Shown: one piece after another, positions 1-64,000 of the stretch | Numbering within the stretch: position 1 is the stretch's first letter | How the letters are laid out: each line of letters opens with the position of its first letter | Assembly: GCA_024402435.1 (NCBI GenBank) | Contig: JAKSTU010000007.1 | Span: 2,819-66,818 of the forward strand | DNA length: 64,000 nucleotides | Direction of reading: 5' to 3' | DNA from: Treponemataceae bacterium | GTDB lineage: Bacteria > Spirochaetota > Spirochaetia > Treponematales > Treponemataceae | Position numbers and translations under genes: made by a program | Notes under the pieces: model-generated | Databases searched by the model: none | What the model was told of the DNA's origin: nothing | The model's input: only the letters and a program-made list of their open reading frames with translations

Positions 1-206
1 TGCAGTACAACTTGTACGAAGCGGTTAACCGGGTTGCTTTCCTGAAAAACTCCATCGCAAGTTCATACGTTACTTTCGAGGATTTTCCCCAGGAAACTCT
101 CAAAATGGCAACCGCTGTAGTATCTACCGGCCCGATCATTCTTCTGTACCCCTTCGTGCAGAAATACTTCATCAGCGGCATCACAGTTGGTGCTGTTAAA
201 GGTTAG
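1..206 (+). CDS. carbohydrate ABC transporter permease, C-terminal fragment (5' end lies outside the window)
   Basis: The frame is open from the window edge to TAG at 204-206. The tail ...STGPIILLYPFVQKYFISGITVGAVKG is typical of CUT1/LplC-type sugar permeases. An LplA-like binding lipoprotein gene follows. Confidence 0.75.
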   Translation, partial: QYNLYEAVNRVAFLKNSIASSYVTFEDFPQETLKMATAVVSTGPIILLYPFVQKYFISGITVGAVKG

Positions 207-227
207 TACCAATGTGGTGCCATGGAT

Positions 228-492
228 GGCACCGCCAAACGGAGTTTTGCCGCATCGTTGTTACCAGTGTTTGCCTGTAGAACAATTGTGCGGCAAAACG
301 AAAACACAATTTTTGCAGGAGGCAAAAATTGTGTAAGGACGGCACCGCCAAACTAAGTTTTGCCGCGCGCCTTTGTTACCAGTGTTTGCCTGTGGAACAA
401 TCGTGCGGCAAAACGAAAACACAATTTTTGCAGGAAGCAAAAATTGTGTATGAGGGCGGCAACAAACTAAGTTTTGCCGCGCCTTTGAACTC
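228..492. repeat. tandem repeat, 113-114 bp unit, about 2.3 copies, each unit with two strong hairpins
   Basis: Units start at 228, 341 and 455 (GGCACCGCCAAAC...). Each unit holds an 11-bp stem GTTTTGCCGCA...TGCGGCAAAAC and a 13-bp stem ACACAATTTTTGC-AGGAG-GCAAAAATTGTGT. Confidence 0.9.
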
Positions 493-584
493 AAGTTTTG
501 AAAAAAGTCCCGTAAGGGCTTTTGTGATAAATGGAATCTCTACAAGTGCAATTTATAGAGATAATTAAAATCAGGAGGAATCTT

Positions 585-2123
585 ATGAAAAAAACACTTA
601 CAGTGTTGTGCGCTCTGCTCTGCATGGCAGGCGTAATGTTTGCAGGCGGTCGTAAAGACACTGCAAAAAAAGGTGACGATCTGTCACAGCATGTTGTCAT
701 CAAATACATGACAACAGGTGACAAACCCACAAATGGCGCAACAGAAAAAATGCTTGAAAAGCTCAACGCCATCCTTACAGAAAAAGTAAATGCCGAACTG
801 GAAATTTACTACATTGAATGGACAGACTACATGACCAAATACAATCTGACACTTGCTCAGATGGACGGAACTGTAGACCTGGTCGGAACAGCAACAGACT
901 GGCTGGATGCATGGCCGAACAGCAAGAACGGTGCTTTCATGGCACTCAGCGAAGACATGCTGAAAAAATACGCTCCCAAAACATGGGAATCAGTTTCTCA
1001 GGAACACTGGGATATGTGTAAATATGACGGCGACATCTACTTCATGCCCGAAGACAACTACGCACAGTGGACAAACCACGGATTCATGTACCGCGGTGAC
1101 TGGGCAAAAGAAGCAGGCCTTGCAGACGGCGTACACAGCTGGGATCAGCTCACAGCATACCTCAAATGGGTAAAAGCAAACAAACCCGGTGTTATTCCGT
1201 GGGACAGCGATGCTGCAAAATCACTGCAGAACCAGATGTCATTCGGATACATTGCATCACACACACCTTATGTTCAGCTGGATGGTGTAGGTGTTGACCT
1301 GTTCGGCGGTTCTCGCAAAGATCTGTACAAAATCTACTCACCTTACTACACAGGAAACGAACTTGTTGAATTCGCAAAACTGATGAAAGACTGGGATTCA
1401 GCAGGAATCTGGAAGACAGACGTTCTCAACAACTCAAGCTCCAACCGCGACGAATTCTATCTCGGTCAGACAGCTTGTGACCAGCACCACACAGAAACAT
1501 GGTACGGAACAGTACGTCCCCGCATGGAAGAAGATCAGCCCGGTTCAGACGTAGGATTCTTCTGGTTCGGTGAAGAAATCGGCAACGTAACAGGCCTTTC
1601 AATTTCTCACGGAGCAATGGCTCTGTCTGCCGCATCAAAAAATCCTGAACGCGCTCTCATGGTTTATGACCTTCTCCGCAACGATCCTGAATGCTACAAC
1701 CTGTTCAACTACGGTATCGAAGGTGTTCAGTACGAAGTTCTTCCCAACGGAACACGTCAGAAACCCGCTTCCTACGACAACGATCTGGATGCAATCACAA
1801 CAAACTACTGGTGGGGACGCAACGACGATCTTGAAATCCGCGACTCACAGCGCGCATGGGCTCAGTACGACGAAATCGTAAAAGCTTATGATGCTGCAAA
1901 GATTGATTATCCTTACGGACAGCTGGTTCTTGAAATCGATTCAATCCGTTCAGAAATCGACAACATGAACGACGTATTTGCAAACTACATGCCCCGTATC
2001 TGTTACGGAAAGTTTGACAATGCTGAAGCAATCGTAAAAGAATTCCGCGCAGCTCTCAAAGCAGCCGGTATTGAAAACGTAATTGCAGAAATCCAGCGCC
2101 AGATTGATGCTGTTTACAGATAA
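585..2123 (+). CDS. extracellular solute-binding lipoprotein of a sugar ABC transporter (LplA-like, large family-1 SBP)
   Basis: AGGAGG at 573-578 precedes ATG 585. Signal/lipobox MKKTLTVLCALLCMAGVMFAGG. Size about 512 aa, adjacent to the permease. The ORF-track start at 531 runs through the RBS and is rejected. Confidence 0.85.
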   Translation: MKKTLTVLCALLCMAGVMFAGGRKDTAKKGDDLSQHVVIKYMTTGDKPTNGATEKMLEKLNAILTEKVNAELEIYYIEWTDYMTKYNLTLAQMDGTVDLVGTATDWLDAWPNSKNGAFMALSEDMLKKYAPKTWESVSQEHWDMCKYDGDIYFMPEDNYAQWTNHGFMYRGDWAKEAGLADGVHSWDQLTAYLKWVKANKPGVIPWDSDAAKSLQNQMSFGYIASHTPYVQLDGVGVDLFGGSRKDLYKIYSPYYTGNELVEFAKLMKDWDSAGIWKTDVLNNSSSNRDEFYLGQTACDQHHTETWYGTVRPRMEEDQPGSDVGFFWFGEEIGNVTGLSISHGAMALSAASKNPERALMVYDLLRNDPECYNLFNYGIEGVQYEVLPNGTRQKPASYDNDLDAITTNYWWGRNDDLEIRDSQRAWAQYDEIVKAYDAAKIDYPYGQLVLEIDSIRSEIDNMNDVFANYMPRICYGKFDNAEAIVKEFRAALKAAGIENVIAEIQRQIDAVYR

Positions 2124-2138
2124 ACTGGTATTCTGATT

Positions 2139-2523
2139 GAGCGAAGCGAAGAGAAATCTATGAAAAGGATAGATCCTTCGACTTCGCTCAGGATGACAAC
2201 GTGTGGGCGCTCAGGATGACAACGTGTGGGCGCTCAGGATGGCATTGTTTGTGCGCTTAGGACGGCATTGTTTGTGCGCTTAAAATGTCATCCTGTTGAA
2301 AAAACTGTCATGCGCTCTGAACGAACGCAGTGAATGCGGAACCCTTGTCATGCAGACCGGGATTAACGAAGTGAATGTCCACCCATGCCATGAAGAGGGA
2401 CTGACGAAGTTTTGCAAGCCCTTGTCACGCAGACCGGAATGAACGCAGTGAATGCCCGCCCATGTCATGTTGAGCGGAATGAACGCAGTGAATGAAGTCG
2501 AAACATCTGTCATCTCTGCCGCC
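2139..2523. repeat. composite degenerate repeat array: 23-bp tandem units (CGCTCAGGATGACAACGTGTGGG type, 2185-2300) followed by about 40-bp units (TGTCATGC..GAACGCAGTGAATG.., 2306-2510) in the opposite motif orientation
   Basis: 23-bp unit starts are at 2185, 2208, 2231, 2254 and 2277. 40-bp unit starts are at 2306, 2346, 2386, 2423, 2463 and 2508. ORFs across it (2280-2651 and others) look like repeat artefacts. Confidence 0.85.
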
Positions 2524-2675
2524 AGTGCGTCCGAAAGACAAAAAAAAGACGTGTATAACGTATACAATAGAAGAAAACTGATAAAAAAAGTGATTTTGGA
2601 GGAAACTGATTTCCCCCGATACCTTAAAAACACTGAAAACCAAAAGTTCAAAACTGATTATTCGGAAGGTTGATC

Positions 2676-5150
2676 ATGAAAAATAATTCCATTGAATTGA
2701 AATCCTGGAAGTTCAAATATATTGACGGCTCCTGTTCTCTCGGCAAACCCGAAAACGGAAGCACTTTGTCCGTGCCTGTTGAAGGTTCCATTACAGGAGT
2801 CGGTGTTTATGACGCAGCCTGTAACCGTGGCTACGACGACTCTGCCTGGCAGACTGTTACAGTTCCCCACGACTGGGCTGTGTCCATGCCCTTTGACAAA
2901 TCCTGTTCAAGCGGCACTGGTTATCTTGCCGGAGGAATTGCCTGGTACCGCTGTCACATTGACCTGACAGAAGAGCAGGCTTCAAAAAGCGGCTTCCTTT
3001 GCTTTGACGGCGTGTACAAACATGCACAAGTCTGGTGCAACAGTTATTATCTTGGAAACTGGGCCAACGGTTACACGCCCTTCAGCTTTGACGTTACCGG
3101 GCTTCTTCATCCGGGACACAATGAAATCGCGGTTAAAGTGAGCCACCCTGACATTGCGGACAGCCGCTGGTACACCGGTAGCGGCATGACACGCGGAGCC
3201 CGCCTTGAACTCAAGGAATCTCTGCATTTTGTAAAAGACGGTCTCGCTTTTGACACTCCCATTGTCTCAGAAAAAGAAGCTGTCATCAGCATCACTTCAG
3301 AAATCAGTGCACTTTGCTCTGATTCAATCACGTCCGGAGAAGTCCGTGTCTCTTACGAACTGATTTCTCCTGACGGTAAAATCGTATTTTCTCAGGATTC
3401 TTCTGCTTCTGCAGATTCTGCAGTTTCAGTTCAGGGCATCCTTGAATCTCCTTTGCTCTGGTCTCCTGAAAACCCGGTTCTGTATACACTGCGTGCGTCC
3501 CTCTTCTCCTCAGAGGGCATACAGGACAGCATCGAATACAAAGTGGGCATTCGCAGCTTTGTATTCGATGCAGACAAAGGGTTCTTCATCAACGGAAAAT
3601 CCTGCAAACTCAAAGGCGTCTGTCTTCATGAAGATGCAGGCTGTTTCGGCAATGCGGTTCCGGCTGCGGTTTGGAAACGCCGTCTTGCAAAACTCAAAGA
3701 ATGCGGCTGCAACGCAATCCGCATGAGCCACAATCCCCACGAACCGGAACTTTATGATCTGTGTGATTCCATGGGATTCTTTGTAATTGACGAAGCTTTT
3801 GACGAATGGGAAGGCGTAAAAAACAAATGGTCAACAGGACACAATGTTTATCCGCCGGTTCATCAGGGATATTTCGAGGATTTTCATCAGTGGTATGACA
3901 AAGACATTGCAGCTTTTGTCCGCCGTGACAGAAATCATCCCAGCATCATTCTCTGGAGCATCGGAAACGAAATTGACTATCCAAACGATCCATATTGTCA
4001 CCCGCTGTTCGAGTCAATGACGGGCAACAATGACAAAAACAAGCCCGCTGCTGAAAAGCTTTATAATCCCAACCGGCCCAATACGGAACGGCTTACTGTG
4101 CTTGCAAAGAAAATCACTGCGCAGGTCAAAAAGCATGACGAAAGCCGCCCTGTCACACTGGCTTCTGCATTCCCGGAACTTACTTCCCGGACAGGACTTT
4201 TTGATGCTGTGGACGTGATCGGATACAATTACAAGGAACATTTGTACCATGAGGATCACAAGCGTTTTCCTTCTCTGCCGATTATGGGAAGCGAAAACGG
4301 ACACAATTACAGCCAGTGGAAGGCAGTTCGTGACAATGATTTTATCAGCTCACAATTTTTGTGGACAGGAATTGACTATTTGGGCGAAGCTTACGGCTGG
4401 CCGATTCATGGTTCTGCAGCCGGACTGATGACTCTTGCAGGATTTGACAAAGCGGAATTCTGGTTCCGAAAATCTCTGTGGAATGATCAGCCTATGGTAC
4501 GGATTTTTACAGCACTGGATTCAGGTGACAAAACAAAGCATGTTCAGGAAAACCAGCCCAGATGGAACGGGGAATTTTCTCCTTTGTGGAATTACAATCC
4601 AGGCGAAAAAGTGGAAGTCCGCGTGTTCACAAATCAGAAAGAAGTGGAACTTTCTGTAAACGGAAAATCAGCCGGAATTTTTGCCCGCAGTGAAGAAACA
4701 GGCTTTGTAACGGCTTTCATTCCCTTTGAAGCGGGAACTTTGTCTGCAAAAGCCGGAAACGGAAACCTTTGCGATACACTGGTAACCACAGGTTGCGGTT
4801 GCGCTCTGAAAGCAGAAGTTTACGAAAGCGACGCAGATTCCGCAAAAAATCAGGCTCTAAGTACTGTAATCGCTGCGGAAAAAATTGTTCAGGTGGAAGT
4901 TGTCTGCGTTGACTCTGCAGGAAACCCTGTGTGCACCGATGACCGGCCGGTAACAGCTGCAGTCAGCGGCGCAAAACTTTTGGGCATTGAAAACGGGGAT
5001 CTTGCAGACAATACTGCATATTCCGAAAACTACCGCCGTCTGTATTGCGGCCGCCAGATTGTCTTCGTTGCATGCAGCAGCGAAAACAATGGAGAGGCAA
5101 CACTCACACTTACGGCTTCCGGATGCGCCCCCGTAACTGTCAGCCTTTAA
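2676..5150 (+). CDS. glycoside hydrolase family 2 protein (beta-galactosidase-like)
   Basis: GGAAGG at 2664-2669 then ATG 2676. GH2 signature NHPSIILWSIGNEIDYPND, the sugar-binding N-terminal pattern (DDSAWQTVTVPHDW) and a TIM-barrel region CNAIRMSHNP. Confidence 0.9.
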   Translation: MKNNSIELKSWKFKYIDGSCSLGKPENGSTLSVPVEGSITGVGVYDAACNRGYDDSAWQTVTVPHDWAVSMPFDKSCSSGTGYLAGGIAWYRCHIDLTEEQASKSGFLCFDGVYKHAQVWCNSYYLGNWANGYTPFSFDVTGLLHPGHNEIAVKVSHPDIADSRWYTGSGMTRGARLELKESLHFVKDGLAFDTPIVSEKEAVISITSEISALCSDSITSGEVRVSYELISPDGKIVFSQDSSASADSAVSVQGILESPLLWSPENPVLYTLRASLFSSEGIQDSIEYKVGIRSFVFDADKGFFINGKSCKLKGVCLHEDAGCFGNAVPAAVWKRRLAKLKECGCNAIRMSHNPHEPELYDLCDSMGFFVIDEAFDEWEGVKNKWSTGHNVYPPVHQGYFEDFHQWYDKDIAAFVRRDRNHPSIILWSIGNEIDYPNDPYCHPLFESMTGNNDKNKPAAEKLYNPNRPNTERLTVLAKKITAQVKKHDESRPVTLASAFPELTSRTGLFDAVDVIGYNYKEHLYHEDHKRFPSLPIMGSENGHNYSQWKAVRDNDFISSQFLWTGIDYLGEAYGWPIHGSAAGLMTLAGFDKAEFWFRKSLWNDQPMVRIFTALDSGDKTKHVQENQPRWNGEFSPLWNYNPGEKVEVRVFTNQKEVELSVNGKSAGIFARSEETGFVTAFIPFEAGTLSAKAGNGNLCDTLVTTGCGCALKAEVYESDADSAKNQALSTVIAAEKIVQVEVVCVDSAGNPVCTDDRPVTAAVSGAKLLGIENGDLADNTAYSENYRRLYCGRQIVFVACSSENNGEATLTLTASGCAPVTVSL

Positions 5151-5156
5151 AAAATA

Positions 5157-6176
5157 TTATACGGGCTCTCCAAAATCCGGGGTTCCGTCCGCTTTCCATG
5201 TGAAAGTTTTGGAACGGAAATCCCGGTGAGGATCAGCCAGTCCTTCGTCAACCGGCTCTTTGTGTTCGTCATCCCGGAAAAGACCTTTGTAATTCCTTGC
5301 ATGGTAACAGATTACATCTTCACCACCGTCTTTTGTAAAAGAGCAGTGGCCCGGCCCGTAAATGCCGTTTGTCTCTGATGTGGCAAAAACAGGCACCGGA
5401 GACTTTGTCCAGGAAGCCGGGTTCAGTAAATCTGCATTTTCGTCAGCGGCGAGAAGTCCGAGACAGTAAGATTCGTCACAGTCGCTTGCAGAATATGCTA
5501 TGAATACGCGGCCGTTGCGCTTCAGAATTGCAGGACCTTCGTTGACCCAGTATTTTTTGTGTTCCCATTCAAGAATTTTTCCGTCAGCGGGAGGAGTTTC
5601 CGGCCGGAGAAAACCGGGTTCCGCAATGAGAACACGCTTTGTCAGAAGTTTTACAAAATCAGTTGAAGGATCAGCTTTGGCAATGTAAATGCTTGCTTTT
5701 GTCTTAGGTTCGTAAGACACCTGCTGATGCTGGTTCCACACATAGTACCAGTTTCCGCCGCATTCAAAAACAGTGCCGTCTACAGAAAAAGCATCGTTCT
5801 GATCGGGAGAAACCTGTCCGCAAAGTTCCCATCTGCCGGAAAGAGGATCCGTGTCAGAACAGCAGGCAACCCACTGACGGATTGTCCACACATTTGTCTT
5901 CTGCGGACTGGCTGTAAAGAAAAGGTACCATTTGTTCTGAAGAAAATGCAGTTCCGGCGCCCAAACTTGCGGAAAAAGTCCCCATTGGGCAAGTGAATCC
6001 GGAGAAAGCACTGTTACTTCCGGCGCATCGCCCAAAGCCTGTATTGAATCGGCGCGACGGAGAACAATTCTGTCAAAAGCCGGATAAGTTGCAGAAAAAT
6101 AATATGCGCCGTCTGTGTGTCGGTAAACCCAAGGGTCTGCCCGCTTGGAAATAATCGGATTAATGTAAGTTTTCAT
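5157..6176 (-). CDS. glycoside hydrolase family 43 protein (arabinofuranosidase/xylosidase-like)
   Basis: N-terminus NPIISKRADPWVYRHTDGAYYF and the five-bladed propeller pattern (WAPELHF.., NEGPAILKRNGRVFIAYSAS) are typical of GH43. Confidence 0.85.
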   Translation of the reverse strand: MKTYINPIISKRADPWVYRHTDGAYYFSATYPAFDRIVLRRADSIQALGDAPEVTVLSPDSLAQWGLFPQVWAPELHFLQNKWYLFFTASPQKTNVWTIRQWVACCSDTDPLSGRWELCGQVSPDQNDAFSVDGTVFECGGNWYYVWNQHQQVSYEPKTKASIYIAKADPSTDFVKLLTKRVLIAEPGFLRPETPPADGKILEWEHKKYWVNEGPAILKRNGRVFIAYSASDCDESYCLGLLAADENADLLNPASWTKSPVPVFATSETNGIYGPGHCSFTKDGGEDVICYHARNYKGLFRDDEHKEPVDEGLADPHRDFRSKTFTWKADGTPDFGEPV

Positions 6177-6232
6177 CCGCTAAGTTTATCACCGCAAGAA
6201 GGGCAAGACAATACAGCCGGCAACTGAATCTG

Positions 6233-7924
6233 TCAGGCAGTGTAAAGATAGCGTTTGATTTTCTGGCTTGCAGTTTTTTCAAACTCTTTGATTACCTGAA
6301 CTTCTGAAATCCGGGAATTTCTGTTGATCTGTTCGTTAACAAAGTTCTGAATTTCTTTGAGAATCAGATTTTTCTGGTCTGCAAGTGCGCGCATGAATTC
6401 TTCTGCATATTCCTTGATGTCAGGAAATTTGAGCTGAGCACGTTTTTTTGCTTCAAGTTCAAACTGTTCTTCGTTAACCTGAACCAATGCCACAAGACCA
6501 TTGTTGTTTTCCACTACAAGAGATTCATTAACCATGGGGTGCTGATTAAGAACGAATTCAAGATCTTCGGGATAAATGTTTTCGCCGTTGGGGCCAAGAA
6601 TCATGTTTTTGCAGCGGCCTTTGAGACTGAGGCGCAGACCGTCCTTGCATTCTGAAAGAGTTCCAAGGTCACCGGTTTTAAGATAGCCTTCACCGCAGGA
6701 ATCGGCTTTGGTCGTAAAAACTTCTGCCGTAAGTTCGGGAGCTTTGTAATAACCCTTCATAACATTGGGGCCTTTTACTACGATTTCTCCGATTCCTGTG
6801 TCAGGTCTTACATTGATCAGCTTAAGGTCAACACCGGGAACAACCTGACCGATAGTTCCGGGAATTCCTTTGTGGCTGTCACATCCGGCAATAAGCGGAG
6901 AAGTTTCTGTAAGTCCGTAACCCATTGCATAAGGAAAATCAGCATCTTTCAGGAACATTTCAACTTCGGGATTCAGTTTTGCACCGCCGATTCCAAAGAA
7001 TTCAATGTGGCCGCCGAAAGTTGCCATCAGTTTTTTGCCTGCAACTTTATGGAGCAGTTTCTTGAAGATTTTGATTTTATAAAGCTTCATTGCGTTCAAA
7101 GAAGGCTGAATCTTGCTCTTGTAGATTTTTTCCATGATCATTGGGACAGAGAGAACCAGTGTGGGCCTGATTTTCTGGAATGCAGGCAGAAGAGCGCCGA
7201 TTGCAGGCGGAGTACCAAGATAATAAACGCTTGCTCCGTTCAGAATCATCATTGAAAAACCGATTGTAAACTCGTAAACGTGGCTTAGCGGCAGGAATGA
7301 CAAAGCTTTGTCAGTTTCCTTGATGTCATGGCAGCAGCGGTTTGCAATTGTGTTCCAGACCAGATTTTTGTGAGTCAGTTCAACACCTTTGGGGCGTCCG
7401 GTGGTACCGGATGTATAAATTATGGAAGCTGTATCTTCTTCTTCAACTGTAACCGGCGCAAGATTTTCCGGCGAAACGGAAACTGTCGGAGTTCCTGCAA
7501 TTACGGAATAATCTTCAAGTCTTATGATTACAGGCGGAAGTTCTTCATTCAGGTCTTTGATTTTTTCAAAAAGCTTTTTGTCAACAATCATTGCATCAAC
7601 ACCGCAATGATTCAGGATTCCTTTGATGTCATTCTTTGAAAAGTCGGGAAGCAGCGGGACTGCAATCATTCTGCGGTTTACAATGCCCAGATATGCTGCG
7701 CCCCATTCAGGACGCCCGATGCCCCAGATTGCAACTTTGCTCAAAGGGCCCAGTCCGAAACTTTCAAGAAGTGCACTTACACCTTTTGATTTCTGTTCCA
7801 ATTGGGAATATGTAATCGGCTCGCCGTTTACAAGGCTCAGAGCCGGTCTGTCTGAAAATTTTCTTACGCTGTTGGCAAGCATTGAGGGAAATGTATATGT
7901 TCCGAGATCTTCGATAGTCTGCAT
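6233..7924 (-). CDS. long-chain fatty acid-CoA ligase (AMP-binding family)
   Basis: AMP-binding motif IIYTSGTTGRPKGVELTH and the GYGLTETS core. AAGGAG RBS upstream of ATG 7924. Confidence 0.88.
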   Translation of the reverse strand: MQTIEDLGTYTFPSMLANSVRKFSDRPALSLVNGEPITYSQLEQKSKGVSALLESFGLGPLSKVAIWGIGRPEWGAAYLGIVNRRMIAVPLLPDFSKNDIKGILNHCGVDAMIVDKKLFEKIKDLNEELPPVIIRLEDYSVIAGTPTVSVSPENLAPVTVEEEDTASIIYTSGTTGRPKGVELTHKNLVWNTIANRCCHDIKETDKALSFLPLSHVYEFTIGFSMMILNGASVYYLGTPPAIGALLPAFQKIRPTLVLSVPMIMEKIYKSKIQPSLNAMKLYKIKIFKKLLHKVAGKKLMATFGGHIEFFGIGGAKLNPEVEMFLKDADFPYAMGYGLTETSPLIAGCDSHKGIPGTIGQVVPGVDLKLINVRPDTGIGEIVVKGPNVMKGYYKAPELTAEVFTTKADSCGEGYLKTGDLGTLSECKDGLRLSLKGRCKNMILGPNGENIYPEDLEFVLNQHPMVNESLVVENNNGLVALVQVNEEQFELEAKKRAQLKFPDIKEYAEEFMRALADQKNLILKEIQNFVNEQINRNSRISEVQVIKEFEKTASQKIKRYLYTA

Positions 7925-8000
7925 AGTTCAGATTCTCCTTATATTTGAATCTGAGCATAACAATATATCGGCAAGGTTCAATCACGGTAAATTGAGAAGC

Positions 8001-9155
8001 TTATTTGTTTACTTTCAGTTTACTTTGAAGGTCAAATGGCAGGTTGAAAGTAAATTTGTTGTGTTCTTCGGATTTTGGTTCATCTTTTTTGACAGGAATT
8101 CCAATGGGCAGAGTAACGATGAATTTGCTTCCTTCTCCGATTTTGCTTTCAACAAAAATCTGACCATGAAAAAGTTCCACGATTCTGTGTGCAATGGAAA
8201 GCCCCAATCCCAAACCTTGTCTTGAATGGCTTGAATCTCCCTGAAAATAGGGTCTGAAAAGATTTGTAAGGGTTGTGTCGGACATTCCTTCGCCTGTGTC
8301 CTTGACGGTAACAGTTACGTTCCGCTTTTCCTGAACAAGCGTAACAGTGATTTCTCCGCCTTCTGGCGTGTATTTGCTTGCGTTTCCGATCAGGTTGAGC
8401 CAAAGATGCTGGAGCAGTTCTTTGTTCGCTTTTATCATGACTTCCGCGAGATCAGCTGAAAGCGTCTGATTTTTTGCGGACCATTGTGCGGAACAGATTA
8501 TCGAACATTGTCTTAGCTGTTCTCCAAGATTGTATTCTTCCACTTCTGAAACAATCTGCTGTGACGAAAGCTTGGAAAGCAGAATCGTGTTCTTTGCAAG
8601 TGCAGAAAGCCTGTTTGATTCATCCCGGATTATTTCAAGAAACTGAGTCTGTTCTTCTTTTGAAAGATCCTTTTCAAGGAGAAGACTTGCAAAACCGCTT
8701 ATGGAAGCAATGGGAGTCTTGAATTCATGGGAATAATTGTTGATAAAGTCGTTCTGAAGAATCTGTGTGCTTGCAAGTTCTGCACACATTTTGTTGAAGT
8801 CTTCATAAACTGGAGTAATCGGTTCTTTTCTGCTGGTGTCAATTCTGTATTCGTAATGTCCGCAGGCAACTTTTCCTATTGCATCTGACAGAGTTTCTAT
8901 TTCCCGTGCGCGCTTCTGGTAAGAAAACGTATTCAGCGGCACAAGAATAATTATCATCAGAATAACGGTTCCGAGAATTTCATACAGTGTCTGGTAAACT
9001 GTGTCTTCAACTTTGCCGACTCCCACAGTAATCCACGTCATGAAAGAGTAGGAGCCGATCAGGGTTATAATGATTATTATGCACTGCAGCATTATGTGGG
9101 GAAGAATGCGTTTCAAAAAAAGTGCCACGTTGGGCGGTCTGATTTTCATCTTCAT
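8001..9155 (-). CDS. sensor histidine kinase (two TM segments, HisKA + HATPase_c)
   Basis: H-box SHEFKTPIASISGF, N-box LIGNASKYTP and G-boxes DTGEGM / GLGLGLSIA. Two hydrophobic N-terminal segments. Confidence 0.9.
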   Translation of the reverse strand: MKMKIRPPNVALFLKRILPHIMLQCIIIIITLIGSYSFMTWITVGVGKVEDTVYQTLYEILGTVILMIIILVPLNTFSYQKRAREIETLSDAIGKVACGHYEYRIDTSRKEPITPVYEDFNKMCAELASTQILQNDFINNYSHEFKTPIASISGFASLLLEKDLSKEEQTQFLEIIRDESNRLSALAKNTILLSKLSSQQIVSEVEEYNLGEQLRQCSIICSAQWSAKNQTLSADLAEVMIKANKELLQHLWLNLIGNASKYTPEGGEITVTLVQEKRNVTVTVKDTGEGMSDTTLTNLFRPYFQGDSSHSRQGLGLGLSIAHRIVELFHGQIFVESKIGEGSKFIVTLPIGIPVKKDEPKSEEHNKFTFNLPFDLQSKLKVNK

Positions 9156-9198
9156 AAGTCAATCCTTTGTTCAGTTCAGAAAAAATCGGATTTTGTTT

Positions 9199-9879
9199 TC
9201 AGGAATCTTTTTTCGTGATTTCCGCTTTGTATCCCAAGCCTTTGATTGTAACAATCGTAAAGTCCGTCATGTTCTGCATTTTGTTGCGGATTCTGTTGAT
9301 GTGAGTTTTGACCGTATCATCACCTGTTTCGGACAAAGGGCCCCAAACGCTGTCCCGAATCTGTTCCTTCGAAAAAATCTGGGAAGGATAGGAAAGCAGT
9401 TTGAAAAGCAGATCGAACTCTTTTTTGGGAAGCTCGATGAATTCAGAATCGTTGTAGACAGCATATTTTTCCGAATCGATGGTGGTTCTTCCGATGACGA
9501 TTTTTTTGTTTTCGGTAATGTTTGCACGGCGGAGAAGTGCTGCAACCCTCCATTGCAGTTCATCGCTGCTGAAAGGCTTTGTTATGTATTCATCGGTGCC
9601 CAGTTCGTAACCTTTTTCCATGGCACTGGAAGTTTCCATGGCGGTAAGCATAAGAAAAGGCGTTGTGTATCCTTCCTGACGGATGGTTTTAAGCAGTTCG
9701 TAACCGTCCATTCTGGGCATCATGATATCAGAAATAATCAGATCCACCACGTTTTTGCGGATTATTTCCAGTGCCTCAACACCGTCGCAGGCGCAGAGCA
9801 CGTTGTATTTGTCCGAAAGTCTGGCGGAAGTAAGCAGCCTCATGTTTCTGTCATCTTCTGCAATAAGAATGCAAGCCAT
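9199..9879 (-). CDS. OmpR-family response regulator (REC + winged-helix DNA binding)
   Basis: ILIAEDD...DLIISDIMMP receiver motifs. C-terminal trans_reg_C pattern (LPKKEFDLLFKLL..., VKTHINRIRNKM...IVTIKGLGYK). Confidence 0.92.
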   Translation of the reverse strand: MACILIAEDDRNMRLLTSARLSDKYNVLCACDGVEALEIIRKNVVDLIISDIMMPRMDGYELLKTIRQEGYTTPFLMLTAMETSSAMEKGYELGTDEYITKPFSSDELQWRVAALLRRANITENKKIVIGRTTIDSEKYAVYNDSEFIELPKKEFDLLFKLLSYPSQIFSKEQIRDSVWGPLSETGDDTVKTHINRIRNKMQNMTDFTIVTIKGLGYKAEITKKDS

Positions 9880-9918
9880 CAGTATCTCCAGAAAAAATCG
9901 CGGGTGTTGCGGCCTTTT

Positions 9919-10752
9919 TCAGTGCTGAAGCAGTTCTTTGAACATGCGGAGACTGGTGGGCAGGTCTTTCATTCCTTCAAAAACCAGCAGTGCGTCAGGA
10001 ACACGTTCTGCAATTTTGGGCAGCATTTTGTCCCAACCCATGATGCCGTCTTTCATGCCTACTTCAACAAGAGTTCCGTCTGAAGCCACATTGAAATCCT
10101 TGATGTGGAAAACAGCGATTTTGTCCCCGAAACGGTCAAGGCATTCGTCCAGAAGGTCAAAGCGGGATTCGTAATTCTTTTCGTAAAGATAGTTGAAAAT
10201 GTCTACAGTTACGCGGATATTGCCGTTGTCCAGTGCTTTGACCATCCGCTCCATCTGTGCCGGACAGTACATGCAGTGTCCCCAAGCGCCTTCAAGCGTA
10301 AGATATGTGCCTGCTTCTTTTGCCACGTCTGCAAGAGGACGGAAAACTGAATAAACATCCTCAAAACCTTCTTCAGTCTGGTTACGGGGATTGTATGTCC
10401 ATGGCTCGTCATTGTAACTTCCAGTTTCGCTTGCAACGAATTTTGCACCGAAAAGGGGAGCTTTCCGAAGATGGTCTGCAAACTTTGCGGCTCCGGCACG
10501 AACTTTGTCTTTGTTTGAATGAACAGGATTGAAGTAGGCTCCCAAAAGGGGAACTTCTACACCATGGGCGTTGAACCCTGCACGGATTTCTTTGCAGACT
10601 TCTTCTGTCATTGTGTCAGGTTCGCCGTCCTGACCGGCAATGGCTTTTGCAACGGCAAGCTGAACGCCGTCAAATCCCAGGTCATGGATTTTCCTGCCCA
10701 AATCATCTGCTGTAGAAAGTCCCACGTCATGGGGACGGATACAAAGTTTCAA
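9919..10752 (-). CDS. sugar phosphate isomerase/epimerase (xylose isomerase-like TIM barrel)
   Basis: Family pattern (GFDGVQL..., LTLEGAWGHC..., VFHIKD). The ORF-track start 10764 contains the GGAGG itself. A TTG at 10752, 5 nt after GGAGG, is the more likely start, but this is uncertain. Confidence 0.75.
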   Translation of the reverse strand: MKLCIRPHDVGLSTADDLGRKIHDLGFDGVQLAVAKAIAGQDGEPDTMTEEVCKEIRAGFNAHGVEVPLLGAYFNPVHSNKDKVRAGAAKFADHLRKAPLFGAKFVASETGSYNDEPWTYNPRNQTEEGFEDVYSVFRPLADVAKEAGTYLTLEGAWGHCMYCPAQMERMVKALDNGNIRVTVDIFNYLYEKNYESRFDLLDECLDRFGDKIAVFHIKDFNVASDGTLVEVGMKDGIMGWDKMLPKIAERVPDALLVFEGMKDLPTSLRMFKELLQH

Positions 10753-10773
10753 AATAACCTCCAAGTGTCATAA

Positions 10774-11205
10774 TCAGTTGAAATTGTTGTTTATGCGTAC
10801 AAGCAGATCGTAAGCGGTCTGCAGCTCTTCCCGGGAAAGCCCGTTGCAGCAGCGCTGGTTCAGCAGTGCGGAAATGTTCGCCGTTGCAGCCGTGTACTCG
10901 CGCCCCTTGTCCGAAAGTTCGATGAACGTTACCCGGTTGTCCGTATCACTTGGAACCCGGCGCACATAGCCTTCCTGTTCCAGCTTTTTTACCAGTACAG
11001 TTGCAGTGGATTTGTCCCGGTTTATCTGGCGCGCAAGTTCTCCCATGGAAAGCCTGTCGCATTTTGAAAGCCGGAAAAGAATATTCCCGTGGGAAGAAAC
11101 CAGTTCCGGAAGCCCCTGTTTTTTGAGTTCTTCCCTCAAAAACGAAGAAGTTCCGGCGTGAATCTGAGAAATCAGCGAAGTAATGTTGGAAACGTCATCT
11201 TTCAC
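10774..11205 (-). CDS. MarR family transcriptional regulator
   Basis: Winged-HTH pattern MGELARQINRDKSTATVLVKKLEQEGYVRRVPSDTDNRV. GTG start with a weak RBS, so the start is uncertain. Confidence 0.85.
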   Translation of the reverse strand: MKDDVSNITSLISQIHAGTSSFLREELKKQGLPELVSSHGNILFRLSKCDRLSMGELARQINRDKSTATVLVKKLEQEGYVRRVPSDTDNRVTFIELSDKGREYTAATANISALLNQRCCNGLSREELQTAYDLLVRINNNFN

Positions 11206-11259
11206 CCTTCAAGTATAGCGGGACTGGGAAAAATATGCAATTTTTGATTTCTGGTCACT

Positions 11260-12678
11260 TCAGAACTTCCATTGCAGGGACATGTCTCCGCTAAAAACTG
11301 ATTTGGCCGACAAAGCGGCTTTTGCTTTTATCTGCAATCCGTTGTGAGTTACGGAAACCTGGGCGGACAAACCTGCAAAATCCGCTTTTGTTCCTGAGTC
11401 CGCAATTGAAAGACTCAGGATGAATTTGTCACAGTTTTTGAAGGACAGTGAAAAATCCGTGCTGACAACGGGAAAAGTTTTTCCGCTGCTGCCGATTTTT
11501 CCGCCCCCGAAGTCGCAGCCTGCATTCAAAGTAACAGTTCCTTTGTTCCAGACTGCAGAAGTTTCAGCCTTTGTTTTTCCCGCCCATCCGCTCAGTTTCC
11601 ATGTTTCGGAAAAACTTGCTTTCAAATAAAAGGGCAGGTCATGAAGGTTCTGCAAATTCTGGGAAGAAATGTCAGAAATTTTTCCGGACAAAGACAGGTT
11701 CCGCTCTTTCTGTACGAGTTCTGCACTCACTTGGGCTGAATAAAGCCATAAGTTTGGGGCGGCAATACTGCTTCCGATGCGCAGATCCGTACCGGCAGCA
11801 GCACCGAAGACAAAAACCGTTTCTTCTGTTACCGGTAGTGAAAACTCAGAAGCAATGCCTGCTTTGAAAAGACTGCGCACAAAGGTTCCGCTTGCTTTGC
11901 AGAAATCCCTGTCAGACACAAAAACCATTCCTTGAACCGCCGCAAAGCTGTTCCTGAAAAATCCGCGGCTTGTAAAACAGAATTGGGGAACAAAACCCGG
12001 CCGCCATGAAACATCTCCGCTCTGAAAAATCATCGCCTGCTTTTTGCCGCTTTTCCATTCGCCCTGCAGAGCAATTCCGCCGTTTGTAACCAATCCTTCC
12101 CTGACGCAGAACCGGCTTGTGTACCAGTTGGTGGAAGTTTTGGGCGCCAAAGTTGCCAGTCCAAGAAAACCGCTTCCTTTGTATGACAGAAGCCCGGAAG
12201 TTTTGGCGGCAGAACCGGTTTGCCCTGAAAAACCTGTGCAGATTCCGCAAAGTTCAGGAAGTTTTTCGGCAGATTCCCATTCAGAACAGAATGCCGCTGC
12301 AGAAAGTTCAGTTTTTCCCAAGTTTGTTTTGAATCCGGTTACAGCAGAAAAAGATTTTTCAGTTTCTCCTGGTGCGGGAACAGCGGCTGTAAGTGCGGAC
12401 GAAAATGCGGGCATTGAATCACTTGGAGAAGGCAGCGAAGGTTCCGGGTTTTTTGCACGGGAAAAGCTTCCTCCCAGTGACAAACTTCCTGCAGCTGCGA
12501 AAAAATCCCTGCACTCAAATTTCAAAGCCCAGTTTTTCAGTTCAGGCGTTAAAAAATCAGCAGTAAGGTCAAAAATCAGTTTTGTTCCGGCCTTTTCTGC
12601 GGAAAAATCAGCTCCTGCAATTCCTGAAAGAGATGCAAAAATGCCTGCAGAAAGCAAAATTGTGCGAAAAAAATCCAT
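11260..12678 (-). CDS. secreted beta-rich hypothetical protein, putative outer-membrane protein
   Basis: An internal ATG at 12678 gives the signal peptide MDFFRTILLSAGIFASLSGIAGA. The C-terminus ends ...SLQWKF (terminal Phe). The upstream 44 codons of the track ORF translate a T-tract regulatory region. Confidence 0.65.
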   Translation of the reverse strand: MDFFRTILLSAGIFASLSGIAGADFSAEKAGTKLIFDLTADFLTPELKNWALKFECRDFFAAAGSLSLGGSFSRAKNPEPSLPSPSDSMPAFSSALTAAVPAPGETEKSFSAVTGFKTNLGKTELSAAAFCSEWESAEKLPELCGICTGFSGQTGSAAKTSGLLSYKGSGFLGLATLAPKTSTNWYTSRFCVREGLVTNGGIALQGEWKSGKKQAMIFQSGDVSWRPGFVPQFCFTSRGFFRNSFAAVQGMVFVSDRDFCKASGTFVRSLFKAGIASEFSLPVTEETVFVFGAAAGTDLRIGSSIAAPNLWLYSAQVSAELVQKERNLSLSGKISDISSQNLQNLHDLPFYLKASFSETWKLSGWAGKTKAETSAVWNKGTVTLNAGCDFGGGKIGSSGKTFPVVSTDFSLSFKNCDKFILSLSIADSGTKADFAGLSAQVSVTHNGLQIKAKAALSAKSVFSGDMSLQWKF

Positions 12679-12700
12679 ACATATTTTTTTTATGTGTTTT

Positions 12701-12766
12701 ATCGCAAAAAAATCAAAAAATCGGCTCGAAATTTGAAAAAAATCAAAAAAAATCAGGAAAAATCCC
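12701..12766 (-). promoter_or_regulatory. phased T-tract array (five GATTTTT(T) units on the coding strand) upstream of the 11260-12678 gene
   Basis: The minus strand reads GGGATTTTTCCTGATTTTTTTTGATTTTTTTCAAATTTCGAGCCGATTTTTTGATTTTTTTGCG. The core GA-T8-GA-T7-CAA recurs at 23172-23230. Confidence 0.6.
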
Positions 12767-12826
12767 GAATGTTGCCATTCACATAGTTTTTTATGTAAAA
12801 TCGTTTTCATAAAGTTTGAATATCAG

Positions 12827-12844
12827 GCTGAATTTAAATTCAGC
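12827..12844. promoter_or_regulatory. perfect 18-bp palindrome GCTGAATTTAAATTCAGC in the divergent control region (operator candidate)
   Basis: Read directly from the sequence. An extra half-site AATTCAGC is at 12863-12870. Confidence 0.55.
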
Positions 12845-12879
12845 ATTCATCATATTTTAGAAAATTCAGCAAAACGACA

Positions 12880-12903
12880 GTAACACTTTCTGCCCGCCGG
12901 CGT
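12880..12903 (+). promoter_or_regulatory. candidate ECF-type promoter (GTAAC-N16-CGT) upstream of the ECF sigma gene
   Basis: GTAAC at 12880-12884, a 16-nt spacer, then CGT at 12901-12903, about 30 nt before ATG 12934. This matches the generic AAC-N16/17-CGT ECF pattern. Confidence 0.4.
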
Positions 12904-12933
12904 GTTGAATAATTCGACAGGGTACAATAGAAG

Positions 12934-13437
12934 ATGGAAAAAAACGTACAGACACTGACAATGGAAAACTTTTCCGCCGTGTATGAGAAATTCGGGCCTC
13001 TGGTTCTCCGGCGCTGCAGATATCTTCTGCATGACGAAGACAAGGCTCTTGATGCAATGCAGGATGTTTTCCTTCGGGTTCTTGAAGCCCGTACAAAATT
13101 GACCGAAGTTTGTTCAAGTTTCTTCTATACTACAGCCACTCGCGTTTGTCTCAACAAAATCAGATACGATTCAATCAGAGTGGGTCCTTCAATTGATGCC
13201 CTGACGGTAGAAATTGCAGACAATGCAAAAGCTTTTCACGAAGACATTACGGACGCTTCTCTTGTTCTGGATGTAATTTTTGACGGAGAAAAATCTGATA
13301 CCCGTGAAATGGCAGTAATGCATTTTGTTGACGGCTACACTTACGATGAGGTGGCCGAAAAAATGCATTATTCAAAAAGTGGAGTCCGCAAACGGCTTAA
13401 GGCTTTGCAGACTCGCGCACAAAAGGCAGGAAAATGA
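12934..13437 (+). CDS. ECF-type RNA polymerase sigma factor (sigma-70 family, regions 2 and 4 only)
   Basis: 167 aa. Region 2 LVLRRCRYLLHDEDKALDAMQDVFLRV. Region 4 HTH VDGYTYDEVAEKMHYSKSGVRKRLKAL. Confidence 0.9.
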   Translation: MEKNVQTLTMENFSAVYEKFGPLVLRRCRYLLHDEDKALDAMQDVFLRVLEARTKLTEVCSSFFYTTATRVCLNKIRYDSIRVGPSIDALTVEIADNAKAFHEDITDASLVLDVIFDGEKSDTREMAVMHFVDGYTYDEVAEKMHYSKSGVRKRLKALQTRAQKAGK

Positions 13438-14306
13438 TTATGGGACAGAGACAGCGGATTCTGGAAGAAGTTTGTGCCGGAGAAATCGAAAATCCCGGTT
13501 TCTCACAGGAAGAAATTCAGGCTGTAAAAGCTTCTGATGCTGAAATACTGGACAAATACCCGGCAGATGCAATAAAAGCGGCATTGGCTGCAAAACTTGC
13601 GGAATCTGCGTCTGACAGTTCGGAAAAAGTTGTTTCACAGACGAAGCCGCGCATTCTGCACTTTGGTGTGGTACAGCGTGTGCTTGTGGCCGCTGCCGCA
13701 TTTTTGCTGGTTTGCGTGTCGCCGGTTCTGATAAAGAATCGTGGTGGCAGCAGTATTGCAGAAAATGCTTCAACCGCAGCTGTTCAGGAAGATGTTTCCG
13801 GCGTACGCGTAAAGGGCGGTTATTCTGCTGCAACACAGAATGCTCAGAAACTGCTTGGTATTCAGACAAGCAGCGGCCCCCACATGTATATCTATAAAAA
13901 AGACGGTTCCATTGCAACGCGTCTTTCAAACCGGGAAACAGTTTCTGAAGGCGATGTTGTTCAGGTGAGCTACAATGCTGCCGGAGCCAGTTACGGAGCA
14001 ATTCTTTCAATTGACGGAAACGGTTGTGTCACACAGCATTATCCCCAGTCAGGTTCAAAATCCGTACAGCTTGTTCAGGGTGAAGAAATCGCTTTGCCCC
14101 AGGCTTATCAGTTTGATGATGCTCCTGATTTTGAGCGCTTTGTATTCATTACTTCTGATTCTGCATTCACTGTGGACAGAATCTATTCTGCCGTTTCCCG
14201 CGATATTTCAAAAAATCAGCTGATGCTTGCAGATCTTTCTGCATATCTGCCGGCTGGAACCAGTGTTTCAGAACTGGTACTTCTTAAATCTGGAGACAGA
14301 AAATGA
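13434..14306 (+). CDS. single-pass membrane protein, putative anti-sigma factor with an extracytoplasmic DUF4384-like beta domain
   Basis: ATGA overlap with the sigma gene. Central TM helix VLVAAAAFLLVCVSPVLI. C-terminal domain ...GDVVQVSYNAAGASYGAILSIDGNGCVTQHYP...FERFVFITSD. No HxxxCxxC zinc motif. Confidence 0.6.
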   Translation: MIMGQRQRILEEVCAGEIENPGFSQEEIQAVKASDAEILDKYPADAIKAALAAKLAESASDSSEKVVSQTKPRILHFGVVQRVLVAAAAFLLVCVSPVLIKNRGGSSIAENASTAAVQEDVSGVRVKGGYSAATQNAQKLLGIQTSSGPHMYIYKKDGSIATRLSNRETVSEGDVVQVSYNAAGASYGAILSIDGNGCVTQHYPQSGSKSVQLVQGEEIALPQAYQFDDAPDFERFVFITSDSAFTVDRIYSAVSRDISKNQLMLADLSAYLPAGTSVSELVLLKSGDRK

Positions 14307-16738
14307 AAAAGACATTGAATAATATTGTTTCAAAAAAAATTGCTTTTGTCCTGCTGACTGTTGCCGCACTGACGGTGTTTCCTCTGAATGTTTTTGCACA
14401 GTCCGGTGCCGTTGAACGCTACGCTCTCTATATTGCATCCAACGCCGGCGGAGAAGGCCGCGAAACATTGCGCTATGCCGGAAGTGACGCAGAAAAACTT
14501 GCTTCCACAATGATTGAAGTGGGCGGCGTAAAAAAACAGAACAGTTTTGTGCTGATTGATTCCTCAAAAGAAGAAATTGACGGCGCACTTGAAAACATTT
14601 CTTCCATTATAGAGCACAGCAAATCACGGGCACGTCGCACTGAATTCCTTTTTTATTACAGCGGTCACTCTGATGAAAATGCTCTTCTCATGGGTGAAGA
14701 ATCCTACAATTATTCAGAACTGAAGCATGCAATCAGTGCAGTTCCAAGCGATGTTCATGTTGTAATGCTGGATTCCTGCTTTTCAGGAAACTTTATCCGT
14801 GCAAAAGGCGGTACCTTTCAGCCGTCTTTCCTGACAGACGACTCAACTGTTGTTCAGGGACACGCATATCTTTCATCCAGTTCTGAAAGCGAATCCTCTC
14901 AGGAATCTGATTCAATCGGGGCATCCTTCTTTACACATTCCGTAGTAAACGGACTCCGCGGTGCTGCAGATATTTCAGGCGACAATAAAGTTTCTCTCAA
15001 TGAACTTTATTACTATGCTTTCAACGACACTCTTTCCCAGACGGAAACAAGCGCTGTGGGACCTCAGCATCCTTCATACAACATTACATTGGTCGGTTCC
15101 GGTGACCTGATTCTTTCTGACCTGACTCAGGCTGATTCAATGCTGATTTTTCCGCCGGAAGCAAACGGACGTTTCTTTGTGCGTACAATCGAAGGAAAAC
15201 TGGAAGCAGAAATCAACAAAGCTTACGGAAATCAGATGAGTCTGGCACTTCCTTGCGGATATTATTCAGTGACTGTGGTCGGAAACGATTCTACAAGTCA
15301 GACACTGGTGCGCCTGGACAAAGGAACTACCCAAGTTCTTAATCTGGTGAACCTGCGTCAGGTGCCGCTTACTGCAACTACTGCACGCGGTTCTTCTTAT
15401 TCCGATGCAAGTGCTTCAAACAATCAGAATGCAGTGCAGAATGCCAACAATAATCCGGTTCAGACAGTGGAAAATAATCCGAAAATCTCCGTTGAACCGA
15501 ACATCAACGTGAATATTGATATCGGTAGAACTTTTTCTGACGGCACTTCAATTTCTGCCGGAAAGCGCATTGATTACAGAACCGGCGAGACACAGGATGT
15601 GGTCCGTATCAGCGCTGACAATCCTTTCTTCGACGTTGATGTTGAAATGATCAACGAAGCCGATATGATTCAGCTTGGTGAAGAAATGGGCTTTGAAAAT
15701 GTACACTTTACTCCCCTGATTGTTTCTCCTTTCCCCGGGCTCTATTTTCCAGGCGGTGACTCTGCATTCCTTTCTGTAAGCGATTTTATGGCCACTCAGG
15801 AAAACATTCTGGGTATTCAGGCTTCAAGCTGGATGAATACTGTCCGGAACAGACTTGTGGGAATTCAGGTCAGCAGTTTCATGAACATTCTTCAGGGAAC
15901 TGGTGCAGGTGCTCAGGCAACCGGCTTCATGAACATTGCAAAAGGACACTTCGACGGTATTCAGGGTTGCGGTTTCATGAATATTGCAAGCGACACGACA
16001 AAGGTAATGCGCGGTATTCAGGCTTGTGGTTTCATGAACATTGCAAGTGCCGGTATAGCAGGTGCTCAGGTTTCCGGTTTCATGAACATCAGCGGAAACA
16101 ATGCTTCGGGCGCAGGCGGATTCCAGGGAACAGGATTCATGAATATTGCAGGAAACTTTGACGGTGTTCAGCTTGGAACAATCAATATCGGAAAAAATGT
16201 CCGCGGTGCACAGATCGGTATTGTAAACATTGCAAAAAGTGTTTCAGGTCCCACATTGGGTCTTGTAAACATTATTGAAGACGGCATCAAAAACTTCTCC
16301 ATCTTTTGGGACGGTGATGATACCTTCTTCCAGTACCAGGGCGGAACTGAATATTTCTTTACTACTTTCATGGTGGGAAACAAAGACGGTTTCGACAGTG
16401 ACAATGTAGTTTTCGGTGCCGGTTTCGGTTTCCGCTTCGGATGGAATTTGCTCAACTTTGATGTGGAATTCCTCGGAAAAACTTTGGTTGATCCGACAGT
16501 TGTCAACAATAATTATGATTTTGGAGAGCAGATTGTTCCTTCATTGCGTCTGTCTGCAAACTTGTGGGCTGCAAAACACTTCGGTGTTTTCTGTGCTGTG
16601 AATGCAGATTTTGCAAACATGAACTCAACCAACCGCTATAAAGATTACTGGAAGGAAAGCGATAATTGCGTAAAAATTGATTTGGGCAATGATCCTTGGA
16701 AAATGCGCATTTCAACTTCTTTCGGAATCAACTTCTGA
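14303..16738 (+). CDS. secreted caspase-fold (peptidase C14) protein with a PEGA-like domain, about 10 short repeats and a Phe-terminated C-terminal module
   Basis: ATGA overlap with the previous gene. Signal peptide ...TVFPLNVFA/QSG. Catalytic dyad contexts FLFYYSGHSDE (His) and VVMLDSCFSGNF (Cys). LPCGYYSVTV is PEGA-like. Repeats G-x-Q-x-x-GFMNIA. Ends ...SFGINF. Confidence 0.85.
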   Translation: MKKTLNNIVSKKIAFVLLTVAALTVFPLNVFAQSGAVERYALYIASNAGGEGRETLRYAGSDAEKLASTMIEVGGVKKQNSFVLIDSSKEEIDGALENISSIIEHSKSRARRTEFLFYYSGHSDENALLMGEESYNYSELKHAISAVPSDVHVVMLDSCFSGNFIRAKGGTFQPSFLTDDSTVVQGHAYLSSSSESESSQESDSIGASFFTHSVVNGLRGAADISGDNKVSLNELYYYAFNDTLSQTETSAVGPQHPSYNITLVGSGDLILSDLTQADSMLIFPPEANGRFFVRTIEGKLEAEINKAYGNQMSLALPCGYYSVTVVGNDSTSQTLVRLDKGTTQVLNLVNLRQVPLTATTARGSSYSDASASNNQNAVQNANNNPVQTVENNPKISVEPNINVNIDIGRTFSDGTSISAGKRIDYRTGETQDVVRISADNPFFDVDVEMINEADMIQLGEEMGFENVHFTPLIVSPFPGLYFPGGDSAFLSVSDFMATQENILGIQASSWMNTVRNRLVGIQVSSFMNILQGTGAGAQATGFMNIAKGHFDGIQGCGFMNIASDTTKVMRGIQACGFMNIASAGIAGAQVSGFMNISGNNASGAGGFQGTGFMNIAGNFDGVQLGTINIGKNVRGAQIGIVNIAKSVSGPTLGLVNIIEDGIKNFSIFWDGDDTFFQYQGGTEYFFTTFMVGNKDGFDSDNVVFGAGFGFRFGWNLLNFDVEFLGKTLVDPTVVNNNYDFGEQIVPSLRLSANLWAAKHFGVFCAVNADFANMNSTNRYKDYWKESDNCVKIDLGNDPWKMRISTSFGINF

Positions 16739-16742
16739 AAGT

Positions 16743-16770
16743 GAAATCCATGTCTACGGATTTCAGTTTT
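16743..16770 (+). terminator. weak intrinsic terminator candidate after the caspase-fold gene
   Basis: GAAATCC-ATGTCTAC-GGATTTC followed by AGTTTTAT. Confidence 0.4.
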
Positions 16771-16905
16771 ATACCAATGAAGAAACAGCGGGCTGGAGCG
16801 TAGAACGGAAAGATGTTGCTTTGTGCCTTGCACAACCGCAAACATCGCTTTCGGCCACGCGTAAGCCCGCTGTTTCAAAAAAACTGTGCCAAATCCGGCA
16901 GCATC

Positions 16906-18822
16906 TTATTCTTCTGCGAAAGATCCTGTGTACAGTTTGTAATACTTGCCTTTCTGAGCAATCAGCTGATCGTGGTTTCCGCGCTCAATGATGCGTCCGT
17001 CTTCAAGAACAAGAATCATGTTTGCATTGCGTACTGTAGAAAGTCTGTGTGCAATTACAAAAACCGTGCGTCCCTGCATAAGGCTGTCCATACCTTTTTC
17101 AATCAGGGCCTCGGTTCGTGTATCAACTGAACTGGTTGCTTCATCCAGAATAAGAACCGGAGGATTTGCTACAGCTGCACGGGCAATGGCCAGAAGCTGC
17201 CGCTGTCCCTGACTCAGGTTGCCGCCGTTTCCTGTAATAACTGTGTCATAACCTTGGTTCAAGTGACGGATAAAATAATCCGCATTGGCAAGTTTTGCTG
17301 CGTTTTCAACTTCCGTCATGGATGCGTCTTCTTTTCCGAAGCGGATGTTTTCCGCAATGGTTCCTGTAAAAAGGTTTGTATCCTGAAGAACAATTCCCAA
17401 AGAGCGGCGCAAATCATCTTTTTTGATTTTGTTGATGTTTATGCCGTCAAAACGGATTTTGCTTCCGCCTTCTTCATCAGTCGAAGCATCGTAAAAACGG
17501 TTGATAAGGTTTGTAATCGTTGTTTTTCCGCTTCCTGTGGAACCTACCAGAGCAATCTTCTGACCGGGTTCTGCCGTCATTGTAATTTCATGAAGGACAG
17601 TTTTTTCAGGAACGTAACCGAATGTAACGTTGGAGAACTCCACATGGCCTTTAAGCTGGGTATAAGTTACGGTGCCGTCATGATGAGGGTGTTTCCATGC
17701 CCATTCACCTGTTGGAAGGAAAGCCTCTGCAATGCGGCCGTCTTTAAGAATGTTTGCATTGACCAGTGTAACATAACCTTCGTCAACTTCCGGTTTTTCG
17801 TCAATTACATTGAATACACGTTCAGCACCGGCCAAAGCGTTCAGCACGCTGTTGAAAAGCTGGGCAATCTGCGTAATCGGGTTCCTGAAAGTGCGCGAAT
17901 ATTCCAGGAAAGAAGCAATGCCACCGATTGTCATTCTGCCGGCAATAATCAGCATTACACCTGCCACCGCCGTGATTGCATAACTGATGTGTCCCATGTT
18001 GTTCATAAGGGGGCCCATAATGTTTGCAAGCGTGTTTGCTCTTGTACCCGATTCCTGAAGTCTGTCGTTCAGTTCACCGAATTCTTTGATGGCGTTGTTT
18101 TCATGGCAGAAAACCTTTACAACTTTCTGTCCTTCCATCATTTCTTCAATGAATCCGTTTACTTTTCCGATATTTTCCTGCTGTGCCCTGAAAGCTTTTG
18201 CAGAATGTTTACCTACAACAGCTGTCACCATAACCATTCCGACTGTGCAGACCAGTACCAGCAGCGTAAGTGCCGGACTCAGGCGCAGCATCATTACGAT
18301 ACAGGCCACAATTGTAAGCAGTGAAGAGAAAAGCTGCGGAACAACCTGACTCAGCATGTCGCGGATTGTGTCCGTATCGTTGGTAAAACGGCTCATCAGT
18401 TCACCATGGGTGTGAGTGTCAAAATAGCGGAGCGGAAGCTTCTCCAGGTGATTGAACAGATCTGTGCGGATCCGGTACAGAGTTTTTGACGAAATGTGCA
18501 GCATTATGCGGATGAATGCCCAGTTTGCAATGGCTCCCACTGCAAAAATGCAGAGCATTGTAATCAGCATGCTGATGAATCCTGACAGATCAGGGTTTTC
18601 CTGACCGATGAAAGGAATAATGTAATTGTTCAGAATGGGCTGCAGAAAGTATGAACTTGCAATGCTTGCCCCTGATGAAAGAATGATACAGAAACAGACA
18701 AAAGCAAGCAGAATCTTGTATTGTGCAAGATAACCCAAAAGTCTTCTGATAGTTTTTCCTGCATTTTTGGGTTTCTGCATCGGGCCGCCCCGGCCTCTTC
18801 CTCGTGGTCCTGGTCCTGGCAT
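16906..18822 (-). CDS. ABC transporter ATP-binding/permease protein (type-1 exporter half-transporter, subunit 2)
   Basis: Six-TM N-terminal domain, Walker A GSTGSGKTT, signature LSQGQRQLLAIARA and Walker B ILILDEATS. The start overlaps the upstream stop (TGATG). Confidence 0.93.
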   Translation of the reverse strand: MPGPGPRGRGRGGPMQKPKNAGKTIRRLLGYLAQYKILLAFVCFCIILSSGASIASSYFLQPILNNYIIPFIGQENPDLSGFISMLITMLCIFAVGAIANWAFIRIMLHISSKTLYRIRTDLFNHLEKLPLRYFDTHTHGELMSRFTNDTDTIRDMLSQVVPQLFSSLLTIVACIVMMLRLSPALTLLVLVCTVGMVMVTAVVGKHSAKAFRAQQENIGKVNGFIEEMMEGQKVVKVFCHENNAIKEFGELNDRLQESGTRANTLANIMGPLMNNMGHISYAITAVAGVMLIIAGRMTIGGIASFLEYSRTFRNPITQIAQLFNSVLNALAGAERVFNVIDEKPEVDEGYVTLVNANILKDGRIAEAFLPTGEWAWKHPHHDGTVTYTQLKGHVEFSNVTFGYVPEKTVLHEITMTAEPGQKIALVGSTGSGKTTITNLINRFYDASTDEEGGSKIRFDGININKIKKDDLRRSLGIVLQDTNLFTGTIAENIRFGKEDASMTEVENAAKLANADYFIRHLNQGYDTVITGNGGNLSQGQRQLLAIARAAVANPPVLILDEATSSVDTRTEALIEKGMDSLMQGRTVFVIAHRLSTVRNANMILVLEDGRIIERGNHDQLIAQKGKYYKLYTGSFAEE

Positions 18823-20612
18823 CAGCGGGCCTCCTTTGTCTGATTTTCTGCTTCGGCAGAATCTCCTGCGCCGTCAAAGTCACTGCCTTTCTGCTGTGAC
18901 TCATAAACTTCGCGATAGACTGCATTGTTCTCAAGCAGCTGTTCGTGTGTTCCGCAGCCTGAAATCTGTCCTTCTTCCAGAACAAAAATCTTGTCCGCGT
19001 CTTTTACTGATGTAATGCGCTGTGCAATGATGATTTTGGTCGTGAGAGGCAATGTGTTCCTGAGCCCCTCGCGGATTGACGCGTCTGTAGCCGTATCAAC
19101 TGCGGAAGTGCTGTCGTCCAGAATCAGAATTTTCGGCTTTTTGAGCAAAGCGCGTGCAATACAAAGACGCTGCTTCTGACCGCCTGAAAGGTTTACGCCG
19201 CCCTGACCAAGTTCCGTATCGTAACCGTTTGGAAGTGTTTCAACAAAACCGTGTGCGCAGGCGGTGCGGCATGCTTCTTCAATCTGGGCATCCGTAGCTT
19301 CGGGATTTCCCCAGCGGAGATTGTCACGTATTGTTCCTGAGAAAAGAACGTTTTTCTGCAGAACCATTGCAACATCATTGCGGAGTGCTTCGGGAGAATA
19401 GGTTTTTACGTCTTCGCCGCCAACTTTTACTGTTCCTGAAAGTGTATCGTAAAGGCGCGGAATAAGAGATACGAGCGTGGTTTTGCTTGAACCGGTGCTT
19501 CCCACGATTCCGACTGTTTCCCCGCTGTTTATATGCAGTGAAATGTTTCTTAGAACTGCAGTTTCTTCCTGTTTGTTGTAACTGAAAGAAACGTTTTCAA
19601 AATCGATTGAACCGTCTTTCGGACCTGCAGAAGAAGGATTTTCCGGTGCCTTGATGTCAATTTCTTCGTCCAGTACTTCAACAATACGGCCGATGCTTGC
19701 TCTTGAAAGAACGAACATTACGAACATCATGCTGAACATCATCAGCGACATGAGAATCTGTGTGCCGTAAGTTATGAAGCTTATCAGCTCACCTGTCTTC
19801 ATTGAGCCGATGATGATCTGGTTTCCGCCGAACCACAGGAGCGCAATCAGCGAAAGATACATTACCATTGTCATGACAGGGAAGTTGATGATTACAAGAC
19901 GTTCTGCCTTTACCTGCGCATCACGGACTGCATCGGCAGCACGTTCAAACTTTGCGCGTTCATTGTCTTCGCGGACAAAAGCTTTTACGGCGCGAATCCC
20001 GGTAAGGTTTTCCTGAACTTTTGAGTTCAGGTTGTCGTAGTTTTTCATCATTGTCTGAAAGCGGGGAAACGCCTTTGTCATGATGAGCGCTGCCGGAATT
20101 GCCAGAAGCGGAATCGCCACCAGATAAATCAGGGCAACTTTCGCATTGATGTGAAAACTCATTGCAATGGCACTGATGAACATGAAGGGGGAACGGACGC
20201 ACATGCGGATTACAGCGGAATATGTGTTCTGAGTGTTGGTAACGTCAGAAGTCAGGCGTGTAACCAAAGAAGCGGTACTGAATTTGTCAACATTGGCAAA
20301 AGAGAATTGCTGAACCTTTGCAAAAAGTTTTCTTCGAAGATTGTGTGAAAAACCTTGGGATGCAACTGAAGCAAAACGACCTGCAAGGACACCTGCAGTA
20401 AGTGACAGAAGAGCCGCGCCCACCATCAGGAGCCCGACTTTGATTACGTAACCGGCATCACTGTTTGCAATGCCTACATCGATGATTTTTGCCATGACAA
20501 GGGGAATGAGCACTTCAAGTACAACCTCGCCCATGACAGAAACAGGAGCAAGAAAGGTGCTGATTATGTAGCGCTTTTCAAGTCCTTCCGTGAGTTTTTT
20601 TAGTGTGGACAT
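18822..20612 (-). CDS. ABC transporter ATP-binding/permease protein (type-1 exporter half-transporter, subunit 1)
   Basis: Start taken at MSTLKKLTEGLEKRY (ATG 20612), the family-typical N-terminus. Walker A GSTGSSKTT, signature LSGGQKQRLCIARA and Walker B ILILDDSTS. Confidence 0.9.
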   Translation of the reverse strand: MSTLKKLTEGLEKRYIISTFLAPVSVMGEVVLEVLIPLVMAKIIDVGIANSDAGYVIKVGLLMVGAALLSLTAGVLAGRFASVASQGFSHNLRRKLFAKVQQFSFANVDKFSTASLVTRLTSDVTNTQNTYSAVIRMCVRSPFMFISAIAMSFHINAKVALIYLVAIPLLAIPAALIMTKAFPRFQTMMKNYDNLNSKVQENLTGIRAVKAFVREDNERAKFERAADAVRDAQVKAERLVIINFPVMTMVMYLSLIALLWFGGNQIIIGSMKTGELISFITYGTQILMSLMMFSMMFVMFVLSRASIGRIVEVLDEEIDIKAPENPSSAGPKDGSIDFENVSFSYNKQEETAVLRNISLHINSGETVGIVGSTGSSKTTLVSLIPRLYDTLSGTVKVGGEDVKTYSPEALRNDVAMVLQKNVLFSGTIRDNLRWGNPEATDAQIEEACRTACAHGFVETLPNGYDTELGQGGVNLSGGQKQRLCIARALLKKPKILILDDSTSAVDTATDASIREGLRNTLPLTTKIIIAQRITSVKDADKIFVLEEGQISGCGTHEQLLENNAVYREVYESQQKGSDFDGAGDSAEAENQTKEAR

Positions 20613-20811
20613 GCTTATAATATGGAAAGAAAAATGCAGAAATTCAAGAAAAAAAAGACCTGAATTTGCCGAATTCGGATTTGTGTTGTAAATTATCAGG
20701 GCATCTTTCGCAATCCCGATGCACACAGTCCGCAGACCACCGACAAAGCGGTGTCTCTATGCAGCGGATGTCTGATGAATTCGGGATATTTTGCATTTCC
20801 GGGGAATTTTG

Positions 20812-21762
20812 ATGAATGTTGTTCTGATTGTCTTTCTTGTACTGATTTTAATTCTTGCCGCAGTTTTTGCCTCCGTGTATTTCTTTCAGTTTGTGCCCAG
20901 CATCCGACGCAGACCCAGCGGTCCTCTTGTAGATGAATATCTTGAAAAAATGGGATTCAAGGATCTGGTTGAAGAAGGGGCTGCCTGGTTCAAATCTCAG
21001 AATCCGAGAGAAGTTCATGTAAAATCCTTTGACGGTCTCAATCTGGTTGCTGATTTTCTTCCCTGTCCTGATGCGAAGGGATCCATTCTTCTGATGCACG
21101 GTTATCATGGTTTCGGGCTCAAGGACTTTGCCGCTGTCGTCAGGTTCTTTCATGAGCAGAAACTGAATGTTCTTGTGCCGGATCAGCGCAGTCACGGCAG
21201 AAGTCAGGGTAAAAACATCACTTACGGAATCCGGGAGCGCAAAGATGTTCTGTCATGGCTGAATCTGCTCAATTCAGAGCTGGTGCCGCCCGCCGTTGAC
21301 GGAAAACTGCTGCCTGTGTTCATGGACGGCATTTCCATGGGATGCGCCACCGTCGTAATGTCATTGGGGCTTGATCTGCCTTCAAATGTAAGAGGCTGTA
21401 TTGCAGACTGCGGCTTTACAAGTCCATACGAAATAATCTGTCATGTCCTGAAAAACATGATGCACCTGCCTTACTTCCCGATTATTCCGGTTGCCCGTGT
21501 CCTCTGCAAAGTGGCGGGCGGCTTCGGCATGAAAGAGTATTCTACGTTTGAAGCGCTCAAAAACAGCACTGTGCCCATGCTTTTCGTACATGGCGGCGCC
21601 GATGATTTTGTTCCCACCGAAATGAGCATCCGCAATTACGAAGCCTGTACCGCACCGAAAAAACTTGTAATAGTGGAGGGCGCCTCACACGCCATGAGCT
21701 ATCTGACGGACACAGCCCGGTGTCAGCAGGAACTTGAGGCTTTCATCGCGGAAAACTGCTGA
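20812..21762 (+). CDS. membrane-anchored alpha/beta hydrolase
   Basis: N-terminal TM MNVVLIVFLVLILILAAVFASVYFF. Nucleophile elbow GISMG. HGGADDFVP and a later ASH are consistent with a Ser-Asp-His triad. Confidence 0.8.
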   Translation: MNVVLIVFLVLILILAAVFASVYFFQFVPSIRRRPSGPLVDEYLEKMGFKDLVEEGAAWFKSQNPREVHVKSFDGLNLVADFLPCPDAKGSILLMHGYHGFGLKDFAAVVRFFHEQKLNVLVPDQRSHGRSQGKNITYGIRERKDVLSWLNLLNSELVPPAVDGKLLPVFMDGISMGCATVVMSLGLDLPSNVRGCIADCGFTSPYEIICHVLKNMMHLPYFPIIPVARVLCKVAGGFGMKEYSTFEALKNSTVPMLFVHGGADDFVPTEMSIRNYEACTAPKKLVIVEGASHAMSYLTDTARCQQELEAFIAENC

Positions 21763-21782
21763 GAAAACTTGACCGGCTCTGT

Positions 21783-21936
21783 CACACCCAGTCTGCCCGA
21801 TTGCGTAAACCGGGAAGAAAGGCAGCGACTGCCAAAAACACTCGCAAGGAGGAATGATAGTTTCCTTACCACCTTGCGCGTGTAGCGACGCTGGCTAGCG
21901 GTTTTGGCAGTTGCGGACTGACTGGTAGTGTTTTTT
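21783..21936 (+). other. long imperfect rod-like hairpin (about 150 nt) ending in a T-run: complex or bidirectional terminator, or a structured sRNA candidate
   Basis: Nested pairings: CACACCCAGTCTGCC with GGACTGACTGGTAGTG, GCGACTGCCAAAAAC with GTTTTGGCAGTTGC, and CACTCGCAAGG with CCTTGCGCGTG. The apical stem is AGGAA/TTCCT. TTTTTT is at 21931-21936. Confidence 0.5.
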
Positions 21937-21974
21937 AGTTTGATTCAGATTCTGTCCGTGTGGGGATAATCCCG

Positions 21975-23129
21975 TTATTTTACATAGACATTGGGATCGT
22001 TTGCGGTGCCCAGAGTGAGCTTTGTCGCAATGTACCAATCAGCTTTTCCGGCACCTGCGGGGCGTACAGAATCTGATCCGTCTTTGTCAAAGCCTGCCGC
22101 CAGTTCAACAAGGCCTGCCCGGTTCAAAGCCTTTGCCGCTGTGGCATTGTCAGCAAAAAAAGCGCTGTCAGGTAAGAATCCGTCAGCCCATGCACCGCAT
22201 TCCGCTGCTTCCTTCGCCGCTTCAACAAGCATGTCATTTTTCCACTCTGTCATGTCAGATTTTGCGTATATAAGTGCATCCTTCGGTTTTTCACCGGCCC
22301 GGTCTTTAAGCATCAGAATGCCGTAATCCCCGATCAGTTTGTCGTCCCCGGGATAATACAAGTCCCAGGCTTCAGCAGAACTGTCAGGATAAGTGCAGCC
22401 GGCTTTGTCATCAGTTTCGTCAATGCAGGCTTCTTCATCCTTTGTACGCAGATGCAGCACCACATAATCGCCGGCTTTGACATTCAGAGAAGGAAATACA
22501 TACTCCGTGTCATGTTTGTCATAGCACATGCGAAGTTCCATTCCCGCAAGGTTTCCGTCTGTCAGCGCAAGCAGCTCAACTGCTTCAGAACGTGTGTACT
22601 TGATTTTGTTTACTGTGAGTGTTCCTGTTTTCGTAAGGACTTCACTCAGAACCATTACAGGAACATTTGCATTGTAACCGGAAAAACCGGCCGAAAAACG
22701 CAGAGAATTACCTTTGTCATCTGTGGCTGTTGCGCTGAGAACATAATCAGTTCCGACAACTGTCGGTTCTTTCAGAGTGATTTCATAGACAGTTTTTTCA
22801 GAATCAATTCTCTGTTTTTCAGAACCTGGTTCTGCTGCGGCCGGCGAACAGCTTTCCACTGAGCTTGCAAGAAAATCTTCTTCCGTTGCAGTTGCCGGAG
22901 CAACATGAATGTCAGACAAAGAAACACTGCCGGAAAATTCCAGAAGTACCGCATCATCTCCACGGACTGTCAGACCGAGAAAACAGGGCGTTGAAAAATC
23001 ACCTCCGAGAACAGAAGCACCCTGTGAAGGCAGTGCGCAACCTGCATTAAAACAAGGAAAACACACCAGAAAAGCCAGGGTCAGCGTAATCACTGATTTC
23101 TGCACGAAAAGTTTTGTAGTCAATTTCAA
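21975..23129 (-). CDS. lipoprotein with a lamin-tail-domain-like region (hypothetical)
   Basis: AGGAGG-N6-TTG start at 23129 gives (M)KLTTKLFVQKSVITLTLAFLVCFPCFNAGC, a lipobox. An LTD-like stretch is VMVLSEV...AVELLALTDGNLAGMEL...VKAGDYVVLHL. The track's longer ORF translates a T-tract region. Confidence 0.65.
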   Translation of the reverse strand: MKLTTKLFVQKSVITLTLAFLVCFPCFNAGCALPSQGASVLGGDFSTPCFLGLTVRGDDAVLLEFSGSVSLSDIHVAPATATEEDFLASSVESCSPAAAEPGSEKQRIDSEKTVYEITLKEPTVVGTDYVLSATATDDKGNSLRFSAGFSGYNANVPVMVLSEVLTKTGTLTVNKIKYTRSEAVELLALTDGNLAGMELRMCYDKHDTEYVFPSLNVKAGDYVVLHLRTKDEEACIDETDDKAGCTYPDSSAEAWDLYYPGDDKLIGDYGILMLKDRAGEKPKDALIYAKSDMTEWKNDMLVEAAKEAAECGAWADGFLPDSAFFADNATAAKALNRAGLVELAAGFDKDGSDSVRPAGAGKADWYIATKLTLGTANDPNVYVK

Positions 23130-23171
23130 AATAAAACCTCCTGATTTGAAAATCACTACAAATTCTTTTAT

Positions 23172-23230
23172 GAAAAAAGTTGAAAAAAAATCAAAAAATC
23201 CGGAAAAAAAACGGGAAAAAATCAAAAAAA
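23172..23230 (-). promoter_or_regulatory. phased T-tract array upstream of the lipoprotein gene, same core as 12701-12766
   Basis: The minus strand reads CACTTTTTTTGATTTTTTCCCGTTTTTTTTCCGGATTTTTTGATTTTTTTTCAAC. Confidence 0.6.
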
Positions 23231-23350
23231 GTGAATGTGGAATCAGTCTGCCTTGCCGGGACTTCATTCTGAAATAAAAGCCTATTGCCGATGATTTGAT
23301 ATATTGGTATATTTTTATAGATTTCATTCAGGAATTTAAGGAGTTTTCCT

Positions 23351-24616
23351 ATGATTAAGACAGTAAAAGACATTGATCTCAAAGGCAAACGCATTGTAAT
23401 GCGTGTTGATTTTAACGTTCCCATGAAAGACGGCGTTGTTCAGGATGACACACGCATCATGGCAGCTCTTCCTACAATCAAATACATTGTTGAGCAGAAT
23501 CCCCGTTCTCTGGTTCTCATGAGCCACCTGGGAGATCCCAAAAAAGACGTAAAAAAAGCACAGGAAAAAGCAGAAAAAGCCGGAAAAACATGGACTGATG
23601 CAGATGCAGAAAAGTTCATCAACGGCAAAAACCGTCTGGAACCTGTTGTAAAATATTTTGCTGAAAAACTCGGCAAAGAAGTTGTTTTCCTCCCCGACGC
23701 ACTGGGACAGAAAGCAGCAATTGACGCTCTGCCCGAAGGCGGAATCGCAATGCTGGAAAACACACGTTTCCACAAAGAAGAAACATCAAAAGACGGTGCA
23801 GAACGCGACGTAATGGCAAAAGAACTTGCTACATACGGTGATATTTTCGTAAACGACGCATTCGGAACAGCACACCGCGACCACGCTTCAACAGCTTCCA
23901 TCTCAAAATTCCTGTCAACTTCAGTCGGCGGATTCCTGATGGAAAAAGAAGTAAAATACATTGAACCCATGGTAACTTCTCCTGCAAAACCCATGACAGC
24001 TATCATCGGCGGTGCAAAAGTTTCTTCAAAAATTGCGGTTCTCGAAAGCCTGCTCAAAAACGCATCAACACTGATTATCGGCGGTGGTATGGCTTACACA
24101 TTCCTGAAAGCTCAGGGACATTCAATCGGAAAATCACTGGTTGAAGACGATTTTATCGAAACAGCAACAAACCTGCTCAAAGCTGCTGACGAAAAAGGTG
24201 TAAAAATCCTTCTTCCCGTTGACCACGTTGCAGCTGCAGAATTTGCAGACAAAGATCCTGTTGCAGTTGATGCAATTGACCTGCCTGCAGATCTGATGGG
24301 TATGGACGTTGGACCCAAAACTGTTGCTCTCTACAAAGAAGCAATTCTTGCATCAAAATCAATCGTATGGAACGGCCCAGTCGGTGTATTCGAATTCGAA
24401 AACTTCGCAAAGGGAACTTCTGAAGTTGCTCACCTGGTTGCAGAAGCAACTGGAAAAGGTGCAATGAGCGTTGTTGGTGGCGGTGACTCTGTTGCTGCTG
24501 TAAACAAGTTTAACCTTGCAAGCAAGATGAGCCACGTTTCAACAGGTGGTGGCGCATCACTGGAATTCCTGGAAGGAAAAACTTTGCCAGGTATCGCCTG
24601 TCTGGAGCAGAAATAA
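23351..24616 (+). CDS. pgk: phosphoglycerate kinase
   Basis: AAGGAG RBS. N-terminus MIKTVKDIDLKGKRIVMRVDFNVPMKDG. RFHKEE and GGGDS motifs. Confidence 0.97.
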   Translation: MIKTVKDIDLKGKRIVMRVDFNVPMKDGVVQDDTRIMAALPTIKYIVEQNPRSLVLMSHLGDPKKDVKKAQEKAEKAGKTWTDADAEKFINGKNRLEPVVKYFAEKLGKEVVFLPDALGQKAAIDALPEGGIAMLENTRFHKEETSKDGAERDVMAKELATYGDIFVNDAFGTAHRDHASTASISKFLSTSVGGFLMEKEVKYIEPMVTSPAKPMTAIIGGAKVSSKIAVLESLLKNASTLIIGGGMAYTFLKAQGHSIGKSLVEDDFIETATNLLKAADEKGVKILLPVDHVAAAEFADKDPVAVDAIDLPADLMGMDVGPKTVALYKEAILASKSIVWNGPVGVFEFENFAKGTSEVAHLVAEATGKGAMSVVGGGDSVAAVNKFNLASKMSHVSTGGGASLEFLEGKTLPGIACLEQK

Positions 24617-24681
24617 CAAACTGTAACAGCGCGCGGGTTTTGTGCAAGCAAAACCCGTTAAGGTGGGCAGAGCCCGCAGAC

Positions 24682-24714
24682 AAGCCGTTTTCTTTTGAGA
24701 ACGGCTTTTTTTTT
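24682..24714 (+). terminator. rho-independent terminator after pgk
   Basis: AGCCGTT...AACGGCT stem followed by T9 (24706-24714). A second hairpin CGGGTTTTG/CAAAACCCG is at 24634-24657. Confidence 0.85.
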
Positions 24715-24773
24715 GTCCTGACAAACTTTTCCCCTCTATGCTAGGACTTTCTTGCATGATATGATTCCTTCAA

Positions 24774-26519
24774 ATGACAACCCGACTTCCGCTTTTATTG
24801 TGCACAACCCTGCTCATAGAAACTTCTCCTCAGGCTCTGCCACTTGGTGCCGCCTGCGTTGCAAGTGCAATAAAAAACGATTCCCGTACCAAAAATCTTT
24901 TTGATGTCCGTCTTGTCCACATAAGCCGTGAAGAATCAGGTTTTCCTTCTCAAGACAAGAATGCTTCCGGAGTGTTTGTTGCTGAGCGGATTGCGGAATA
25001 TGCCAAAAACTGCGGAGATTCTTTCAAGTATTGTGCCTTCAGTGTGTACATGTGGAACCGCGCAGAACTGGAAGAAGCTGCCGGAATCCTGAAGAAACAG
25101 TTTCCCGGACTGATTACGGTGGCCGGTGGTCCTGAAGTCACTGCAAATCCCCATTCTTTTGTCAACTTTGACTACACCGTTGCCGGAGAAGGCGAAGTCT
25201 CCGTTCCTGAACTTTTTGCATTGCTTGAAAAACAGAATCATCCGGATTCTGATGCTTTGCAGAATCTTCCTCAAGGTGTTTTCAGAAACGGAATCATTCC
25301 GGCTGAGTCTTCGGCAGCAGCCCGTTCTTTTCCCCCTGATTTGAATACCCTTTCTTCACCTTATCTTGACGGAACCCTTGATGTTGCAGAATTCGGCGGC
25401 GCACTTTGGGAACTTGCCAGAGGCTGTCCTTTCAAATGTTCATATTGCTATGAATCCCGCGGTGAAAAAAAAGTCCGCTATTTTCCCATGGAACGGATTG
25501 AAAAAGAATTGGATCTGTTCAACAGCAAAAAAATCAGTCAGGTTTTCGTACTTGATCCCACATACAACGCCAGCAAAAAAAGAGCATTGGAACTTCTGCG
25601 GCTCATAGAGAAAAAAGCTCCGGGAATGTTCTTCTATTTTGAAGCCCGTGCAGAATTCATTGACCGGGAACTTGCCGCCGCTTTCACCCGGATTCCCTGT
25701 GCGCTCCAGTTCGGCTTGCAGAGTGCGGATCCCGAAGTCCTAAAACATGTGAACCGCACATTGGACAAAAAACTGTTTGTGCGGAATGTAGGTTATCTTA
25801 ACGAAGCGGGCGCAGTTTTCGGCTTTGACCTGATTTATGGGCTTCCGAAAGACAATCTGGAAGGTTTTCGGCGCAGTGTTGATTTTGCACTGAATCTTTA
25901 CCCCAACAATCTGGAAACTTTCTGTCTTGCTGTGCTTCCGGGAACAGCCCTTGCAGAAAAAGCCGCAGAACTTGGTCTTGTATGGCAGCAGGAACCGCCG
26001 TATCTTGTTCAGTCTTCAGACACTTTTTCCGCCTCGGATTTGGACAAGGCAAGAAAAATAAGTGACAATCTGAATCTGTTTTACAATCAGGGGCGGGCAG
26101 TTCCATGGTTCAAATCCGTGTGCGATGCACTGCATGTGCGGCCTGTCGTACTGATTGAAGAATTCGGGGCATGGAGGGCGCGGCAGAAAATTTTTGCAGC
26201 ACAGAGTCCGTCACACGAAACAGTTGAACAGATGCAGCTGGACTTTCTGCAGCAGCTTTTTGATTCCCGCGGAAAAAAAGCGCTTTGGCCTGCAGCAAAC
26301 AGCATAATCCGGTTCAACGGCGCACTTTCCCGTGTGGAATCGGACGGCCGCGCCCAGACTGTAAAGCTTCTCTTCCACCCTGATGATCTTGCGACGCCCT
26401 ATGCCTCTGACATTCAGTTTTTTGCAAAAAACTGCCGCCAGTATCCTTGTTCTGTCCAGTGTTTTTCCGGAAAAAACGGCCCTGACTGGAAAATTGTTCC
26501 GGCGCACAAAAGCAGATGA
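24774..26519 (+). CDS. B12-binding domain / radical SAM protein (DUF4080-type C-terminus)
   Basis: Radical SAM cluster motif RGCPFKCSYCYE (CxxxCxxC), an N-terminal cobalamin-binding-like region and a long C-terminal extension. Confidence 0.85.
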   Translation: MTTRLPLLLCTTLLIETSPQALPLGAACVASAIKNDSRTKNLFDVRLVHISREESGFPSQDKNASGVFVAERIAEYAKNCGDSFKYCAFSVYMWNRAELEEAAGILKKQFPGLITVAGGPEVTANPHSFVNFDYTVAGEGEVSVPELFALLEKQNHPDSDALQNLPQGVFRNGIIPAESSAAARSFPPDLNTLSSPYLDGTLDVAEFGGALWELARGCPFKCSYCYESRGEKKVRYFPMERIEKELDLFNSKKISQVFVLDPTYNASKKRALELLRLIEKKAPGMFFYFEARAEFIDRELAAAFTRIPCALQFGLQSADPEVLKHVNRTLDKKLFVRNVGYLNEAGAVFGFDLIYGLPKDNLEGFRRSVDFALNLYPNNLETFCLAVLPGTALAEKAAELGLVWQQEPPYLVQSSDTFSASDLDKARKISDNLNLFYNQGRAVPWFKSVCDALHVRPVVLIEEFGAWRARQKIFAAQSPSHETVEQMQLDFLQQLFDSRGKKALWPAANSIIRFNGALSRVESDGRAQTVKLLFHPDDLATPYASDIQFFAKNCRQYPCSVQCFSGKNGPDWKIVPAHKSR

Positions 26520-26549
26520 GCAGATGATTTTTCAGTTTCTGAAAAAAAA

Positions 26550-26574
26550 CAGCCTGAAAAAACTTTTCAGGCTG
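26550..26574. terminator. perfect 11-bp hairpin; the T-run lies on the minus strand only
   Basis: CAGCCTGAAAA-AAC-TTTTCAGGCTG preceded by A8 (26542-26549). It could serve the radical SAM gene on the plus strand without a U-tract. Confidence 0.45.
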
Positions 26575-26889
26575 CCAAAAGGAGAGGAGGAAAACACAGA
26601 AAAAAACTGTATTGCTTCATCATAGCTATCCTGTAAACCACTTTGTACTGATCCGGTTACAAAAAAAATCAAAAAAAACAAATAATAATCAGATTAAAAA
26701 GATGAAAACATATTGACAGGTTTTGCCCCCTGAAAAAGAAAAATTTTCCTTTCTCCGAAAAAAAAAGAATTTGTCCGTACCCTGATAGTAGAACTTATTG
26801 AATTTTTGCTTTTGTATAATATATAATCACTCGATTGTGAGCCGTAAAATTTTTTTATTGGTGAACGTAATTTTTTTTTGGAGGAAGCA

Positions 26890-28476
26890 ATGAAAAAAGC
26901 TTTGACAATTCTGGTTGTGCTTTTGTGCGCAACTATGATGGTTTTTGCAGGCGGAAAAAAAGAAACCGCAAAAGCTGCAGAACCCATGGAACTTACACTC
27001 AACAATGGTGCAGAGCCTCAGTCTCTGGACCCTTCAAAAATCCAGGGTGTTCCTGAGCACCGCATTTACATGGCTCTGTTTGAAGGTCTCGTATCATACG
27101 ATCCTCAAACAAGCGAAGCTGTACCCGGTGTTGCAGAAAGCTGGACAATCAGTGACGACGGATCAGTCATCACATTCAAACTCCGCGACTGCACATGGAG
27201 CGACGGTGTAAAAATCACAGCTCAGACTTTTGTTGATTCATGGCTGTACTACATGGCACCCGAAACAGCTGCAGAATATGCTTACATGCCCGCTGCTGTT
27301 ATCAAAGGTGCAGAAGCATACAATGCAGGAGATGCAGATGCTTCAACTGTAGGACTTAAAGCAATTGATGAAAAAACACTGGAAGTAACACTGGTCGGAC
27401 CTGTTGCTTACGCTGTAGACATGATGCCCCACTATTCATTTGCTCCGCTGCCAATGCACGCAATTGCAAAATACGGTGATGACTGGATCAAACCCGGAAA
27501 ATTCGTTGGAAACGGACCTTTCGTACTGGAAACATGGACACCTCAGGAAAAAGTTTCTGTTGTAAAGAACGAAAACTACTGGAACAAAGCAAACGTTTAC
27601 CTTGACCGCGTAACATTCCTGCCTATCGAAGACACATCTACTTCTTACAATGCATTCAAAAACGGTGAATTGGACTGGGATACTTCAGTGCCGCTTGAAA
27701 TGCTTGACGAAGCAAAACTCCGTGATGACTATCAGGTTGCTCCCCAGCTTTCTTCATACTACTACTACATCAACATGAACAACGAAATCCTGTCTGATGT
27801 TCGCGTACGCTATGCTCTTTCTATGGCTCTTGACCGCCAGGAACTGGTTGACAAAGTTACACGTGCAGGACAGATTGCTGCAGGTGGATTTGTTCCTCCT
27901 ATGCCCGGTTACACACCCGCTGAAGGAAACCTCTATGATGCAGAAACAGCAAAAGCTCTTCTCGCTGAAGCAGGTTACCCCGACGGAAAAGGCTTCCCCA
28001 AAATGACAATCATTTACAACACAAATGATGCTCACAAAAAAATTGCTGAATGGGTACAGCAGGCATGGAAGAAAACACTGAACATTGATGTTGAACTTGA
28101 AAACCTGGAATGGGCAACATTCCTTGACCGCCGCCAGAGCAACGACTTCGAAATTGCTCGTGCAGGTTGGGTAGGTGACTATCAGGATCCTTCAAACTTC
28201 CTCGAACTGGTTACAACAACAAGTGGTAACAACGACGGACGCTATGCAAATCCTGAGTACGATGCACTTATCAAAAAAGCTGCAACAATGAAAGCCGGAC
28301 AGGACCGCCTTGATGTTCTGATGGCTGCAGAAGACATCCTGATCAACAAAGACCAGGCTCTGATTCCTTTCTACTTCTATGTTTCTCAGAACATGATTGA
28401 CCTTGACGTTTGGGAAGGTTGGTATGTCAACACAATGGACGTACACCCCTATGTTGGTATGAAAAAGAAGAACTGA
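26890..28476 (+). CDS. peptide ABC transporter substrate-binding lipoprotein (family 5, Opp/Dpp-type)
   Basis: GGAGG then ATG 26890. Signal MKKALTILVVLLCATMMVFAGG. Family-5 SBP patterns (WSDGVKITAQ, NENYWNK). Confidence 0.92.
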   Translation: MKKALTILVVLLCATMMVFAGGKKETAKAAEPMELTLNNGAEPQSLDPSKIQGVPEHRIYMALFEGLVSYDPQTSEAVPGVAESWTISDDGSVITFKLRDCTWSDGVKITAQTFVDSWLYYMAPETAAEYAYMPAAVIKGAEAYNAGDADASTVGLKAIDEKTLEVTLVGPVAYAVDMMPHYSFAPLPMHAIAKYGDDWIKPGKFVGNGPFVLETWTPQEKVSVVKNENYWNKANVYLDRVTFLPIEDTSTSYNAFKNGELDWDTSVPLEMLDEAKLRDDYQVAPQLSSYYYYINMNNEILSDVRVRYALSMALDRQELVDKVTRAGQIAAGGFVPPMPGYTPAEGNLYDAETAKALLAEAGYPDGKGFPKMTIIYNTNDAHKKIAEWVQQAWKKTLNIDVELENLEWATFLDRRQSNDFEIARAGWVGDYQDPSNFLELVTTTSGNNDGRYANPEYDALIKKAATMKAGQDRLDVLMAAEDILINKDQALIPFYFYVSQNMIDLDVWEGWYVNTMDVHPYVGMKKKN

Positions 28477-28500
28477 TTTGAATTAGACTTCTGATTCAGA

Positions 28501-28539
28501 CTGGGTCCGGTTTTGTTCCGGGCTCAGTTTTTTTTTGCA
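28501..28539 (+). terminator. intrinsic terminator/attenuator between the SBP gene and the permease genes
   Basis: CTGGGTCCGG-TTTTGTT-CCGGGCTCAG followed by T9. Confidence 0.7.
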
Positions 28540-28625
28540 GAGTCTTTTTCCTTTGCAAATCTAAAAACATGCTATACAATAAAATGCTGACAAAAATGTT
28601 AATATTTTAATTAAAGGATGCGCCG

Positions 28626-29555
28626 ATGGGTCGTTTTGTTTTTCGCCGGTTTCTTAGTTTGATCCCGACGATGTTTCTTATCGTAACGTTAAGTTTCTTC
28701 CTTATACGTTTGGCACCTGGAGGTCCTTTTTCAAGTGAGAAGAAGGTAACTGAAGAGGTAATGCAGAATCTGCTCAAGAAGTATCACATGGATGAGCCGC
28801 TTGTTAAGCAGTATCTGCGTTATATGAATGATGTACTTCATGGTGATTTGGGTCCTTCTTTCAAGAACAAGGACTTTACAGTCAATGAACTGATTATGTC
28901 AAACCTGCCGAATTCAATCATGCTTGGTTGTATTTCTTTGGCAGCCGCTTTGATTCTGGGACTTTCCGTCGGAATTGTTTCGGCGCTGAAACAGAACACG
29001 TGGGTTGACTATCTTGTCATGTCACTGGCAGTAATAGGAATTTCAGTTCCTCTTTTTGTCGTCGGTCCCGTACTTCAGTATTTCTTTGCCATGAAACTTA
29101 AATGGCTGCCTACTTCCGGCTGGATAAACAGCAAAAACGGTCTCAAGACCATCATCATGCCGGCAATTACATTGTCATTCCCTTATTTTGCATATATCGC
29201 ACGTCTTTCCCGTGCAAGTGTTCTTGAAGTTCTCCGCTCTGACTACATCCGCACAGCCAAAGCAAAAGGGCTTTCACAGACAAAAATCATGACACGGCAT
29301 GTACTTAAAGGTGCAATGCTTCCGGTTGTCAGTTATCTGGGACCCGCTTTCGCAGGTATCATCACCGGTTCTGTTGTTGTTGAACAGGTATTCCTTGTTC
29401 CCGGACTCGGAAACTTCTTCACAAAGTCAGCACTGAACCGTGACTACACACTGATCATGGGAACAGTAATCGTTTATTCCACAATTCTTGTAATCATGAA
29501 CTTTGTGGTTGATATTGTTTACGGACTTCTTGATCCGCGCATTTCTTACAAATAA
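28626..29555 (+). CDS. peptide ABC transporter permease (OppB/DppB-like)
   Basis: N-terminus MGRFVFRRFLSLIPTMFLIVTLSFFLIRLAPGGPF and the EAA-loop region SDYIRTAKAKGL. Confidence 0.93.
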   Translation: MGRFVFRRFLSLIPTMFLIVTLSFFLIRLAPGGPFSSEKKVTEEVMQNLLKKYHMDEPLVKQYLRYMNDVLHGDLGPSFKNKDFTVNELIMSNLPNSIMLGCISLAAALILGLSVGIVSALKQNTWVDYLVMSLAVIGISVPLFVVGPVLQYFFAMKLKWLPTSGWINSKNGLKTIIMPAITLSFPYFAYIARLSRASVLEVLRSDYIRTAKAKGLSQTKIMTRHVLKGAMLPVVSYLGPAFAGIITGSVVVEQVFLVPGLGNFFTKSALNRDYTLIMGTVIVYSTILVIMNFVVDIVYGLLDPRISYK

Positions 29556-29567
29556 GGAGGCCTGAAA

Positions 29568-30623
29568 ATGTTGTTCAATAAAAAGGCCGAAGCAGCGGTC
29601 AACGAATTCAACCAGAACATGAAGCCTGTTTCTTTGTGGGAAGATGCATGGAAACGCCTTCGCAAGAACAAGATGGCTCTGATCGGGCTTGTGGTTGCAG
29701 GAATCTATGTAGTCCTTGCACTGTTTGCTCCGATTCTTCCTCTCTATCCTTATGAAGAACAGGTTCTTGATCATATCAATCTTCCGCCTTCATTCAAACC
29801 TGCCGGCGAAGTAATGATTCAGCAGCGTGAAGCTTATCTGGCAAAAGTCATGAAGAAAGAAAAACGCACTGAATACAACGCTGCAGAAAAAGCTGAACTT
29901 GCTGCAATGCGTGAGGCAGCCGATACGGATCCGGTTCACAAGCGTGTTTACATTCTCGGAACAGACAGTTTGGGACGTGACATGCTTTCCCGCACAATCT
30001 ACGGCGGACGCATTTCAATTGCAATCGGTCTTATCGGTACTGTAACGGCTCTGCTTCTGGGTGTAGTAATCGGTGCTGTTGCCGGTTATGCAGGCGGCCG
30101 GGTGGATAACGTGATCATGCGCTTTGTAGACATCATGTACGGTTTGCCTTACATGCTCATTGTAATCATTCTTATGGCCATCATGGGTCGCAACGTGTTC
30201 ATTCTGTTCGTTGCAATCGCACTTGTTTCGTGGCTCAGCATTGCACGTGTTGTCCGCGGACAGATCATCAGTCTTAAAAACTCCGAGTTCGTGCAGGCGG
30301 CGCGTTCCATGGGTGCCAGTTCCTGGCGCATCATCTGGAAACATCTGCTTCCAAACACAATCGGAATTATCATTGTTTATTCGTCTTTGTCACTGCCTTC
30401 ATTCATCATGAACGAAAGTTTCCTTTCATTCTTGGGCTTGGGTGTTTCTGCGCCGCTGGCTTCATGGGGATCTTTGGTTTCTGAAGGTGTAAGAGCCATG
30501 GAACTTTATCCTTGGCAGCTGCTGGTTCCGGCATTGGTCATGACGCTTTTCCTGTTTGCAATGAACTTTGTAGGCGACGGAATGCGTGATGCTTTTGACC
30601 CCCAGGGCAAGAACAAGGCTTAA
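29568..30623 (+). CDS. peptide ABC transporter permease (OppC/DppC-like)
   Basis: AGGAGG RBS. Conserved LGTDSLGRDMLSRTIYGGRISI and FVQAARSMGAS motifs. Confidence 0.93.
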   Translation: MLFNKKAEAAVNEFNQNMKPVSLWEDAWKRLRKNKMALIGLVVAGIYVVLALFAPILPLYPYEEQVLDHINLPPSFKPAGEVMIQQREAYLAKVMKKEKRTEYNAAEKAELAAMREAADTDPVHKRVYILGTDSLGRDMLSRTIYGGRISIAIGLIGTVTALLLGVVIGAVAGYAGGRVDNVIMRFVDIMYGLPYMLIVIILMAIMGRNVFILFVAIALVSWLSIARVVRGQIISLKNSEFVQAARSMGASSWRIIWKHLLPNTIGIIIVYSSLSLPSFIMNESFLSFLGLGVSAPLASWGSLVSEGVRAMELYPWQLLVPALVMTLFLFAMNFVGDGMRDAFDPQGKNKA

Positions 30624-30634
30624 GGAGGCGGACA

Positions 30635-31657
30635 ATGTCAACAATGACAGATGAAGTAATTCTTCAGGTAAAAGATCTTCGAACATATTTCCACACTGAT
30701 GAAGGAATTGTAAAAGCTGTTGACGGCATTACATTTGATTTGCGCAAAGGTGAAACTGTCGGTATCGTTGGTGAATCCGGCTCCGGAAAAAGTGTTACAA
30801 ACCTTTCAATCATGAATCTGGTTCAGTCCCCGCCCGGAAAAATTGAAGGCGGAGAAGTCCTGTTCAACGGAAAAGACCTTCTTAAAATGGATGACAAGAC
30901 AATCCGTGACATTCGCGGAAATAAAATCTCCATGATTTTCCAGGATCCTATGTCCAGTCTGAATCCGTTCCTCAAGATTTCCACACAGATGATTGAGACG
31001 ATTCAGCTTCATCAGGGTTTGGACAAAAAGGCCGCCCGTGCAAAAGCAATTGAAATGCTCAAACTTGCCGGTATTCCTGCTGCCGAGGAACGCATTGACT
31101 GTTATCCTCATCAGTTTTCAGGCGGTATGCGCCAGCGCGTAATGATTGCAATGGGACTTTCCTGCAATCCTGAAATTCTTATTGCAGATGAACCTACAAG
31201 TGCTTTGGACGTTACAATTCAGGCACAGATTCTGGAACTGATGCAGGATCTGACACGCCGTTTGGGAACAGCCGTAATCATGATTACACACTCTTTGGGT
31301 GTTGTTGCCGGTATGTGCGACACTATTCTTGTAATGTATGCAGGCCGTGTTGTAGAACGCGGTTTTACAAAAGACATTTTCAAGGAACCAAAACATCCTT
31401 ATACACAGGGACTTATCAAATCAGTTCCCCGTCTGGACAAAGAGAACGAAGAACGCTTGTTCTCCATTCAGGGCCAGCCGCCGAACGTTATTGATCTGCC
31501 GCCCTGCTGTCCGTTCTATCCGCGTTGTCATAAAGCAATGGAAATCTGTAAGAAAAAGTATCCGCCTCTTACGACTTTTGACAACGGACACTGCACTTCC
31601 TGCTGGCAGTATGCTCAGGAAGAAGCTGCTGCAGAATCAACTGGGGAGAAGGCATGA
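30635..31657 (+). CDS. peptide ABC transporter ATP-binding protein (OppD/DppD-like)
   Basis: Walker A GESGSGKS, signature [12 protein letters not shown], Walker [13 protein letters not shown] and a C-terminal oligopeptide-type extension with Cys residues. Confidence 0.94.
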
Positions 31658-32673
31658 TGGAAGAGACAAAGAAAAACGATATTCTGCTCGATGTAAAAGG
31701 GCTTAAAATGCATTTTCCCACGGGAACAAAGGGACTTTTCAACCGTGAAAAAACTTTTGTTTATGCAGTTGACGGCGTTGATTTTCAGATCCGGAGGGGA
31801 GAAACTTTGGGTCTGGTTGGTGAATCCGGATGCGGAAAATCAACTGTAGCCCGCGCAGTTGCACAGCTTTACAAACCTACTGCAGGTGAAGTTCTTCTTG
31901 ACGGTAAAGACCTTACCAAAATGAAGAAAAACGAGTTGCTGCTTGCCCGCAAAGACATGCAGATTGTATTCCAGGATCCTTATGGTTCACTGAATCCGCG
32001 CATGACAACTGCCAACCTGATTGCGGAACCCATGCGCATTTTCAAGCAGCGCGGCATCATTACCATGACAGATCAGGAAATTGACGCAAGAGTTGAAAAA
32101 CTGATGGAAATGGTCGGTTTGTCAAAATTTTTCAAGAACCGTTATCCCCATGAGTTTTCCGGTGGACAGAGACAGAGAATCGGTATTGCCCGTGCTTTGG
32201 CTCTTCGTCCTCAGCTGATTCTCTGTGACGAACCTGTTTCCGCGTTGGACGTTTCTATTCAGGCACAGATTCTGAACCTGTTCAAAGATGTTCAGAAAGA
32301 GCTTGGACTGACATATCTGTTCATTGCCCATGATCTTGCTGTAATCAAATACATTTCTGACAGAATTGCAGTCATGTATTTGGGAAAAATCGTGGAAATA
32401 AGTGATTACAAGGATTTGTATGACAATCCTATGCATCCTTATACAAAGGCACTGCTTTCTGCCGCTCCCATTCCGGACCCGGAAATTGAAGCCAAACGTC
32501 AGCGCATTATTCTGAACGGAGATGTTCCGTCTCCCACAGTAAAACGCCCGGGCTGTTACTTCTACGACCGTTGTCCCAACCGCATGGAGTGCTGCAAGAA
32601 TGCGCAGCCCACGCTTAAAGACACCGGAAGCGGCAACCATCAGGTAGCCTGTTTCCTCTATGAACAGCATTAA
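31654..32673 (+). CDS. peptide ABC transporter ATP-binding protein (OppF/DppF-like)
   Basis: ATGA overlap with the previous gene. Walker A GESGCGKST, signature FSGGQRQRIGIARA and Walker B LILCDEPVSALD. Confidence 0.94.
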   Translation: MMEETKKNDILLDVKGLKMHFPTGTKGLFNREKTFVYAVDGVDFQIRRGETLGLVGESGCGKSTVARAVAQLYKPTAGEVLLDGKDLTKMKKNELLLARKDMQIVFQDPYGSLNPRMTTANLIAEPMRIFKQRGIITMTDQEIDARVEKLMEMVGLSKFFKNRYPHEFSGGQRQRIGIARALALRPQLILCDEPVSALDVSIQAQILNLFKDVQKELGLTYLFIAHDLAVIKYISDRIAVMYLGKIVEISDYKDLYDNPMHPYTKALLSAAPIPDPEIEAKRQRIILNGDVPSPTVKRPGCYFYDRCPNRMECCKNAQPTLKDTGSGNHQVACFLYEQH

Positions 32674-32687
32674 AACAATGCTTGAAA

Positions 32688-32722
32688 GCGGAGCACTTTT
32701 TCGGTGTTCCGCTTTTTTTTTT
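32688..32722 (+). terminator. rho-independent terminator after the peptide ABC operon
   Basis: GCGGAGCAC-TTTTTC-GGTGTTCCGC followed by T10. Confidence 0.85.
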
Positions 32723-32738
32723 GTTTTTTTTCATCCGG

Positions 32739-32767
32739 TTGCAAAAAAATATGCAAGTTACTAAAAT
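32739..32767 (+). promoter_or_regulatory. sigma-70-like promoter TTGCAA-N17-TAAAAT, 8 nt upstream of the PilZ ATG (leaderless candidate)
   Basis: -35 at 32739-32744 and -10 at 32762-32767. ATG at 32776 with no Shine-Dalgarno between. Confidence 0.5.
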
Positions 32768-32775
32768 ATTAATAT

Positions 32776-33156
32776 ATGCAGTCTGATAAAAGAAAAGACG
32801 AACGGTATGAAGATATCGGCCGTGTAGAAGCACCGGAGCTGTGCGTATTTCCTGGTGTGCTTCAGGACATCAGTATGCTCGGATGTCGTGTCCGTTTTCC
32901 CATGGAATTTGATCCTGATATGGAAATGGACATTGAAATGCGGGTTATTCCCGCCCATAAAAGAACTCTCCAGCCCATCAGTCTGATTGGTCATCCCATG
33001 TGGGTCCGCCATGATGACAATTCCACTGAGATCGGTTTCAAACTTTTGCGTTCTCCTGATTCCCGCGAACTGCACCAGTATGTTCAGCGGCTTGCACTTG
33101 CCGAAGCGGAGTTTGAAGAAGAAGAAGAAATGCTTGCTTTATGTGCAGCAATATAA
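32776..33156 (+). CDS. PilZ domain protein (c-di-GMP receptor candidate)
   Basis: RxxxR motif (KRKDERY) and DxSxxG motif (DISMLGCRV). Acidic C-terminal tail. Confidence 0.8.
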   Translation: MQSDKRKDERYEDIGRVEAPELCVFPGVLQDISMLGCRVRFPMEFDPDMEMDIEMRVIPAHKRTLQPISLIGHPMWVRHDDNSTEIGFKLLRSPDSRELHQYVQRLALAEAEFEEEEEMLALCAAI

Positions 33157-34145
33157 AAAAACTTGATGCCGTAGGATATTTGGCCTATCCTGAAATGCAG
33201 GCCTTCCTTCAGTCCGAACTGACAGAGCGTTTTCCTGCTTTTCTGGCGGACTGTGATAAACCTGCTTACTATGGCGATATTTCCCTTTACAGCAAAAAAA
33301 ACAGTTCTGAAACTGAAGTTCCTGTTCCATACTGGACAAGAACCGTACTTTTGGAGCCGATGCTCATCACTTTTGAGTCAATCGGAGAAGCCGCACGCAC
33401 ACTTAAGGAAATCCAGAGAAACTGGGCTCCGTATCAGTATACGCAGTTCCGCCGTGCAAGCCTGATTCAGGAAAAACTTCCTTACATCAATACAAAAGTC
33501 AGAAAATTTCCCTTTTCTGTGCCACGTTCACCCATTGGAATTTACACTCTGATTGACGAACACACAATGCTGGCTTCTGCAGTTACAACTTCACCGTTGC
33601 CGGCCGGACAGCTTGTATTTGAGGAAAATCACATAGATCCGCCGAGCCGCGCATATCTGAAGATTCAGGAAGCCCTGGTCAGGTTCAATTATTTTTTCGG
33701 AAAAGAGGGCGAGCCTGCCCTTATGCCGGGACCTGAAAGCCGTTGTCTTGATGCGGGAGCCTGTCCCGGAGGCTGGACATGGGTTCTTCGTCAGCTTGGG
33801 GCAACAGTTACTGCCATTGACAGGGCGCCTCTCTGCGATTCCCTTATGTCAGACCCGAAAGTTACATTCATGACACATGATGCTTTTACACTAACTCCGG
33901 AATCCATGGGCCCCATGGACTGGGTTTTTTCAGATGTTATCTGCTATCCGGAGCGGCTTCTTTCTTGGGTGCGCGGCTGGATAGAAAGCGGTTTGTGCCC
34001 GAACATGATCTGTACGATAAAAATGCAGGGCGGCGTAAACTGGGACGCAGTGGCCAAGTTTGCAGCAATTCCCGGCAGCAGGGTAGTGCATTTGTGCTAC
34101 AACAAACACGAACTGACATGGATGTACCACAATGAGTCAAACTGA
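33141..34145 (+). CDS. RlmM-like SAM-dependent 2'-O-ribose methyltransferase (THUMP-like N-terminus + FtsJ-like C-terminus)
   Basis: PPSRAYLKIQEA..., LDAGACPGGWTWVL and DWVFSDVICYPERLL match the E. coli RlmM pattern (APSRSTLKLEEA, DLGACPGGWT, MVCDMVEKP). The start is uncertain (33141 or M at 33195). Confidence 0.75.
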   Translation: MCSNIKKLDAVGYLAYPEMQAFLQSELTERFPAFLADCDKPAYYGDISLYSKKNSSETEVPVPYWTRTVLLEPMLITFESIGEAARTLKEIQRNWAPYQYTQFRRASLIQEKLPYINTKVRKFPFSVPRSPIGIYTLIDEHTMLASAVTTSPLPAGQLVFEENHIDPPSRAYLKIQEALVRFNYFFGKEGEPALMPGPESRCLDAGACPGGWTWVLRQLGATVTAIDRAPLCDSLMSDPKVTFMTHDAFTLTPESMGPMDWVFSDVICYPERLLSWVRGWIESGLCPNMICTIKMQGGVNWDAVAKFAAIPGSRVVHLCYNKHELTWMYHNESN

Positions 34146-35097
34146 ACGCATTCTGTATCTGGACAAAAGGATGCGGCTGAACGGAAGTGTTTCTGCACAG
34201 GTTGCTGCAGATCATTTTGAGATTTCCGTACGCCAGATAAAACGGGACATTGAAGCTTTGCGTGACCGTTTTTCAGCGCCGATTGTCTACAGCCGCGAAA
34301 AAAAAGGTTACTGCTACGAGACCCCTTTTGATGAACTGGAAACGGCCGGACAGAGCATGGTCATGTTTTATGTGATGATAAAAGCTCTGTCACAAAGTCA
34401 GAATGTTATTCCGGTGCTTTCCGAAGAAATACTCAAAACCCTTGAAGTCAATGTTCCGAATGAATACAGGGAAATGTGCGCGCGCATAAATTATCAGATT
34501 CCCCAGTATCAGGAAATCAATTCTCTGCATTTTGTGGCAATTTGCGATGCGCTCAAGGAACACACCTGTCTTGAAATTGAATACATGAACGTGAACGGCG
34601 ATGTTTCAGTGCGTCTTGTGGAACCTCTTGAAGTGATAAATTACGGCGGAATCTGGTACATGGCCTGTTTTGACCGTCTGAAGAATGCTTTGAGAACTTT
34701 CAACGTTTCCCGCATCAGAAAAGCAAAAGCCACGGATGAACCATGGGAAAAACACAAAGACGGATATCCCAACCTGAAGTTCAAAAGTTTTGCTGCAGAA
34801 GTGGAACAGTTTTTGTCAGGCGGGTTCGGAATCTTTTTGGGCGCCCAACGCAAAACCGTGAGAATTGAATTCAGCGGGACACCGGCACACATTGTCCGTA
34901 ATCAGGTATGGCATTCGGCCCAAAAAATGAAAGATTTGGAAGACGGCAAAATCGAACTGCAGTTTCCGGCAGCTGATTTTACGGAAGTCCTTGCAAAAAT
35001 TCTGTATTTCGGAAAAAACGCCCGGCCTTTGGAACCGCCTGAACTGGTAGAAAAATGGAAGGAAGAAGTTCGGGCTATGGCCGCCTTGGCTGAATGA
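34132..35097 (+). CDS. WYL-domain transcriptional regulator (YafY-like: HTH + WYL + WCX)
   Basis: N-terminal HTH RILYLDKRMRLNGSVSAQVAADHFEISVRQIKRDIEALR. WYL core VEPLEVINYGGIWYMACFDRLKNALRTFNVSRI. 14-nt overlap with the methyltransferase gene. Confidence 0.85.
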   Translation: MSQTERILYLDKRMRLNGSVSAQVAADHFEISVRQIKRDIEALRDRFSAPIVYSREKKGYCYETPFDELETAGQSMVMFYVMIKALSQSQNVIPVLSEEILKTLEVNVPNEYREMCARINYQIPQYQEINSLHFVAICDALKEHTCLEIEYMNVNGDVSVRLVEPLEVINYGGIWYMACFDRLKNALRTFNVSRIRKAKATDEPWEKHKDGYPNLKFKSFAAEVEQFLSGGFGIFLGAQRKTVRIEFSGTPAHIVRNQVWHSAQKMKDLEDGKIELQFPAADFTEVLAKILYFGKNARPLEPPELVEKWKEEVRAMAALAE

Positions 35098-35113
35098 CCG
35101 CCGGTCAAAAAAA

Positions 35114-35467
35114 TCAGCGGCCGGTCAGTTCTTTGAGTTTTTCCTTTTTTTCCATAAGAAGATCATAAACCGGCAGAAGAGAAGCACAGTCGCAGGTATC
35201 AAAACGGAGCGGTTCAACAATCTTTACAACTTCATCAAGAAGCGGTGTAAGCCCCATGTTTGCAAGAACACCTTTAAGAGTGTGAGATGTGTCAAAAGCC
35301 GCTTTTACGTTGTTTTCCCGGAGAGTCTTGCCAAGATTCTCAAAGTTTTCGTCAGCAAGGACTGTATCAAGACAGGTCATGTACAAAGCTTCATCATCAA
35401 GAAAACGGCGCATTGCTCCGTCAATGTCACAACCCCAGGTATAAAGATTCTGAATAACAGTGTTCAT
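35114..35467 (-). CDS. Hpt (histidine phosphotransfer) domain protein
   Basis: HTLKGVLANMGL phosphorylatable-His motif. 117 aa. ATGA overlap with the upstream gene. Confidence 0.85.
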   Translation of the reverse strand: MNTVIQNLYTWGCDIDGAMRRFLDDEALYMTCLDTVLADENFENLGKTLRENNVKAAFDTSHTLKGVLANMGLTPLLDEVVKIVEPLRFDTCDCASLLPVYDLLMEKKEKLKELTGR

Positions 35468-37644
35468 TTGTTTCCTCCAAAAAAAGTTCCGAACAGGAGA
35501 TGCTTGGAACCGAAACTGGCTGCATAATTCAAAACCAGTTTAACTGTTACGGAATATTCTGAATGTTTCAGCTTCCGTGTAATATAACACACTGTCTGCT
35601 GTTTGGTTGCAGCAACAGTTTCTATTGCGTTGATCAGATGATCCGCATCATTGCTTCCTTCAAGATTTGAAAGAACAATCTTGGAGGAATTGATTTCTTC
35701 AATGCCGAACAGATCGATGAAGGTTTCGTTCATGCGGATAATTTCGCATTTTCCTTCTGAATATTCAAAAATGCAGACGGCTTTACGGGTTTTGAGAAAA
35801 TTTTGGAACTGAATTTCTGCAGTCATGAGATCTATGTTTTCTCTTTTTGCAAGTTCCCTTGATGAGGCAAAATCTTCTGCATGGCCTGAATCGGTAATCA
35901 GTTTTTCCAGTTCGGAATAAACTGTTGCAGAAGAATTATCCGGAGGCAATTTTTCCTGGTTTTCAATCATGGCTTCAAAGTCCGGAACCGGAATCGGGTG
36001 GGAAACATAGTAACCCTGAACATATTCACAGCCTATGCTTCGGAGAAATTCCACCTGCTCCTGGCTTTCTGCACCTTCTGCAATTACCGGAATGCCAAGA
36101 AGTTTTGCCATGCGTATGACCGAAGCAATAATGCTTTCTCCGCGTCCGGGAATGCGGGCTTTTGTAAGGAACTTCATGTCGATTTTAAGCACGTCTACAT
36201 TCAGGTCTTTCAGTGTGTTCAAAGAAGAATATCCTGAACCGAAGTCGTCCATAAGAACGACGAATCCTTTTTCCTGAAGACGCTGCATTGTTTCGTTCAT
36301 CATTTCGCTTGATTCAACAAAAGAACTTTCTGTAAGTTCAAGCTGAAGAAGTTTCGGTTCAATGCCGTATTTGACAGTCAGATTATAAATCAGGTCGACG
36401 ATTTTGGGGTTATAAAGATTGACTCTTGAAACATTTACGGAAATTGGCATGTCGTCAATTCCGCGCTTTACCCAGTCGGCCAAAAGCCTACAGGCGCTTT
36501 CCCACATATAATAATCCAGTTGGGAAATAAAACCGTTGTGTTCAAAAATCGGAATGAATTCACCGGGAGAAACCATTCCGTTGACAGGATGTTTCCAGCG
36601 AACAAGAGCTTCGGCACCAACAATCCGGTTGTTCTTGAGATCTTTTTTGGGCTGAAGGTACATGATGAACTGACCTTCGTTAAGAGCCTTTTTCATTTCG
36701 TTGGTAATAAGCTGCTCTTTTTCCAGTTCCTTGTGCATTTCTTCCGTGTACCAGGCAGCAACTTGAACGTAACTGCCTTTTGCAGTTTTTGCCGCAATTG
36801 TAGCCCTGTCATACATGTCGGAAGGTGACATGGTCGAATCTGTAACGGAGAAAAGTCCTATTGTGGGAACTATATCAAAATGATTGTTGTAGGAAGCGAG
36901 AATTCCGCGGATTTGATTGATTTTTTCTTCAAGCTGTTTTTCGATTATGGAAAAGTCGTTGTCAACTGAGAAAAATGCTGCAAAAACATCTGCTTCTATA
37001 CGGCCGAAAGTATAGATTTCTGAATCTTCCAGCAAAGTGGGAAAAAGGGAAGAAATGAATACAAGAAGATCATTGCCCTGTTTTTCGCCGAAGAATGCAT
37101 TTATAAGTGAAAAGCGGTCAATATCAAAGCGGAGAAAAATGAATTTGTGCTCGGGATTTTCATGAATTTTTTTCTGAATGTCTGAGAAAAACGCAGATTT
37201 GTTGTAAATGCCTGTAAGATCATCGTATTCTGCCATGTAGCTAAGCTGTTTGAGCACTGCAAGTTCGCTTCGGGCAATTGCATTTTTGAGACGGAAATAG
37301 ATGATTTCAGGAGTGTATGGTTTTGGAATGAAGTCCCATGCACCAAGGCTTAATGAACGGACTTCGTTTTCCGTATCGCTCTGACCGGTCAGAACCAGTA
37401 CAGGAATATTGTGGAATTTTACGTTGTCGTGAAGCGAGGTCAGAAACTGGTAACCGTTCATTTCGGGCATTACGATGTCCAGAAGGATTGCGGAAATTTC
37501 GTATTTGCCGGAATTCAGAATGTCCCAAGCTTTACTGCCGTTGGATACTTCAAGGGTTTTATACTGGACAGAAAGGATGTTTGAAAGGATACGCCGGTTG
37601 ACTTCACTGTCATCGACTATAAGAACGTACGGTTTATTCGTCAT
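35464..37644 (-). CDS. response regulator with REC, a degenerate GGDEF domain, an EAL phosphodiesterase and an extra PAS-like C-terminal domain
   Basis: REC: VLIVDDSEVN...AILLDIVMPEMNG. GGDEF site reads GRIEADVF. EAL motifs: EALVRW, ELTES, DDFGSGYSSL, KIDMKF, EGAES, QGYY. Confidence 0.9.
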   Translation of the reverse strand: MTNKPYVLIVDDSEVNRRILSNILSVQYKTLEVSNGSKAWDILNSGKYEISAILLDIVMPEMNGYQFLTSLHDNVKFHNIPVLVLTGQSDTENEVRSLSLGAWDFIPKPYTPEIIYFRLKNAIARSELAVLKQLSYMAEYDDLTGIYNKSAFFSDIQKKIHENPEHKFIFLRFDIDRFSLINAFFGEKQGNDLLVFISSLFPTLLEDSEIYTFGRIEADVFAAFFSVDNDFSIIEKQLEEKINQIRGILASYNNHFDIVPTIGLFSVTDSTMSPSDMYDRATIAAKTAKGSYVQVAAWYTEEMHKELEKEQLITNEMKKALNEGQFIMYLQPKKDLKNNRIVGAEALVRWKHPVNGMVSPGEFIPIFEHNGFISQLDYYMWESACRLLADWVKRGIDDMPISVNVSRVNLYNPKIVDLIYNLTVKYGIEPKLLQLELTESSFVESSEMMNETMQRLQEKGFVVLMDDFGSGYSSLNTLKDLNVDVLKIDMKFLTKARIPGRGESIIASVIRMAKLLGIPVIAEGAESQEQVEFLRSIGCEYVQGYYVSHPIPVPDFEAMIENQEKLPPDNSSATVYSELEKLITDSGHAEDFASSRELAKRENIDLMTAEIQFQNFLKTRKAVCIFEYSEGKCEIIRMNETFIDLFGIEEINSSKIVLSNLEGSNDADHLINAIETVAATKQQTVCYITRKLKHSEYSVTVKLVLNYAASFGSKHLLFGTFFGGNK

Positions 37645-37808
37645 ATAATGTTTTCACCCCACAAATGCTCGGTTACAGTGTATAACAAGGGTCGAAAACT
37701 TGTTAAGAATAGTTTACGATTAATATGAAAAATTCTTAAAAAAACTGAGAAATGCCCGATAAATGAATTTTTATGCTTCAATCGGTTGTTTTGAGTGAAA
37801 ACAAAAAA

Positions 37809-37835
37809 AAGAACTTTAAAAATATTAAAGTTCTT
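37809..37835. promoter_or_regulatory. palindrome AAGAACTTTAA-N5-TTAAAGTTCTT (operator candidate) abutting the -35 of the XRE-cupin gene
   Basis: 11-bp perfect arms at 37809-37819 and 37825-37835. Confidence 0.6.
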
Positions 37836-37862
37836 GCAGTAAAATTAAAAGCATGATACAGT
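37834..37862 (+). promoter_or_regulatory. promoter TTGCAG-N17-(TG-n-)TACAGT, 6 nt upstream of ATG 37869 (leaderless candidate)
   Basis: -35 at 37834-37839, extended TG at 37854-37855 and -10 at 37857-37862. No SD. Confidence 0.5.
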
Positions 37863-37868
37863 AACATT

Positions 37869-38414
37869 ATGAATGAAGCAATCAAAGCGGTAGCAGACCG
37901 GCTTAAAGGTCTGCGTGAGGTAATGGACGTTTCGGTCGAAGATGCGGCAGCCGTTTGTGGAATTACACCGGAACAGTATTCAACATATGAATCCGGGGAA
38001 ATTGATATTCCTGTTGGAGTTCTGCAGTGTCTTGCAAAAGAGTACAATATTGACTTGACCGTGCTCATTTCCGGCAGTGAACCCCACATGAAAAGCTATT
38101 TTCTTACAAAGAAAGGCAAGGGAATTTCTGTTGACCGCAGAAGTGACTATAAATATCAGTCTTTGGCTTTCGGATTTTCTCATCGCAGGGCAGATCCGTT
38201 CATTGTTCAGGTTGATCCCAAAGAAGAAATGCACTTGAACAGCCATCCCGGCCATGAATTGAACTACATGCTTGAAGGTTCAATGCTGGTTTCTGTGGAC
38301 GGAAAGGAAATGCGTCTGGACGAAGGCGACTGTCTGTATTTTGACGCAACAAAGCAGCATGGAATGAAGGCACTTGACGGTGCAAAAGCAAAATTTCTGG
38401 CAGTTATCATCTGA
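37869..38414 (+). CDS. XRE-family HTH + cupin domain transcriptional regulator
   Basis: N-terminal HTH_3 pattern (LKGLREVMDVSVEDAAAVCGITPEQYSTYESGE). C-terminal cupin (HPGHELNYMLEGSMLVSVDGKEMRLDEGDCLYFD). Confidence 0.88.
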   Translation: MNEAIKAVADRLKGLREVMDVSVEDAAAVCGITPEQYSTYESGEIDIPVGVLQCLAKEYNIDLTVLISGSEPHMKSYFLTKKGKGISVDRRSDYKYQSLAFGFSHRRADPFIVQVDPKEEMHLNSHPGHELNYMLEGSMLVSVDGKEMRLDEGDCLYFDATKQHGMKALDGAKAKFLAVII

Positions 38415-38462
38415 TCCGCAGGAAAAATCATTTATAAGGTTTAGATATTAGGTTTAGATATT

Positions 38463-40196
38463 ATGGAAGAAAAATACTTACCCAGAACAGAATTCAGTTC
38501 CTATGAGGACTTTTTTGCCAACTACAAAGTTGAAATCCCTGAAAATTTCAACTTTGCTTATGATGTAATGGACGCTCTTGCTGACAAACGCGGGAACGAC
38601 AGAGCCCTTGTATGGACAAATGACGAAGGTGTCAGCCTGGAATTCACTTATGATGAAATCCGCAAGCGCACCAATAAAGCCGCTCAGTTCTTCAAAAACT
38701 GCGGAATCGGCCGCGGTGACATGGTTATGCTGATTCTTCAGCGCCGTTATGAGTTCTGGATTTCAATTCTTGCTCTGCACAAACTTGGTGCAAGTGTTAT
38801 TCCTGCAACACATATGCTTACAAAAGAAGATATCGTATACCGCAACAATGTGGCAGAGATCAAAGCGATTGTTGCTGTAAACGACGGTGACATTCTCAAG
38901 CACATTGACGACAGTGTGCCGGAAAGTCCTTCTCTTAAAATCCGCATTGCAGCAAATGTTCACGGGGTGGATATTTCCAACGGACAGAGCTATACAAGTC
39001 CTGACGGAAATGTGTATGAATCAAAACCGCTGCCCGAAGGATGGCTGGATTTTACAGACGGTGTTGCAGCCGCTGATGAACTTCCTGTTCCTACAGCAGA
39101 AGACCGCAAGAAAATCAACAGCAATGATGACATTATGCTCAGTTATTTTACAAGCGGTACTACAAGTCACCCGAAACTTGTTGCACATGACTTTACTTAT
39201 CCGCTGGGACACATTCCTACTGCAAAATACTGGCAGCAGGTTCAGAACGGCGGTCTTCATCTGACTGTTGCTGACACAGGTTGGGGAAAAGCAGTCTGGG
39301 GAAAACTGTATGGTCAGTGGATCTGCGAATGTGCCGTATTTGTTTACGATTATCATGCCAGATTCAAGCCTGTTGACCTGATGGCAAAAATCGAGGCCTA
39401 TCACATTACTTCTTTCTGTGCTCCGCCTACAATTTACCGCTTCCTGATTCAGGAAGACCTGAGCAAATATGACTTGAGTTCTTTGAAACATTGTTCCACT
39501 GCAGGTGAGGCCCTGAGTGATGAAGTTTACAACAAGTGGCTTGAGATTACCGGTCTTGAACTGCGTGAAGGTTTCGGACAGACTGAGACAACTCTTTCTC
39601 TGTTCAACTTCGGCAATGAAAAAGTAAAACCCGGTTCAATCGGAAAACCTGCTCCCTATTACAATGCAGTTCTTCTTGATGAAAACCTGGAGCCTTGTGA
39701 AGACGGTGAAGTAGGTGAAATTGCTTTTCCGCTCAAAGACGGAAAATTCCCCGGCCTGTTCATTGATTACTACCGTGATCCGGAGAAAAAAGCTGAAGTA
39801 ATCCACGACGGTTATTACTTTACCGGTGACACTGCATGGCGCGATGAAGACGGATTCTTCTGGTTCACAGGGCGCAGTGACGATGTTATCAAATGTTCCG
39901 GTTACCGTATCGGTACTTTTGAGGTTGAAAGCGTTCTTATGCAGCATCCTGCTGTTGTGGAGTGTGCAATTACCGGTGCGCCCGACCCGATCCGCGGTCA
40001 GGTTGTAAAGGCAACCATCGTTCTTGCAAAGGGATATACCCCCAGTGACGAACTTGTAAAGGACATTCAGACTTTTGTAAAGAAGACTACTGCGCCTTAC
40101 AAATATCCGCGTATTGTTGAGTTTGTTGACGAACTGCCGAAGACAATCAGCGGTAAGATCAAACGCCGCGATCTGCGCAAAAAAGACGAAAAATAA
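38463..40196 (+). CDS. AMP-forming acyl-CoA synthetase (medium-chain/acetyl-CoA synthetase-like)
   Basis: SYFTSGTTSHPKLV, GFGQTETT, YFTGDTAWRDEDGFFWFTGRSDDVIK and PKTISGKIKR motifs. Confidence 0.9.
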   Translation: MEEKYLPRTEFSSYEDFFANYKVEIPENFNFAYDVMDALADKRGNDRALVWTNDEGVSLEFTYDEIRKRTNKAAQFFKNCGIGRGDMVMLILQRRYEFWISILALHKLGASVIPATHMLTKEDIVYRNNVAEIKAIVAVNDGDILKHIDDSVPESPSLKIRIAANVHGVDISNGQSYTSPDGNVYESKPLPEGWLDFTDGVAAADELPVPTAEDRKKINSNDDIMLSYFTSGTTSHPKLVAHDFTYPLGHIPTAKYWQQVQNGGLHLTVADTGWGKAVWGKLYGQWICECAVFVYDYHARFKPVDLMAKIEAYHITSFCAPPTIYRFLIQEDLSKYDLSSLKHCSTAGEALSDEVYNKWLEITGLELREGFGQTETTLSLFNFGNEKVKPGSIGKPAPYYNAVLLDENLEPCEDGEVGEIAFPLKDGKFPGLFIDYYRDPEKKAEVIHDGYYFTGDTAWRDEDGFFWFTGRSDDVIKCSGYRIGTFEVESVLMQHPAVVECAITGAPDPIRGQVVKATIVLAKGYTPSDELVKDIQTFVKKTTAPYKYPRIVEFVDELPKTISGKIKRRDLRKKDEK

Positions 40197-40220
40197 CACG
40201 CAATCTGCGTAATAAAAGAA

Positions 40221-40282
40221 GGCCGTCTGCGCCGGATGAACTGCAAAATTGCAATTCATTTGGTACAGACGGCCTTTTTTTT
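40221..40282. terminator. bidirectional intrinsic terminator between convergent genes
   Basis: GGCCGTCTG ... CAGACGGCC with T8 on the plus side (40275-40282) and a T-rich flank on the minus side (TTCTTTTATT). Confidence 0.8.
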
Positions 40283-40312
40283 GGGGGCGTTGCGGGGGAA
40301 GGATGACAGGTG

Positions 40313-41818
40313 TCAGACCCTGCATTCGTCCAGGCGGCGGAGGCGGGCTTCGTCGATTGTTATGGACAGATTTTTTTCGTGGGTGGGAAGAACTTTTCCT
40401 TTTGGGCCGTCTTTTGCGCGGCGGAGGTATTTTACCTGGGTTACGTACAAGTCTGCGGCTTTGTTCTGGCGGGCTTTTGAGTAGTGGACTGCCAGATTTC
40501 CTGCGTCAAGAAGGATTTCCAGAGGAACGGTTTTTCCGGACTGTGCTTTGATGAAAACATATCCGCCCGGCCAGTCGCGGGTGTGGAGCCAAGTGTCTGC
40601 ACCGCGGACGTGATGACGAAGCAGCTCATCGTTTTCGTCGGCTTCCCGGCCTACAAAAATTGTCCAGCCGTTTACCTGATAGGTTACTCCCGGATGTTTT
40701 TTCACAATCTGCTGTTTGGGCTTTGTTTCCTTACGAATCATCTGCTGCATGCGGATCGGATTGGGCTCTTTGCAGACCATTTCGTAAGTGAATTCAAGAT
40801 CACGCAATTCTTTTTTTGCTTTCTGAATGTCGTGTTCAAGATCTTCAAGGCCGGACACTGCTTTTTTGTATTTTTCGTAGTAAATCTGTGCGTTTTCCTG
40901 CACCCGTTTTTTGGGATCAATTACAATGCGGACTTGTGTTCCGGTTTCATAATCTTCGCAGTCAAGGTAATTTGTGGTTCCGTCAATAAGGTGTCCGAAG
41001 CTGAGAATCAGATCCCCCTGATGTTTCCATTGTTCGGCGGAAAGAAATGACTGTTTTTTGCTTTCAAGACGGCTCAATGCGGCTGTCATCCGCTCTTTGC
41101 GTGCTTTGTAAAGTTTTTCAGCCTGTTCCAGAAGGGCGGTGCGGGACAGTGTCTGTGCATTTTCTGCGTACCAGCGGTCGATGAAGTCGTTGAATTCCTG
41201 ACCTTCTGGAACAAAAGGGCTGTCTGCTTTGTTTTCGTTTTCTGCTTTGTCCGCACTTTCGGCTTTGTCAGAAACGTCCGCCGTTTCATCCGGGTTTTGA
41301 GAACGAACCGGATATTTTTCAGCAGCTTCTGCAAGTTGCGCTTCTGTAAGGGGTTCAGATTCCGGAAGCTGGAAAACTCCGCCTGAAACTTCTCCTTTTT
41401 TGGGACGGCGGAAAAAAACGTCAAGAATGTTGTAGTCTTTGTCTGTAACGATGATGTTTGCGGCAGAACTCCAAAGGCGCAGGAAAATTACGAATTCTTC
41501 CTGACTGTTGGAAATGTCCATGCGGACAATGCGGTCAAGGCCGATTTGTGTGCAGGAGTTTATGCGGCAGCCTTTTATCCGGGACTTGAGGAATTCCATA
41601 AAGCGCAGAGGTTTGTCGTTTTTGGGAATTTTCCGCTGCGTGCTGTGGAGCCGTGTGGCGCCGGGTGCAAGACAGATAAAAAGTGTAGTGCTGCGGCCGT
41701 TTTTGTAGCAATAAAGGGCAAGTGAATCAAAACCGGGCTGCACGATCTGCTGGATGAAAGAGCCGGACAAATCAAGTTCGTCAAGAATCAGGTTGATTTC
41801 GTTACAATTCAGGGACAT
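40313..41818 (-). CDS. NFACT-family RNA-binding protein (RqcH / FbpA-like, with NFACT-R/DUF814)
   Basis: N-terminus MSLNCNEINLILDELDLSGSFIQQIVQPG, coiled-coil middle and DUF814 motif ADTWLHTRDWPGGYVFIK. ATG 41818 is preferred over the GTG at 41902 on family N-terminus grounds. Confidence 0.85.
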   Translation of the reverse strand: MSLNCNEINLILDELDLSGSFIQQIVQPGFDSLALYCYKNGRSTTLFICLAPGATRLHSTQRKIPKNDKPLRFMEFLKSRIKGCRINSCTQIGLDRIVRMDISNSQEEFVIFLRLWSSAANIIVTDKDYNILDVFFRRPKKGEVSGGVFQLPESEPLTEAQLAEAAEKYPVRSQNPDETADVSDKAESADKAENENKADSPFVPEGQEFNDFIDRWYAENAQTLSRTALLEQAEKLYKARKERMTAALSRLESKKQSFLSAEQWKHQGDLILSFGHLIDGTTNYLDCEDYETGTQVRIVIDPKKRVQENAQIYYEKYKKAVSGLEDLEHDIQKAKKELRDLEFTYEMVCKEPNPIRMQQMIRKETKPKQQIVKKHPGVTYQVNGWTIFVGREADENDELLRHHVRGADTWLHTRDWPGGYVFIKAQSGKTVPLEILLDAGNLAVHYSKARQNKAADLYVTQVKYLRRAKDGPKGKVLPTHEKNLSITIDEARLRRLDECRV

Positions 41819-41824
41819 GAGGGC

Positions 41825-41854
41825 ATTATAGCAAATCATTCCGATGGGCGACAA
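41825..41854 (-). promoter_or_regulatory. promoter TTGTCG-N18-(TG-n-)TATAAT, 6 nt upstream of ATG 41818 (leaderless candidate)
   Basis: The minus strand reads ...ATTGTCGCCCATCGGAATGATTTGCTATAATGCCCTCATG. Confidence 0.5.
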
Positions 41855-41938
41855 TGCGGAAACAATCACTTTGGGAATGGAATATTTCCGAAAATCTTTC
41901 ACTTTCCGAGGCTGAAAAAAATCATTATATTTTTTTAT

Positions 41939-42655
41939 GTGACAGAACGACTCATTTCCATTTTGACCGATTCATTCCTTAAAATCCTTGTTCCGGGAAT
42001 TTGCGTTACAATTCCGCTCACAGTCATTTCCTTCTTCTTTGCCATGATCATTGCTGTGGTTGTTTCTCTTGTGCAGTACGCCCGGGTTAAGATTTTGAGT
42101 CCCCTTTGCCGTTTCTACATTTGGATCATCCGCGGAACACCGCTTCTTGTTCAGCTTTATGTAGTTTTTTTCGGTCTGCCTTCTCTGGGCATAATGATTG
42201 ATCCGCTTCCCTGTGCAATTCTGGTTTTTGCCATAAATGAAGGCGCCTATTGTGCAGAGACTTTGCGCGGAGCTTTGGAAAGTGTTCCCAAAGGTCAGAT
42301 TGAAGCCGGCTTGTGTTCCGGGCTTTCCTACATTCAGATCATGTGGCACATTGTGCTGCCTCAGGCTTTCAGAACGGCTTTTCCTGCTCTGTCAAATTCG
42401 CTTATTTCAATGGTAAAAGATACTTCTCTTGCTGCAAACATTACGGTTGCTGAAATGTTCATGGCAACTCAGAGAATTGTTGCACGCACTTATGAGCCCC
42501 TTGCACTTTACATTGAAGTTGCATTGATTTATCTGCTTTTTTCAACAGTGCTTACCCGGCTGCAGCATTTCGGGGAACGGAAACTTGATGTTACCCGCAA
42601 AAAAACTCCTGACCAGCTGCAGAAAAACGGCGGCAGAAGCGAGGCCAAAAAATGA
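41939..42655 (+). CDS. amino acid ABC transporter permease (His/Glu/Gln/Arg/opine family)
   Basis: Conserved IRGTPLLVQLYVVFFGLP and the EAA loop NEGAYCAETLRGALESVPKGQIEAG. GTG start is uncertain. Confidence 0.88.
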   Translation: MTERLISILTDSFLKILVPGICVTIPLTVISFFFAMIIAVVVSLVQYARVKILSPLCRFYIWIIRGTPLLVQLYVVFFGLPSLGIMIDPLPCAILVFAINEGAYCAETLRGALESVPKGQIEAGLCSGLSYIQIMWHIVLPQAFRTAFPALSNSLISMVKDTSLAANITVAEMFMATQRIVARTYEPLALYIEVALIYLLFSTVLTRLQHFGERKLDVTRKKTPDQLQKNGGRSEAKK

Positions 42656-43386
42656 TTGAAATCCGCGATGTGAAAAAAAACTTCGGAAATCTTTCTGTTC
42701 TTGGCGGAATCAGTCTGAATATTCAGAAAGGTGATGTGGTTGCGCTTTTGGGGTCATCCGGTTCCGGAAAAACTACTTTGCTCAGAATAATGAATTTTCT
42801 TGAAACTGCGGATTCCGGCACAATGATTTTTGGTGAAGAACGGCTGGATTTGTCTGCAGTCACAAAAAAACAGGCGGCAATGATCAGAAGAAATACTTCT
42901 TTTGTGTTCCAGAACTACAATCTTTGGGCAAACAAAACGGCTCTGCAGAATGTTATGCTTGCTCTTACCGTAGCGCGAAAGGTTCCTGCTGAAAAAGCCC
43001 GGACTTTGGCAATGGCTGCTCTTGAAAAGGTGAACATGTCCAGTTTTGCGGCCTATTACCCTCATCAGCTGTCCGGCGGTCAGCAGCAGCGTGTAGCTAT
43101 TGCACGGGCAATTGTAACTGAACCGAAGATCATCTATTTTGACGAACCTACTAGCGCTCTGGATCCTGAACTTACGGGTGAAGTGCTGGACGTAATCCGT
43201 AAACTGGCGGCCGACGGAATGACAATGCTGATTGTTACTCACGAAATGTCTTTTGCTCGTAGCGTTTCTACAAAGACTGTCATTCTGGACAAAGGTCAGA
43301 TTGTGGAACAGGGCGATACTGAAGAAGTCTTTGAGAACCCGAAAAATGAGCGGACAAAGCTTTTTGTAAGCGGTCGCAGTGAATGA
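42652..43386 (+). CDS. amino acid ABC transporter ATP-binding protein
   Basis: Walker A GSSGSGKTT, signature LSGGQQQRVAIARA and Walker [17 protein letters not shown] overlap with the previous gene. Confidence 0.94.
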   Translation: MIEIRDVKKNFGNLSVLGGISLNIQKGDVVALLGSSGSGKTTLLRIMNFLETADSGTMIFGEERLDLSAVTKKQAAMIRRNTSFVFQNYNLWANKTALQNVMLALTVARKVPAEKARTLAMAALEKVNMSSFAAYYPHQLSGGQQQRVAIARAIVTEPKIIYFDEPTSALDPELTGEVLDVIRKLAADGMTMLIVTHEMSFARSVSTKTVILDKGQIVEQGDTEEVFENPKNERTKLFVSGRSE

Positions 43387-43495
43387 ATCCCTGAAAAATG
43401 CTGGAAATTGGCCGCAATATTCAGCGGTTATGAATTCGTAAGTCGTCTCATTTGGGATAATTTGAGACAGATATAGAATATCGGAGGAACTGACT

Positions 43496-44284
43496 ATGAA
43501 AAAATTGGTTCTTGCACTTCTGGTGCTTGTTCTGTGCAGTGCCGCAGTGTTTGCGGGCGGAAAGAAGGAAACAGGTGACCTTCTTGAAAACGTAAAGGCA
43601 AAAGGCAAACTGACTGTTGCAATGGAAGGAACTTGGGCTCCCTGGACTTATCATGATGAAAGCGGTGCTTTGGTCGGATTTGATACGGAAGTAGCAGCTG
43701 CCATTGCTGCAAAACTCGGTGTTTCTGCTGAATACGCAGAAGGTGAATGGGACGGACTTTTTGCCGGCCTTGATGCAAAACGCTATGATCTGATTGTAAA
43801 CGGTGTTGAATACACAGAAGAGCGCGCCCTCAAATATGACTTTACTGAGCCTTACGGTTATATCCACACTGCACTTATTGTCCGCGAAGACAATGATACA
43901 ATCAGAACTTTTGCAGATCTGGCAGGCACAACAACTACAAACTCAATCGGAAGCACATACATGGAACTGGCTGAGTCTTACGGCGCAAAAGTTCTCGGTG
44001 TTGATTCTCTGGAGCAGACTCTGCAGATGGTAATCAGCGGACGTGCTGATGCTACACTCAATGCTGATGTTTCTTACTACGATTATCTTGCAGTTCATCC
44101 GGAAGCTCCCCTCAAAGTTGTAGCACTTACGGAAGACGCTTCAAAAGTTGTAATTCCTGTACGCAAAGGTGCAGAGAATGCCGCATTCAAAGCAGCCGTT
44201 GACTCAGCAATCAGAGAACTGCGTGCTGACGGAACTTTGTCTGCAATCTCTGTAAAATATTTCGGAAGCGACATTACAAAATAA
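43496..44284 (+). CDS. amino acid ABC transporter substrate-binding protein (family 3)
   Basis: GGAGG RBS. Signal MKKLVLALLVLVLCSAAVFAGG. SBP_bac_3 patterns (GKLTVAMEGTWAPWTY, GFDTEVAAAIAAKLG, YDLIVNGV). Confidence 0.9.
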   Translation: MKKLVLALLVLVLCSAAVFAGGKKETGDLLENVKAKGKLTVAMEGTWAPWTYHDESGALVGFDTEVAAAIAAKLGVSAEYAEGEWDGLFAGLDAKRYDLIVNGVEYTEERALKYDFTEPYGYIHTALIVREDNDTIRTFADLAGTTTTNSIGSTYMELAESYGAKVLGVDSLEQTLQMVISGRADATLNADVSYYDYLAVHPEAPLKVVALTEDASKVVIPVRKGAENAAFKAAVDSAIRELRADGTLSAISVKYFGSDITK

Positions 44285-44340
44285 CGCTTCTGCTATAAAC
44301 TCCCGACTTGCGATGCCGAATATATTATTGGAGGCAAAAA

Positions 44341-44742
44341 GTGTATTCGGCTGCAAGTTTCATGGGAGTTTCTTCATATAGTAGTGCTGTTTCAGGCGGC
44401 GTAGGTTCCGGCAAGGTTTTTGTACCAGTTCAGCCGGGCATGGTGATGTATTCCCATTTTGAACACGTTTCCGGTGTAGCAGCCGGTGCGGAACAGAAGG
44501 GAGTTGCCGTAAGCAAAGTCCAGATTCTTAACCGCATGATCGATCACCTTGTCTCCATGAAGCAGAAACCGGAGCTGACAAAAGAACAGGTTGCCGGTTT
44601 GTCCGACCAGCAGAAAGATTCCCTCATACAGGAATATCAGGCAAAAATAGAACAGGCTGTGGCCCAGACACAGTCCAATCCTTATGCTCTGAGCGGTGCA
44701 CCTCTTCCTGTAAACGGAGATCTGGTAAACATTGCAGCCTGA
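44341..44742 (+). CDS. hypothetical protein (133 aa, no recognisable domain)
   Basis: GGAGG-N6-GTG start at 44341. Coding-like composition, no TM segment or signal peptide. Confidence 0.5.
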   Translation: MYSAASFMGVSSYSSAVSGGVGSGKVFVPVQPGMVMYSHFEHVSGVAAGAEQKGVAVSKVQILNRMIDHLVSMKQKPELTKEQVAGLSDQQKDSLIQEYQAKIEQAVAQTQSNPYALSGAPLPVNGDLVNIAA

Positions 44743-44758
44743 CCTGAATGTAAAAATA

Positions 44759-45619
44759 TCAGATTTGTCGTGTTTTCCAGCCATGACGGGTCAGATAATG
44801 GATTTCTTTATAGCCGGCTTCTCTTGCACAGGCTTCAGCTTTGTCAAAAGCCCATGTCAGATGTTCAGTCGAGTGTGCATCTGAATCAATCACCACAGGC
44901 ACATCATACTTTTTCAGCAGCCTCAGCATTTCCGCAGAAGGATAAGGGGATTCAAGTCCCACACGTGCCATTCCGCCGGTGTTTATTTCCACAGCGATAC
45001 CGCTTTTGTGCGCGGCTTCTGCTGTTGCTTCAAGCTCTTTTTTGTACCAGCCGTCGTTTTCATCAAAAAAGCGGATTTTTCCGTTGTTTTTGCGCACAAG
45101 ATCAATATGCCCCACAATGTCAAAGCCGCCGTTTGCCATCATTTGTCTTTCAGCATCAAAATATTTCTGTACAACTTTTTTCCCGTCACCGCCGAAAAGC
45201 GTGTCTATTCCCTGCTGAAGAGTGTCTGCACCTGCATCCACTGCAAGCCAGTTGTGAACAGGCCGGCTTTCATCACACACGTAATGCACTGAACCGATCA
45301 GATAATCCGGGGCAAAGCGGGCGTAGCGTTTTTTGTCCGGGGCTGAGACAGGCGGCAGCCAGTCAACTTCAAAGCCGAGCAGAATCTCAATCTTGTCCTT
45401 GAATTCTTCCTGAAGACTCCGGATTTCTGACACATAAGCAGGATAATCACAGGGATGAATCTGGGATTCATCGCAGAAGGGCCAGCCGGCATGACTTGAA
45501 AAGCCCAGATGAGTCATTCCCGCTTCAATTGCAGCTTCAACCATTTCGCGCGGCGTATTGTTTCCGTCGCAGAAAACGCAATGTGTATGATAATTTGTAA
45601 GAAGTTTCATTTCTTCCAT
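44759..45619 (-). CDS. PHP-family histidinol-phosphatase-like phosphoesterase (HisJ/HisK type)
   Basis: N-terminal metal-binding motif TNYHTHCVFCDG, plus later GFSSH, GSVHY, GHIDL and DSDAH motifs. Confidence 0.8.
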   Translation of the reverse strand: MEEMKLLTNYHTHCVFCDGNNTPREMVEAAIEAGMTHLGFSSHAGWPFCDESQIHPCDYPAYVSEIRSLQEEFKDKIEILLGFEVDWLPPVSAPDKKRYARFAPDYLIGSVHYVCDESRPVHNWLAVDAGADTLQQGIDTLFGGDGKKVVQKYFDAERQMMANGGFDIVGHIDLVRKNNGKIRFFDENDGWYKKELEATAEAAHKSGIAVEINTGGMARVGLESPYPSAEMLRLLKKYDVPVVIDSDAHSTEHLTWAFDKAEACAREAGYKEIHYLTRHGWKTRQI

Positions 45620-47688
45620 GTTTCCCTCTGTTCGTTGGCAAGAAATTCAAACCGTGAGAATTCTGCGGAAAACTCGTTCAGATGTTTGACAGTTTCTTCC
45701 GGCAGTGAAGCTTTTGCAGCTGCTTTCATGGCTTTTCCAGCTTCTGACAGAGTGTGCGCAGAAAGTGCTGCGGAACTGCCTTTCAAAGTGTGGCCGATTT
45801 TTGCCATTTCGTCAAAATTGTGGCTGTAAACTGCTTCTTTTGCCTTGATAAGCAGAGTTCTTGTCCTGTCGATGAACTGGTCCGTAAGTTGGACTGCAAG
45901 ATCTTTGTCACCGCTTACAGTATCAAGAAAATCATCTTTGTCCCAAACCTGAATGATTTTGTTTTCTGCCTGATCCACGTTTTCTTCAGCGGGCAGTTCT
46001 TCCAGTTCAAGAATTTCTTCCGGATCTTCATTTTCCGCTGCTGATTTTTCTGCTTCCGCCGGTTGAACTGTCGGGCTCCATTTGTCAAGCAATGCTTTCA
46101 AGTTTGTCTTTTTGAACGGTTTTACAAGAATGTCATCCATCCCGCTTTTTCTGTACAGCTGAAAATCTGACTCATCTGAGTTTGCTGTACAAGCAATGAT
46201 TATTCCGTCGTAACCGGCTGCACGAAGTTCTTCCGTTGCCTCAACACCGTTCATTTCAGGCATCTGTATGTCCATGAAAATCAGACGGATTTCGGGATGT
46301 TCTCTGACGGCCTGCACAGCTTCTGCACCGTTATTTGCAGTGAATACCGTGGTAACAAAAGTGTTGAGAAAAGTTTTCACCAGTTTCTGGTTTATGGGAT
46401 GATCCTCTGCTGCAAGAACTCCGAAAGTGTATTTTTCCGGCTCAGAAGCAGTTTTAGCCTCTTTTGCTGCATTTACCGACAAAACTTCTTTTGCCTTCTG
46501 TGCTGCAATATCTTCGCCTTTTGCAACTTCCAGATCCAGAGCATCCTTGCATCCGTCATTTATCGTATCAACAAGAAGATGCCGTTTGATCGGTTTGTAC
46601 AGATATCCGTTGAACCAGTCCAACATCCTCATTTTTGCTTCGCTTCCCATCTGACCTTCCGGAACCATCATGTAAAGCCGAGTACCGTTTATGTTGCGGT
46701 CAGCATTGATTTCTGATGAAAGGCGCCATCCGTCCATAACAGGCATTATCATGTCAATGAGTGCAAGGGTATAAGGCGATTTGTCCCGGGCCGCGGCTCG
46801 CAATTTTTCCAAAGCTTCTGTTCCGTTTGAAACTGTGTCCACATTTTTTGCACCAAGAGCCGTAAGTTTTGCCAGAAGGCTTTTCCGGGCAAGGGGCTGG
46901 TCGTCAACAATCAGAATGCGTGCCGTTTCGGGAATGTCAAGTTTTGCAATGGCTGTATGTGCTTCAGACGTATCGGAACAGATTTCAAGGGGAATTTCCA
47001 CCCAAAAGATTGAACCGCCTTCAGGATTGTCTTTTATGCCGATCTGACCGTTCATCAGAGCGGTGATTGTTTTGCAGATTGAAAGTCCCAGACCTGTTCC
47101 GCCGAATTTTCGTGTTGTAGATTCATCAGCCTGAACAAAATCCTTGAAAATCAGCTGTTTCTTGTCGTCCGGAACACCGATTCCCGAGTCGATTACTTCA
47201 TAACGGAGTTTTTCAGGTTCTCCGTTTTCTGCATCAACTTTTGAAAGCCGCACGCAGACGTAACCTTTTGATGTGAATTTGACTGCATTTTTTGTAAGAT
47301 TAAGAAGCACCTGCTGAAGACGGGTTGGATCACCGTAAACTGACTGGGGAAGGGAATAGTCAATGTCCGTAACGATTTCAAGGCCTCTGTTGTGGGCTTC
47401 AATGCTGATAAGATCAACTGTAGATTCAATGACTTCTGCAGGATTGACCGCAATGCGTTCTACTTTGAATTTTCCTGAACGGAGTTTTGAAAAGTCCAGC
47501 AGATCGTTGACCAGAGAAAGAAGAATGTCTGCACTGAATTTGGTCTGACGGACGTATTCTGTCTGCTCCTGATCAAGGTGAGTTTCTTCCATCAGTTCAA
47601 GTGTTCCGATGATTGTCTGAATAGGCGTACGGAGTTCATGAACTGCATTTGCAAAAAACGGACTTGAAAGCGCTGTATCATCTGCCAT
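45607..47688 (-). CDS. cytoplasmic hybrid histidine kinase: HisKA-HATPase-REC-REC-Hpt, with no sensor or TM domain
   Basis: H-box VHELRTPIQTI 15 aa from the N-terminus. NLTKNAVKFT and GGTGLGLSI. Two receivers (ILIVDDQP...ALIDMIMP; LAAEDHPINQ...IFMDIQMPEMNG). C-terminal Hpt HTLKGSSAAL. Confidence 0.9.
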   Translation of the reverse strand: MADDTALSSPFFANAVHELRTPIQTIIGTLELMEETHLDQEQTEYVRQTKFSADILLSLVNDLLDFSKLRSGKFKVERIAVNPAEVIESTVDLISIEAHNRGLEIVTDIDYSLPQSVYGDPTRLQQVLLNLTKNAVKFTSKGYVCVRLSKVDAENGEPEKLRYEVIDSGIGVPDDKKQLIFKDFVQADESTTRKFGGTGLGLSICKTITALMNGQIGIKDNPEGGSIFWVEIPLEICSDTSEAHTAIAKLDIPETARILIVDDQPLARKSLLAKLTALGAKNVDTVSNGTEALEKLRAAARDKSPYTLALIDMIMPVMDGWRLSSEINADRNINGTRLYMMVPEGQMGSEAKMRMLDWFNGYLYKPIKRHLLVDTINDGCKDALDLEVAKGEDIAAQKAKEVLSVNAAKEAKTASEPEKYTFGVLAAEDHPINQKLVKTFLNTFVTTVFTANNGAEAVQAVREHPEIRLIFMDIQMPEMNGVEATEELRAAGYDGIIIACTANSDESDFQLYRKSGMDDILVKPFKKTNLKALLDKWSPTVQPAEAEKSAAENEDPEEILELEELPAEENVDQAENKIIQVWDKDDFLDTVSGDKDLAVQLTDQFIDRTRTLLIKAKEAVYSHNFDEMAKIGHTLKGSSAALSAHTLSEAGKAMKAAAKASLPEETVKHLNEFSAEFSRFEFLANEQRETWKK

Positions 47689-47697
47689 TGCGCACCT

Positions 47698-48948
47698 CTA
47701 TTGAATGATTACTTCTATTGCCTTCTGTACTACTGCTTCGGGTTTGATGGGTTTTACAAGATAACTTTTTGCGCCAAGACTGAGGGCACGCATTACAGCT
47801 TCTCTCTGACTGGCACTTGAATAAACAATGATAGGTGTCTGGAACTGCTTGCGGCGCAGCTGCATAAGAATGTCAAAACCTGAAACGCCGGGCATGAAAA
47901 CATCCATAATGACAACATCAAAATGCCGGGAATTGGTGGCGGCAAGAAACTCTGCACCTGATTCAAAAAGTACTGTCTGTGCATTACGGGCGGCAAATGC
48001 CTTTTGAAGCAGCATGCGCACAACCATGTCGCTGTCAACAATTGCAGCAGTGATTCCTGAACTGGAATCCTCTGCGTCAGAGTTGCCGCCGCTTTCGGAC
48101 ATGAACTGCATCTGTACTGAACCTTCGCTGGAGTCTTCCGTAGCGGAAAGAATCCTGTCAGAAATTGTGTCAGAAACGTCACTGCCCAGCGGATTTGCGC
48201 CTACAAGAGATGTAAGAACACTGGAAAGATTTTCTACAACCTCAATTCCCTGATATTCGCCGTGTCCCTGAACCAGATCTTTGAGAAAACCGCTCATGGA
48301 AAGAACTTTGACATTTCTCCGCATTATATGAGAATTTGAAATTATGCTGTCCAAAAGAAATTCCAGATTTGCTCCGTCAACAAAAGTCAGTTCCAGATTC
48401 GTAAGCATAAGCACGATTTTGGGAGAAGTGATCTTGTTGCCTTCAATCATTTCTGTAATCTTGTATTTGAGCAGCGTCATTTTTTCGCGGTTGAGGCCCT
48501 GTGCCACTTCGATGAAAATGATGTTGTTGTTGAGATGCATTTCAAGAATGCAGGGCGTCGTATCGATTGTAAAAGCCGTATGAAGCAGGCGGCCCAAAGA
48601 TTCAAAGAAAACATCGAATTTTACAGGTTTGTTGAAATATTTTACAACATGATACTGAGGAAGTGTTTTTTTGATTTCGTTGTCCAGATTTGTTGCTGCA
48701 AAGAAAACCGGAGTTTTTGAAACGTTGGGATTTGCCTTCTTCTGTTCCAGGAACTCAAGAACAGCATCCAAATCGTTGTCTGCATCAATGAAAATAACAT
48801 CTGGAATCATTGATACCATTTTTGTGTAAGCGCCGCGTGCAATTGTTGCAACTTCAACCTGAATATTTTCCGCGGTCATTTTGTCTTTGAAAAACTCGCG
48901 GAATAAAGGTGGGGCATCGACAATCAGGACTTGCTTCATAACGTACAT
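47698..48948 (-). CDS. REC - STAS-like - REC protein (response regulator with a putative partner-switching module)
   Basis: N-terminal receiver (VLIVDAPP...VIFIDADND). The middle block ILEMHLNNNIIFIEVAQGL...VLMLTNLELTFVDGANLEFLLD...VKVLSMSGFLKDL resembles SpoIIAA/STAS. C-terminal receiver (AAIVDSDMV...VIMDVFMPGVSG...K at LVKPI). Confidence 0.7.
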   Translation of the reverse strand: MYVMKQVLIVDAPPLFREFFKDKMTAENIQVEVATIARGAYTKMVSMIPDVIFIDADNDLDAVLEFLEQKKANPNVSKTPVFFAATNLDNEIKKTLPQYHVVKYFNKPVKFDVFFESLGRLLHTAFTIDTTPCILEMHLNNNIIFIEVAQGLNREKMTLLKYKITEMIEGNKITSPKIVLMLTNLELTFVDGANLEFLLDSIISNSHIMRRNVKVLSMSGFLKDLVQGHGEYQGIEVVENLSSVLTSLVGANPLGSDVSDTISDRILSATEDSSEGSVQMQFMSESGGNSDAEDSSSGITAAIVDSDMVVRMLLQKAFAARNAQTVLFESGAEFLAATNSRHFDVVIMDVFMPGVSGFDILMQLRRKQFQTPIIVYSSASQREAVMRALSLGAKSYLVKPIKPEAVVQKAIEVIIQ

Positions 48949-49039
48949 GGTAGCTTATAACATGTAAACTTACAAGCACGGAGAAAATTCAGTAATTTTG
49001 TGTGAATAATCAGGAAAATTTTATGGGATTTTCATTCTT

Positions 49040-49711
49040 TTATGAAAGTAGGCTTTTCAAAGGCGAAACAGCGTCATCAAGTTTCTGCAGCCGCCAGGTA
49101 ACCTTTTCAAGAATTTCTGCAGGCGGTTCAATAAGGTCTTTGATGAAGACATTGCGCATTCCCGCTGCCTGTGCTGCCATAAGTCCGGCCACAGAATCTT
49201 CGAATACAATGCATTTTTCAGGGGCCATGTCCAGCTGACGGGCTGCAAGAAGAAAAATGTCCGGAAGCGGTTTGCTGTGTTCAACCTGTTCCCCGAAAGC
49301 CCACGCGTCAAAATAGTTGGTAAGTTTGCTCCGCTCAATCATGTTTCGCGCATGGGATTCTCCGTTGCTGGTTGCCAATGCCATGGGAATCCGGTTTTCC
49401 CTGAGAAAATCAAAGAGCGGACGAATCCCCGGTTTTTCCGGCGGCCCGAAAGTTCCGAAGTATTTAAGCATCCGTTTGCGGATTTCTGCATAAAGAGTCT
49501 GAATAGGAAATCCGTCTCCCAAGTTTGTGCGGAGAATTTCTTTTACATCGGTTTCGTTGTGTCCGATGCAGGATGCGTAAAGTTCGTCTGTAACCGTATA
49601 ACCGATTTCCTGTGCGTATTCCTGCCAGAGACGGCGGCAAAGAGTTTCCGTATCGTATAAAAGGCCGTCCATGTCAAAAATGCAGGCAAAAGGTGGATTG
49701 CTGGGATTCAT
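49040..49711 (-). CDS. HAD-superfamily hydrolase (beta-phosphoglucomutase-like subfamily IA)
   Basis: Motif I CIFDMDGLLYDTE, motif II LATSN and motif IV VFEDSVAG. Confidence 0.88.
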   Translation of the reverse strand: MNPSNPPFACIFDMDGLLYDTETLCRRLWQEYAQEIGYTVTDELYASCIGHNETDVKEILRTNLGDGFPIQTLYAEIRKRMLKYFGTFGPPEKPGIRPLFDFLRENRIPMALATSNGESHARNMIERSKLTNYFDAWAFGEQVEHSKPLPDIFLLAARQLDMAPEKCIVFEDSVAGLMAAQAAGMRNVFIKDLIEPPAEILEKVTWRLQKLDDAVSPLKSLLS

Positions 49712-49763
49712 GGCTTGAGTTTATCCCAGATGGAAAGAAAGAACAATCAAAGAATAATCAAAA

Positions 49764-49910
49764 GTGAGTCAAAAAATGAGGAAATGTGACCCAAAAGACC
49801 TGACTGAATCAGAATGTGTGTCAAAAGGAAACAGTTTAGGAAGAAAAGAAAACAGGTCGTGTCAAAATAACTCGTTTATCAGTCATAAAAATAATAATGA
49901 ACGGTCAAAA
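49764..49910 (+). promoter_or_regulatory. array of (GTG)nGTCAAAA repeats in helical phase, upstream of the sigma-70 family gene
   Basis: GTCAAAA at 49768, 49820, 49861 and 49904. Variants GACCCAAAA at 49788 and GTCATAAAA at 49882. Spacings about 20-22, 32 and 41-43 nt. Confidence 0.55.
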
Positions 49911-50122
49911 AGTAAAGAAAAAGTTTTCACAATTTAAAAGAAATGTAAAAAAAATCTGATTGCAATGTATCGGGATTTGTAAATCAATATAATACAATGT
50001 TTTATAAAATGATAAAATAAACTGAAAAAAAAATATTGCTGCAGATGAAAAAGTTGGCACGGTATTTGCAATGTAGAAAGTGTAAATCATTTGGTTGCAG
50101 TTGCAACGACGGAGGCTACAAA

Positions 50123-50962
50123 ATGAAAAATGACGATGCAGTTCTGGCAATGTACCTTAAAGACATCAATCGTGTTCCTCTTCTTTCCCGTGAAGAAGAA
50201 ACTGAACTTGCCATGCGTGCCAAAAATGGTGACAAGGCAGCAAAAGACAGAATCGTTGCTTCAAACCTGCGTTTTGTAGTCAATGTTGCAAAAAAATACC
50301 AGAATCGGGGTTTGGATCTTTCTGACCTGATCAGCGAAGGAAATATCGGGCTTCTTACAGCCATTGACCGCTTTGATGTGGAAAAAGGTTATCACTTCAT
50401 TTCTTATGCTGTATGGTGGATTCGCCAGAGCATTCTCAAAGCAATCTGCGAAAAATCCCGTGCAATCCGCCTGCCTTTGAACCGCGCAAACGAACTGGTT
50501 CAGATTGAAAAAGCACGCAAGGGAATCAGCGGACACAAAACTGAAGAACAGGAAATCCGTGCTATTGCAGAATCTTTGGATATGGATGCTTCCCATGTGC
50601 GTGACCTGCTGCGCATTTCCAAAGAAATGGTTTCAATTGATGCGGCTGTACGTCCCGGAGAAGAAGACAGCGCTACAATGGGCGAATTCCTGGAAGATGA
50701 CAAAAACTGCAATCCTGAAGAAGCCGCAATCACTCAGAATATGGTGGAAGATATTGATACAGTGCTTGAAACACTGACCAGCAAAGAAGCAGAAGTTCTC
50801 CGCTACCGTTTCGGACTTGACGGAAAAGAAGCCATGTCTCTCAAGGAAGTCGGTGACGTATTCTGCCTTACAAAAGAAAGAATCCGCCAGATTGAGAAAA
50901 AGGCCATCAAAAGACTTCAGCAGCCCAGCCGCGCCCGCCGTCTTGAGGCTTACGTAGCATAA
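50123..50962 (+). CDS. sigma-70 family RNA polymerase sigma factor, short RpoD/RpoS-like form (regions 1.2-4.2, no region 1.1)
   Basis: GGAGG-N7-ATG at 50123. YLKDINRVPLLSREEE (1.2), NLRFVVNVAKKY, FISYAVWWIRQSI (2.4) and LKEVGDVFCLTKERIRQIEKKAIKRL (4.2). Confidence 0.9.
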   Translation: MKNDDAVLAMYLKDINRVPLLSREEETELAMRAKNGDKAAKDRIVASNLRFVVNVAKKYQNRGLDLSDLISEGNIGLLTAIDRFDVEKGYHFISYAVWWIRQSILKAICEKSRAIRLPLNRANELVQIEKARKGISGHKTEEQEIRAIAESLDMDASHVRDLLRISKEMVSIDAAVRPGEEDSATMGEFLEDDKNCNPEEAAITQNMVEDIDTVLETLTSKEAEVLRYRFGLDGKEAMSLKEVGDVFCLTKERIRQIEKKAIKRLQQPSRARRLEAYVA

Positions 50963-51032
50963 ACCATACATTGCAAAAGGACCCGCTAATGGATATAATC
51001 GATTTACTTTAGTTTTTTTTCAGAGGTAAATC

Positions 51033-52364
51033 ATGGTTATTCTGACTTTGAACTGCGGAAGTTCTTCTGCAAAATATCAGGTATATGACTGGGACAACAA
51101 AGATGTTCTGGCTTCAGGCGTTGTAGAGCGCGTTACACAGCCTGGTTCTGTCATTACCCACAAAGCAAAAGGCAAGGACAAGTTTGTAAAAGAGAGTCCT
51201 TGTCCTACACACAAAGAAGCAATCGAACTGATTATTGAGTCCATTACAGATCCCGAAGTCGGTGTTATTTCCGACATGAGCGTTATCGGTGCAGTCGGTC
51301 ATCGTGTTCTGCATGGTGGAGACAAATTCACAAAATCTGTGCTGATTACTCCCGAAGTTCTGGACACATTCCGTTCTGTAATCGATCTTGGACCTCTTCA
51401 CATGCCTGCAAACATCATGGGTATTGAAGCTGCTCAGAAAGTTCTTCCCAATGTTCCCCACGCAGCTGTTATGGACACAGCATGGCACCAGACAATGCCC
51501 GCAACATCCTTCATGTATGCAATTCCTCATGAATGGTATGAAAAATTCGGTGCACGCCGTTATGGTTTCCACGGAACTTCTTTCCTCTATACTGCAAAAC
51601 GTGCTTCCGTTCTTCTGCACAAAGAACCCAAAGATACAAACATCATCATTGCACATATCGGAAACGGTGCTTCAATGTGTGCTGTAAAAGACGGAAAATG
51701 TTTCGATACTTCTATGGGAATTACACCTCTTGAAGGTCTGGTAATGGGTTCCCGTTCTGGTGACATGGACTGCGCTCTGCCTTTCTATATCATGCGCAAA
51801 ACCGGTATGACAGCTGATGAGATGGATACAGCTCTCAACAAGAAATCAGGTCTTCTGGGTATTACAGGTCAGTACACAGACCGCCGCGATGTTCAGAAAG
51901 CTGCAAAAGAAGGCGATGAAAAATCTCAGCTTGCAATTGATATGGAATGCTACCGCCTGAAAAAATACTTCGGTGCTTACATGGCTGCAATCGGTGGTGC
52001 TGAAGCAATCGTATTTACAGCAGGTGTTGGTGAACACGCTCCTCATATCCGCGCAAAATGTCTGGAAGGACTTGAATATCTTGGAATCAAACTGGATCCC
52101 AAGAAAAATCTGCTTGCAAACTCAAGCAATGCAGAAACATGCATCAGTGCTGATGATTCAAAAGTAAAGATTTTTGTTATTCCTACTGATGAAGAATTGG
52201 TAATGACTGAAGATGCATACGCTCTGATGAAGGGCACATACGATGTTCATACAAACTTCACATATTCTTTCCAGAGTCCCGATTACGTGAACAAAGCACG
52301 TGCTGCAGGGCTCAAGAAAGAACTGGAAGAAACACCTGAACTGGCAACAATTCTGGCTAAATAA
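51033..52364 (+). CDS. ackA: acetate kinase
   Basis: N-terminus [38 protein letters not shown] and PTDEELV motifs. Confidence 0.95.
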
Positions 52365-52373
52365 TTAAGTTTG

Positions 52374-52495
52374 TGTGATGAACCTTTTCCGCGCTGACTG
52401 CGTTACCATCGCGATTTCGGTACTCAACGTCCGGAAAGGACGCCTCCGTTCTCAATCGCGATGTCGCCTTGTCATCACGAAAAATCTTCATCACA
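52374..52495 (+). other. three-tier nested hairpin element (about 120 nt) in the ackA 3' region
   Basis: Outer stem TGTGATGAA (52374-52382) with TTCATCACA (52487-52495). Middle stem CATCGCGATT (52407-52416) with AATCGCGATG (52454-52463). Inner stem CGTCC-GGAAA-GGACG (52428-52442). The 20-nt box TTTTCCGCGCTGACTGCGTT (52385) recurs at 52515 (19/20). Confidence 0.6.
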
Positions 52496-52593
52496 GCAGG
52501 TTTGCAAAAAAATTTTTTCCGCGCTGATTGCGTTGGTGCCGTGATTCAGATCTGGACAGTGGTTTGTTATTGCGGTTCAGGTGTATAATAAAA

Positions 52594-52626
52594 GCCGACA
52601 ACATATTTGTTGCCGGCTTTTTTTTT
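52594..52626 (+). terminator. rho-independent terminator about 230 nt after the ackA stop
   Basis: GCCGACAAC-ATATTT-GTTGCCGGC followed by T9. Confidence 0.8.
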
Positions 52627-52673
52627 GCGGAACTTTAGGTTTTGGCGCGGAGACTGAGGAAAAGGATTGTTTT

Positions 52674-53669
52674 GTGAAGAATAAACTATGCATTTACGGA
52701 ATCGGGCGGGCTATGACAGACTGTTTTTTCATGGTAAGAGAAAATGCGCTTTTGCCTTCCGGAATGGAATGGAACGGATTTTCTCACAAGACAGGACCTG
52801 CTTTTGATGAAACTCTTGCTTTGCTGCGGAGTTTGTCCTTTGATTATTGCCGAAAAACCGGAGGATCGGCTGCAAATATTCTTAAAACTGCAGCCCATTT
52901 TGGTGCAGAATGTTTTTTTACCGGGTCTGTAGGAAATGCTTCTGGCGGGGGAAAACAGACGGGAAGCCGGGATGAAACGGCCATGTTTTTTCAGAAGTCG
53001 ATGGCCCAGTCAAAAGTGAATGCCCGTCTTTTTCTGTGTCCCGGCAATTCCGGGCGTTTTGCAACTGTAATCGGTGAAGACGGACGGCGCAGTTGTCTTG
53101 CAAACCCGGATGCTGCGGCCCGGATTTCTGCATCTTTTATAGAAGAATCGCGTATAGAACAAAGTGACTGCACTGTCATTGAAACTTTTGCTTTTTTGCC
53201 GCCGGAACAGGCTCCAGGTGAAGACAATCGTGCAACTTTGGGCGCCAGAATCAGTGAAATGTGCGCCCGGCATTCCAAGCCTCTTGTAATCAACGGCTCT
53301 TCCGTGTATGCAGCCGCAGCATTTGCTCCTGAACTTGCGGAACTTGCCGGGCGGAACAAAGTGTTTCTCTTTGCCAATGAATATGAAGATGCCGCAATGC
53401 GAAAGTTTGTGGCGCCGGAAGAACATGCTTTTCTGTATGTCAAAACAATGGCTTCAAAAGGGGCGGAATGTTGGACAGAGGGCGCTCATTACCATGTGGA
53501 CGCTGTTCCGCCGGCAGAAGGCATTCTGTGTGACGAAACCGGATGCGGTGATACATTTTGCGGGGCTTTTATTGCGGCCTATTTTGCCGGCACAAAACTG
53601 GAAGAGTGTCTGCAGATTGCAGCAGAAACGGCAACCCGATCATTGTGCGGACCGGGTTGCGCTTTTTAG
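52674..53669 (+). CDS. PfkB-family carbohydrate kinase
   Basis: C-terminal PfkB signature DETGCGDTFCGAFIAAYFAG. A GTG start at 52674 is chosen because the track ORF start (52581) runs through the terminator hairpin. Confidence 0.8.
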   Translation: MKNKLCIYGIGRAMTDCFFMVRENALLPSGMEWNGFSHKTGPAFDETLALLRSLSFDYCRKTGGSAANILKTAAHFGAECFFTGSVGNASGGGKQTGSRDETAMFFQKSMAQSKVNARLFLCPGNSGRFATVIGEDGRRSCLANPDAAARISASFIEESRIEQSDCTVIETFAFLPPEQAPGEDNRATLGARISEMCARHSKPLVINGSSVYAAAAFAPELAELAGRNKVFLFANEYEDAAMRKFVAPEEHAFLYVKTMASKGAECWTEGAHYHVDAVPPAEGILCDETGCGDTFCGAFIAAYFAGTKLEECLQIAAETATRSLCGPGCAF

Positions 53670-53682
53670 AATTGTTTCAGAA

Positions 53683-55077
53683 TCAGAACAACCAGTCAGG
53701 AACCCATTTGCGCTGGTTTTCAAGCATTGTGCGGAAAAGTTCGCGACACTGTGATTCTGTAATCATTTTTACTGCCGGGTCATTCCGGAATGCGCGGAAA
53801 ATCTCTTCCTTGTCCTGATTGAAGAAACCGTTGATGATTGTCTCGTGGTTATACACGTGACGCATTACAAGGCTTTCAACCGGGTAGGGCAGACGTCCGG
53901 CCTGAACGGGAGAAATTTCTCCGTCGCGGAATACGGCGTTTGTTTCAACAACAGCACCCAGCGGGATTCCTGCCATCTGACCTTTGTTGGGCAAGTTGAC
54001 GTTTGTAACCATTGTATCAAGACCAAGAAGAGTTTTGAGCATCTTTACGCCTTCTTCTCCAGAGGGTTTGATTTCAACTTTTTCTTCACCGGAGAACAGT
54101 TTCTTGCTCCGTTCACGGACATTCTTGTCGTTTTCTTTTCTCCAGCTTACGGGTGTAAGTTCAAAACCGTAACTCTGAGCCATTTCAGGGGACTGAAGGT
54201 ACCACTGGGGAACAAATTCTGCAAGGTGACGGTCACCGGCTGCAGCAATCAGGCCGAAACGGTTGAAAAGATCCATTTTGACCTGCTGTTTTGATACAAA
54301 AAAGTGGTTGAGATTTGTTTCCGGTACAGGACTTGTCCAACCTGTTTTCGCATATTTTCTGCAGAAATCAGCGTACATGGGCATGAGATCCTGACCGTGG
54401 TAAACGGCAGAGTCCAGCCAAGTAAAGTGGTTGATTCCCAAAACGTTTGTCTTGATGTCTGAACGTTTGATGTCTTTCTCGCCGGTGTATTCCATCACCA
54501 TTTCTGCCAGGATTTTCTGAGTTCCGAAAACTTCATGACAGCAGCCGAATGCACGGATTTCGGGGAAAACTTCGTACATTGTGCGGACACAGAGTGTCAT
54601 CGGGTTTGTGTAGTTGATTACCCATGCTTTTGGACAGCATTCCTTGATCTTTGCGGCAAGGTTTGCATAAATCGGCATTGTGCGCATTGCACGCATAAGT
54701 CCGCCGGGACCGGCTGTGTCACCTACAGACTGATAGATGCCGTATTTTTCCGGAGCATGAACATCGCTTTCCATTTCGTCAAAAGTGGCAGGAAGAATTG
54801 ATGCTATGACAAAGTCTGCACCTGTAAGGGCTTCTTCAAGAGTTGCTACGGCTTTGTACTTCCATTTTCCTACGGCTTCCGGACGGGCTGAAAGATCATT
54901 ACCGATTTTTTCGTTGATTTTGGCACGTTCAAAATCAATATCATAAAGATCGATGGATCCTGAAATCTGGGTTTCCGGAGCAAGGTCTGCCATCAGGCCC
55001 CAAGCCCAACCGCGTGATCCGCCGCCAACATAAGCAATTTTCAAGTCTGTGACTTTTCCGTCCTGATACTTCATCAT
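53683..55077 (-). CDS. glycoside hydrolase family 4 (LplD-like alpha-galacturonidase/alpha-glucosidase)
   Basis: KIAYVGGGSRGWAWGLMADL Rossmann start, YQSVGDTAGPGG, WVINYTNPM and GCCHEVFGTQK. Collinear with B. subtilis LplD as I recall it. Confidence 0.9.
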   Translation of the reverse strand: MMKYQDGKVTDLKIAYVGGGSRGWAWGLMADLAPETQISGSIDLYDIDFERAKINEKIGNDLSARPEAVGKWKYKAVATLEEALTGADFVIASILPATFDEMESDVHAPEKYGIYQSVGDTAGPGGLMRAMRTMPIYANLAAKIKECCPKAWVINYTNPMTLCVRTMYEVFPEIRAFGCCHEVFGTQKILAEMVMEYTGEKDIKRSDIKTNVLGINHFTWLDSAVYHGQDLMPMYADFCRKYAKTGWTSPVPETNLNHFFVSKQQVKMDLFNRFGLIAAAGDRHLAEFVPQWYLQSPEMAQSYGFELTPVSWRKENDKNVRERSKKLFSGEEKVEIKPSGEEGVKMLKTLLGLDTMVTNVNLPNKGQMAGIPLGAVVETNAVFRDGEISPVQAGRLPYPVESLVMRHVYNHETIINGFFNQDKEEIFRAFRNDPAVKMITESQCRELFRTMLENQRKWVPDWLF

Positions 55078-55281
55078 CTTCTCCTATTCCGATCTGACTT
55101 TTTTCGTCCGCGAAAACGGACTGTCAATAAGGGAGTCTCAAAAACTAAGGATTTTTGAGCATCAAAAAGTGTTTCAACATCTCTGTTTATAAATCACAGA
55201 AAACAGTTGGTCAAGCAGGAGAAATCAAGCAAATGACGCTATTGTGCTATACCCGATTTCTGCATGCTTTGTCAGATGTTT

Positions 55282-56217
55282 TCAGGCTTTGAAAAACTCC
55301 GTCATCTGGTTCAACACAATTTGCATGAGATTTGTGCGTGCTTCAATGCTTGCCCATGCAATATGGGGCGTAATCAGAAGTTTTTCGCTGTCTTTTATGC
55401 CGAGAAGCGGATTTTCGGGACTCATCGGTTCAACGCAGAGAACATCCAGTCCGGCGGCTGCAATTTCTCCTGAATTAAGTGCGTCTGTAAGATCCTGTTC
55501 CACAACGATGGGACCGCGCCCTACATTGAGGAAAATTGCGGAATTCTTCATTTTCCTGAAGGCAGCCGCATTCATCAGATTGCGGGTTTCATCGGTGAGG
55601 GGCGCATGAACTGAAACAACGTCAGATTCTGCAAGAAGTGTGTCAAAGTCAACACGCTGCCAGTCAGGCTGATTGTTTTTTCCGGAAGTAGAGTAGTAAA
55701 TCACTTTGCAGCCGAAACACTTTGCAATTTGTGCCACACGCTGACCGATGGCGCCCATGCCGATAATTCCCCAAGTTTTGCCGGCCAGCTGATGGAATTT
55801 GTGGGCAAAATGGGTAAAAATCACGTCGTTCACATAAGATCCGGTTTTTACGTAATTGTCATAGTAAGCAAGCTTTTCAAGCAGGAAAAAAAGCATTGCA
55901 AAAGTATGCTGCGCAACGCTTTCTGTGGAATAGCCGGACACATTGCGCCATGCAATTCCTTTTTTTTCAAGCCAGTCTTTGTCAAGGTTGTTTGTTCCTG
56001 TTGCCGTTACGCAGACAATTTTCAGATTTTTTGCTTTGCCGACAGTCCGTTCGCTGATTTCAACTTTGTTGACGACAATTGCATCAGCATCTGCCGTGCG
56101 CTCAAGAGTTTCTTCGGGAGAAGAAAAATCATATTTGGTAACTGTTCCCAGTTTGTCAAATCCGCTCAAGTCAATGTCGCTTCCGATTGATTTTGCATCA
56201 AGAAAAACAATTTTCAT
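55282..56217 (-). CDS. D-isomer-specific 2-hydroxyacid dehydrogenase (glycerate dehydrogenase-like)
   Basis: NAD-binding GIIGMGAIGQRVA, catalytic region FLNVGRGPIV and PHIAWAS. Confidence 0.9.
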   Translation of the reverse strand: MKIVFLDAKSIGSDIDLSGFDKLGTVTKYDFSSPEETLERTADADAIVVNKVEISERTVGKAKNLKIVCVTATGTNNLDKDWLEKKGIAWRNVSGYSTESVAQHTFAMLFFLLEKLAYYDNYVKTGSYVNDVIFTHFAHKFHQLAGKTWGIIGMGAIGQRVAQIAKCFGCKVIYYSTSGKNNQPDWQRVDFDTLLAESDVVSVHAPLTDETRNLMNAAAFRKMKNSAIFLNVGRGPIVVEQDLTDALNSGEIAAAGLDVLCVEPMSPENPLLGIKDSEKLLITPHIAWASIEARTNLMQIVLNQMTEFFKA

Positions 56218-56313
56218 AAAAACCTCCGATGTGGCCCCCGATTGAAAAAAATCCCCTGTGGTTCGGGTGCCTTACCAAAGGGGACTTTCAGAAAATGCAA
56301 TGTCCGGTTTTTC

Positions 56314-57066
56314 TCAGGAATGAGTGATTTCCCGAGCTTTTTCTTCAACTTTGCGTGCAAGTTCAGAAGGATCTGCAGCATTTTCAGCAATAATGCGCAC
56401 GAAAACGCTTCCTGCAACGACGGCTTCTACACTGCTTGCCAAAGCCTGCGACTGTTCTCCGTTGCTGATGCCGAACCCGCCGTAAACTTTGCTTCCGCCT
56501 GCACTGACTTTCTGCAGGAAACTGATTGTTTTTTCATCAACAGTCGTATTTACGCCGGTGATTCCTGTGCGAAGAGCAGCGTAAATATACGGAAAGCCTG
56601 CATTTGCAAGTTTTGCAAGGCGCTCATCGCTCATGCTTGGTGCTGCAACAGGAATATTGATCATTTCGTTTGCCTTGCATGCAGCGGTTAGTCCTTCGTC
56701 GTGGTCGAAAGGAAGATCTGGAATGATCATGCCTTTTACGCCGCAGTCAGCAGCTTTTTTGCAGAAGTTTTCTACACCCGGAGTATAGACCAATGAACCG
56801 TAGCTCATGATGTAAATTGGTGTGTCAGGGAATTCTGCGTGAAGTTTTGCGATAAAATCCAACCCGTTCTGTGTGCGGTATTTGCGCTCAAGAACAGTTG
56901 TACATGCAGCCTGAATTGCAGGGCCGTCTGCACTGGGATCGCTGAAAGGAAGCTGGATTTCGAGAATGTCTGCACCGCCGCGTACCAAAGCACGGGCTGC
57001 TTCCAAAGCAATATCGTCTGTCGGATAACCTGCAACCAGGTGACTCATCAGTTTTATTTTGTTCAT
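56314..57066 (-). CDS. trpA: tryptophan synthase alpha subunit
   Basis: AAGGAG-N8-ATG at 57066. MSHLVAGYPT, LEIQLPFSDPSADGP and GFGISNGEQ motifs. The track ORF start (TTG 57228) lies inside the upstream GIY-YIG remnant. Confidence 0.93.
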   Translation of the reverse strand: MNKIKLMSHLVAGYPTDDIALEAARALVRGGADILEIQLPFSDPSADGPAIQAACTTVLERKYRTQNGLDFIAKLHAEFPDTPIYIMSYGSLVYTPGVENFCKKAADCGVKGMIIPDLPFDHDEGLTAACKANEMINIPVAAPSMSDERLAKLANAGFPYIYAALRTGITGVNTTVDEKTISFLQKVSAGGSKVYGGFGISNGEQSQALASSVEAVVAGSVFVRIIAENAADPSELARKVEEKAREITHS

Positions 57067-57366
57067 ATGAGGGATCTCCTTCTTTTGTCTGCTTGATAAA
57101 GACAGGTCACTGAGGCTCTCGAAGTGACCTGATATCAATGCTTTTTTCTTTGTTCGATTCCAACCTTGAATTTGTTTTTCTCTTAAAAAAGCTTTCTCTA
57201 TATTTTCATATTCTTCACAGTAAACCAATTTTACAGGAAGCTTTTTTTTTGTAAAATTTGCACCTTCTCCTTTGTTATGTTCTTCAAGCCGTTTTTCCAG
57301 ATTGACTGTACTTCCTGTATAAAAACTGCCATCATTTCATTCCAAAATATATGTATAATAGTGCAT
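57067..57366 (-). pseudogene. GIY-YIG nuclease (UPF0213/YazA-like) gene interrupted by one in-frame TGA (codon 10) and lacking its own stop before trpA
   Basis: AGGAGA-N5-ATG at 57366. Translation is MHYYTYILE*NDGSFYTGSTVNLEKRLEEHNKGEGANFTKKKLPVKLVYCEEYENIEKAFLREKQIQGWNRTKKKALI... The TGA (57337-57339) sits where the family has Cys (YILEC.DGS). Confidence 0.8.
57106..57128. repeat. inverted copy of the 23-bp motif (GTCACTGAGGCTCTCGAAGTGAC) at the trpA-proximal edge of the GIY-YIG cassette
   Basis: The 15-nt core CTGAGGCTCTCGAAG is the exact reverse complement of CTTCGAGAGCCTCAG at 57379-57393 and 57402-57416. Confidence 0.85.
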
Positions 57367-57377
57367 ATTTCTCCTGC

Positions 57378-57423
57378 CCTTCGAGAGCCTCAGGGACCAC
57401 CCTTCGAGAGCCTCAGGGACCAC
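57378..57423. repeat. perfect tandem duplication of the 23-bp unit CCTTCGAGAGCCTCAGGGACCAC at the trpB-proximal edge of the GIY-YIG cassette
   Basis: Units at 57378-57400 and 57401-57423 are identical. The motif is related to the 23-bp units at 2185-2300 (CGCTCAGGATGAC...). Confidence 0.9.
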
Positions 57424-57433
57424 CCTCCACTGC

Positions 57434-58699
57434 TTATTTCATGATTTTTGAGCTGTGGATTTCTTTGTTGTCTTCCAGACGCTCAACTTCTGCCTTGAGG
57501 AATTCAATCCACTGTGATTTGCGGAACTCCGGACTTGTGATGAAAAGATCTTTGTCACCGCGACCGCTCATGTTGATTATTACAGCTTTCTCCGGAGGAA
57601 GTTCTTTTGCAATTTTCATGGCTGCAGCACCGGCATGAGCGCTTTCCATTGCAAAAAGCACGCCTTCGTTCTTTGCAAAGAAACCGACTGCTTCAAGTGC
57701 TTCTTTGTCCAAAACTGATGTGAACTCCACGCGTCCCCTTTGTCCGAGAGCGGCAAGCTGCGGTCCGATGCCCATGTAGTCAAGGCCGGCAGAAATTGAA
57801 CGGGTGGGAAGTGCCTGTCCGTCTTCGTCAAGGAGAAACCTTGATTTGTAACCCTGTACAATTCCTTCGCGGCTTGCATTTCCTGTCATGCGGCTTGCGT
57901 TTTCACCGACTCCGGGACCGATTCCGCCGGCTTCTGCACCGATAAGACGCGGTTCTGCTTTGTCAATGAACGGCGCAAAAAAACCGATTGAGTTTGAACC
58001 GCCGCCTACGCAGGCAACCATGGCACCGATATCAATATTGCGCTCTTTGCACTGGCGTTCCACTTCATACCCGATTACGCTCTGGAATTCACGCACAATG
58101 TCCGGGAACGGTGCAGGCCCGAGAGCGCTTCCCAAAACATAATGGGTTGTGTCCGGATTAGCGGCCCAGTCGCGCATTGCTTCGTTGACTGCATCTTTCA
58201 GAGTGCGGCTTCCGGATGTTACAGCCTGAACTTTTGCGCCATAAAGCTCCATTGTTGCAACGTTTGGCTGCTGGCGTTTTACGTCGATTTCGCCCATGTA
58301 AACAGTGCAGTCAAGTCCCAGTTTTGCACAGGCAGCAGCTGTTGCAAGTCCGTGCTGACCGGCTCCTGTCTCTGCAATGATGCGCTTTTTGCCCATTTTT
58401 TTTGCCAGAAGACATTGACCGATTGCATTGTTGATTTTGTGTGCACCTGTGTTTGCCAGACCTTCAAGTTTGATGTAAATCTGTGCACCGCCCAAAAGTT
58501 TTGTAGCAGTGGGTGCATAGTAAAGTGGTGTCTCACGACCGATGTAGTCCCGGCGGATTGTATTCAGTTCCTCAAGAAACTCCGGGTCTTTCATATATTT
58601 GTGGAATGCAACTTCAAGTTCATCCAGCGGACGGCGCAGAACTTCTGCAACGTATTTGCCGCCGTAGGTGTCAAAAAATCCCTCTGTGGAATATGCCAT
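57434..58699 (-). CDS. trpB: tryptophan synthase beta subunit
   Basis: YGGKYVAEVL, the PLP-Lys region LEGLANTGAHKINN, and GGGSNSIG. Confidence 0.95.
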   Translation of the reverse strand: MAYSTEGFFDTYGGKYVAEVLRRPLDELEVAFHKYMKDPEFLEELNTIRRDYIGRETPLYYAPTATKLLGGAQIYIKLEGLANTGAHKINNAIGQCLLAKKMGKKRIIAETGAGQHGLATAAACAKLGLDCTVYMGEIDVKRQQPNVATMELYGAKVQAVTSGSRTLKDAVNEAMRDWAANPDTTHYVLGSALGPAPFPDIVREFQSVIGYEVERQCKERNIDIGAMVACVGGGSNSIGFFAPFIDKAEPRLIGAEAGGIGPGVGENASRMTGNASREGIVQGYKSRFLLDEDGQALPTRSISAGLDYMGIGPQLAALGQRGRVEFTSVLDKEALEAVGFFAKNEGVLFAMESAHAGAAAMKIAKELPPEKAVIINMSGRGDKDLFITSPEFRKSQWIEFLKAEVERLEDNKEIHSSKIMK

Positions 58700-58727
58700 G
58701 TATTACTCCTATTAATAGAACCCTGCG

Positions 58728-60302
58728 TTAGCGGGTGATGCTGACTTTTCTTATTTCGGAAAACAGCGCTTTTATTTTGCTGTGATCTTTTTTCCCCGGT
58801 GAAATTTCAAGTCCGCTTGAAACATCAATCAGTTCCGGTTTGAAACGCTGAACAATTTCTGCCGCATTTGCAGGATTGATTCCGCCTGCAAGCCAAAGTC
58901 TTGTTTTTGCAGCAATTTTTTCTGCAAGAAGAGGATTGATGCAGACTCCGGTTCCTCCGTCAATTCCTTCTACATAAGAATCGGCAAGAATTCTGACGCT
59001 TCCGTTTGTCAGTTTTGAATCCAGTTCTGCAAGCTGTTCTTCTTTGCCCAGCCGCATTGCTTCGTAACCGGCCGCAATGTCTCCCCGGCAACCATGTAAC
59101 TGTATTGCATCAAGGACACCTTTGTCAAAAAGTTCGTATGCTTTCTGCGCTTCAGGGCTTTCCGGCATTGTGATTACACCGACCATGAGCGGTAAATCAG
59201 TTGAACCGTTTTTTGCACAGGCTTCAAGAACAGCTTCCCGGATTGCGGGAATTTTTTCAATGTCTGCATGACGGGCAAATTTTTCTTCCATGATGAAGCC
59301 CAGAATGTCAGCACCGTTTTCTGCCGCACAGATTCCGTCTTCTTCGTTCGTGATTCCGCAGATTTTGACCATGGGGCGGTATTCAGATTTGTCTATTCTG
59401 TTCAGCTTTGCAGCAATTTTTCCCCAGAAGTTGCGGATGTTGTTCTGACTTCTGTCTGCTTTTTCCGCATTGTCAACAAAAGCTTTTACATATTTGTCAG
59501 CGTTTTCCGGGTCTTTTGCCACAGCTTCACCGATGAGTATGCCGTTGAAGCCCAGGTTTGCAGTAAGGACAGCAGCCTGCGGATTGAGAACGCCGCTTTC
59601 TGAAATCACACGGATTCTGTCAGGGCGGGCTTCTTTCGGAACACTCTGGAATTTTGCTTCAATCATCTGCTTTATCCGCAGAGGAATCAGCATGTCAATT
59701 GTGAATGTCTTGAGATCACGGGCATTGATTCCGAGAACAACTTTGTCAGTGGATTTCATTTTTACTGCAAGAGTCAGTACGTCAAAGGCTTTTTCCACAG
59801 CTTCTTCATCCCTTAGTTCCAGAAGAACGGAAAGCCCAAGCTCAAAAGCTGTCTGTGCCATCTCGAGAAGCTTTTCTTTATCAAGAATGCGCGCAATAAG
59901 GAGAACCGCATCTGCCCCGCACTTGTATGCAATCCGGATTTCTTCAGGTTCAAGAAGAAAATCCTTCCGGAGAACTGCAACTTTGTCTCCGTTTTTGTGG
60001 ACAGTTTCAGCAACAGACATCAGATCTTCAAGAGTTCCTTTGAAGTAGTTTTCCTCAGTCAGAACAGAAATTGCACTGGTTCCCGCTTTTATATAATCTT
60101 CCGCAGTCGCCGCAGGATTCAGGTCCGGCGCAATATTGCCTTTGCTGGGGCTTGCACGTTTTACTTCAAGAATCGTTCCTGCTTTTGCAAGAAAAGGCAC
60201 TACAGGCCGGTTCCGTTCTTCAGGAATCTGATGCCCGTAGCTGAAGCCAAGTTTTTCAATGTCTGCAAGACGTCTGTCGCAGATTTCTTTAAGAATGTTC
60301 AT
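58728..60302 (-). CDS. trpCF: bifunctional indole-3-glycerol-phosphate synthase / phosphoribosylanthranilate isomerase
   Basis: The N-terminal half has IGPS motifs (ILEVKRASPSKG, LRKDF, LLELRDEE). The C-terminal half is PRAI (VKICGIT..., LWLAGGINPAN). Confidence 0.9.
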   Translation of the reverse strand: MNILKEICDRRLADIEKLGFSYGHQIPEERNRPVVPFLAKAGTILEVKRASPSKGNIAPDLNPAATAEDYIKAGTSAISVLTEENYFKGTLEDLMSVAETVHKNGDKVAVLRKDFLLEPEEIRIAYKCGADAVLLIARILDKEKLLEMAQTAFELGLSVLLELRDEEAVEKAFDVLTLAVKMKSTDKVVLGINARDLKTFTIDMLIPLRIKQMIEAKFQSVPKEARPDRIRVISESGVLNPQAAVLTANLGFNGILIGEAVAKDPENADKYVKAFVDNAEKADRSQNNIRNFWGKIAAKLNRIDKSEYRPMVKICGITNEEDGICAAENGADILGFIMEEKFARHADIEKIPAIREAVLEACAKNGSTDLPLMVGVITMPESPEAQKAYELFDKGVLDAIQLHGCRGDIAAGYEAMRLGKEEQLAELDSKLTNGSVRILADSYVEGIDGGTGVCINPLLAEKIAAKTRLWLAGGINPANAAEIVQRFKPELIDVSSGLEISPGKKDHSKIKALFSEIRKVSITR

Positions 60303-60304
60303 TG

Positions 60305-61903
60305 TTATTCCGCTTTTGATGTGGCAACGATTTCGTTCAGTTTTGCAAGAGCTTTTCCTGAATCAATTGATGCAATTGCCATGTCATAACCGTCTTTGAT
60401 TGTCTTTGCTTTGCCGCTCAGATAAAGAACAGCACCTGCATTAAGTCCTACTGCAGCTTTGATTGTCTTTCGACCTCCGCCGTTGAGAACTTCCAGAGCA
60501 AGAGCAGCATTGTCTGCGCCTGTACCGCCGAAAAGTTCTGTTTCATCAGCATCGGTAATGCCGAATTTTGCAGGATCAATCGTATATCTGTATTCTTTTC
60601 CGTCTTCGTTGATCTGGAAACAGTGGGTAACCGCACAGGGACTGATTTCATCGTAACCGTCTTCGCTGGTAATTACAAGAACCCGTTTTGCGCCCAGTTT
60701 TTTTGCGGCATGTGCGTATGTTTCAAGGAGATCTTTTGAATAAACACCCAGAACTTCGTATTCTGCGCTTGCAGGATTAAGAAGCGGGCCCATGATGTTC
60801 ATGATTGTCTTGATTCCCAAAGTTTTGCGTACGGGAGCAGCAAAACGCATTGCGCTGTGGTAAACTGTAGCCATAAGGAATCCGAAGCCTGTTTTCTGGA
60901 TCAGGCTGCAGGTTTTTGCCGGATCTGCCATAATGTTGATGCCCAGGTTTTCAAAAAAGTCTGCAGCCCCTGATTTTGATGAAACGGCTCTGTTTCCGTG
61001 TTTTGTTACAGTCTGTCCGCAGGAAGCACAAATGATTGCAGAAAGTGAACTGATGTTGAAAGAACCTTTTCCGTCACCTCCGGTACCTACGATTTCAGCA
61101 TGATTGTGGAATTCAGCGGGAAGCGGTTTTTTGACTTTGAGAAGTCCCTGTGCAAAACCTACGATTTCACTGACTGCAGGACCTTTTACTGCAAGGGCTG
61201 CAAGAACTGCTGAAGTAACACGCTCGTCCAATGTACCGTCTGCAAGGTTTTCCATGAAAAGGCAAGCCTGTTCTTCGGAAAGATCCTGCTTTGCAACGAT
61301 TGTATTGAGAATCTGTGCCACAGGAAGATTTTCTCTTCTGTAATTCAGGAAAGCTCTGAAAATGTCATCACCCTGCTGGCTTGCAATTGATTCGGGATGG
61401 AACTGAACGCCTTCAATCATCAGTGTCTTGTGGCGTACACCCATAATGTCTCCGTCTTTTGCACGGGCAGTAACTTCAAAATCGTCGGAAAGTGTGGATT
61501 CATCAATTACCAGTGAATGATAGCGTGTGAAAGAAGCTTTTTTCCCGATAATTCGGAAAAGTCCGCGTCCGTCAAGGTCCATTTCTTCAACAACACCGTG
61601 ACAAATCCGTTTGGCCTGAACAATTTTTGCTCCGAAAGCTTCTCCGATTGCCTGATGTCCGAGACAGACTCCCAGAATCGGGATTTTTCCGGCAAAGTAC
61701 TTGATTGCATCAATGCTGACTCCGGCTTCTGAAGGTGTTCCGGGACCGGGACTGATTACAAGCCGGGCAGGATTCATCTCTTCGATTTCCTGAACAGTTA
61801 TTTCTTTGGAACGGACAACTTTTACTTCGTCTCCGCTGAGACGCTGAAGTGCCTGAACCACGTTGTATGTAAATGAATCGTAATTGTCGATGACTAAAAT
61901 CAT
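60305..61903 (-). CDS. trpGD: bifunctional anthranilate synthase component II (glutamine amidotransferase) / anthranilate phosphoribosyltransferase
   Basis: N-terminus MILVIDNYDSFTYNVVQ..GVCLGHQ..FHPES (GATase-1). The C-terminal half has GTGGDGKGSFNIS and KHGNRAVSSKSG (TrpD). Confidence 0.92.
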   Translation of the reverse strand: MILVIDNYDSFTYNVVQALQRLSGDEVKVVRSKEITVQEIEEMNPARLVISPGPGTPSEAGVSIDAIKYFAGKIPILGVCLGHQAIGEAFGAKIVQAKRICHGVVEEMDLDGRGLFRIIGKKASFTRYHSLVIDESTLSDDFEVTARAKDGDIMGVRHKTLMIEGVQFHPESIASQQGDDIFRAFLNYRRENLPVAQILNTIVAKQDLSEEQACLFMENLADGTLDERVTSAVLAALAVKGPAVSEIVGFAQGLLKVKKPLPAEFHNHAEIVGTGGDGKGSFNISSLSAIICASCGQTVTKHGNRAVSSKSGAADFFENLGINIMADPAKTCSLIQKTGFGFLMATVYHSAMRFAAPVRKTLGIKTIMNIMGPLLNPASAEYEVLGVYSKDLLETYAHAAKKLGAKRVLVITSEDGYDEISPCAVTHCFQINEDGKEYRYTIDPAKFGITDADETELFGGTGADNAALALEVLNGGGRKTIKAAVGLNAGAVLYLSGKAKTIKDGYDMAIASIDSGKALAKLNEIVATSKAE

Positions 61904-61921
61904 TTTTTCCTCCGAATGTTT

Positions 61922-63391
61922 TTATTTTTTTGTGCCTTCAAGAACTGCTCTCAAAGCGCCCAGTTTTTCGTTTGTTTCTTCCCATTCACGGTCAGGATTG
62001 CTGTCGTAAACGATTCCGCCACCGGCCTGCAGTGTCCAGGTTGATTCCTGTTTGAGCGCACAACGGATTCCGATGCAGAAATCCAGATCTCCTGAAGCCT
62101 GCAGATAACCGATTGCACCTGCATAGAACTTGCGGCGGACTTTCTCCAGCCGGCTCAAGATTTCTATTGCACTGATTTTTGGCGAACCGCTTACTGTTCC
62201 GGCAGGGAATGCTGAGCGCAGAACCTGAATCTGCTTGAAGTCACTGCGGACTTTTCCCTGAACATCGCTTACAAGGTGCATGACATGGCTGAAGTATTCG
62301 CAGTCCATGAAGCGGGTAACTTCTACGCTGCCCGGTTCACATACGCGGCCCAAGTCATTGCGGGCAAGGTCAACAAGCATAAGGTGTTCGCTGCGTTCTT
62401 TGGGATCGCCCAGAAGGTTTGCTTTGAGTGCTTCGTCTTCTGCAGAATCTTTTCCGCGGCGGCGGGTTCCTGCAATTGGTCGGATTGACGCAATTCCTTC
62501 ACGGACACGGACCAGACTTTCCGGAGAAGAGCCGACCAGCTGACGGTCCCCGAAATCTATGTAGAGCAGGTAGGGTGACGGATTGACAGAGCGCAGACGG
62601 CGGTAAACTTCCATGGCACTTGTTTCGCTTTCAAGCTGAAGTCTGCGGCTGGGAACTGCCTGAAAAATGTTTCCTGCCACAATTTCCTTTTTGAGTGCAA
62701 CAACTTTTTCTTTGTATTCCCGCTCTGAAACTTCCAGATCTGTAATCGTGCGGCAGGGCATGGGATCTTCCGGCGGTGCCAGATAGCTGAAGTCCAGGTC
62801 GCTGAGCCGTTTTTTAAGATTGTCTACGGCTTTTTTGAGGTCGATCTGGTGTTCTGTGTAATTGAGGGCAAAAATATGCAGTGTTTCTGTAAAGTGGTCG
62901 AAAACGATGTAAATATGGCCGGCGATGAATTCGCTTTCCGGAATTTTCAGTTCATCAACTTGTGGTGCAAGTGTAATGGTGTCACAACGGGCGCAGAATT
63001 CGTAACTGAGGTAACCGATTCCGCTTGCAGGCACCGGAATGTTCTTAACGGGCATTTCGTTTTCGCCGGCAACATACATGAGTGCATCAAGAATATCCGG
63101 TGTGTGCGGCACTTTGCTTCCAGGTGCAATTGGCTCGATTTTTCCGCCTGCGCTTTCTGCAGTCTGTGCTGTAAAAGGTACGCGGCGTCCGTCAATTATG
63201 AATGCGATTCCTTCGTCGTCCTGAAGAATATGGAATGCTTCTTCCATCATAAGGATTGAAAAGCGTTCTTTGCCCATGTTGAAGCGTGCGCTTTCAAGAA
63301 TAGCTTTTGCACCGATTTTGCGTGCAAGACTGTAAGGTGTATAACGGTCACTGGGGAGTGAAAGATAAATGCTGTCTGTTCTCTTGATCAT
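61922..63391 (-). CDS. trpE: anthranilate synthase component I
   Basis: Chorismate-binding motifs: LYIDFGDRQLVGSSPE, IAGTRRRG, HLMLVDLARND and GGGIVYDSNPDREWEE. Confidence 0.95.
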   Translation of the reverse strand: MIKRTDSIYLSLPSDRYTPYSLARKIGAKAILESARFNMGKERFSILMMEEAFHILQDDEGIAFIIDGRRVPFTAQTAESAGGKIEPIAPGSKVPHTPDILDALMYVAGENEMPVKNIPVPASGIGYLSYEFCARCDTITLAPQVDELKIPESEFIAGHIYIVFDHFTETLHIFALNYTEHQIDLKKAVDNLKKRLSDLDFSYLAPPEDPMPCRTITDLEVSEREYKEKVVALKKEIVAGNIFQAVPSRRLQLESETSAMEVYRRLRSVNPSPYLLYIDFGDRQLVGSSPESLVRVREGIASIRPIAGTRRRGKDSAEDEALKANLLGDPKERSEHLMLVDLARNDLGRVCEPGSVEVTRFMDCEYFSHVMHLVSDVQGKVRSDFKQIQVLRSAFPAGTVSGSPKISAIEILSRLEKVRRKFYAGAIGYLQASGDLDFCIGIRCALKQESTWTLQAGGGIVYDSNPDREWEETNEKLGALRAVLEGTKK

Positions 63392-63408
63392 TTGTAAGCT
63401 CCGATATT

Positions 63409-63472
63409 TGTTACTATTAGCAGAAACATAGGGATAATATAAAACTCAAATCCGTTTCTGTCAATAGTAACA
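63409..63472. promoter_or_regulatory. 19-bp inverted repeat (17/19 match) bracketing the trp promoter: operator candidate
   Basis: Arms are TGTTACTATTAGCAGAAAC (63409-63427) and GTTTCTGTCAATAGTAACA (63454-63472). One arm contains the -35. Confidence 0.6.
63436..63464 (-). promoter_or_regulatory. trp operon promoter TTGACA-N17-TATATT
   Basis: The minus strand has TTGACA (63464-63459), a 17-nt spacer and TATATT (63441-63436), about 45 nt upstream of the trpE ATG. Confidence 0.7.
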
Positions 63473-63495
63473 GTTTTTGCAACTTACACAACTGA

Positions 63496-63659
63496 GAGAA
63501 TTTGCGCCTTCAAATAATATGAAAAATAACGGAACGCAGCCGGAGTCCTGAAAATAAATCGCTTGCAACTTGTTGCACCGCGATTTGTTTTCAGGATTTC
63601 GGCGATAGTGCAGTTATTTTTTTTACATGTGGAAAGACTGTATTGTGAGAATTTGCGCC
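63496..63659. repeat. palindromic about 138-bp element flanked by the 13-bp direct repeat GAGAATTTGCGCC (MITE-like, or an elaborate terminator)
   Basis: Direct repeats at 63496-63508 and 63647-63659. Inner inverted repeat TCCTGAAAATAAATCGC...GCGATTTGTTTTCAGGA (63549-63599). Outer inverted repeat TGAAAAATAAC...GTTATTTTTT. Confidence 0.5.
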
Positions 63660-63663
63660 GCAA

Positions 63664-64000
63664 TCAGTTCCGGATCCATTCCTCTGCATCCTGGGACAGG
63701 ACCGCATAAGTGTTGTCACAAAGATTCCGCAGTCTGAATGACACAGGAAGAAGATCTTCGATTGCAACGTTTCTGTCGACTCCGGCTTTGATCCACTGAT
63801 ACATTCCGTCAATGTCTGAGACCGCATAAAGTTTTTCGGAAACTGTAACTGCCGTGATCATGGTATTGCTGTTCCTCCATTTTCTGCTTACATCAGAATT
63901 TACCCAAAGGCCGAAAGCACCGCTGTTGTTTGAATCTGCGGGACGGTATTTTGTTATGTCATCAATGATTTCCTGACTGGAAAGATTTGAACTGATGAGG
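63664..64000 (-). CDS. hypothetical protein, C-terminal part (5' end lies outside the window)
   Basis: The minus frame is open from the window edge (…SNNSGAFGLWVNSDVSRKWRNSNTMITAVTVSEKLYAV...AEEWIRN*). No domain recognised. Confidence 0.5.
   Translation of the reverse strand, partial: LISSNLSSQEIIDDITKYRPADSNNSGAFGLWVNSDVSRKWRNSNTMITAVTVSEKLYAVSDIDGMYQWIKAGVDRNVAIEDLLPVSFRLRNLCDNTYAVLSQDAEEWIRN

Follow-up and report, generated by a model that had tools for sequence, protein, structure and literature searches.

Control of ECF sigma factors by caspase-like enzymes already has precedents in DdvA and in Csx29/Csx30/RpoE, and DdvA-DdvS and Craspase-Csx30-RpoE are the closest known systems to the locus described here. 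DdvA, an anti-sigma factor, carries a periplasmic CHAT domain and has been proposed to serve as its own site-1 protease (PMC11506125). Csx30, which is cleaved by Csx29, binds an ECF sigma factor, and DUF4384 forms the C-terminal domain of some Csx30 proteins (bioRxiv 10.1101/2022.08.17.504292). Cyanobacterial orthocaspases also have DUF4384 fusions (PMC7475262). No description of the present module was found in the literature searched.

The window, i.e. the whole 64-kb stretch of DNA analyzed, carries three ORFs of 167, 290 and 811 aa on the + strand, joined by ATGA start/stop overlaps between genes 1 and 2 (13434-13437) and between genes 2 and 3 (14303-14306). This layout, put forward in the original prediction, was recovered to the nucleotide. 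The hairpin at 16742-16765 marks the end of the operon; the next gene on its 3' side (16906-18822) is convergent. The features of the locus are the following:

12880-12906, + strand: predicted ECF-type autoregulatory promoter (GTAACA, 16-nt spacer, GTGTT)
12934-13437, + strand: gene 1, ECF (group 4) sigma factor, 167 aa (Sigma70_r2, Sigma70_r4_2, Sigma70_ECF and TIGR02937 matches)
13434-14306, + strand: gene 2, candidate transmembrane anti-sigma factor, 290 aa (ORF; start overlaps the gene 1 stop)
13446-13622, + strand: gene 2 aa 5-63, three cytoplasmic helices, anti-sigma-domain-like (predicted helices)
13668-13736, + strand: gene 2 aa 79-101, single transmembrane helix (AlphaFold helix and hydrophobic stretch)
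13806-13817, + strand: gene 2 R125-V126-K127-G128, candidate site-1 cleavage site, K127/G128 (conserved R-x-K-G in a disordered linker)
13881-14288, + strand: gene 2 aa 150-285, periplasmic beta-sandwich, divergent DUF4384-like (sub-threshold DUF4384 match; pLDDT >90)
14303-16738, + strand: gene 3, exported multi-domain Peptidase_C14 protein, 811 aa (start overlaps the gene 2 stop)
14303-14398, + strand: gene 3 aa 1-32, Sec signal peptide ending NVFA/QS, without lipobox (sequence; N-terminal helix 8-24)
14414-15052, + strand: gene 3 aa 38-250, caspase/metacaspase-fold protease domain (Peptidase_C14; Foldseek)
14798-14812, + strand: gene 3 R166-A-K168-G169-G170, R-x-K-G-G (disordered loop, nine residues after Cys159)
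15137-15364, + strand: gene 3 aa 279-354, small beta-sandwich domain (predicted strands)
15371-15640, + strand: gene 3 aa 357-446, disordered Ser/Asn/Gln-rich linker of ~90 aa (pLDDT <50, without secondary structure)
15710-16282, + strand: gene 3 aa 470-660, G-x-Q-x-x-G-F-M-N-I repeats (LA_2272-type), predicted beta-solenoid-like (NCBIfam; model)
16283-16735, + strand: gene 3 aa 661-811, predicted outer-membrane beta-barrel anchor ending SFGINF (model; Foldseek)
16742-16765, + strand: terminator-like hairpin directly 3' of the gene 3 stop codon

Profile searches agree with the assignment of gene 1 to ECF sigma factors with regions 2 and 4 (Sigma70_r2, 4e-10; Sigma70_r4_2, 7e-6; TIGR02937 sigma70-ECF, 55.1 bits, above the cut-off of 42.9). 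There are weak FecI-like matches, and the NCBIfam search reached no subfamily cut-off. In most loci gene 2 is immediately preceded by an orthologue of gene 1.

The position of gene 2, its architecture and its three predicted helices make it a candidate anti-sigma factor. In its AlphaFold model (mean pLDDT 79) helices 5-14, 25-41 and 44-63 have pLDDT >90; the N-terminal consensus of the family is YYLERYxLGELPxEE...RLASxxPE. The single membrane helix and the missing zinc motif described at first are both borne out: the helix is predicted to span residues 79-101, with the hydrophobic stretch VLVAAAAFLLVCVSPVLI at aa 83-100, and HxxxCxxC is absent from the sequence. The N-terminal region has only sub-threshold matches, to zf-HC2 (E 0.023) and RskA_N (E 0.058), and JGI names a few family members "anti-sigma-K factor RskA". 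A periplasmic linker, aa 104-129, is predicted to be disordered (pLDDT <50) and leads to the beta-sandwich. The latter had been likened to DUF4384; the match exists (E=5.7e-5) but its 23.6 bits are below the gathering score of 27. Together with the 19/57 family members that match DUF4384 at E<=0.01, this makes the label "DUF4384-like" fair, though sub-threshold. Fold searches with the beta-sandwich return generic Ig-like matches only, and a PDB sequence search with gene 2 found no match. The family is large, with 684 clusters at 90% identity and 2062 clusters at 50% identity (E<=1e-30).

The gene 3 product matches Peptidase_C14 over aa 39-245 (32.9 bits, above the cut-off of 21.4), and Foldseek relates its protease domain to caspase-7/-6/-3, metacaspase and legumain with probability 1.0. 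All 79 of 79 non-redundant orthologues have the predicted intact dyad, His122 in YYSGHS (nt 14666-14668) and Cys159 in LDSCFSG (nt 14777-14779). S120 (S-x-H), D157 (D-x-C) and D62 do not vary either and align with the metacaspase S1-pocket residues that bind Lys/Arg, namely Ser84/Asp137 of AtMC4 (PMC7206013), to which the positions were assigned by alignment, and Asp95/Ser156/Asp211 of TbMCA2 (PMC4357240). Such a metacaspase-like pocket predicts Lys or Arg at P1, and the full invariance of dyad and pocket argues for real catalysis. Full-length homologues fall into at least 733 clusters at 90% identity, annotated solely as "caspase family protein"; a protein 100% identical to gene 3 is present in a Treponemataceae MAG.

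Homologues of gene 3 have similar signal peptides, with a lipobox-like motif in just 3/66. The segment aa 266-480, including the small beta-sandwich, is conserved in the 80 loci surveyed; the Pfam search found no family for this sandwich, and PEGA, a domain envisaged at the outset, was not detected. The repeats exceed the cut-off of NCBIfam LA_2272_repeat (28.3 bits against 25) and are modelled as short strands in a regular pattern with pLDDT >90. The long antiparallel strands of the barrel, also with pLDDT >90, have weak Foldseek matches to FadL, NspA, the OprF N-terminal barrel, the OmpA TM domain and PcoB (E 4e-3 to 0.1), and 58/66 homologues end with Phe within a W-[ST]-F-G-x-K-F tail. By its signal peptide, terminal-Phe beta-signal and barrel fold matches, gene 3 appears to be anchored in the outer membrane, and the barrel topology suggests that its protease domain most likely faces the periplasm. 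The enzyme, first described as secreted, is thus probably not so, and the proposal of a surface effector gives way to that of an anchored, periplasm-facing protease.

Nearly all of 80 independent loci, from Spirochaetota, Myxococcota, Aminicenantes, Leptospirales, Bdellovibrionota and others, share one order and one strand for the sigma factor, gene 2 and the C14 protease, whose genes are often joined by 4-bp overlaps. Metagenome contigs carry the same arrangement, which is also recovered when starting from protease homologues. No fourth gene is generally conserved beside the triad in the loci surveyed, and Myxococcus species have gene 2 and the protease but no sigma gene next to them. Adjacency thus extends well beyond the source genome, and this synteny across several phyla sustains the initial reading of an envelope signalling module. 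Taken as a whole, the original prediction, which named neither DdvA nor Csx29/Csx30/RpoE as precedents, is partly supported.

A [TIV]-R-x-K-G motif that is common to the anti-sigma linker and to the protease loop following the catalytic Cys, with Lys in 76/76 of both, and that co-varies between the two proteins is a new finding of this analysis. All 57 sequences aligned for the gene 2 family have K127 and G128, and the tabulated protein pairs have Lys in 76/76 and Arg at -2 in 66/76. The median distance from the transmembrane helix to this Lys is 21 aa, which resembles the stub that DegS leaves on RseA. Among the 79 orthologues of gene 3, K168 and G169 never vary and 92% have R166; the surrounding loop, aa 162-199, is modelled with pLDDT <50, and its R166-G170 motif is a candidate autoprocessing or auto-inhibitory site. 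Since K168 is just nine residues from Cys159, self-cleavage in cis is sterically doubtful and would need to occur in trans. The motif Arg co-varies between genes 2 and 3 (two-by-two table with rows 66, 4 and 0, 6; Fisher p=1e-6, phylogeny ignored), a rule that is broken by four loci and that represents only ~2-3 independent lineages. The invariant K-G could be structural, or a contact for another partner, instead of a scissile bond. The predicted cut lies in the disordered juxtamembrane linker ahead of the DUF4384-like domain, outside the domain itself, in which the original prediction had placed it. The shared motif and an S1 pocket favouring a basic P1 give indirect support to the hypothesis that the triad is a self-regulated envelope signalling module with the caspase-like enzyme as its dedicated site-1 protease, the first of the two roles originally suggested for the enzyme; to this hypothesis we give an even chance.

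The strictly spaced promoter motif is also a new finding. Its -35 element, GTAACA, is at 12880-12885 and its -10 element, GTGTT, at 12902-12906, with the promoter ending 28 nt before the sigma ATG. Nothing else in the window matches GTRAC-N17-KTGTY. Of 68 loci, 59 carry GTRACA-N16-GTGTT ahead of the sigma gene, with exactly 16 nt between the two elements and 20-65 nt before the aligned start of that gene. Positions left unconstrained are conserved as well in the promoter matrix (A at positions 6, in 59/60, and 30, in 52/60), whose flanks are asymmetric, and the Myxococcus loci lacking an adjacent sigma gene keep the motif ahead of gene 2. In other genomes the motif precedes neighbouring genes for TonB-dependent-receptor-like proteins, ExbB, an HlyD adaptor and a C92 amidase. 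There, the sigma factor appears to transcribe nearby envelope genes also (those of the TonB-dependent-receptor-like proteins, of ExbB and of small outer-membrane proteins).

These envelope and uptake genes, the TonB-receptor-like gene directly 3' of the protease gene in several loci, and the co-transcription of protease and sigma factor from the sole motif copy of the window would fit a protease that is the output rather than the switch. The ECF pair would then answer to another signal or site-1 protease, and the enzyme, as main product of the regulon, would serve envelope remodelling, quality control or nutrient acquisition on other periplasmic or outer-membrane substrates; its large beta-solenoid and barrel exceed the obvious needs of a dedicated site-1 protease. 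This possibility, which we consider real but rather doubtful, leaves unexplained why the same invariant, co-varying R-x-K-G is found in linker and loop, why this protease subfamily is near-constantly paired with this anti-sigma family, and why DUF4384 is fused in cis to caspase domains in other proteins.

The logic could also be reversed, with the anti-sigma linker and DUF4384-like domain acting as a pseudo-substrate or dock that tethers and inhibits the protease. Such a trans-envelope bridge would report envelope integrity or spacing by dissociation, without a physiologically required cut; in a variant, the protease would protect the anti-sigma factor as RseB does RseA. Before cleavage, Lys225 of AtMC4 inhibits its own enzyme from within the active site (PMC7206013), a precedent showing that a Lys-containing loop can be inhibitory, and the disordered tethers of gene 3 (~90 aa) and gene 2 (~26 aa) could span the periplasm. 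The overall topology resembles FecA-FecR cell-surface signalling, and the sigma factor has weak FecI-like matches, but the Pfam profile search of the triad found no FecR or STN domain. The invariance of dyad and S1 pocket speaks for catalysis, and a purely protective role would not need an active site, making this arrangement unlikely. A DdvA/Craspase-type anti-phage or conflict system, in which a periplasmic caspase-like sensor detects a phage component and the sigma factor turns on distant defence genes, is very improbable: both known caspase-like/ECF sigma systems (DdvA-DdvS and Csx29-Csx30-RpoE) are defence-linked, the module is present in Myxococcota, home of DdvA-like systems, and gene 3 is weakly similar to an EACC1-associated caspase model, but its 59 bits are far under the cut-off of 140, PADLOC matches none of the three proteins, the viral contigs searched hold no relatives, the base composition of the triad is that of its flanks, no CRISPR, CBASS, gasdermin or nuclease family recurs beside the triads surveyed, and the motif-linked neighbours are envelope and TonB genes, so that the initial view that no described defence architecture applies stands.

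In the site-1 protease hypothesis, gene 2 would span the inner membrane and keep the sigma factor inactive through its three-helix cytoplasmic domain. Gene 3 would be exported by Sec and held in the outer membrane through its C-terminal barrel, its metacaspase-like domain presumably hanging in the periplasm on the ~90-residue flexible tether. An envelope signal would activate the protease, probably via its own R166-x-K168-G loop as a self-processing or auto-inhibitory site, and the active enzyme would cut the anti-sigma factor at the matching R125-x-K127/G128, ~25 residues outside the membrane, removing the DUF4384-like domain. A putative site-2 protease and cytoplasmic proteases would then degrade what is left of the anti-sigma factor, releasing the sigma factor to transcribe its own operon from GTAACA-N16-GTGTT. 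A site-1 protease encoded inside the operon that it induces would create positive feedback, and such a module would need tight gating by its signal.

The operon is made of three ORFs that lie exactly where the original prediction had placed them, joined by ATGA start/stop overlaps at 13434-13437 and 14303-14306:

12934-13437, + strand, ORF: gene 1, ECF sigma factor of 167 aa
13434-14306, + strand, ORF: gene 2, candidate anti-sigma factor of 290 aa
14303-16738, + strand, ORF: gene 3, Peptidase_C14 protein of 811 aa

A terminator-like hairpin is found 3' of gene 3 (16742-16765) and the GC content of the three genes is that of their flanks. HMM searches bear out the assignment of gene 1 to the ECF sigma factors with regions 2 and 4. 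Sigma70_r2 of Pfam matches aa 17-78 and Sigma70_r4_2 aa 123-156, Sigma70_ECF matches as well, and the NCBIfam ECF superfamily model TIGR02937 is passed with 55.1 bits for a cut-off of 42.9. No NCBIfam subfamily or equivalog cut-off is reached (Sig70_bacteroi1, 52.7 versus 126; FecI, 39.9 versus 185). ECF (group 4) sigma factors have a co-transcribed cognate regulator, a place that would be held here by gene 2, which overlaps gene 1 by 4 bp.

We hold it highly probable that the three genes, hereafter the triad, form one conserved functional module. Gene 2 as query gave only seven relatives at first, whose profile retrieved 684 clusters at 90% identity, and an exhaustive HMM search extended the family to 2062 clusters at 50% identity (E<=1e-30), nearly all of 255-300 aa. 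Full-length homologues of gene 3 make up at least 733 90%-identity clusters with 'caspase family protein' as sole annotation; the gene 3 product itself is 100% identical to a protein recorded from a Treponemataceae MAG. A scan of species-representative genomes led to 80 loci, in each of which ORFs were called and searched with the window proteins. They come from Treponema and other Spirochaetota (including Treponema porcinum ATCC BAA-908), Leptospirales, Aminicenantes, Myxococcota (Myxococcus xanthus, Enhygromyxa, Pyxidicoccus), Lujinxingia, Pseudobacteriovorax and unclassified MAGs; the closest, L006, likewise belongs to a Treponemataceae MAG. The genes for the sigma factor, gene 2 and the C14 protease lie on one strand in almost every locus, very commonly with 4-bp overlaps, and the same arrangement is found in metagenome contigs and in two loci reached from distant protease homologues. 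That the genes might be adjacent only in this genome, which would have spoken against the prediction, is clearly not the case, the triad recurring in almost all of the 80 loci.

The flanks of the surveyed loci hold no generally conserved fourth gene. Genes flanking the operon in the window were considered as parts of the system and rejected, as the 516-aa upstream protein, the MarR regulator, the ABC exporters and a hydrolase are kept only in L006:

8001-9879, - strand: histidine kinase and OmpR-type response regulator
10774-11205, - strand: MarR-family regulator
11260-12810, - strand: 516-aa ORF, divergent, directly upstream of the operon
16906-20726, - strand: two tandem ABC exporter genes

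The 516-aa ORF, which is no regular companion of the triad, begins with a hydrophobic segment in its N-terminal part and has an end (…SLQWKF) resembling the tail of outer-membrane proteins; it gives no match in Pfam, NCBIfam or PADLOC. None of the kinase/regulator, MarR and ABC exporter genes has the promoter motif described below or is kept with the triad beyond L006.

The predicted structure of gene 2 (mean pLDDT 79) has the following parts:

aa 5-63: three N-terminal helices, pLDDT >90
aa 79-101: transmembrane helix
aa 104-129: disordered linker
aa 150-285: beta-sandwich, pLDDT >90

HMM matches of gene 2 to anti-sigma domains are sub-threshold (zf-HC2, E 0.023 and 0.32; RskA_N, E 0.058), and some members of its family are named RskA by JGI. 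The HxxxCxxC zinc motif of the ZAS subclass is absent, as already observed, the family consensus at this place being RLASxxPE. The C-terminal domain had been said to look like DUF4384. This family (PF14326) is indeed the sole Pfam match of gene 2 (E=5.7e-5) and matches 19 of 57 relatives at E<=0.01, three relatives carrying a precomputed match, but the score of 23.6 bits stays under the gathering score of 27; the domain is best called divergent and DUF4384-like. A fold search yielded generic Ig-like sandwiches alone and thus no functional lead for this domain or for the small helical one. The gene 2 profile had no match at E<=10 in a PDB sequence search.

Gene 3 has a more elaborate architecture (predicted structure, mean pLDDT 74):

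aa 1-32: signal peptide (predicted structure and sequence)
aa 38-250: caspase-fold domain
aa 162-199: loop following the catalytic Cys, disordered in spite of high conservation
aa 279-354: small beta-sandwich
aa 357-446: disordered linker of ~90 residues
aa 470-811: all-beta region, very confident

The C14 caspase fold with an intact dyad, proposed originally, holds. PF00656 (Peptidase_C14) matches aa 39-245 with 32.9 bits for a gathering score of 21.4, and Foldseek finds caspase-7, -6 and -3, metacaspase and legumain at probability 1.0, with target-normalised TM-scores of ~0.45-0.6. The EACC1-associated caspase model NF047832 scores 59.4 bits, under its cut-off of 140, and the PEGA domain also suggested for the operon found no match in the HMM search. 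His122 and Cys159, in the motifs YYSGH122 and LDSC159FSG, are invariant in 79/79 non-redundant orthologues, together with R39, D62, S120, D157, K168, G169, E197, Q200, E201, D223 and E234. From these residues the protease looks active and metacaspase-like.

A PDB search with the single gene 3 sequence gave noise only. The family profile reaches Arabidopsis metacaspase-4 (AtMC4) and -9 with marginal scores (E about 0.03) but a sensible alignment, which was used for residue correspondence alone. It pairs L-R-Y-A-G-S-D-A of gene 3 with L-R-G-C-V-N-D-V of the metacaspase and Y-Y-S-G-H with H-Y-S-G-H86, so that the catalytic His falls on AtMC4 His86. The YSGH and D-S-C-x-S-G motifs are common to gene 3 and the metacaspases/orthocaspases (C14B; AtMC4, TbMCA2). 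In AtMC4, Ser84 and Asp137 make up the pocket for the P1 lysine, each two positions ahead of a catalytic residue, His86 and Cys139 respectively (PMC7206013); that of TbMCA2 has Cys92, Asp95, Ser156 and Asp211 as pocket residues (PMC4357240). Gene 3, like both enzymes, has the S1-pocket Ser and Asp two residues before its catalytic His and Cys, and its invariant S120, D157 and D62 are the pocket equivalents, which predicts a basic P1, that is, cleavage after Lys or Arg. The Lys loop that follows the catalytic Cys in AtMC4, where it is self-processed or inhibitory, also has a candidate counterpart in gene 3, lying 9 residues after Cys versus 86. Unlike metacaspases, to which its sequence similarity is marginal, gene 3 is exported and combines the protease domain with a beta-sandwich, a beta-solenoid and an outer-membrane barrel.

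The C-terminal half of gene 3 gives clues to its location. LA_2272-type repeats lie near the C-terminus and give a solenoid-like strand pattern in the predicted structure; G-x-Q-x-x-G-F-M-N-I repeats at aa 470-660 (15710-16282) match the NCBIfam model 'LA_2272 family surface repeat'. That model was defined on Leptospira lipoproteins, so gene 3 and the Leptospira proteins have a repeat module in common. A lipobox-like motif is found in just 3/66 gene 3 homologues. The last ~150 residues are predicted as long antiparallel strands (pLDDT >90) with weak Foldseek matches to FadL, NspA, the OprF N-terminal barrel, the OmpA TM domain and PcoB. The protein ends in …SFGINF; of 66 homologues, 58 have Phe as their last residue, in a tail W-[ST]-F-G-x-K-F that by its sequence is a typical beta-signal. 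Signal peptide, aromatic-ended beta-signal and predicted barrel fold together indicate that the gene 3 product is exported and most likely anchored in the outer membrane. The predicted export stands; the notion of a free, secreted protease probably does not. For a small barrel, the N-terminal parts of gene 3 would be expected in the periplasm.

The region upstream of the sigma genes has its own signature. The classical ECF promoter AAC-N15-18-CGT was dropped, being found in only 15/68 loci versus a background of 12%. K-mer enrichment in the 150 nt upstream of sigma genes brought out GTGACA/GTAACA and GGTGTT, and 59 of 68 loci show the pattern G[TG]RAC-N17-KTGTY at a distance of 20-65 nt before the aligned sigma gene start. 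The spacer between hexamer and GTGTT is always exactly 16 nt, and positions left free by the pattern are conserved too: A at position 6 in 59/60 sites and A at position 30, three bases after GTGTT, in 52/60. AACAC and GTGTT being reverse complements, a palindromic repressor operator was considered and rejected. RGT is kept on the left while the mirror positions on the right are not, and the A at position 30 has no mirror; this asymmetry of the flanks argues for a promoter. The sigma factor gene is the only DNA-binding gene that travels with the motif. GTRACA-N16-GTGTT is thus predicted to be a new, conserved autoregulatory promoter of ECF type, targeted by the cognate sigma factor. Many loci have an NTG start codon exactly 8 nt after the -10 GTGTT (G at position 37 in 46/60 aligned sites), a sign that the sigma mRNAs of many lineages may be leaderless. 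In the window the motif occurs once (12880-12906) and ends 28 nt before the sigma ATG, leaving instead a 28-nt leader with an AGG-type ribosome-binding site.

The other loci hold 34 extra copies of the motif, for an estimated ~13 expected by chance. Among the genes behind these copies are gene 2 in Myxococcus loci where no sigma gene is adjacent, TonB-dependent-receptor-like genes, ExbB, a HlyD adaptor, a C92 amidase and small outer-membrane-like ORFs, which hints at a sigma regulon concerned with TonB-dependent transport and envelope functions. A TonB-receptor-like gene (CarboxypepD_reg and Plug) also adjoins the triad on the same strand in 11 of ~80 loci. Coordinates within each locus are as follows:

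L019 10677-11195; L049 3922-4590; L058 9750-10820; L064 4098-5195: motif-preceded genes, namely two ExbB/TolQ proton-channel genes, a HlyD-type adaptor and a C92 (YiiX-like) amidase
L003 5173-7488; L019 7335-9893; L034 6376-8772; L038 8790-11186; L083 7942-10305: TonB-receptor-like genes by the triad
L030 24-2495; L063 2660-5059; L062 1685-3931; L066 851-3178; L086 7254-9797: further TonB-receptor-like genes by the triad

In L062, L063 and L066 GTRACA-N16-GTGTT precedes the receptor gene. The protease of L003, L034, L038 and L083 is short (394-671 aa) and has no C-terminal solenoid/barrel; the receptor gene follows directly, and a separate outer-membrane barrel may replace the fused one there.

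Seven loci of Myxococcus type (L042, L047, L048, L050, L059, L065 and L069) have gene 2 and the protease without an adjacent sigma gene; the ORF upstream of gene 2 looks like an epimerase/acetyltransferase and the promoter motif still stands before gene 2. Pyxidicoccus L041 has a sigma and gene 2 pair with the motif (5093-6414) and no protease within 6 kb. The module thus appears to be split, or duplicated into partial copies, in Myxococcaceae. L042 is labelled Comamonas sp. KCTC 72670, its organisation being near-identical to that of the Myxococcus loci. L018, L034, L038, L071 and L083 are labelled uncultured Eubacteriales/Clostridia, yet their contigs carry outer-membrane-type genes, namely an outer-membrane-anchored protease and, in L034, L038 and L083, the TonB-receptor-like gene. 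Mislabelling or mis-binning is likely in all these cases.

A sequence motif common to gene 2 and gene 3 connects the candidate anti-sigma factor with the protease. The disordered periplasmic linker of gene 2 is variable except at its end, where Lys-Gly (K127-G128) is invariant in the family. Among 76 tabulated protein pairs the gene 2 consensus is [TIV]-R-x-K-G, with Lys in 76/76 and Arg at -2 in 66/76; gene 3 has [TI]-R-x-K-G-G nine residues after the catalytic Cys, with Lys in 76/76 and Arg in 70/76. The window versions are V-R-V-K-G-G (gene 2) and I-R-A-K-G-G (gene 3). The Arg is missing from six proteases (L-x-K-G-V or V-S-K-G) and from the anti-sigma partner of every one of them; among the 70 pairs with an Arg-containing protease, the anti-sigma is without it in only 4. 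The resulting table ([[66,4],[0,6]]) gives a Fisher p=1e-6 that ignores kinship, the six cases representing ~2-3 lineages. This sharing and co-variation of R-x-K-G between the gene 2 linker and the gene 3 loop is a new finding. The position in the gene 3 loop corresponds to the processing position of caspases and type II metacaspases, and the simplest reading is that R-x-K|G would be the recognition site of the gene 3 protease, present both in its own regulatory loop and in its substrate. In the anti-sigma, the Lys follows the transmembrane helix at a median distance of 21 residues (range 8-52), similar to the stub left by DegS on RseA.

These features can be assembled into an autoregulated trans-envelope relay in which the outer-membrane-anchored protease cuts the anti-sigma at R-x-K|G, a reading for which we see the balance as about even. 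The anti-sigma would hold the sigma factor at the inner membrane and the protease would reach it across the periplasm via its long flexible tether. Upon an envelope-side signal, the protease would cut the linker at R-x-K|G and remove the DUF4384-like domain; site-2 and cytoplasmic proteases would finish the process, and the freed sigma factor would transcribe the operon and other envelope genes. The envelope-signalling interpretation put forward originally is partly supported and sharpened: the triad is very probably one conserved module, and its protease is most likely anchored in the outer membrane, not free. The main rival makes the protease the output of the regulon. It is in keeping with a predicted autoregulatory promoter at the head of an operon that ends with gene 3; set beside the motif common to linker and loop, we judge it unlikely. 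A second one accepts the R-x-K-G motif of both proteins and sees in it a pseudo-substrate or a bridge for which no cut is required, which we find rather improbable in an enzyme whose catalytic dyad is invariant. A defence role like that of DdvA is very improbable: PADLOC defence models match none of the triad proteins nor the upstream neighbour, in line with the original view that the locus has no known caspase-containing defence architecture, relatives are absent from viral contigs and the linked genes are of the envelope, not of defence.

The closest known systems resemble the relay in different ways. DdvA is a transmembrane anti-sigma with a periplasmic TPR-CHAT part turned towards the juxtamembrane linker of the same protein; DdvA has been proposed to serve as site-1 protease for itself, before RseP (PMC11506125). 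The triad would share with DdvA-DdvS an ECF sigma held by a single-pass anti-sigma (the role predicted for gene 2), a probably periplasmic caspase-fold His/Cys domain that would be opposite a flexible juxtamembrane linker and is proposed as site-1 protease before RseP-type cleavage, and a predicted autoregulated operon. CHAT and TPR are fused to the anti-sigma in DdvA, whereas the C14 metacaspase-like domain is here on a separate outer-membrane-anchored protein. The anti-sigma domain of DdvA is of the CHCC zinc type, and DdvA lacks a DUF4384-like domain and controls a CBASS/CRISPR island; gene 2 has no TPR, CHAT or zinc motif and no defence genes are linked to the triad. In the type III-E Craspase, Csx29 (TPR-CHAT) cuts Csx30 in its linker; the ECF sigma RpoE is bound by the N-terminal domain of Csx30, and in one Csx30 group the C-terminal domain is DUF4384 (bioRxiv 10.1101/2022.08.17.504292). 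There too a caspase-like protease cuts a flexible linker, parting a sigma-binding N-terminal from a C-terminal domain, as proposed here. Craspase is however cytoplasmic, RNA-guided and Cas7-11-bound, its protease is CHAT and not C14, and Csx30 is not a membrane protein; the triad has a C14 protease with signal peptide and a membrane-bound gene 2, whose profile matched no deposited Csx30 chain in the PDB search, and the flanks of the surveyed loci hold no recurrent cas gene family.

The proposed signal-gated juxtamembrane site-1 cut leaving a short stub is also reminiscent of RseA-DegS-RseP, RsiW-PrsW, RsiV and RsiP-signal peptidase. Unlike in these canonical cases of regulated intramembrane proteolysis, the site-1 cut would fall not to a serine or metallo-protease but to a clan CD cysteine protease whose gene lies in the operon itself and which is tethered to the outer membrane. 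FecI-FecR-FecA likewise combines an ECF sigma, an inner-membrane anti-sigma and an outer-membrane barrel protein with a periplasmic N-terminal part, and in some genomes the triad or its motif is associated with TonB-dependent-receptor-like genes and ExbB. Gene 2 has however no FecR domain and gene 3 no STN or Plug domain, the barrel protein carrying an active-site-intact protease in place of a signalling domain. DUF4384 is listed as an accessory domain of cyanobacterial orthocaspases (PMC7475262), and ECF54 is linked to CHAT-domain neighbours, without an anti-sigma (PMC8999054). By analogy, the kind of control proposed, in which a caspase-fold protease cuts an ECF anti-sigma in a regulated way, would be already known, the triad differing in its make-up. 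With a C14 and not a CHAT protease on a separate outer-membrane protein, a zinc-less anti-sigma with a divergent DUF4384-like domain and no defence genes, it would work like these systems and be a member of none. A full-text literature search returned no account of the sigma/gene 2/C14 triad; the main text of the ECF re-classification paper mentions neither caspase nor DUF4384, and an entry in its supplementary tables is possible (PMC7826278). The triad is widespread and, it seems, undescribed.

Our broadest proposal is a tentative one, which we place a little short of even. In these phylum-spanning cassettes an outer-membrane-tethered periplasmic metacaspase-like enzyme would be the dedicated site-1 protease of its own DUF4384-type anti-sigma, cutting at the R-x-K|G motif that also gates the protease, and this free-standing module would be the source or the sister of the type III-E CRISPR Csx30-RpoE module and of the fused DdvA-type anti-sigmas.

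Bacterial C14 proteases are abundant and, to our knowledge, have almost no defined physiological substrates. The cassette offers a specific candidate enzyme-substrate pair, with R-x-K|G as predicted scissile motif and GTRACA-N16-GTGTT as predicted output promoter, which make the module directly testable, and it is present in the genetically tractable Myxococcus xanthus and in cultured Treponema porcinum. With the conserved promoter motif, the regulon can also be searched for in silico wherever a genome has the module. If the proposal is true, the known site-1 proteases of regulated intramembrane proteolysis would be joined by a clan CD cysteine class, working as an outer-to-inner-membrane relay, and the defence-linked DdvA and Craspase-Csx30-RpoE would be tied to a much larger, housekeeping-looking family of ~2,000 50%-identity clusters. 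Should the module indeed be their source or sister, control of ECF sigma factors would be the ancestral, general job of bacterial caspase homologues.
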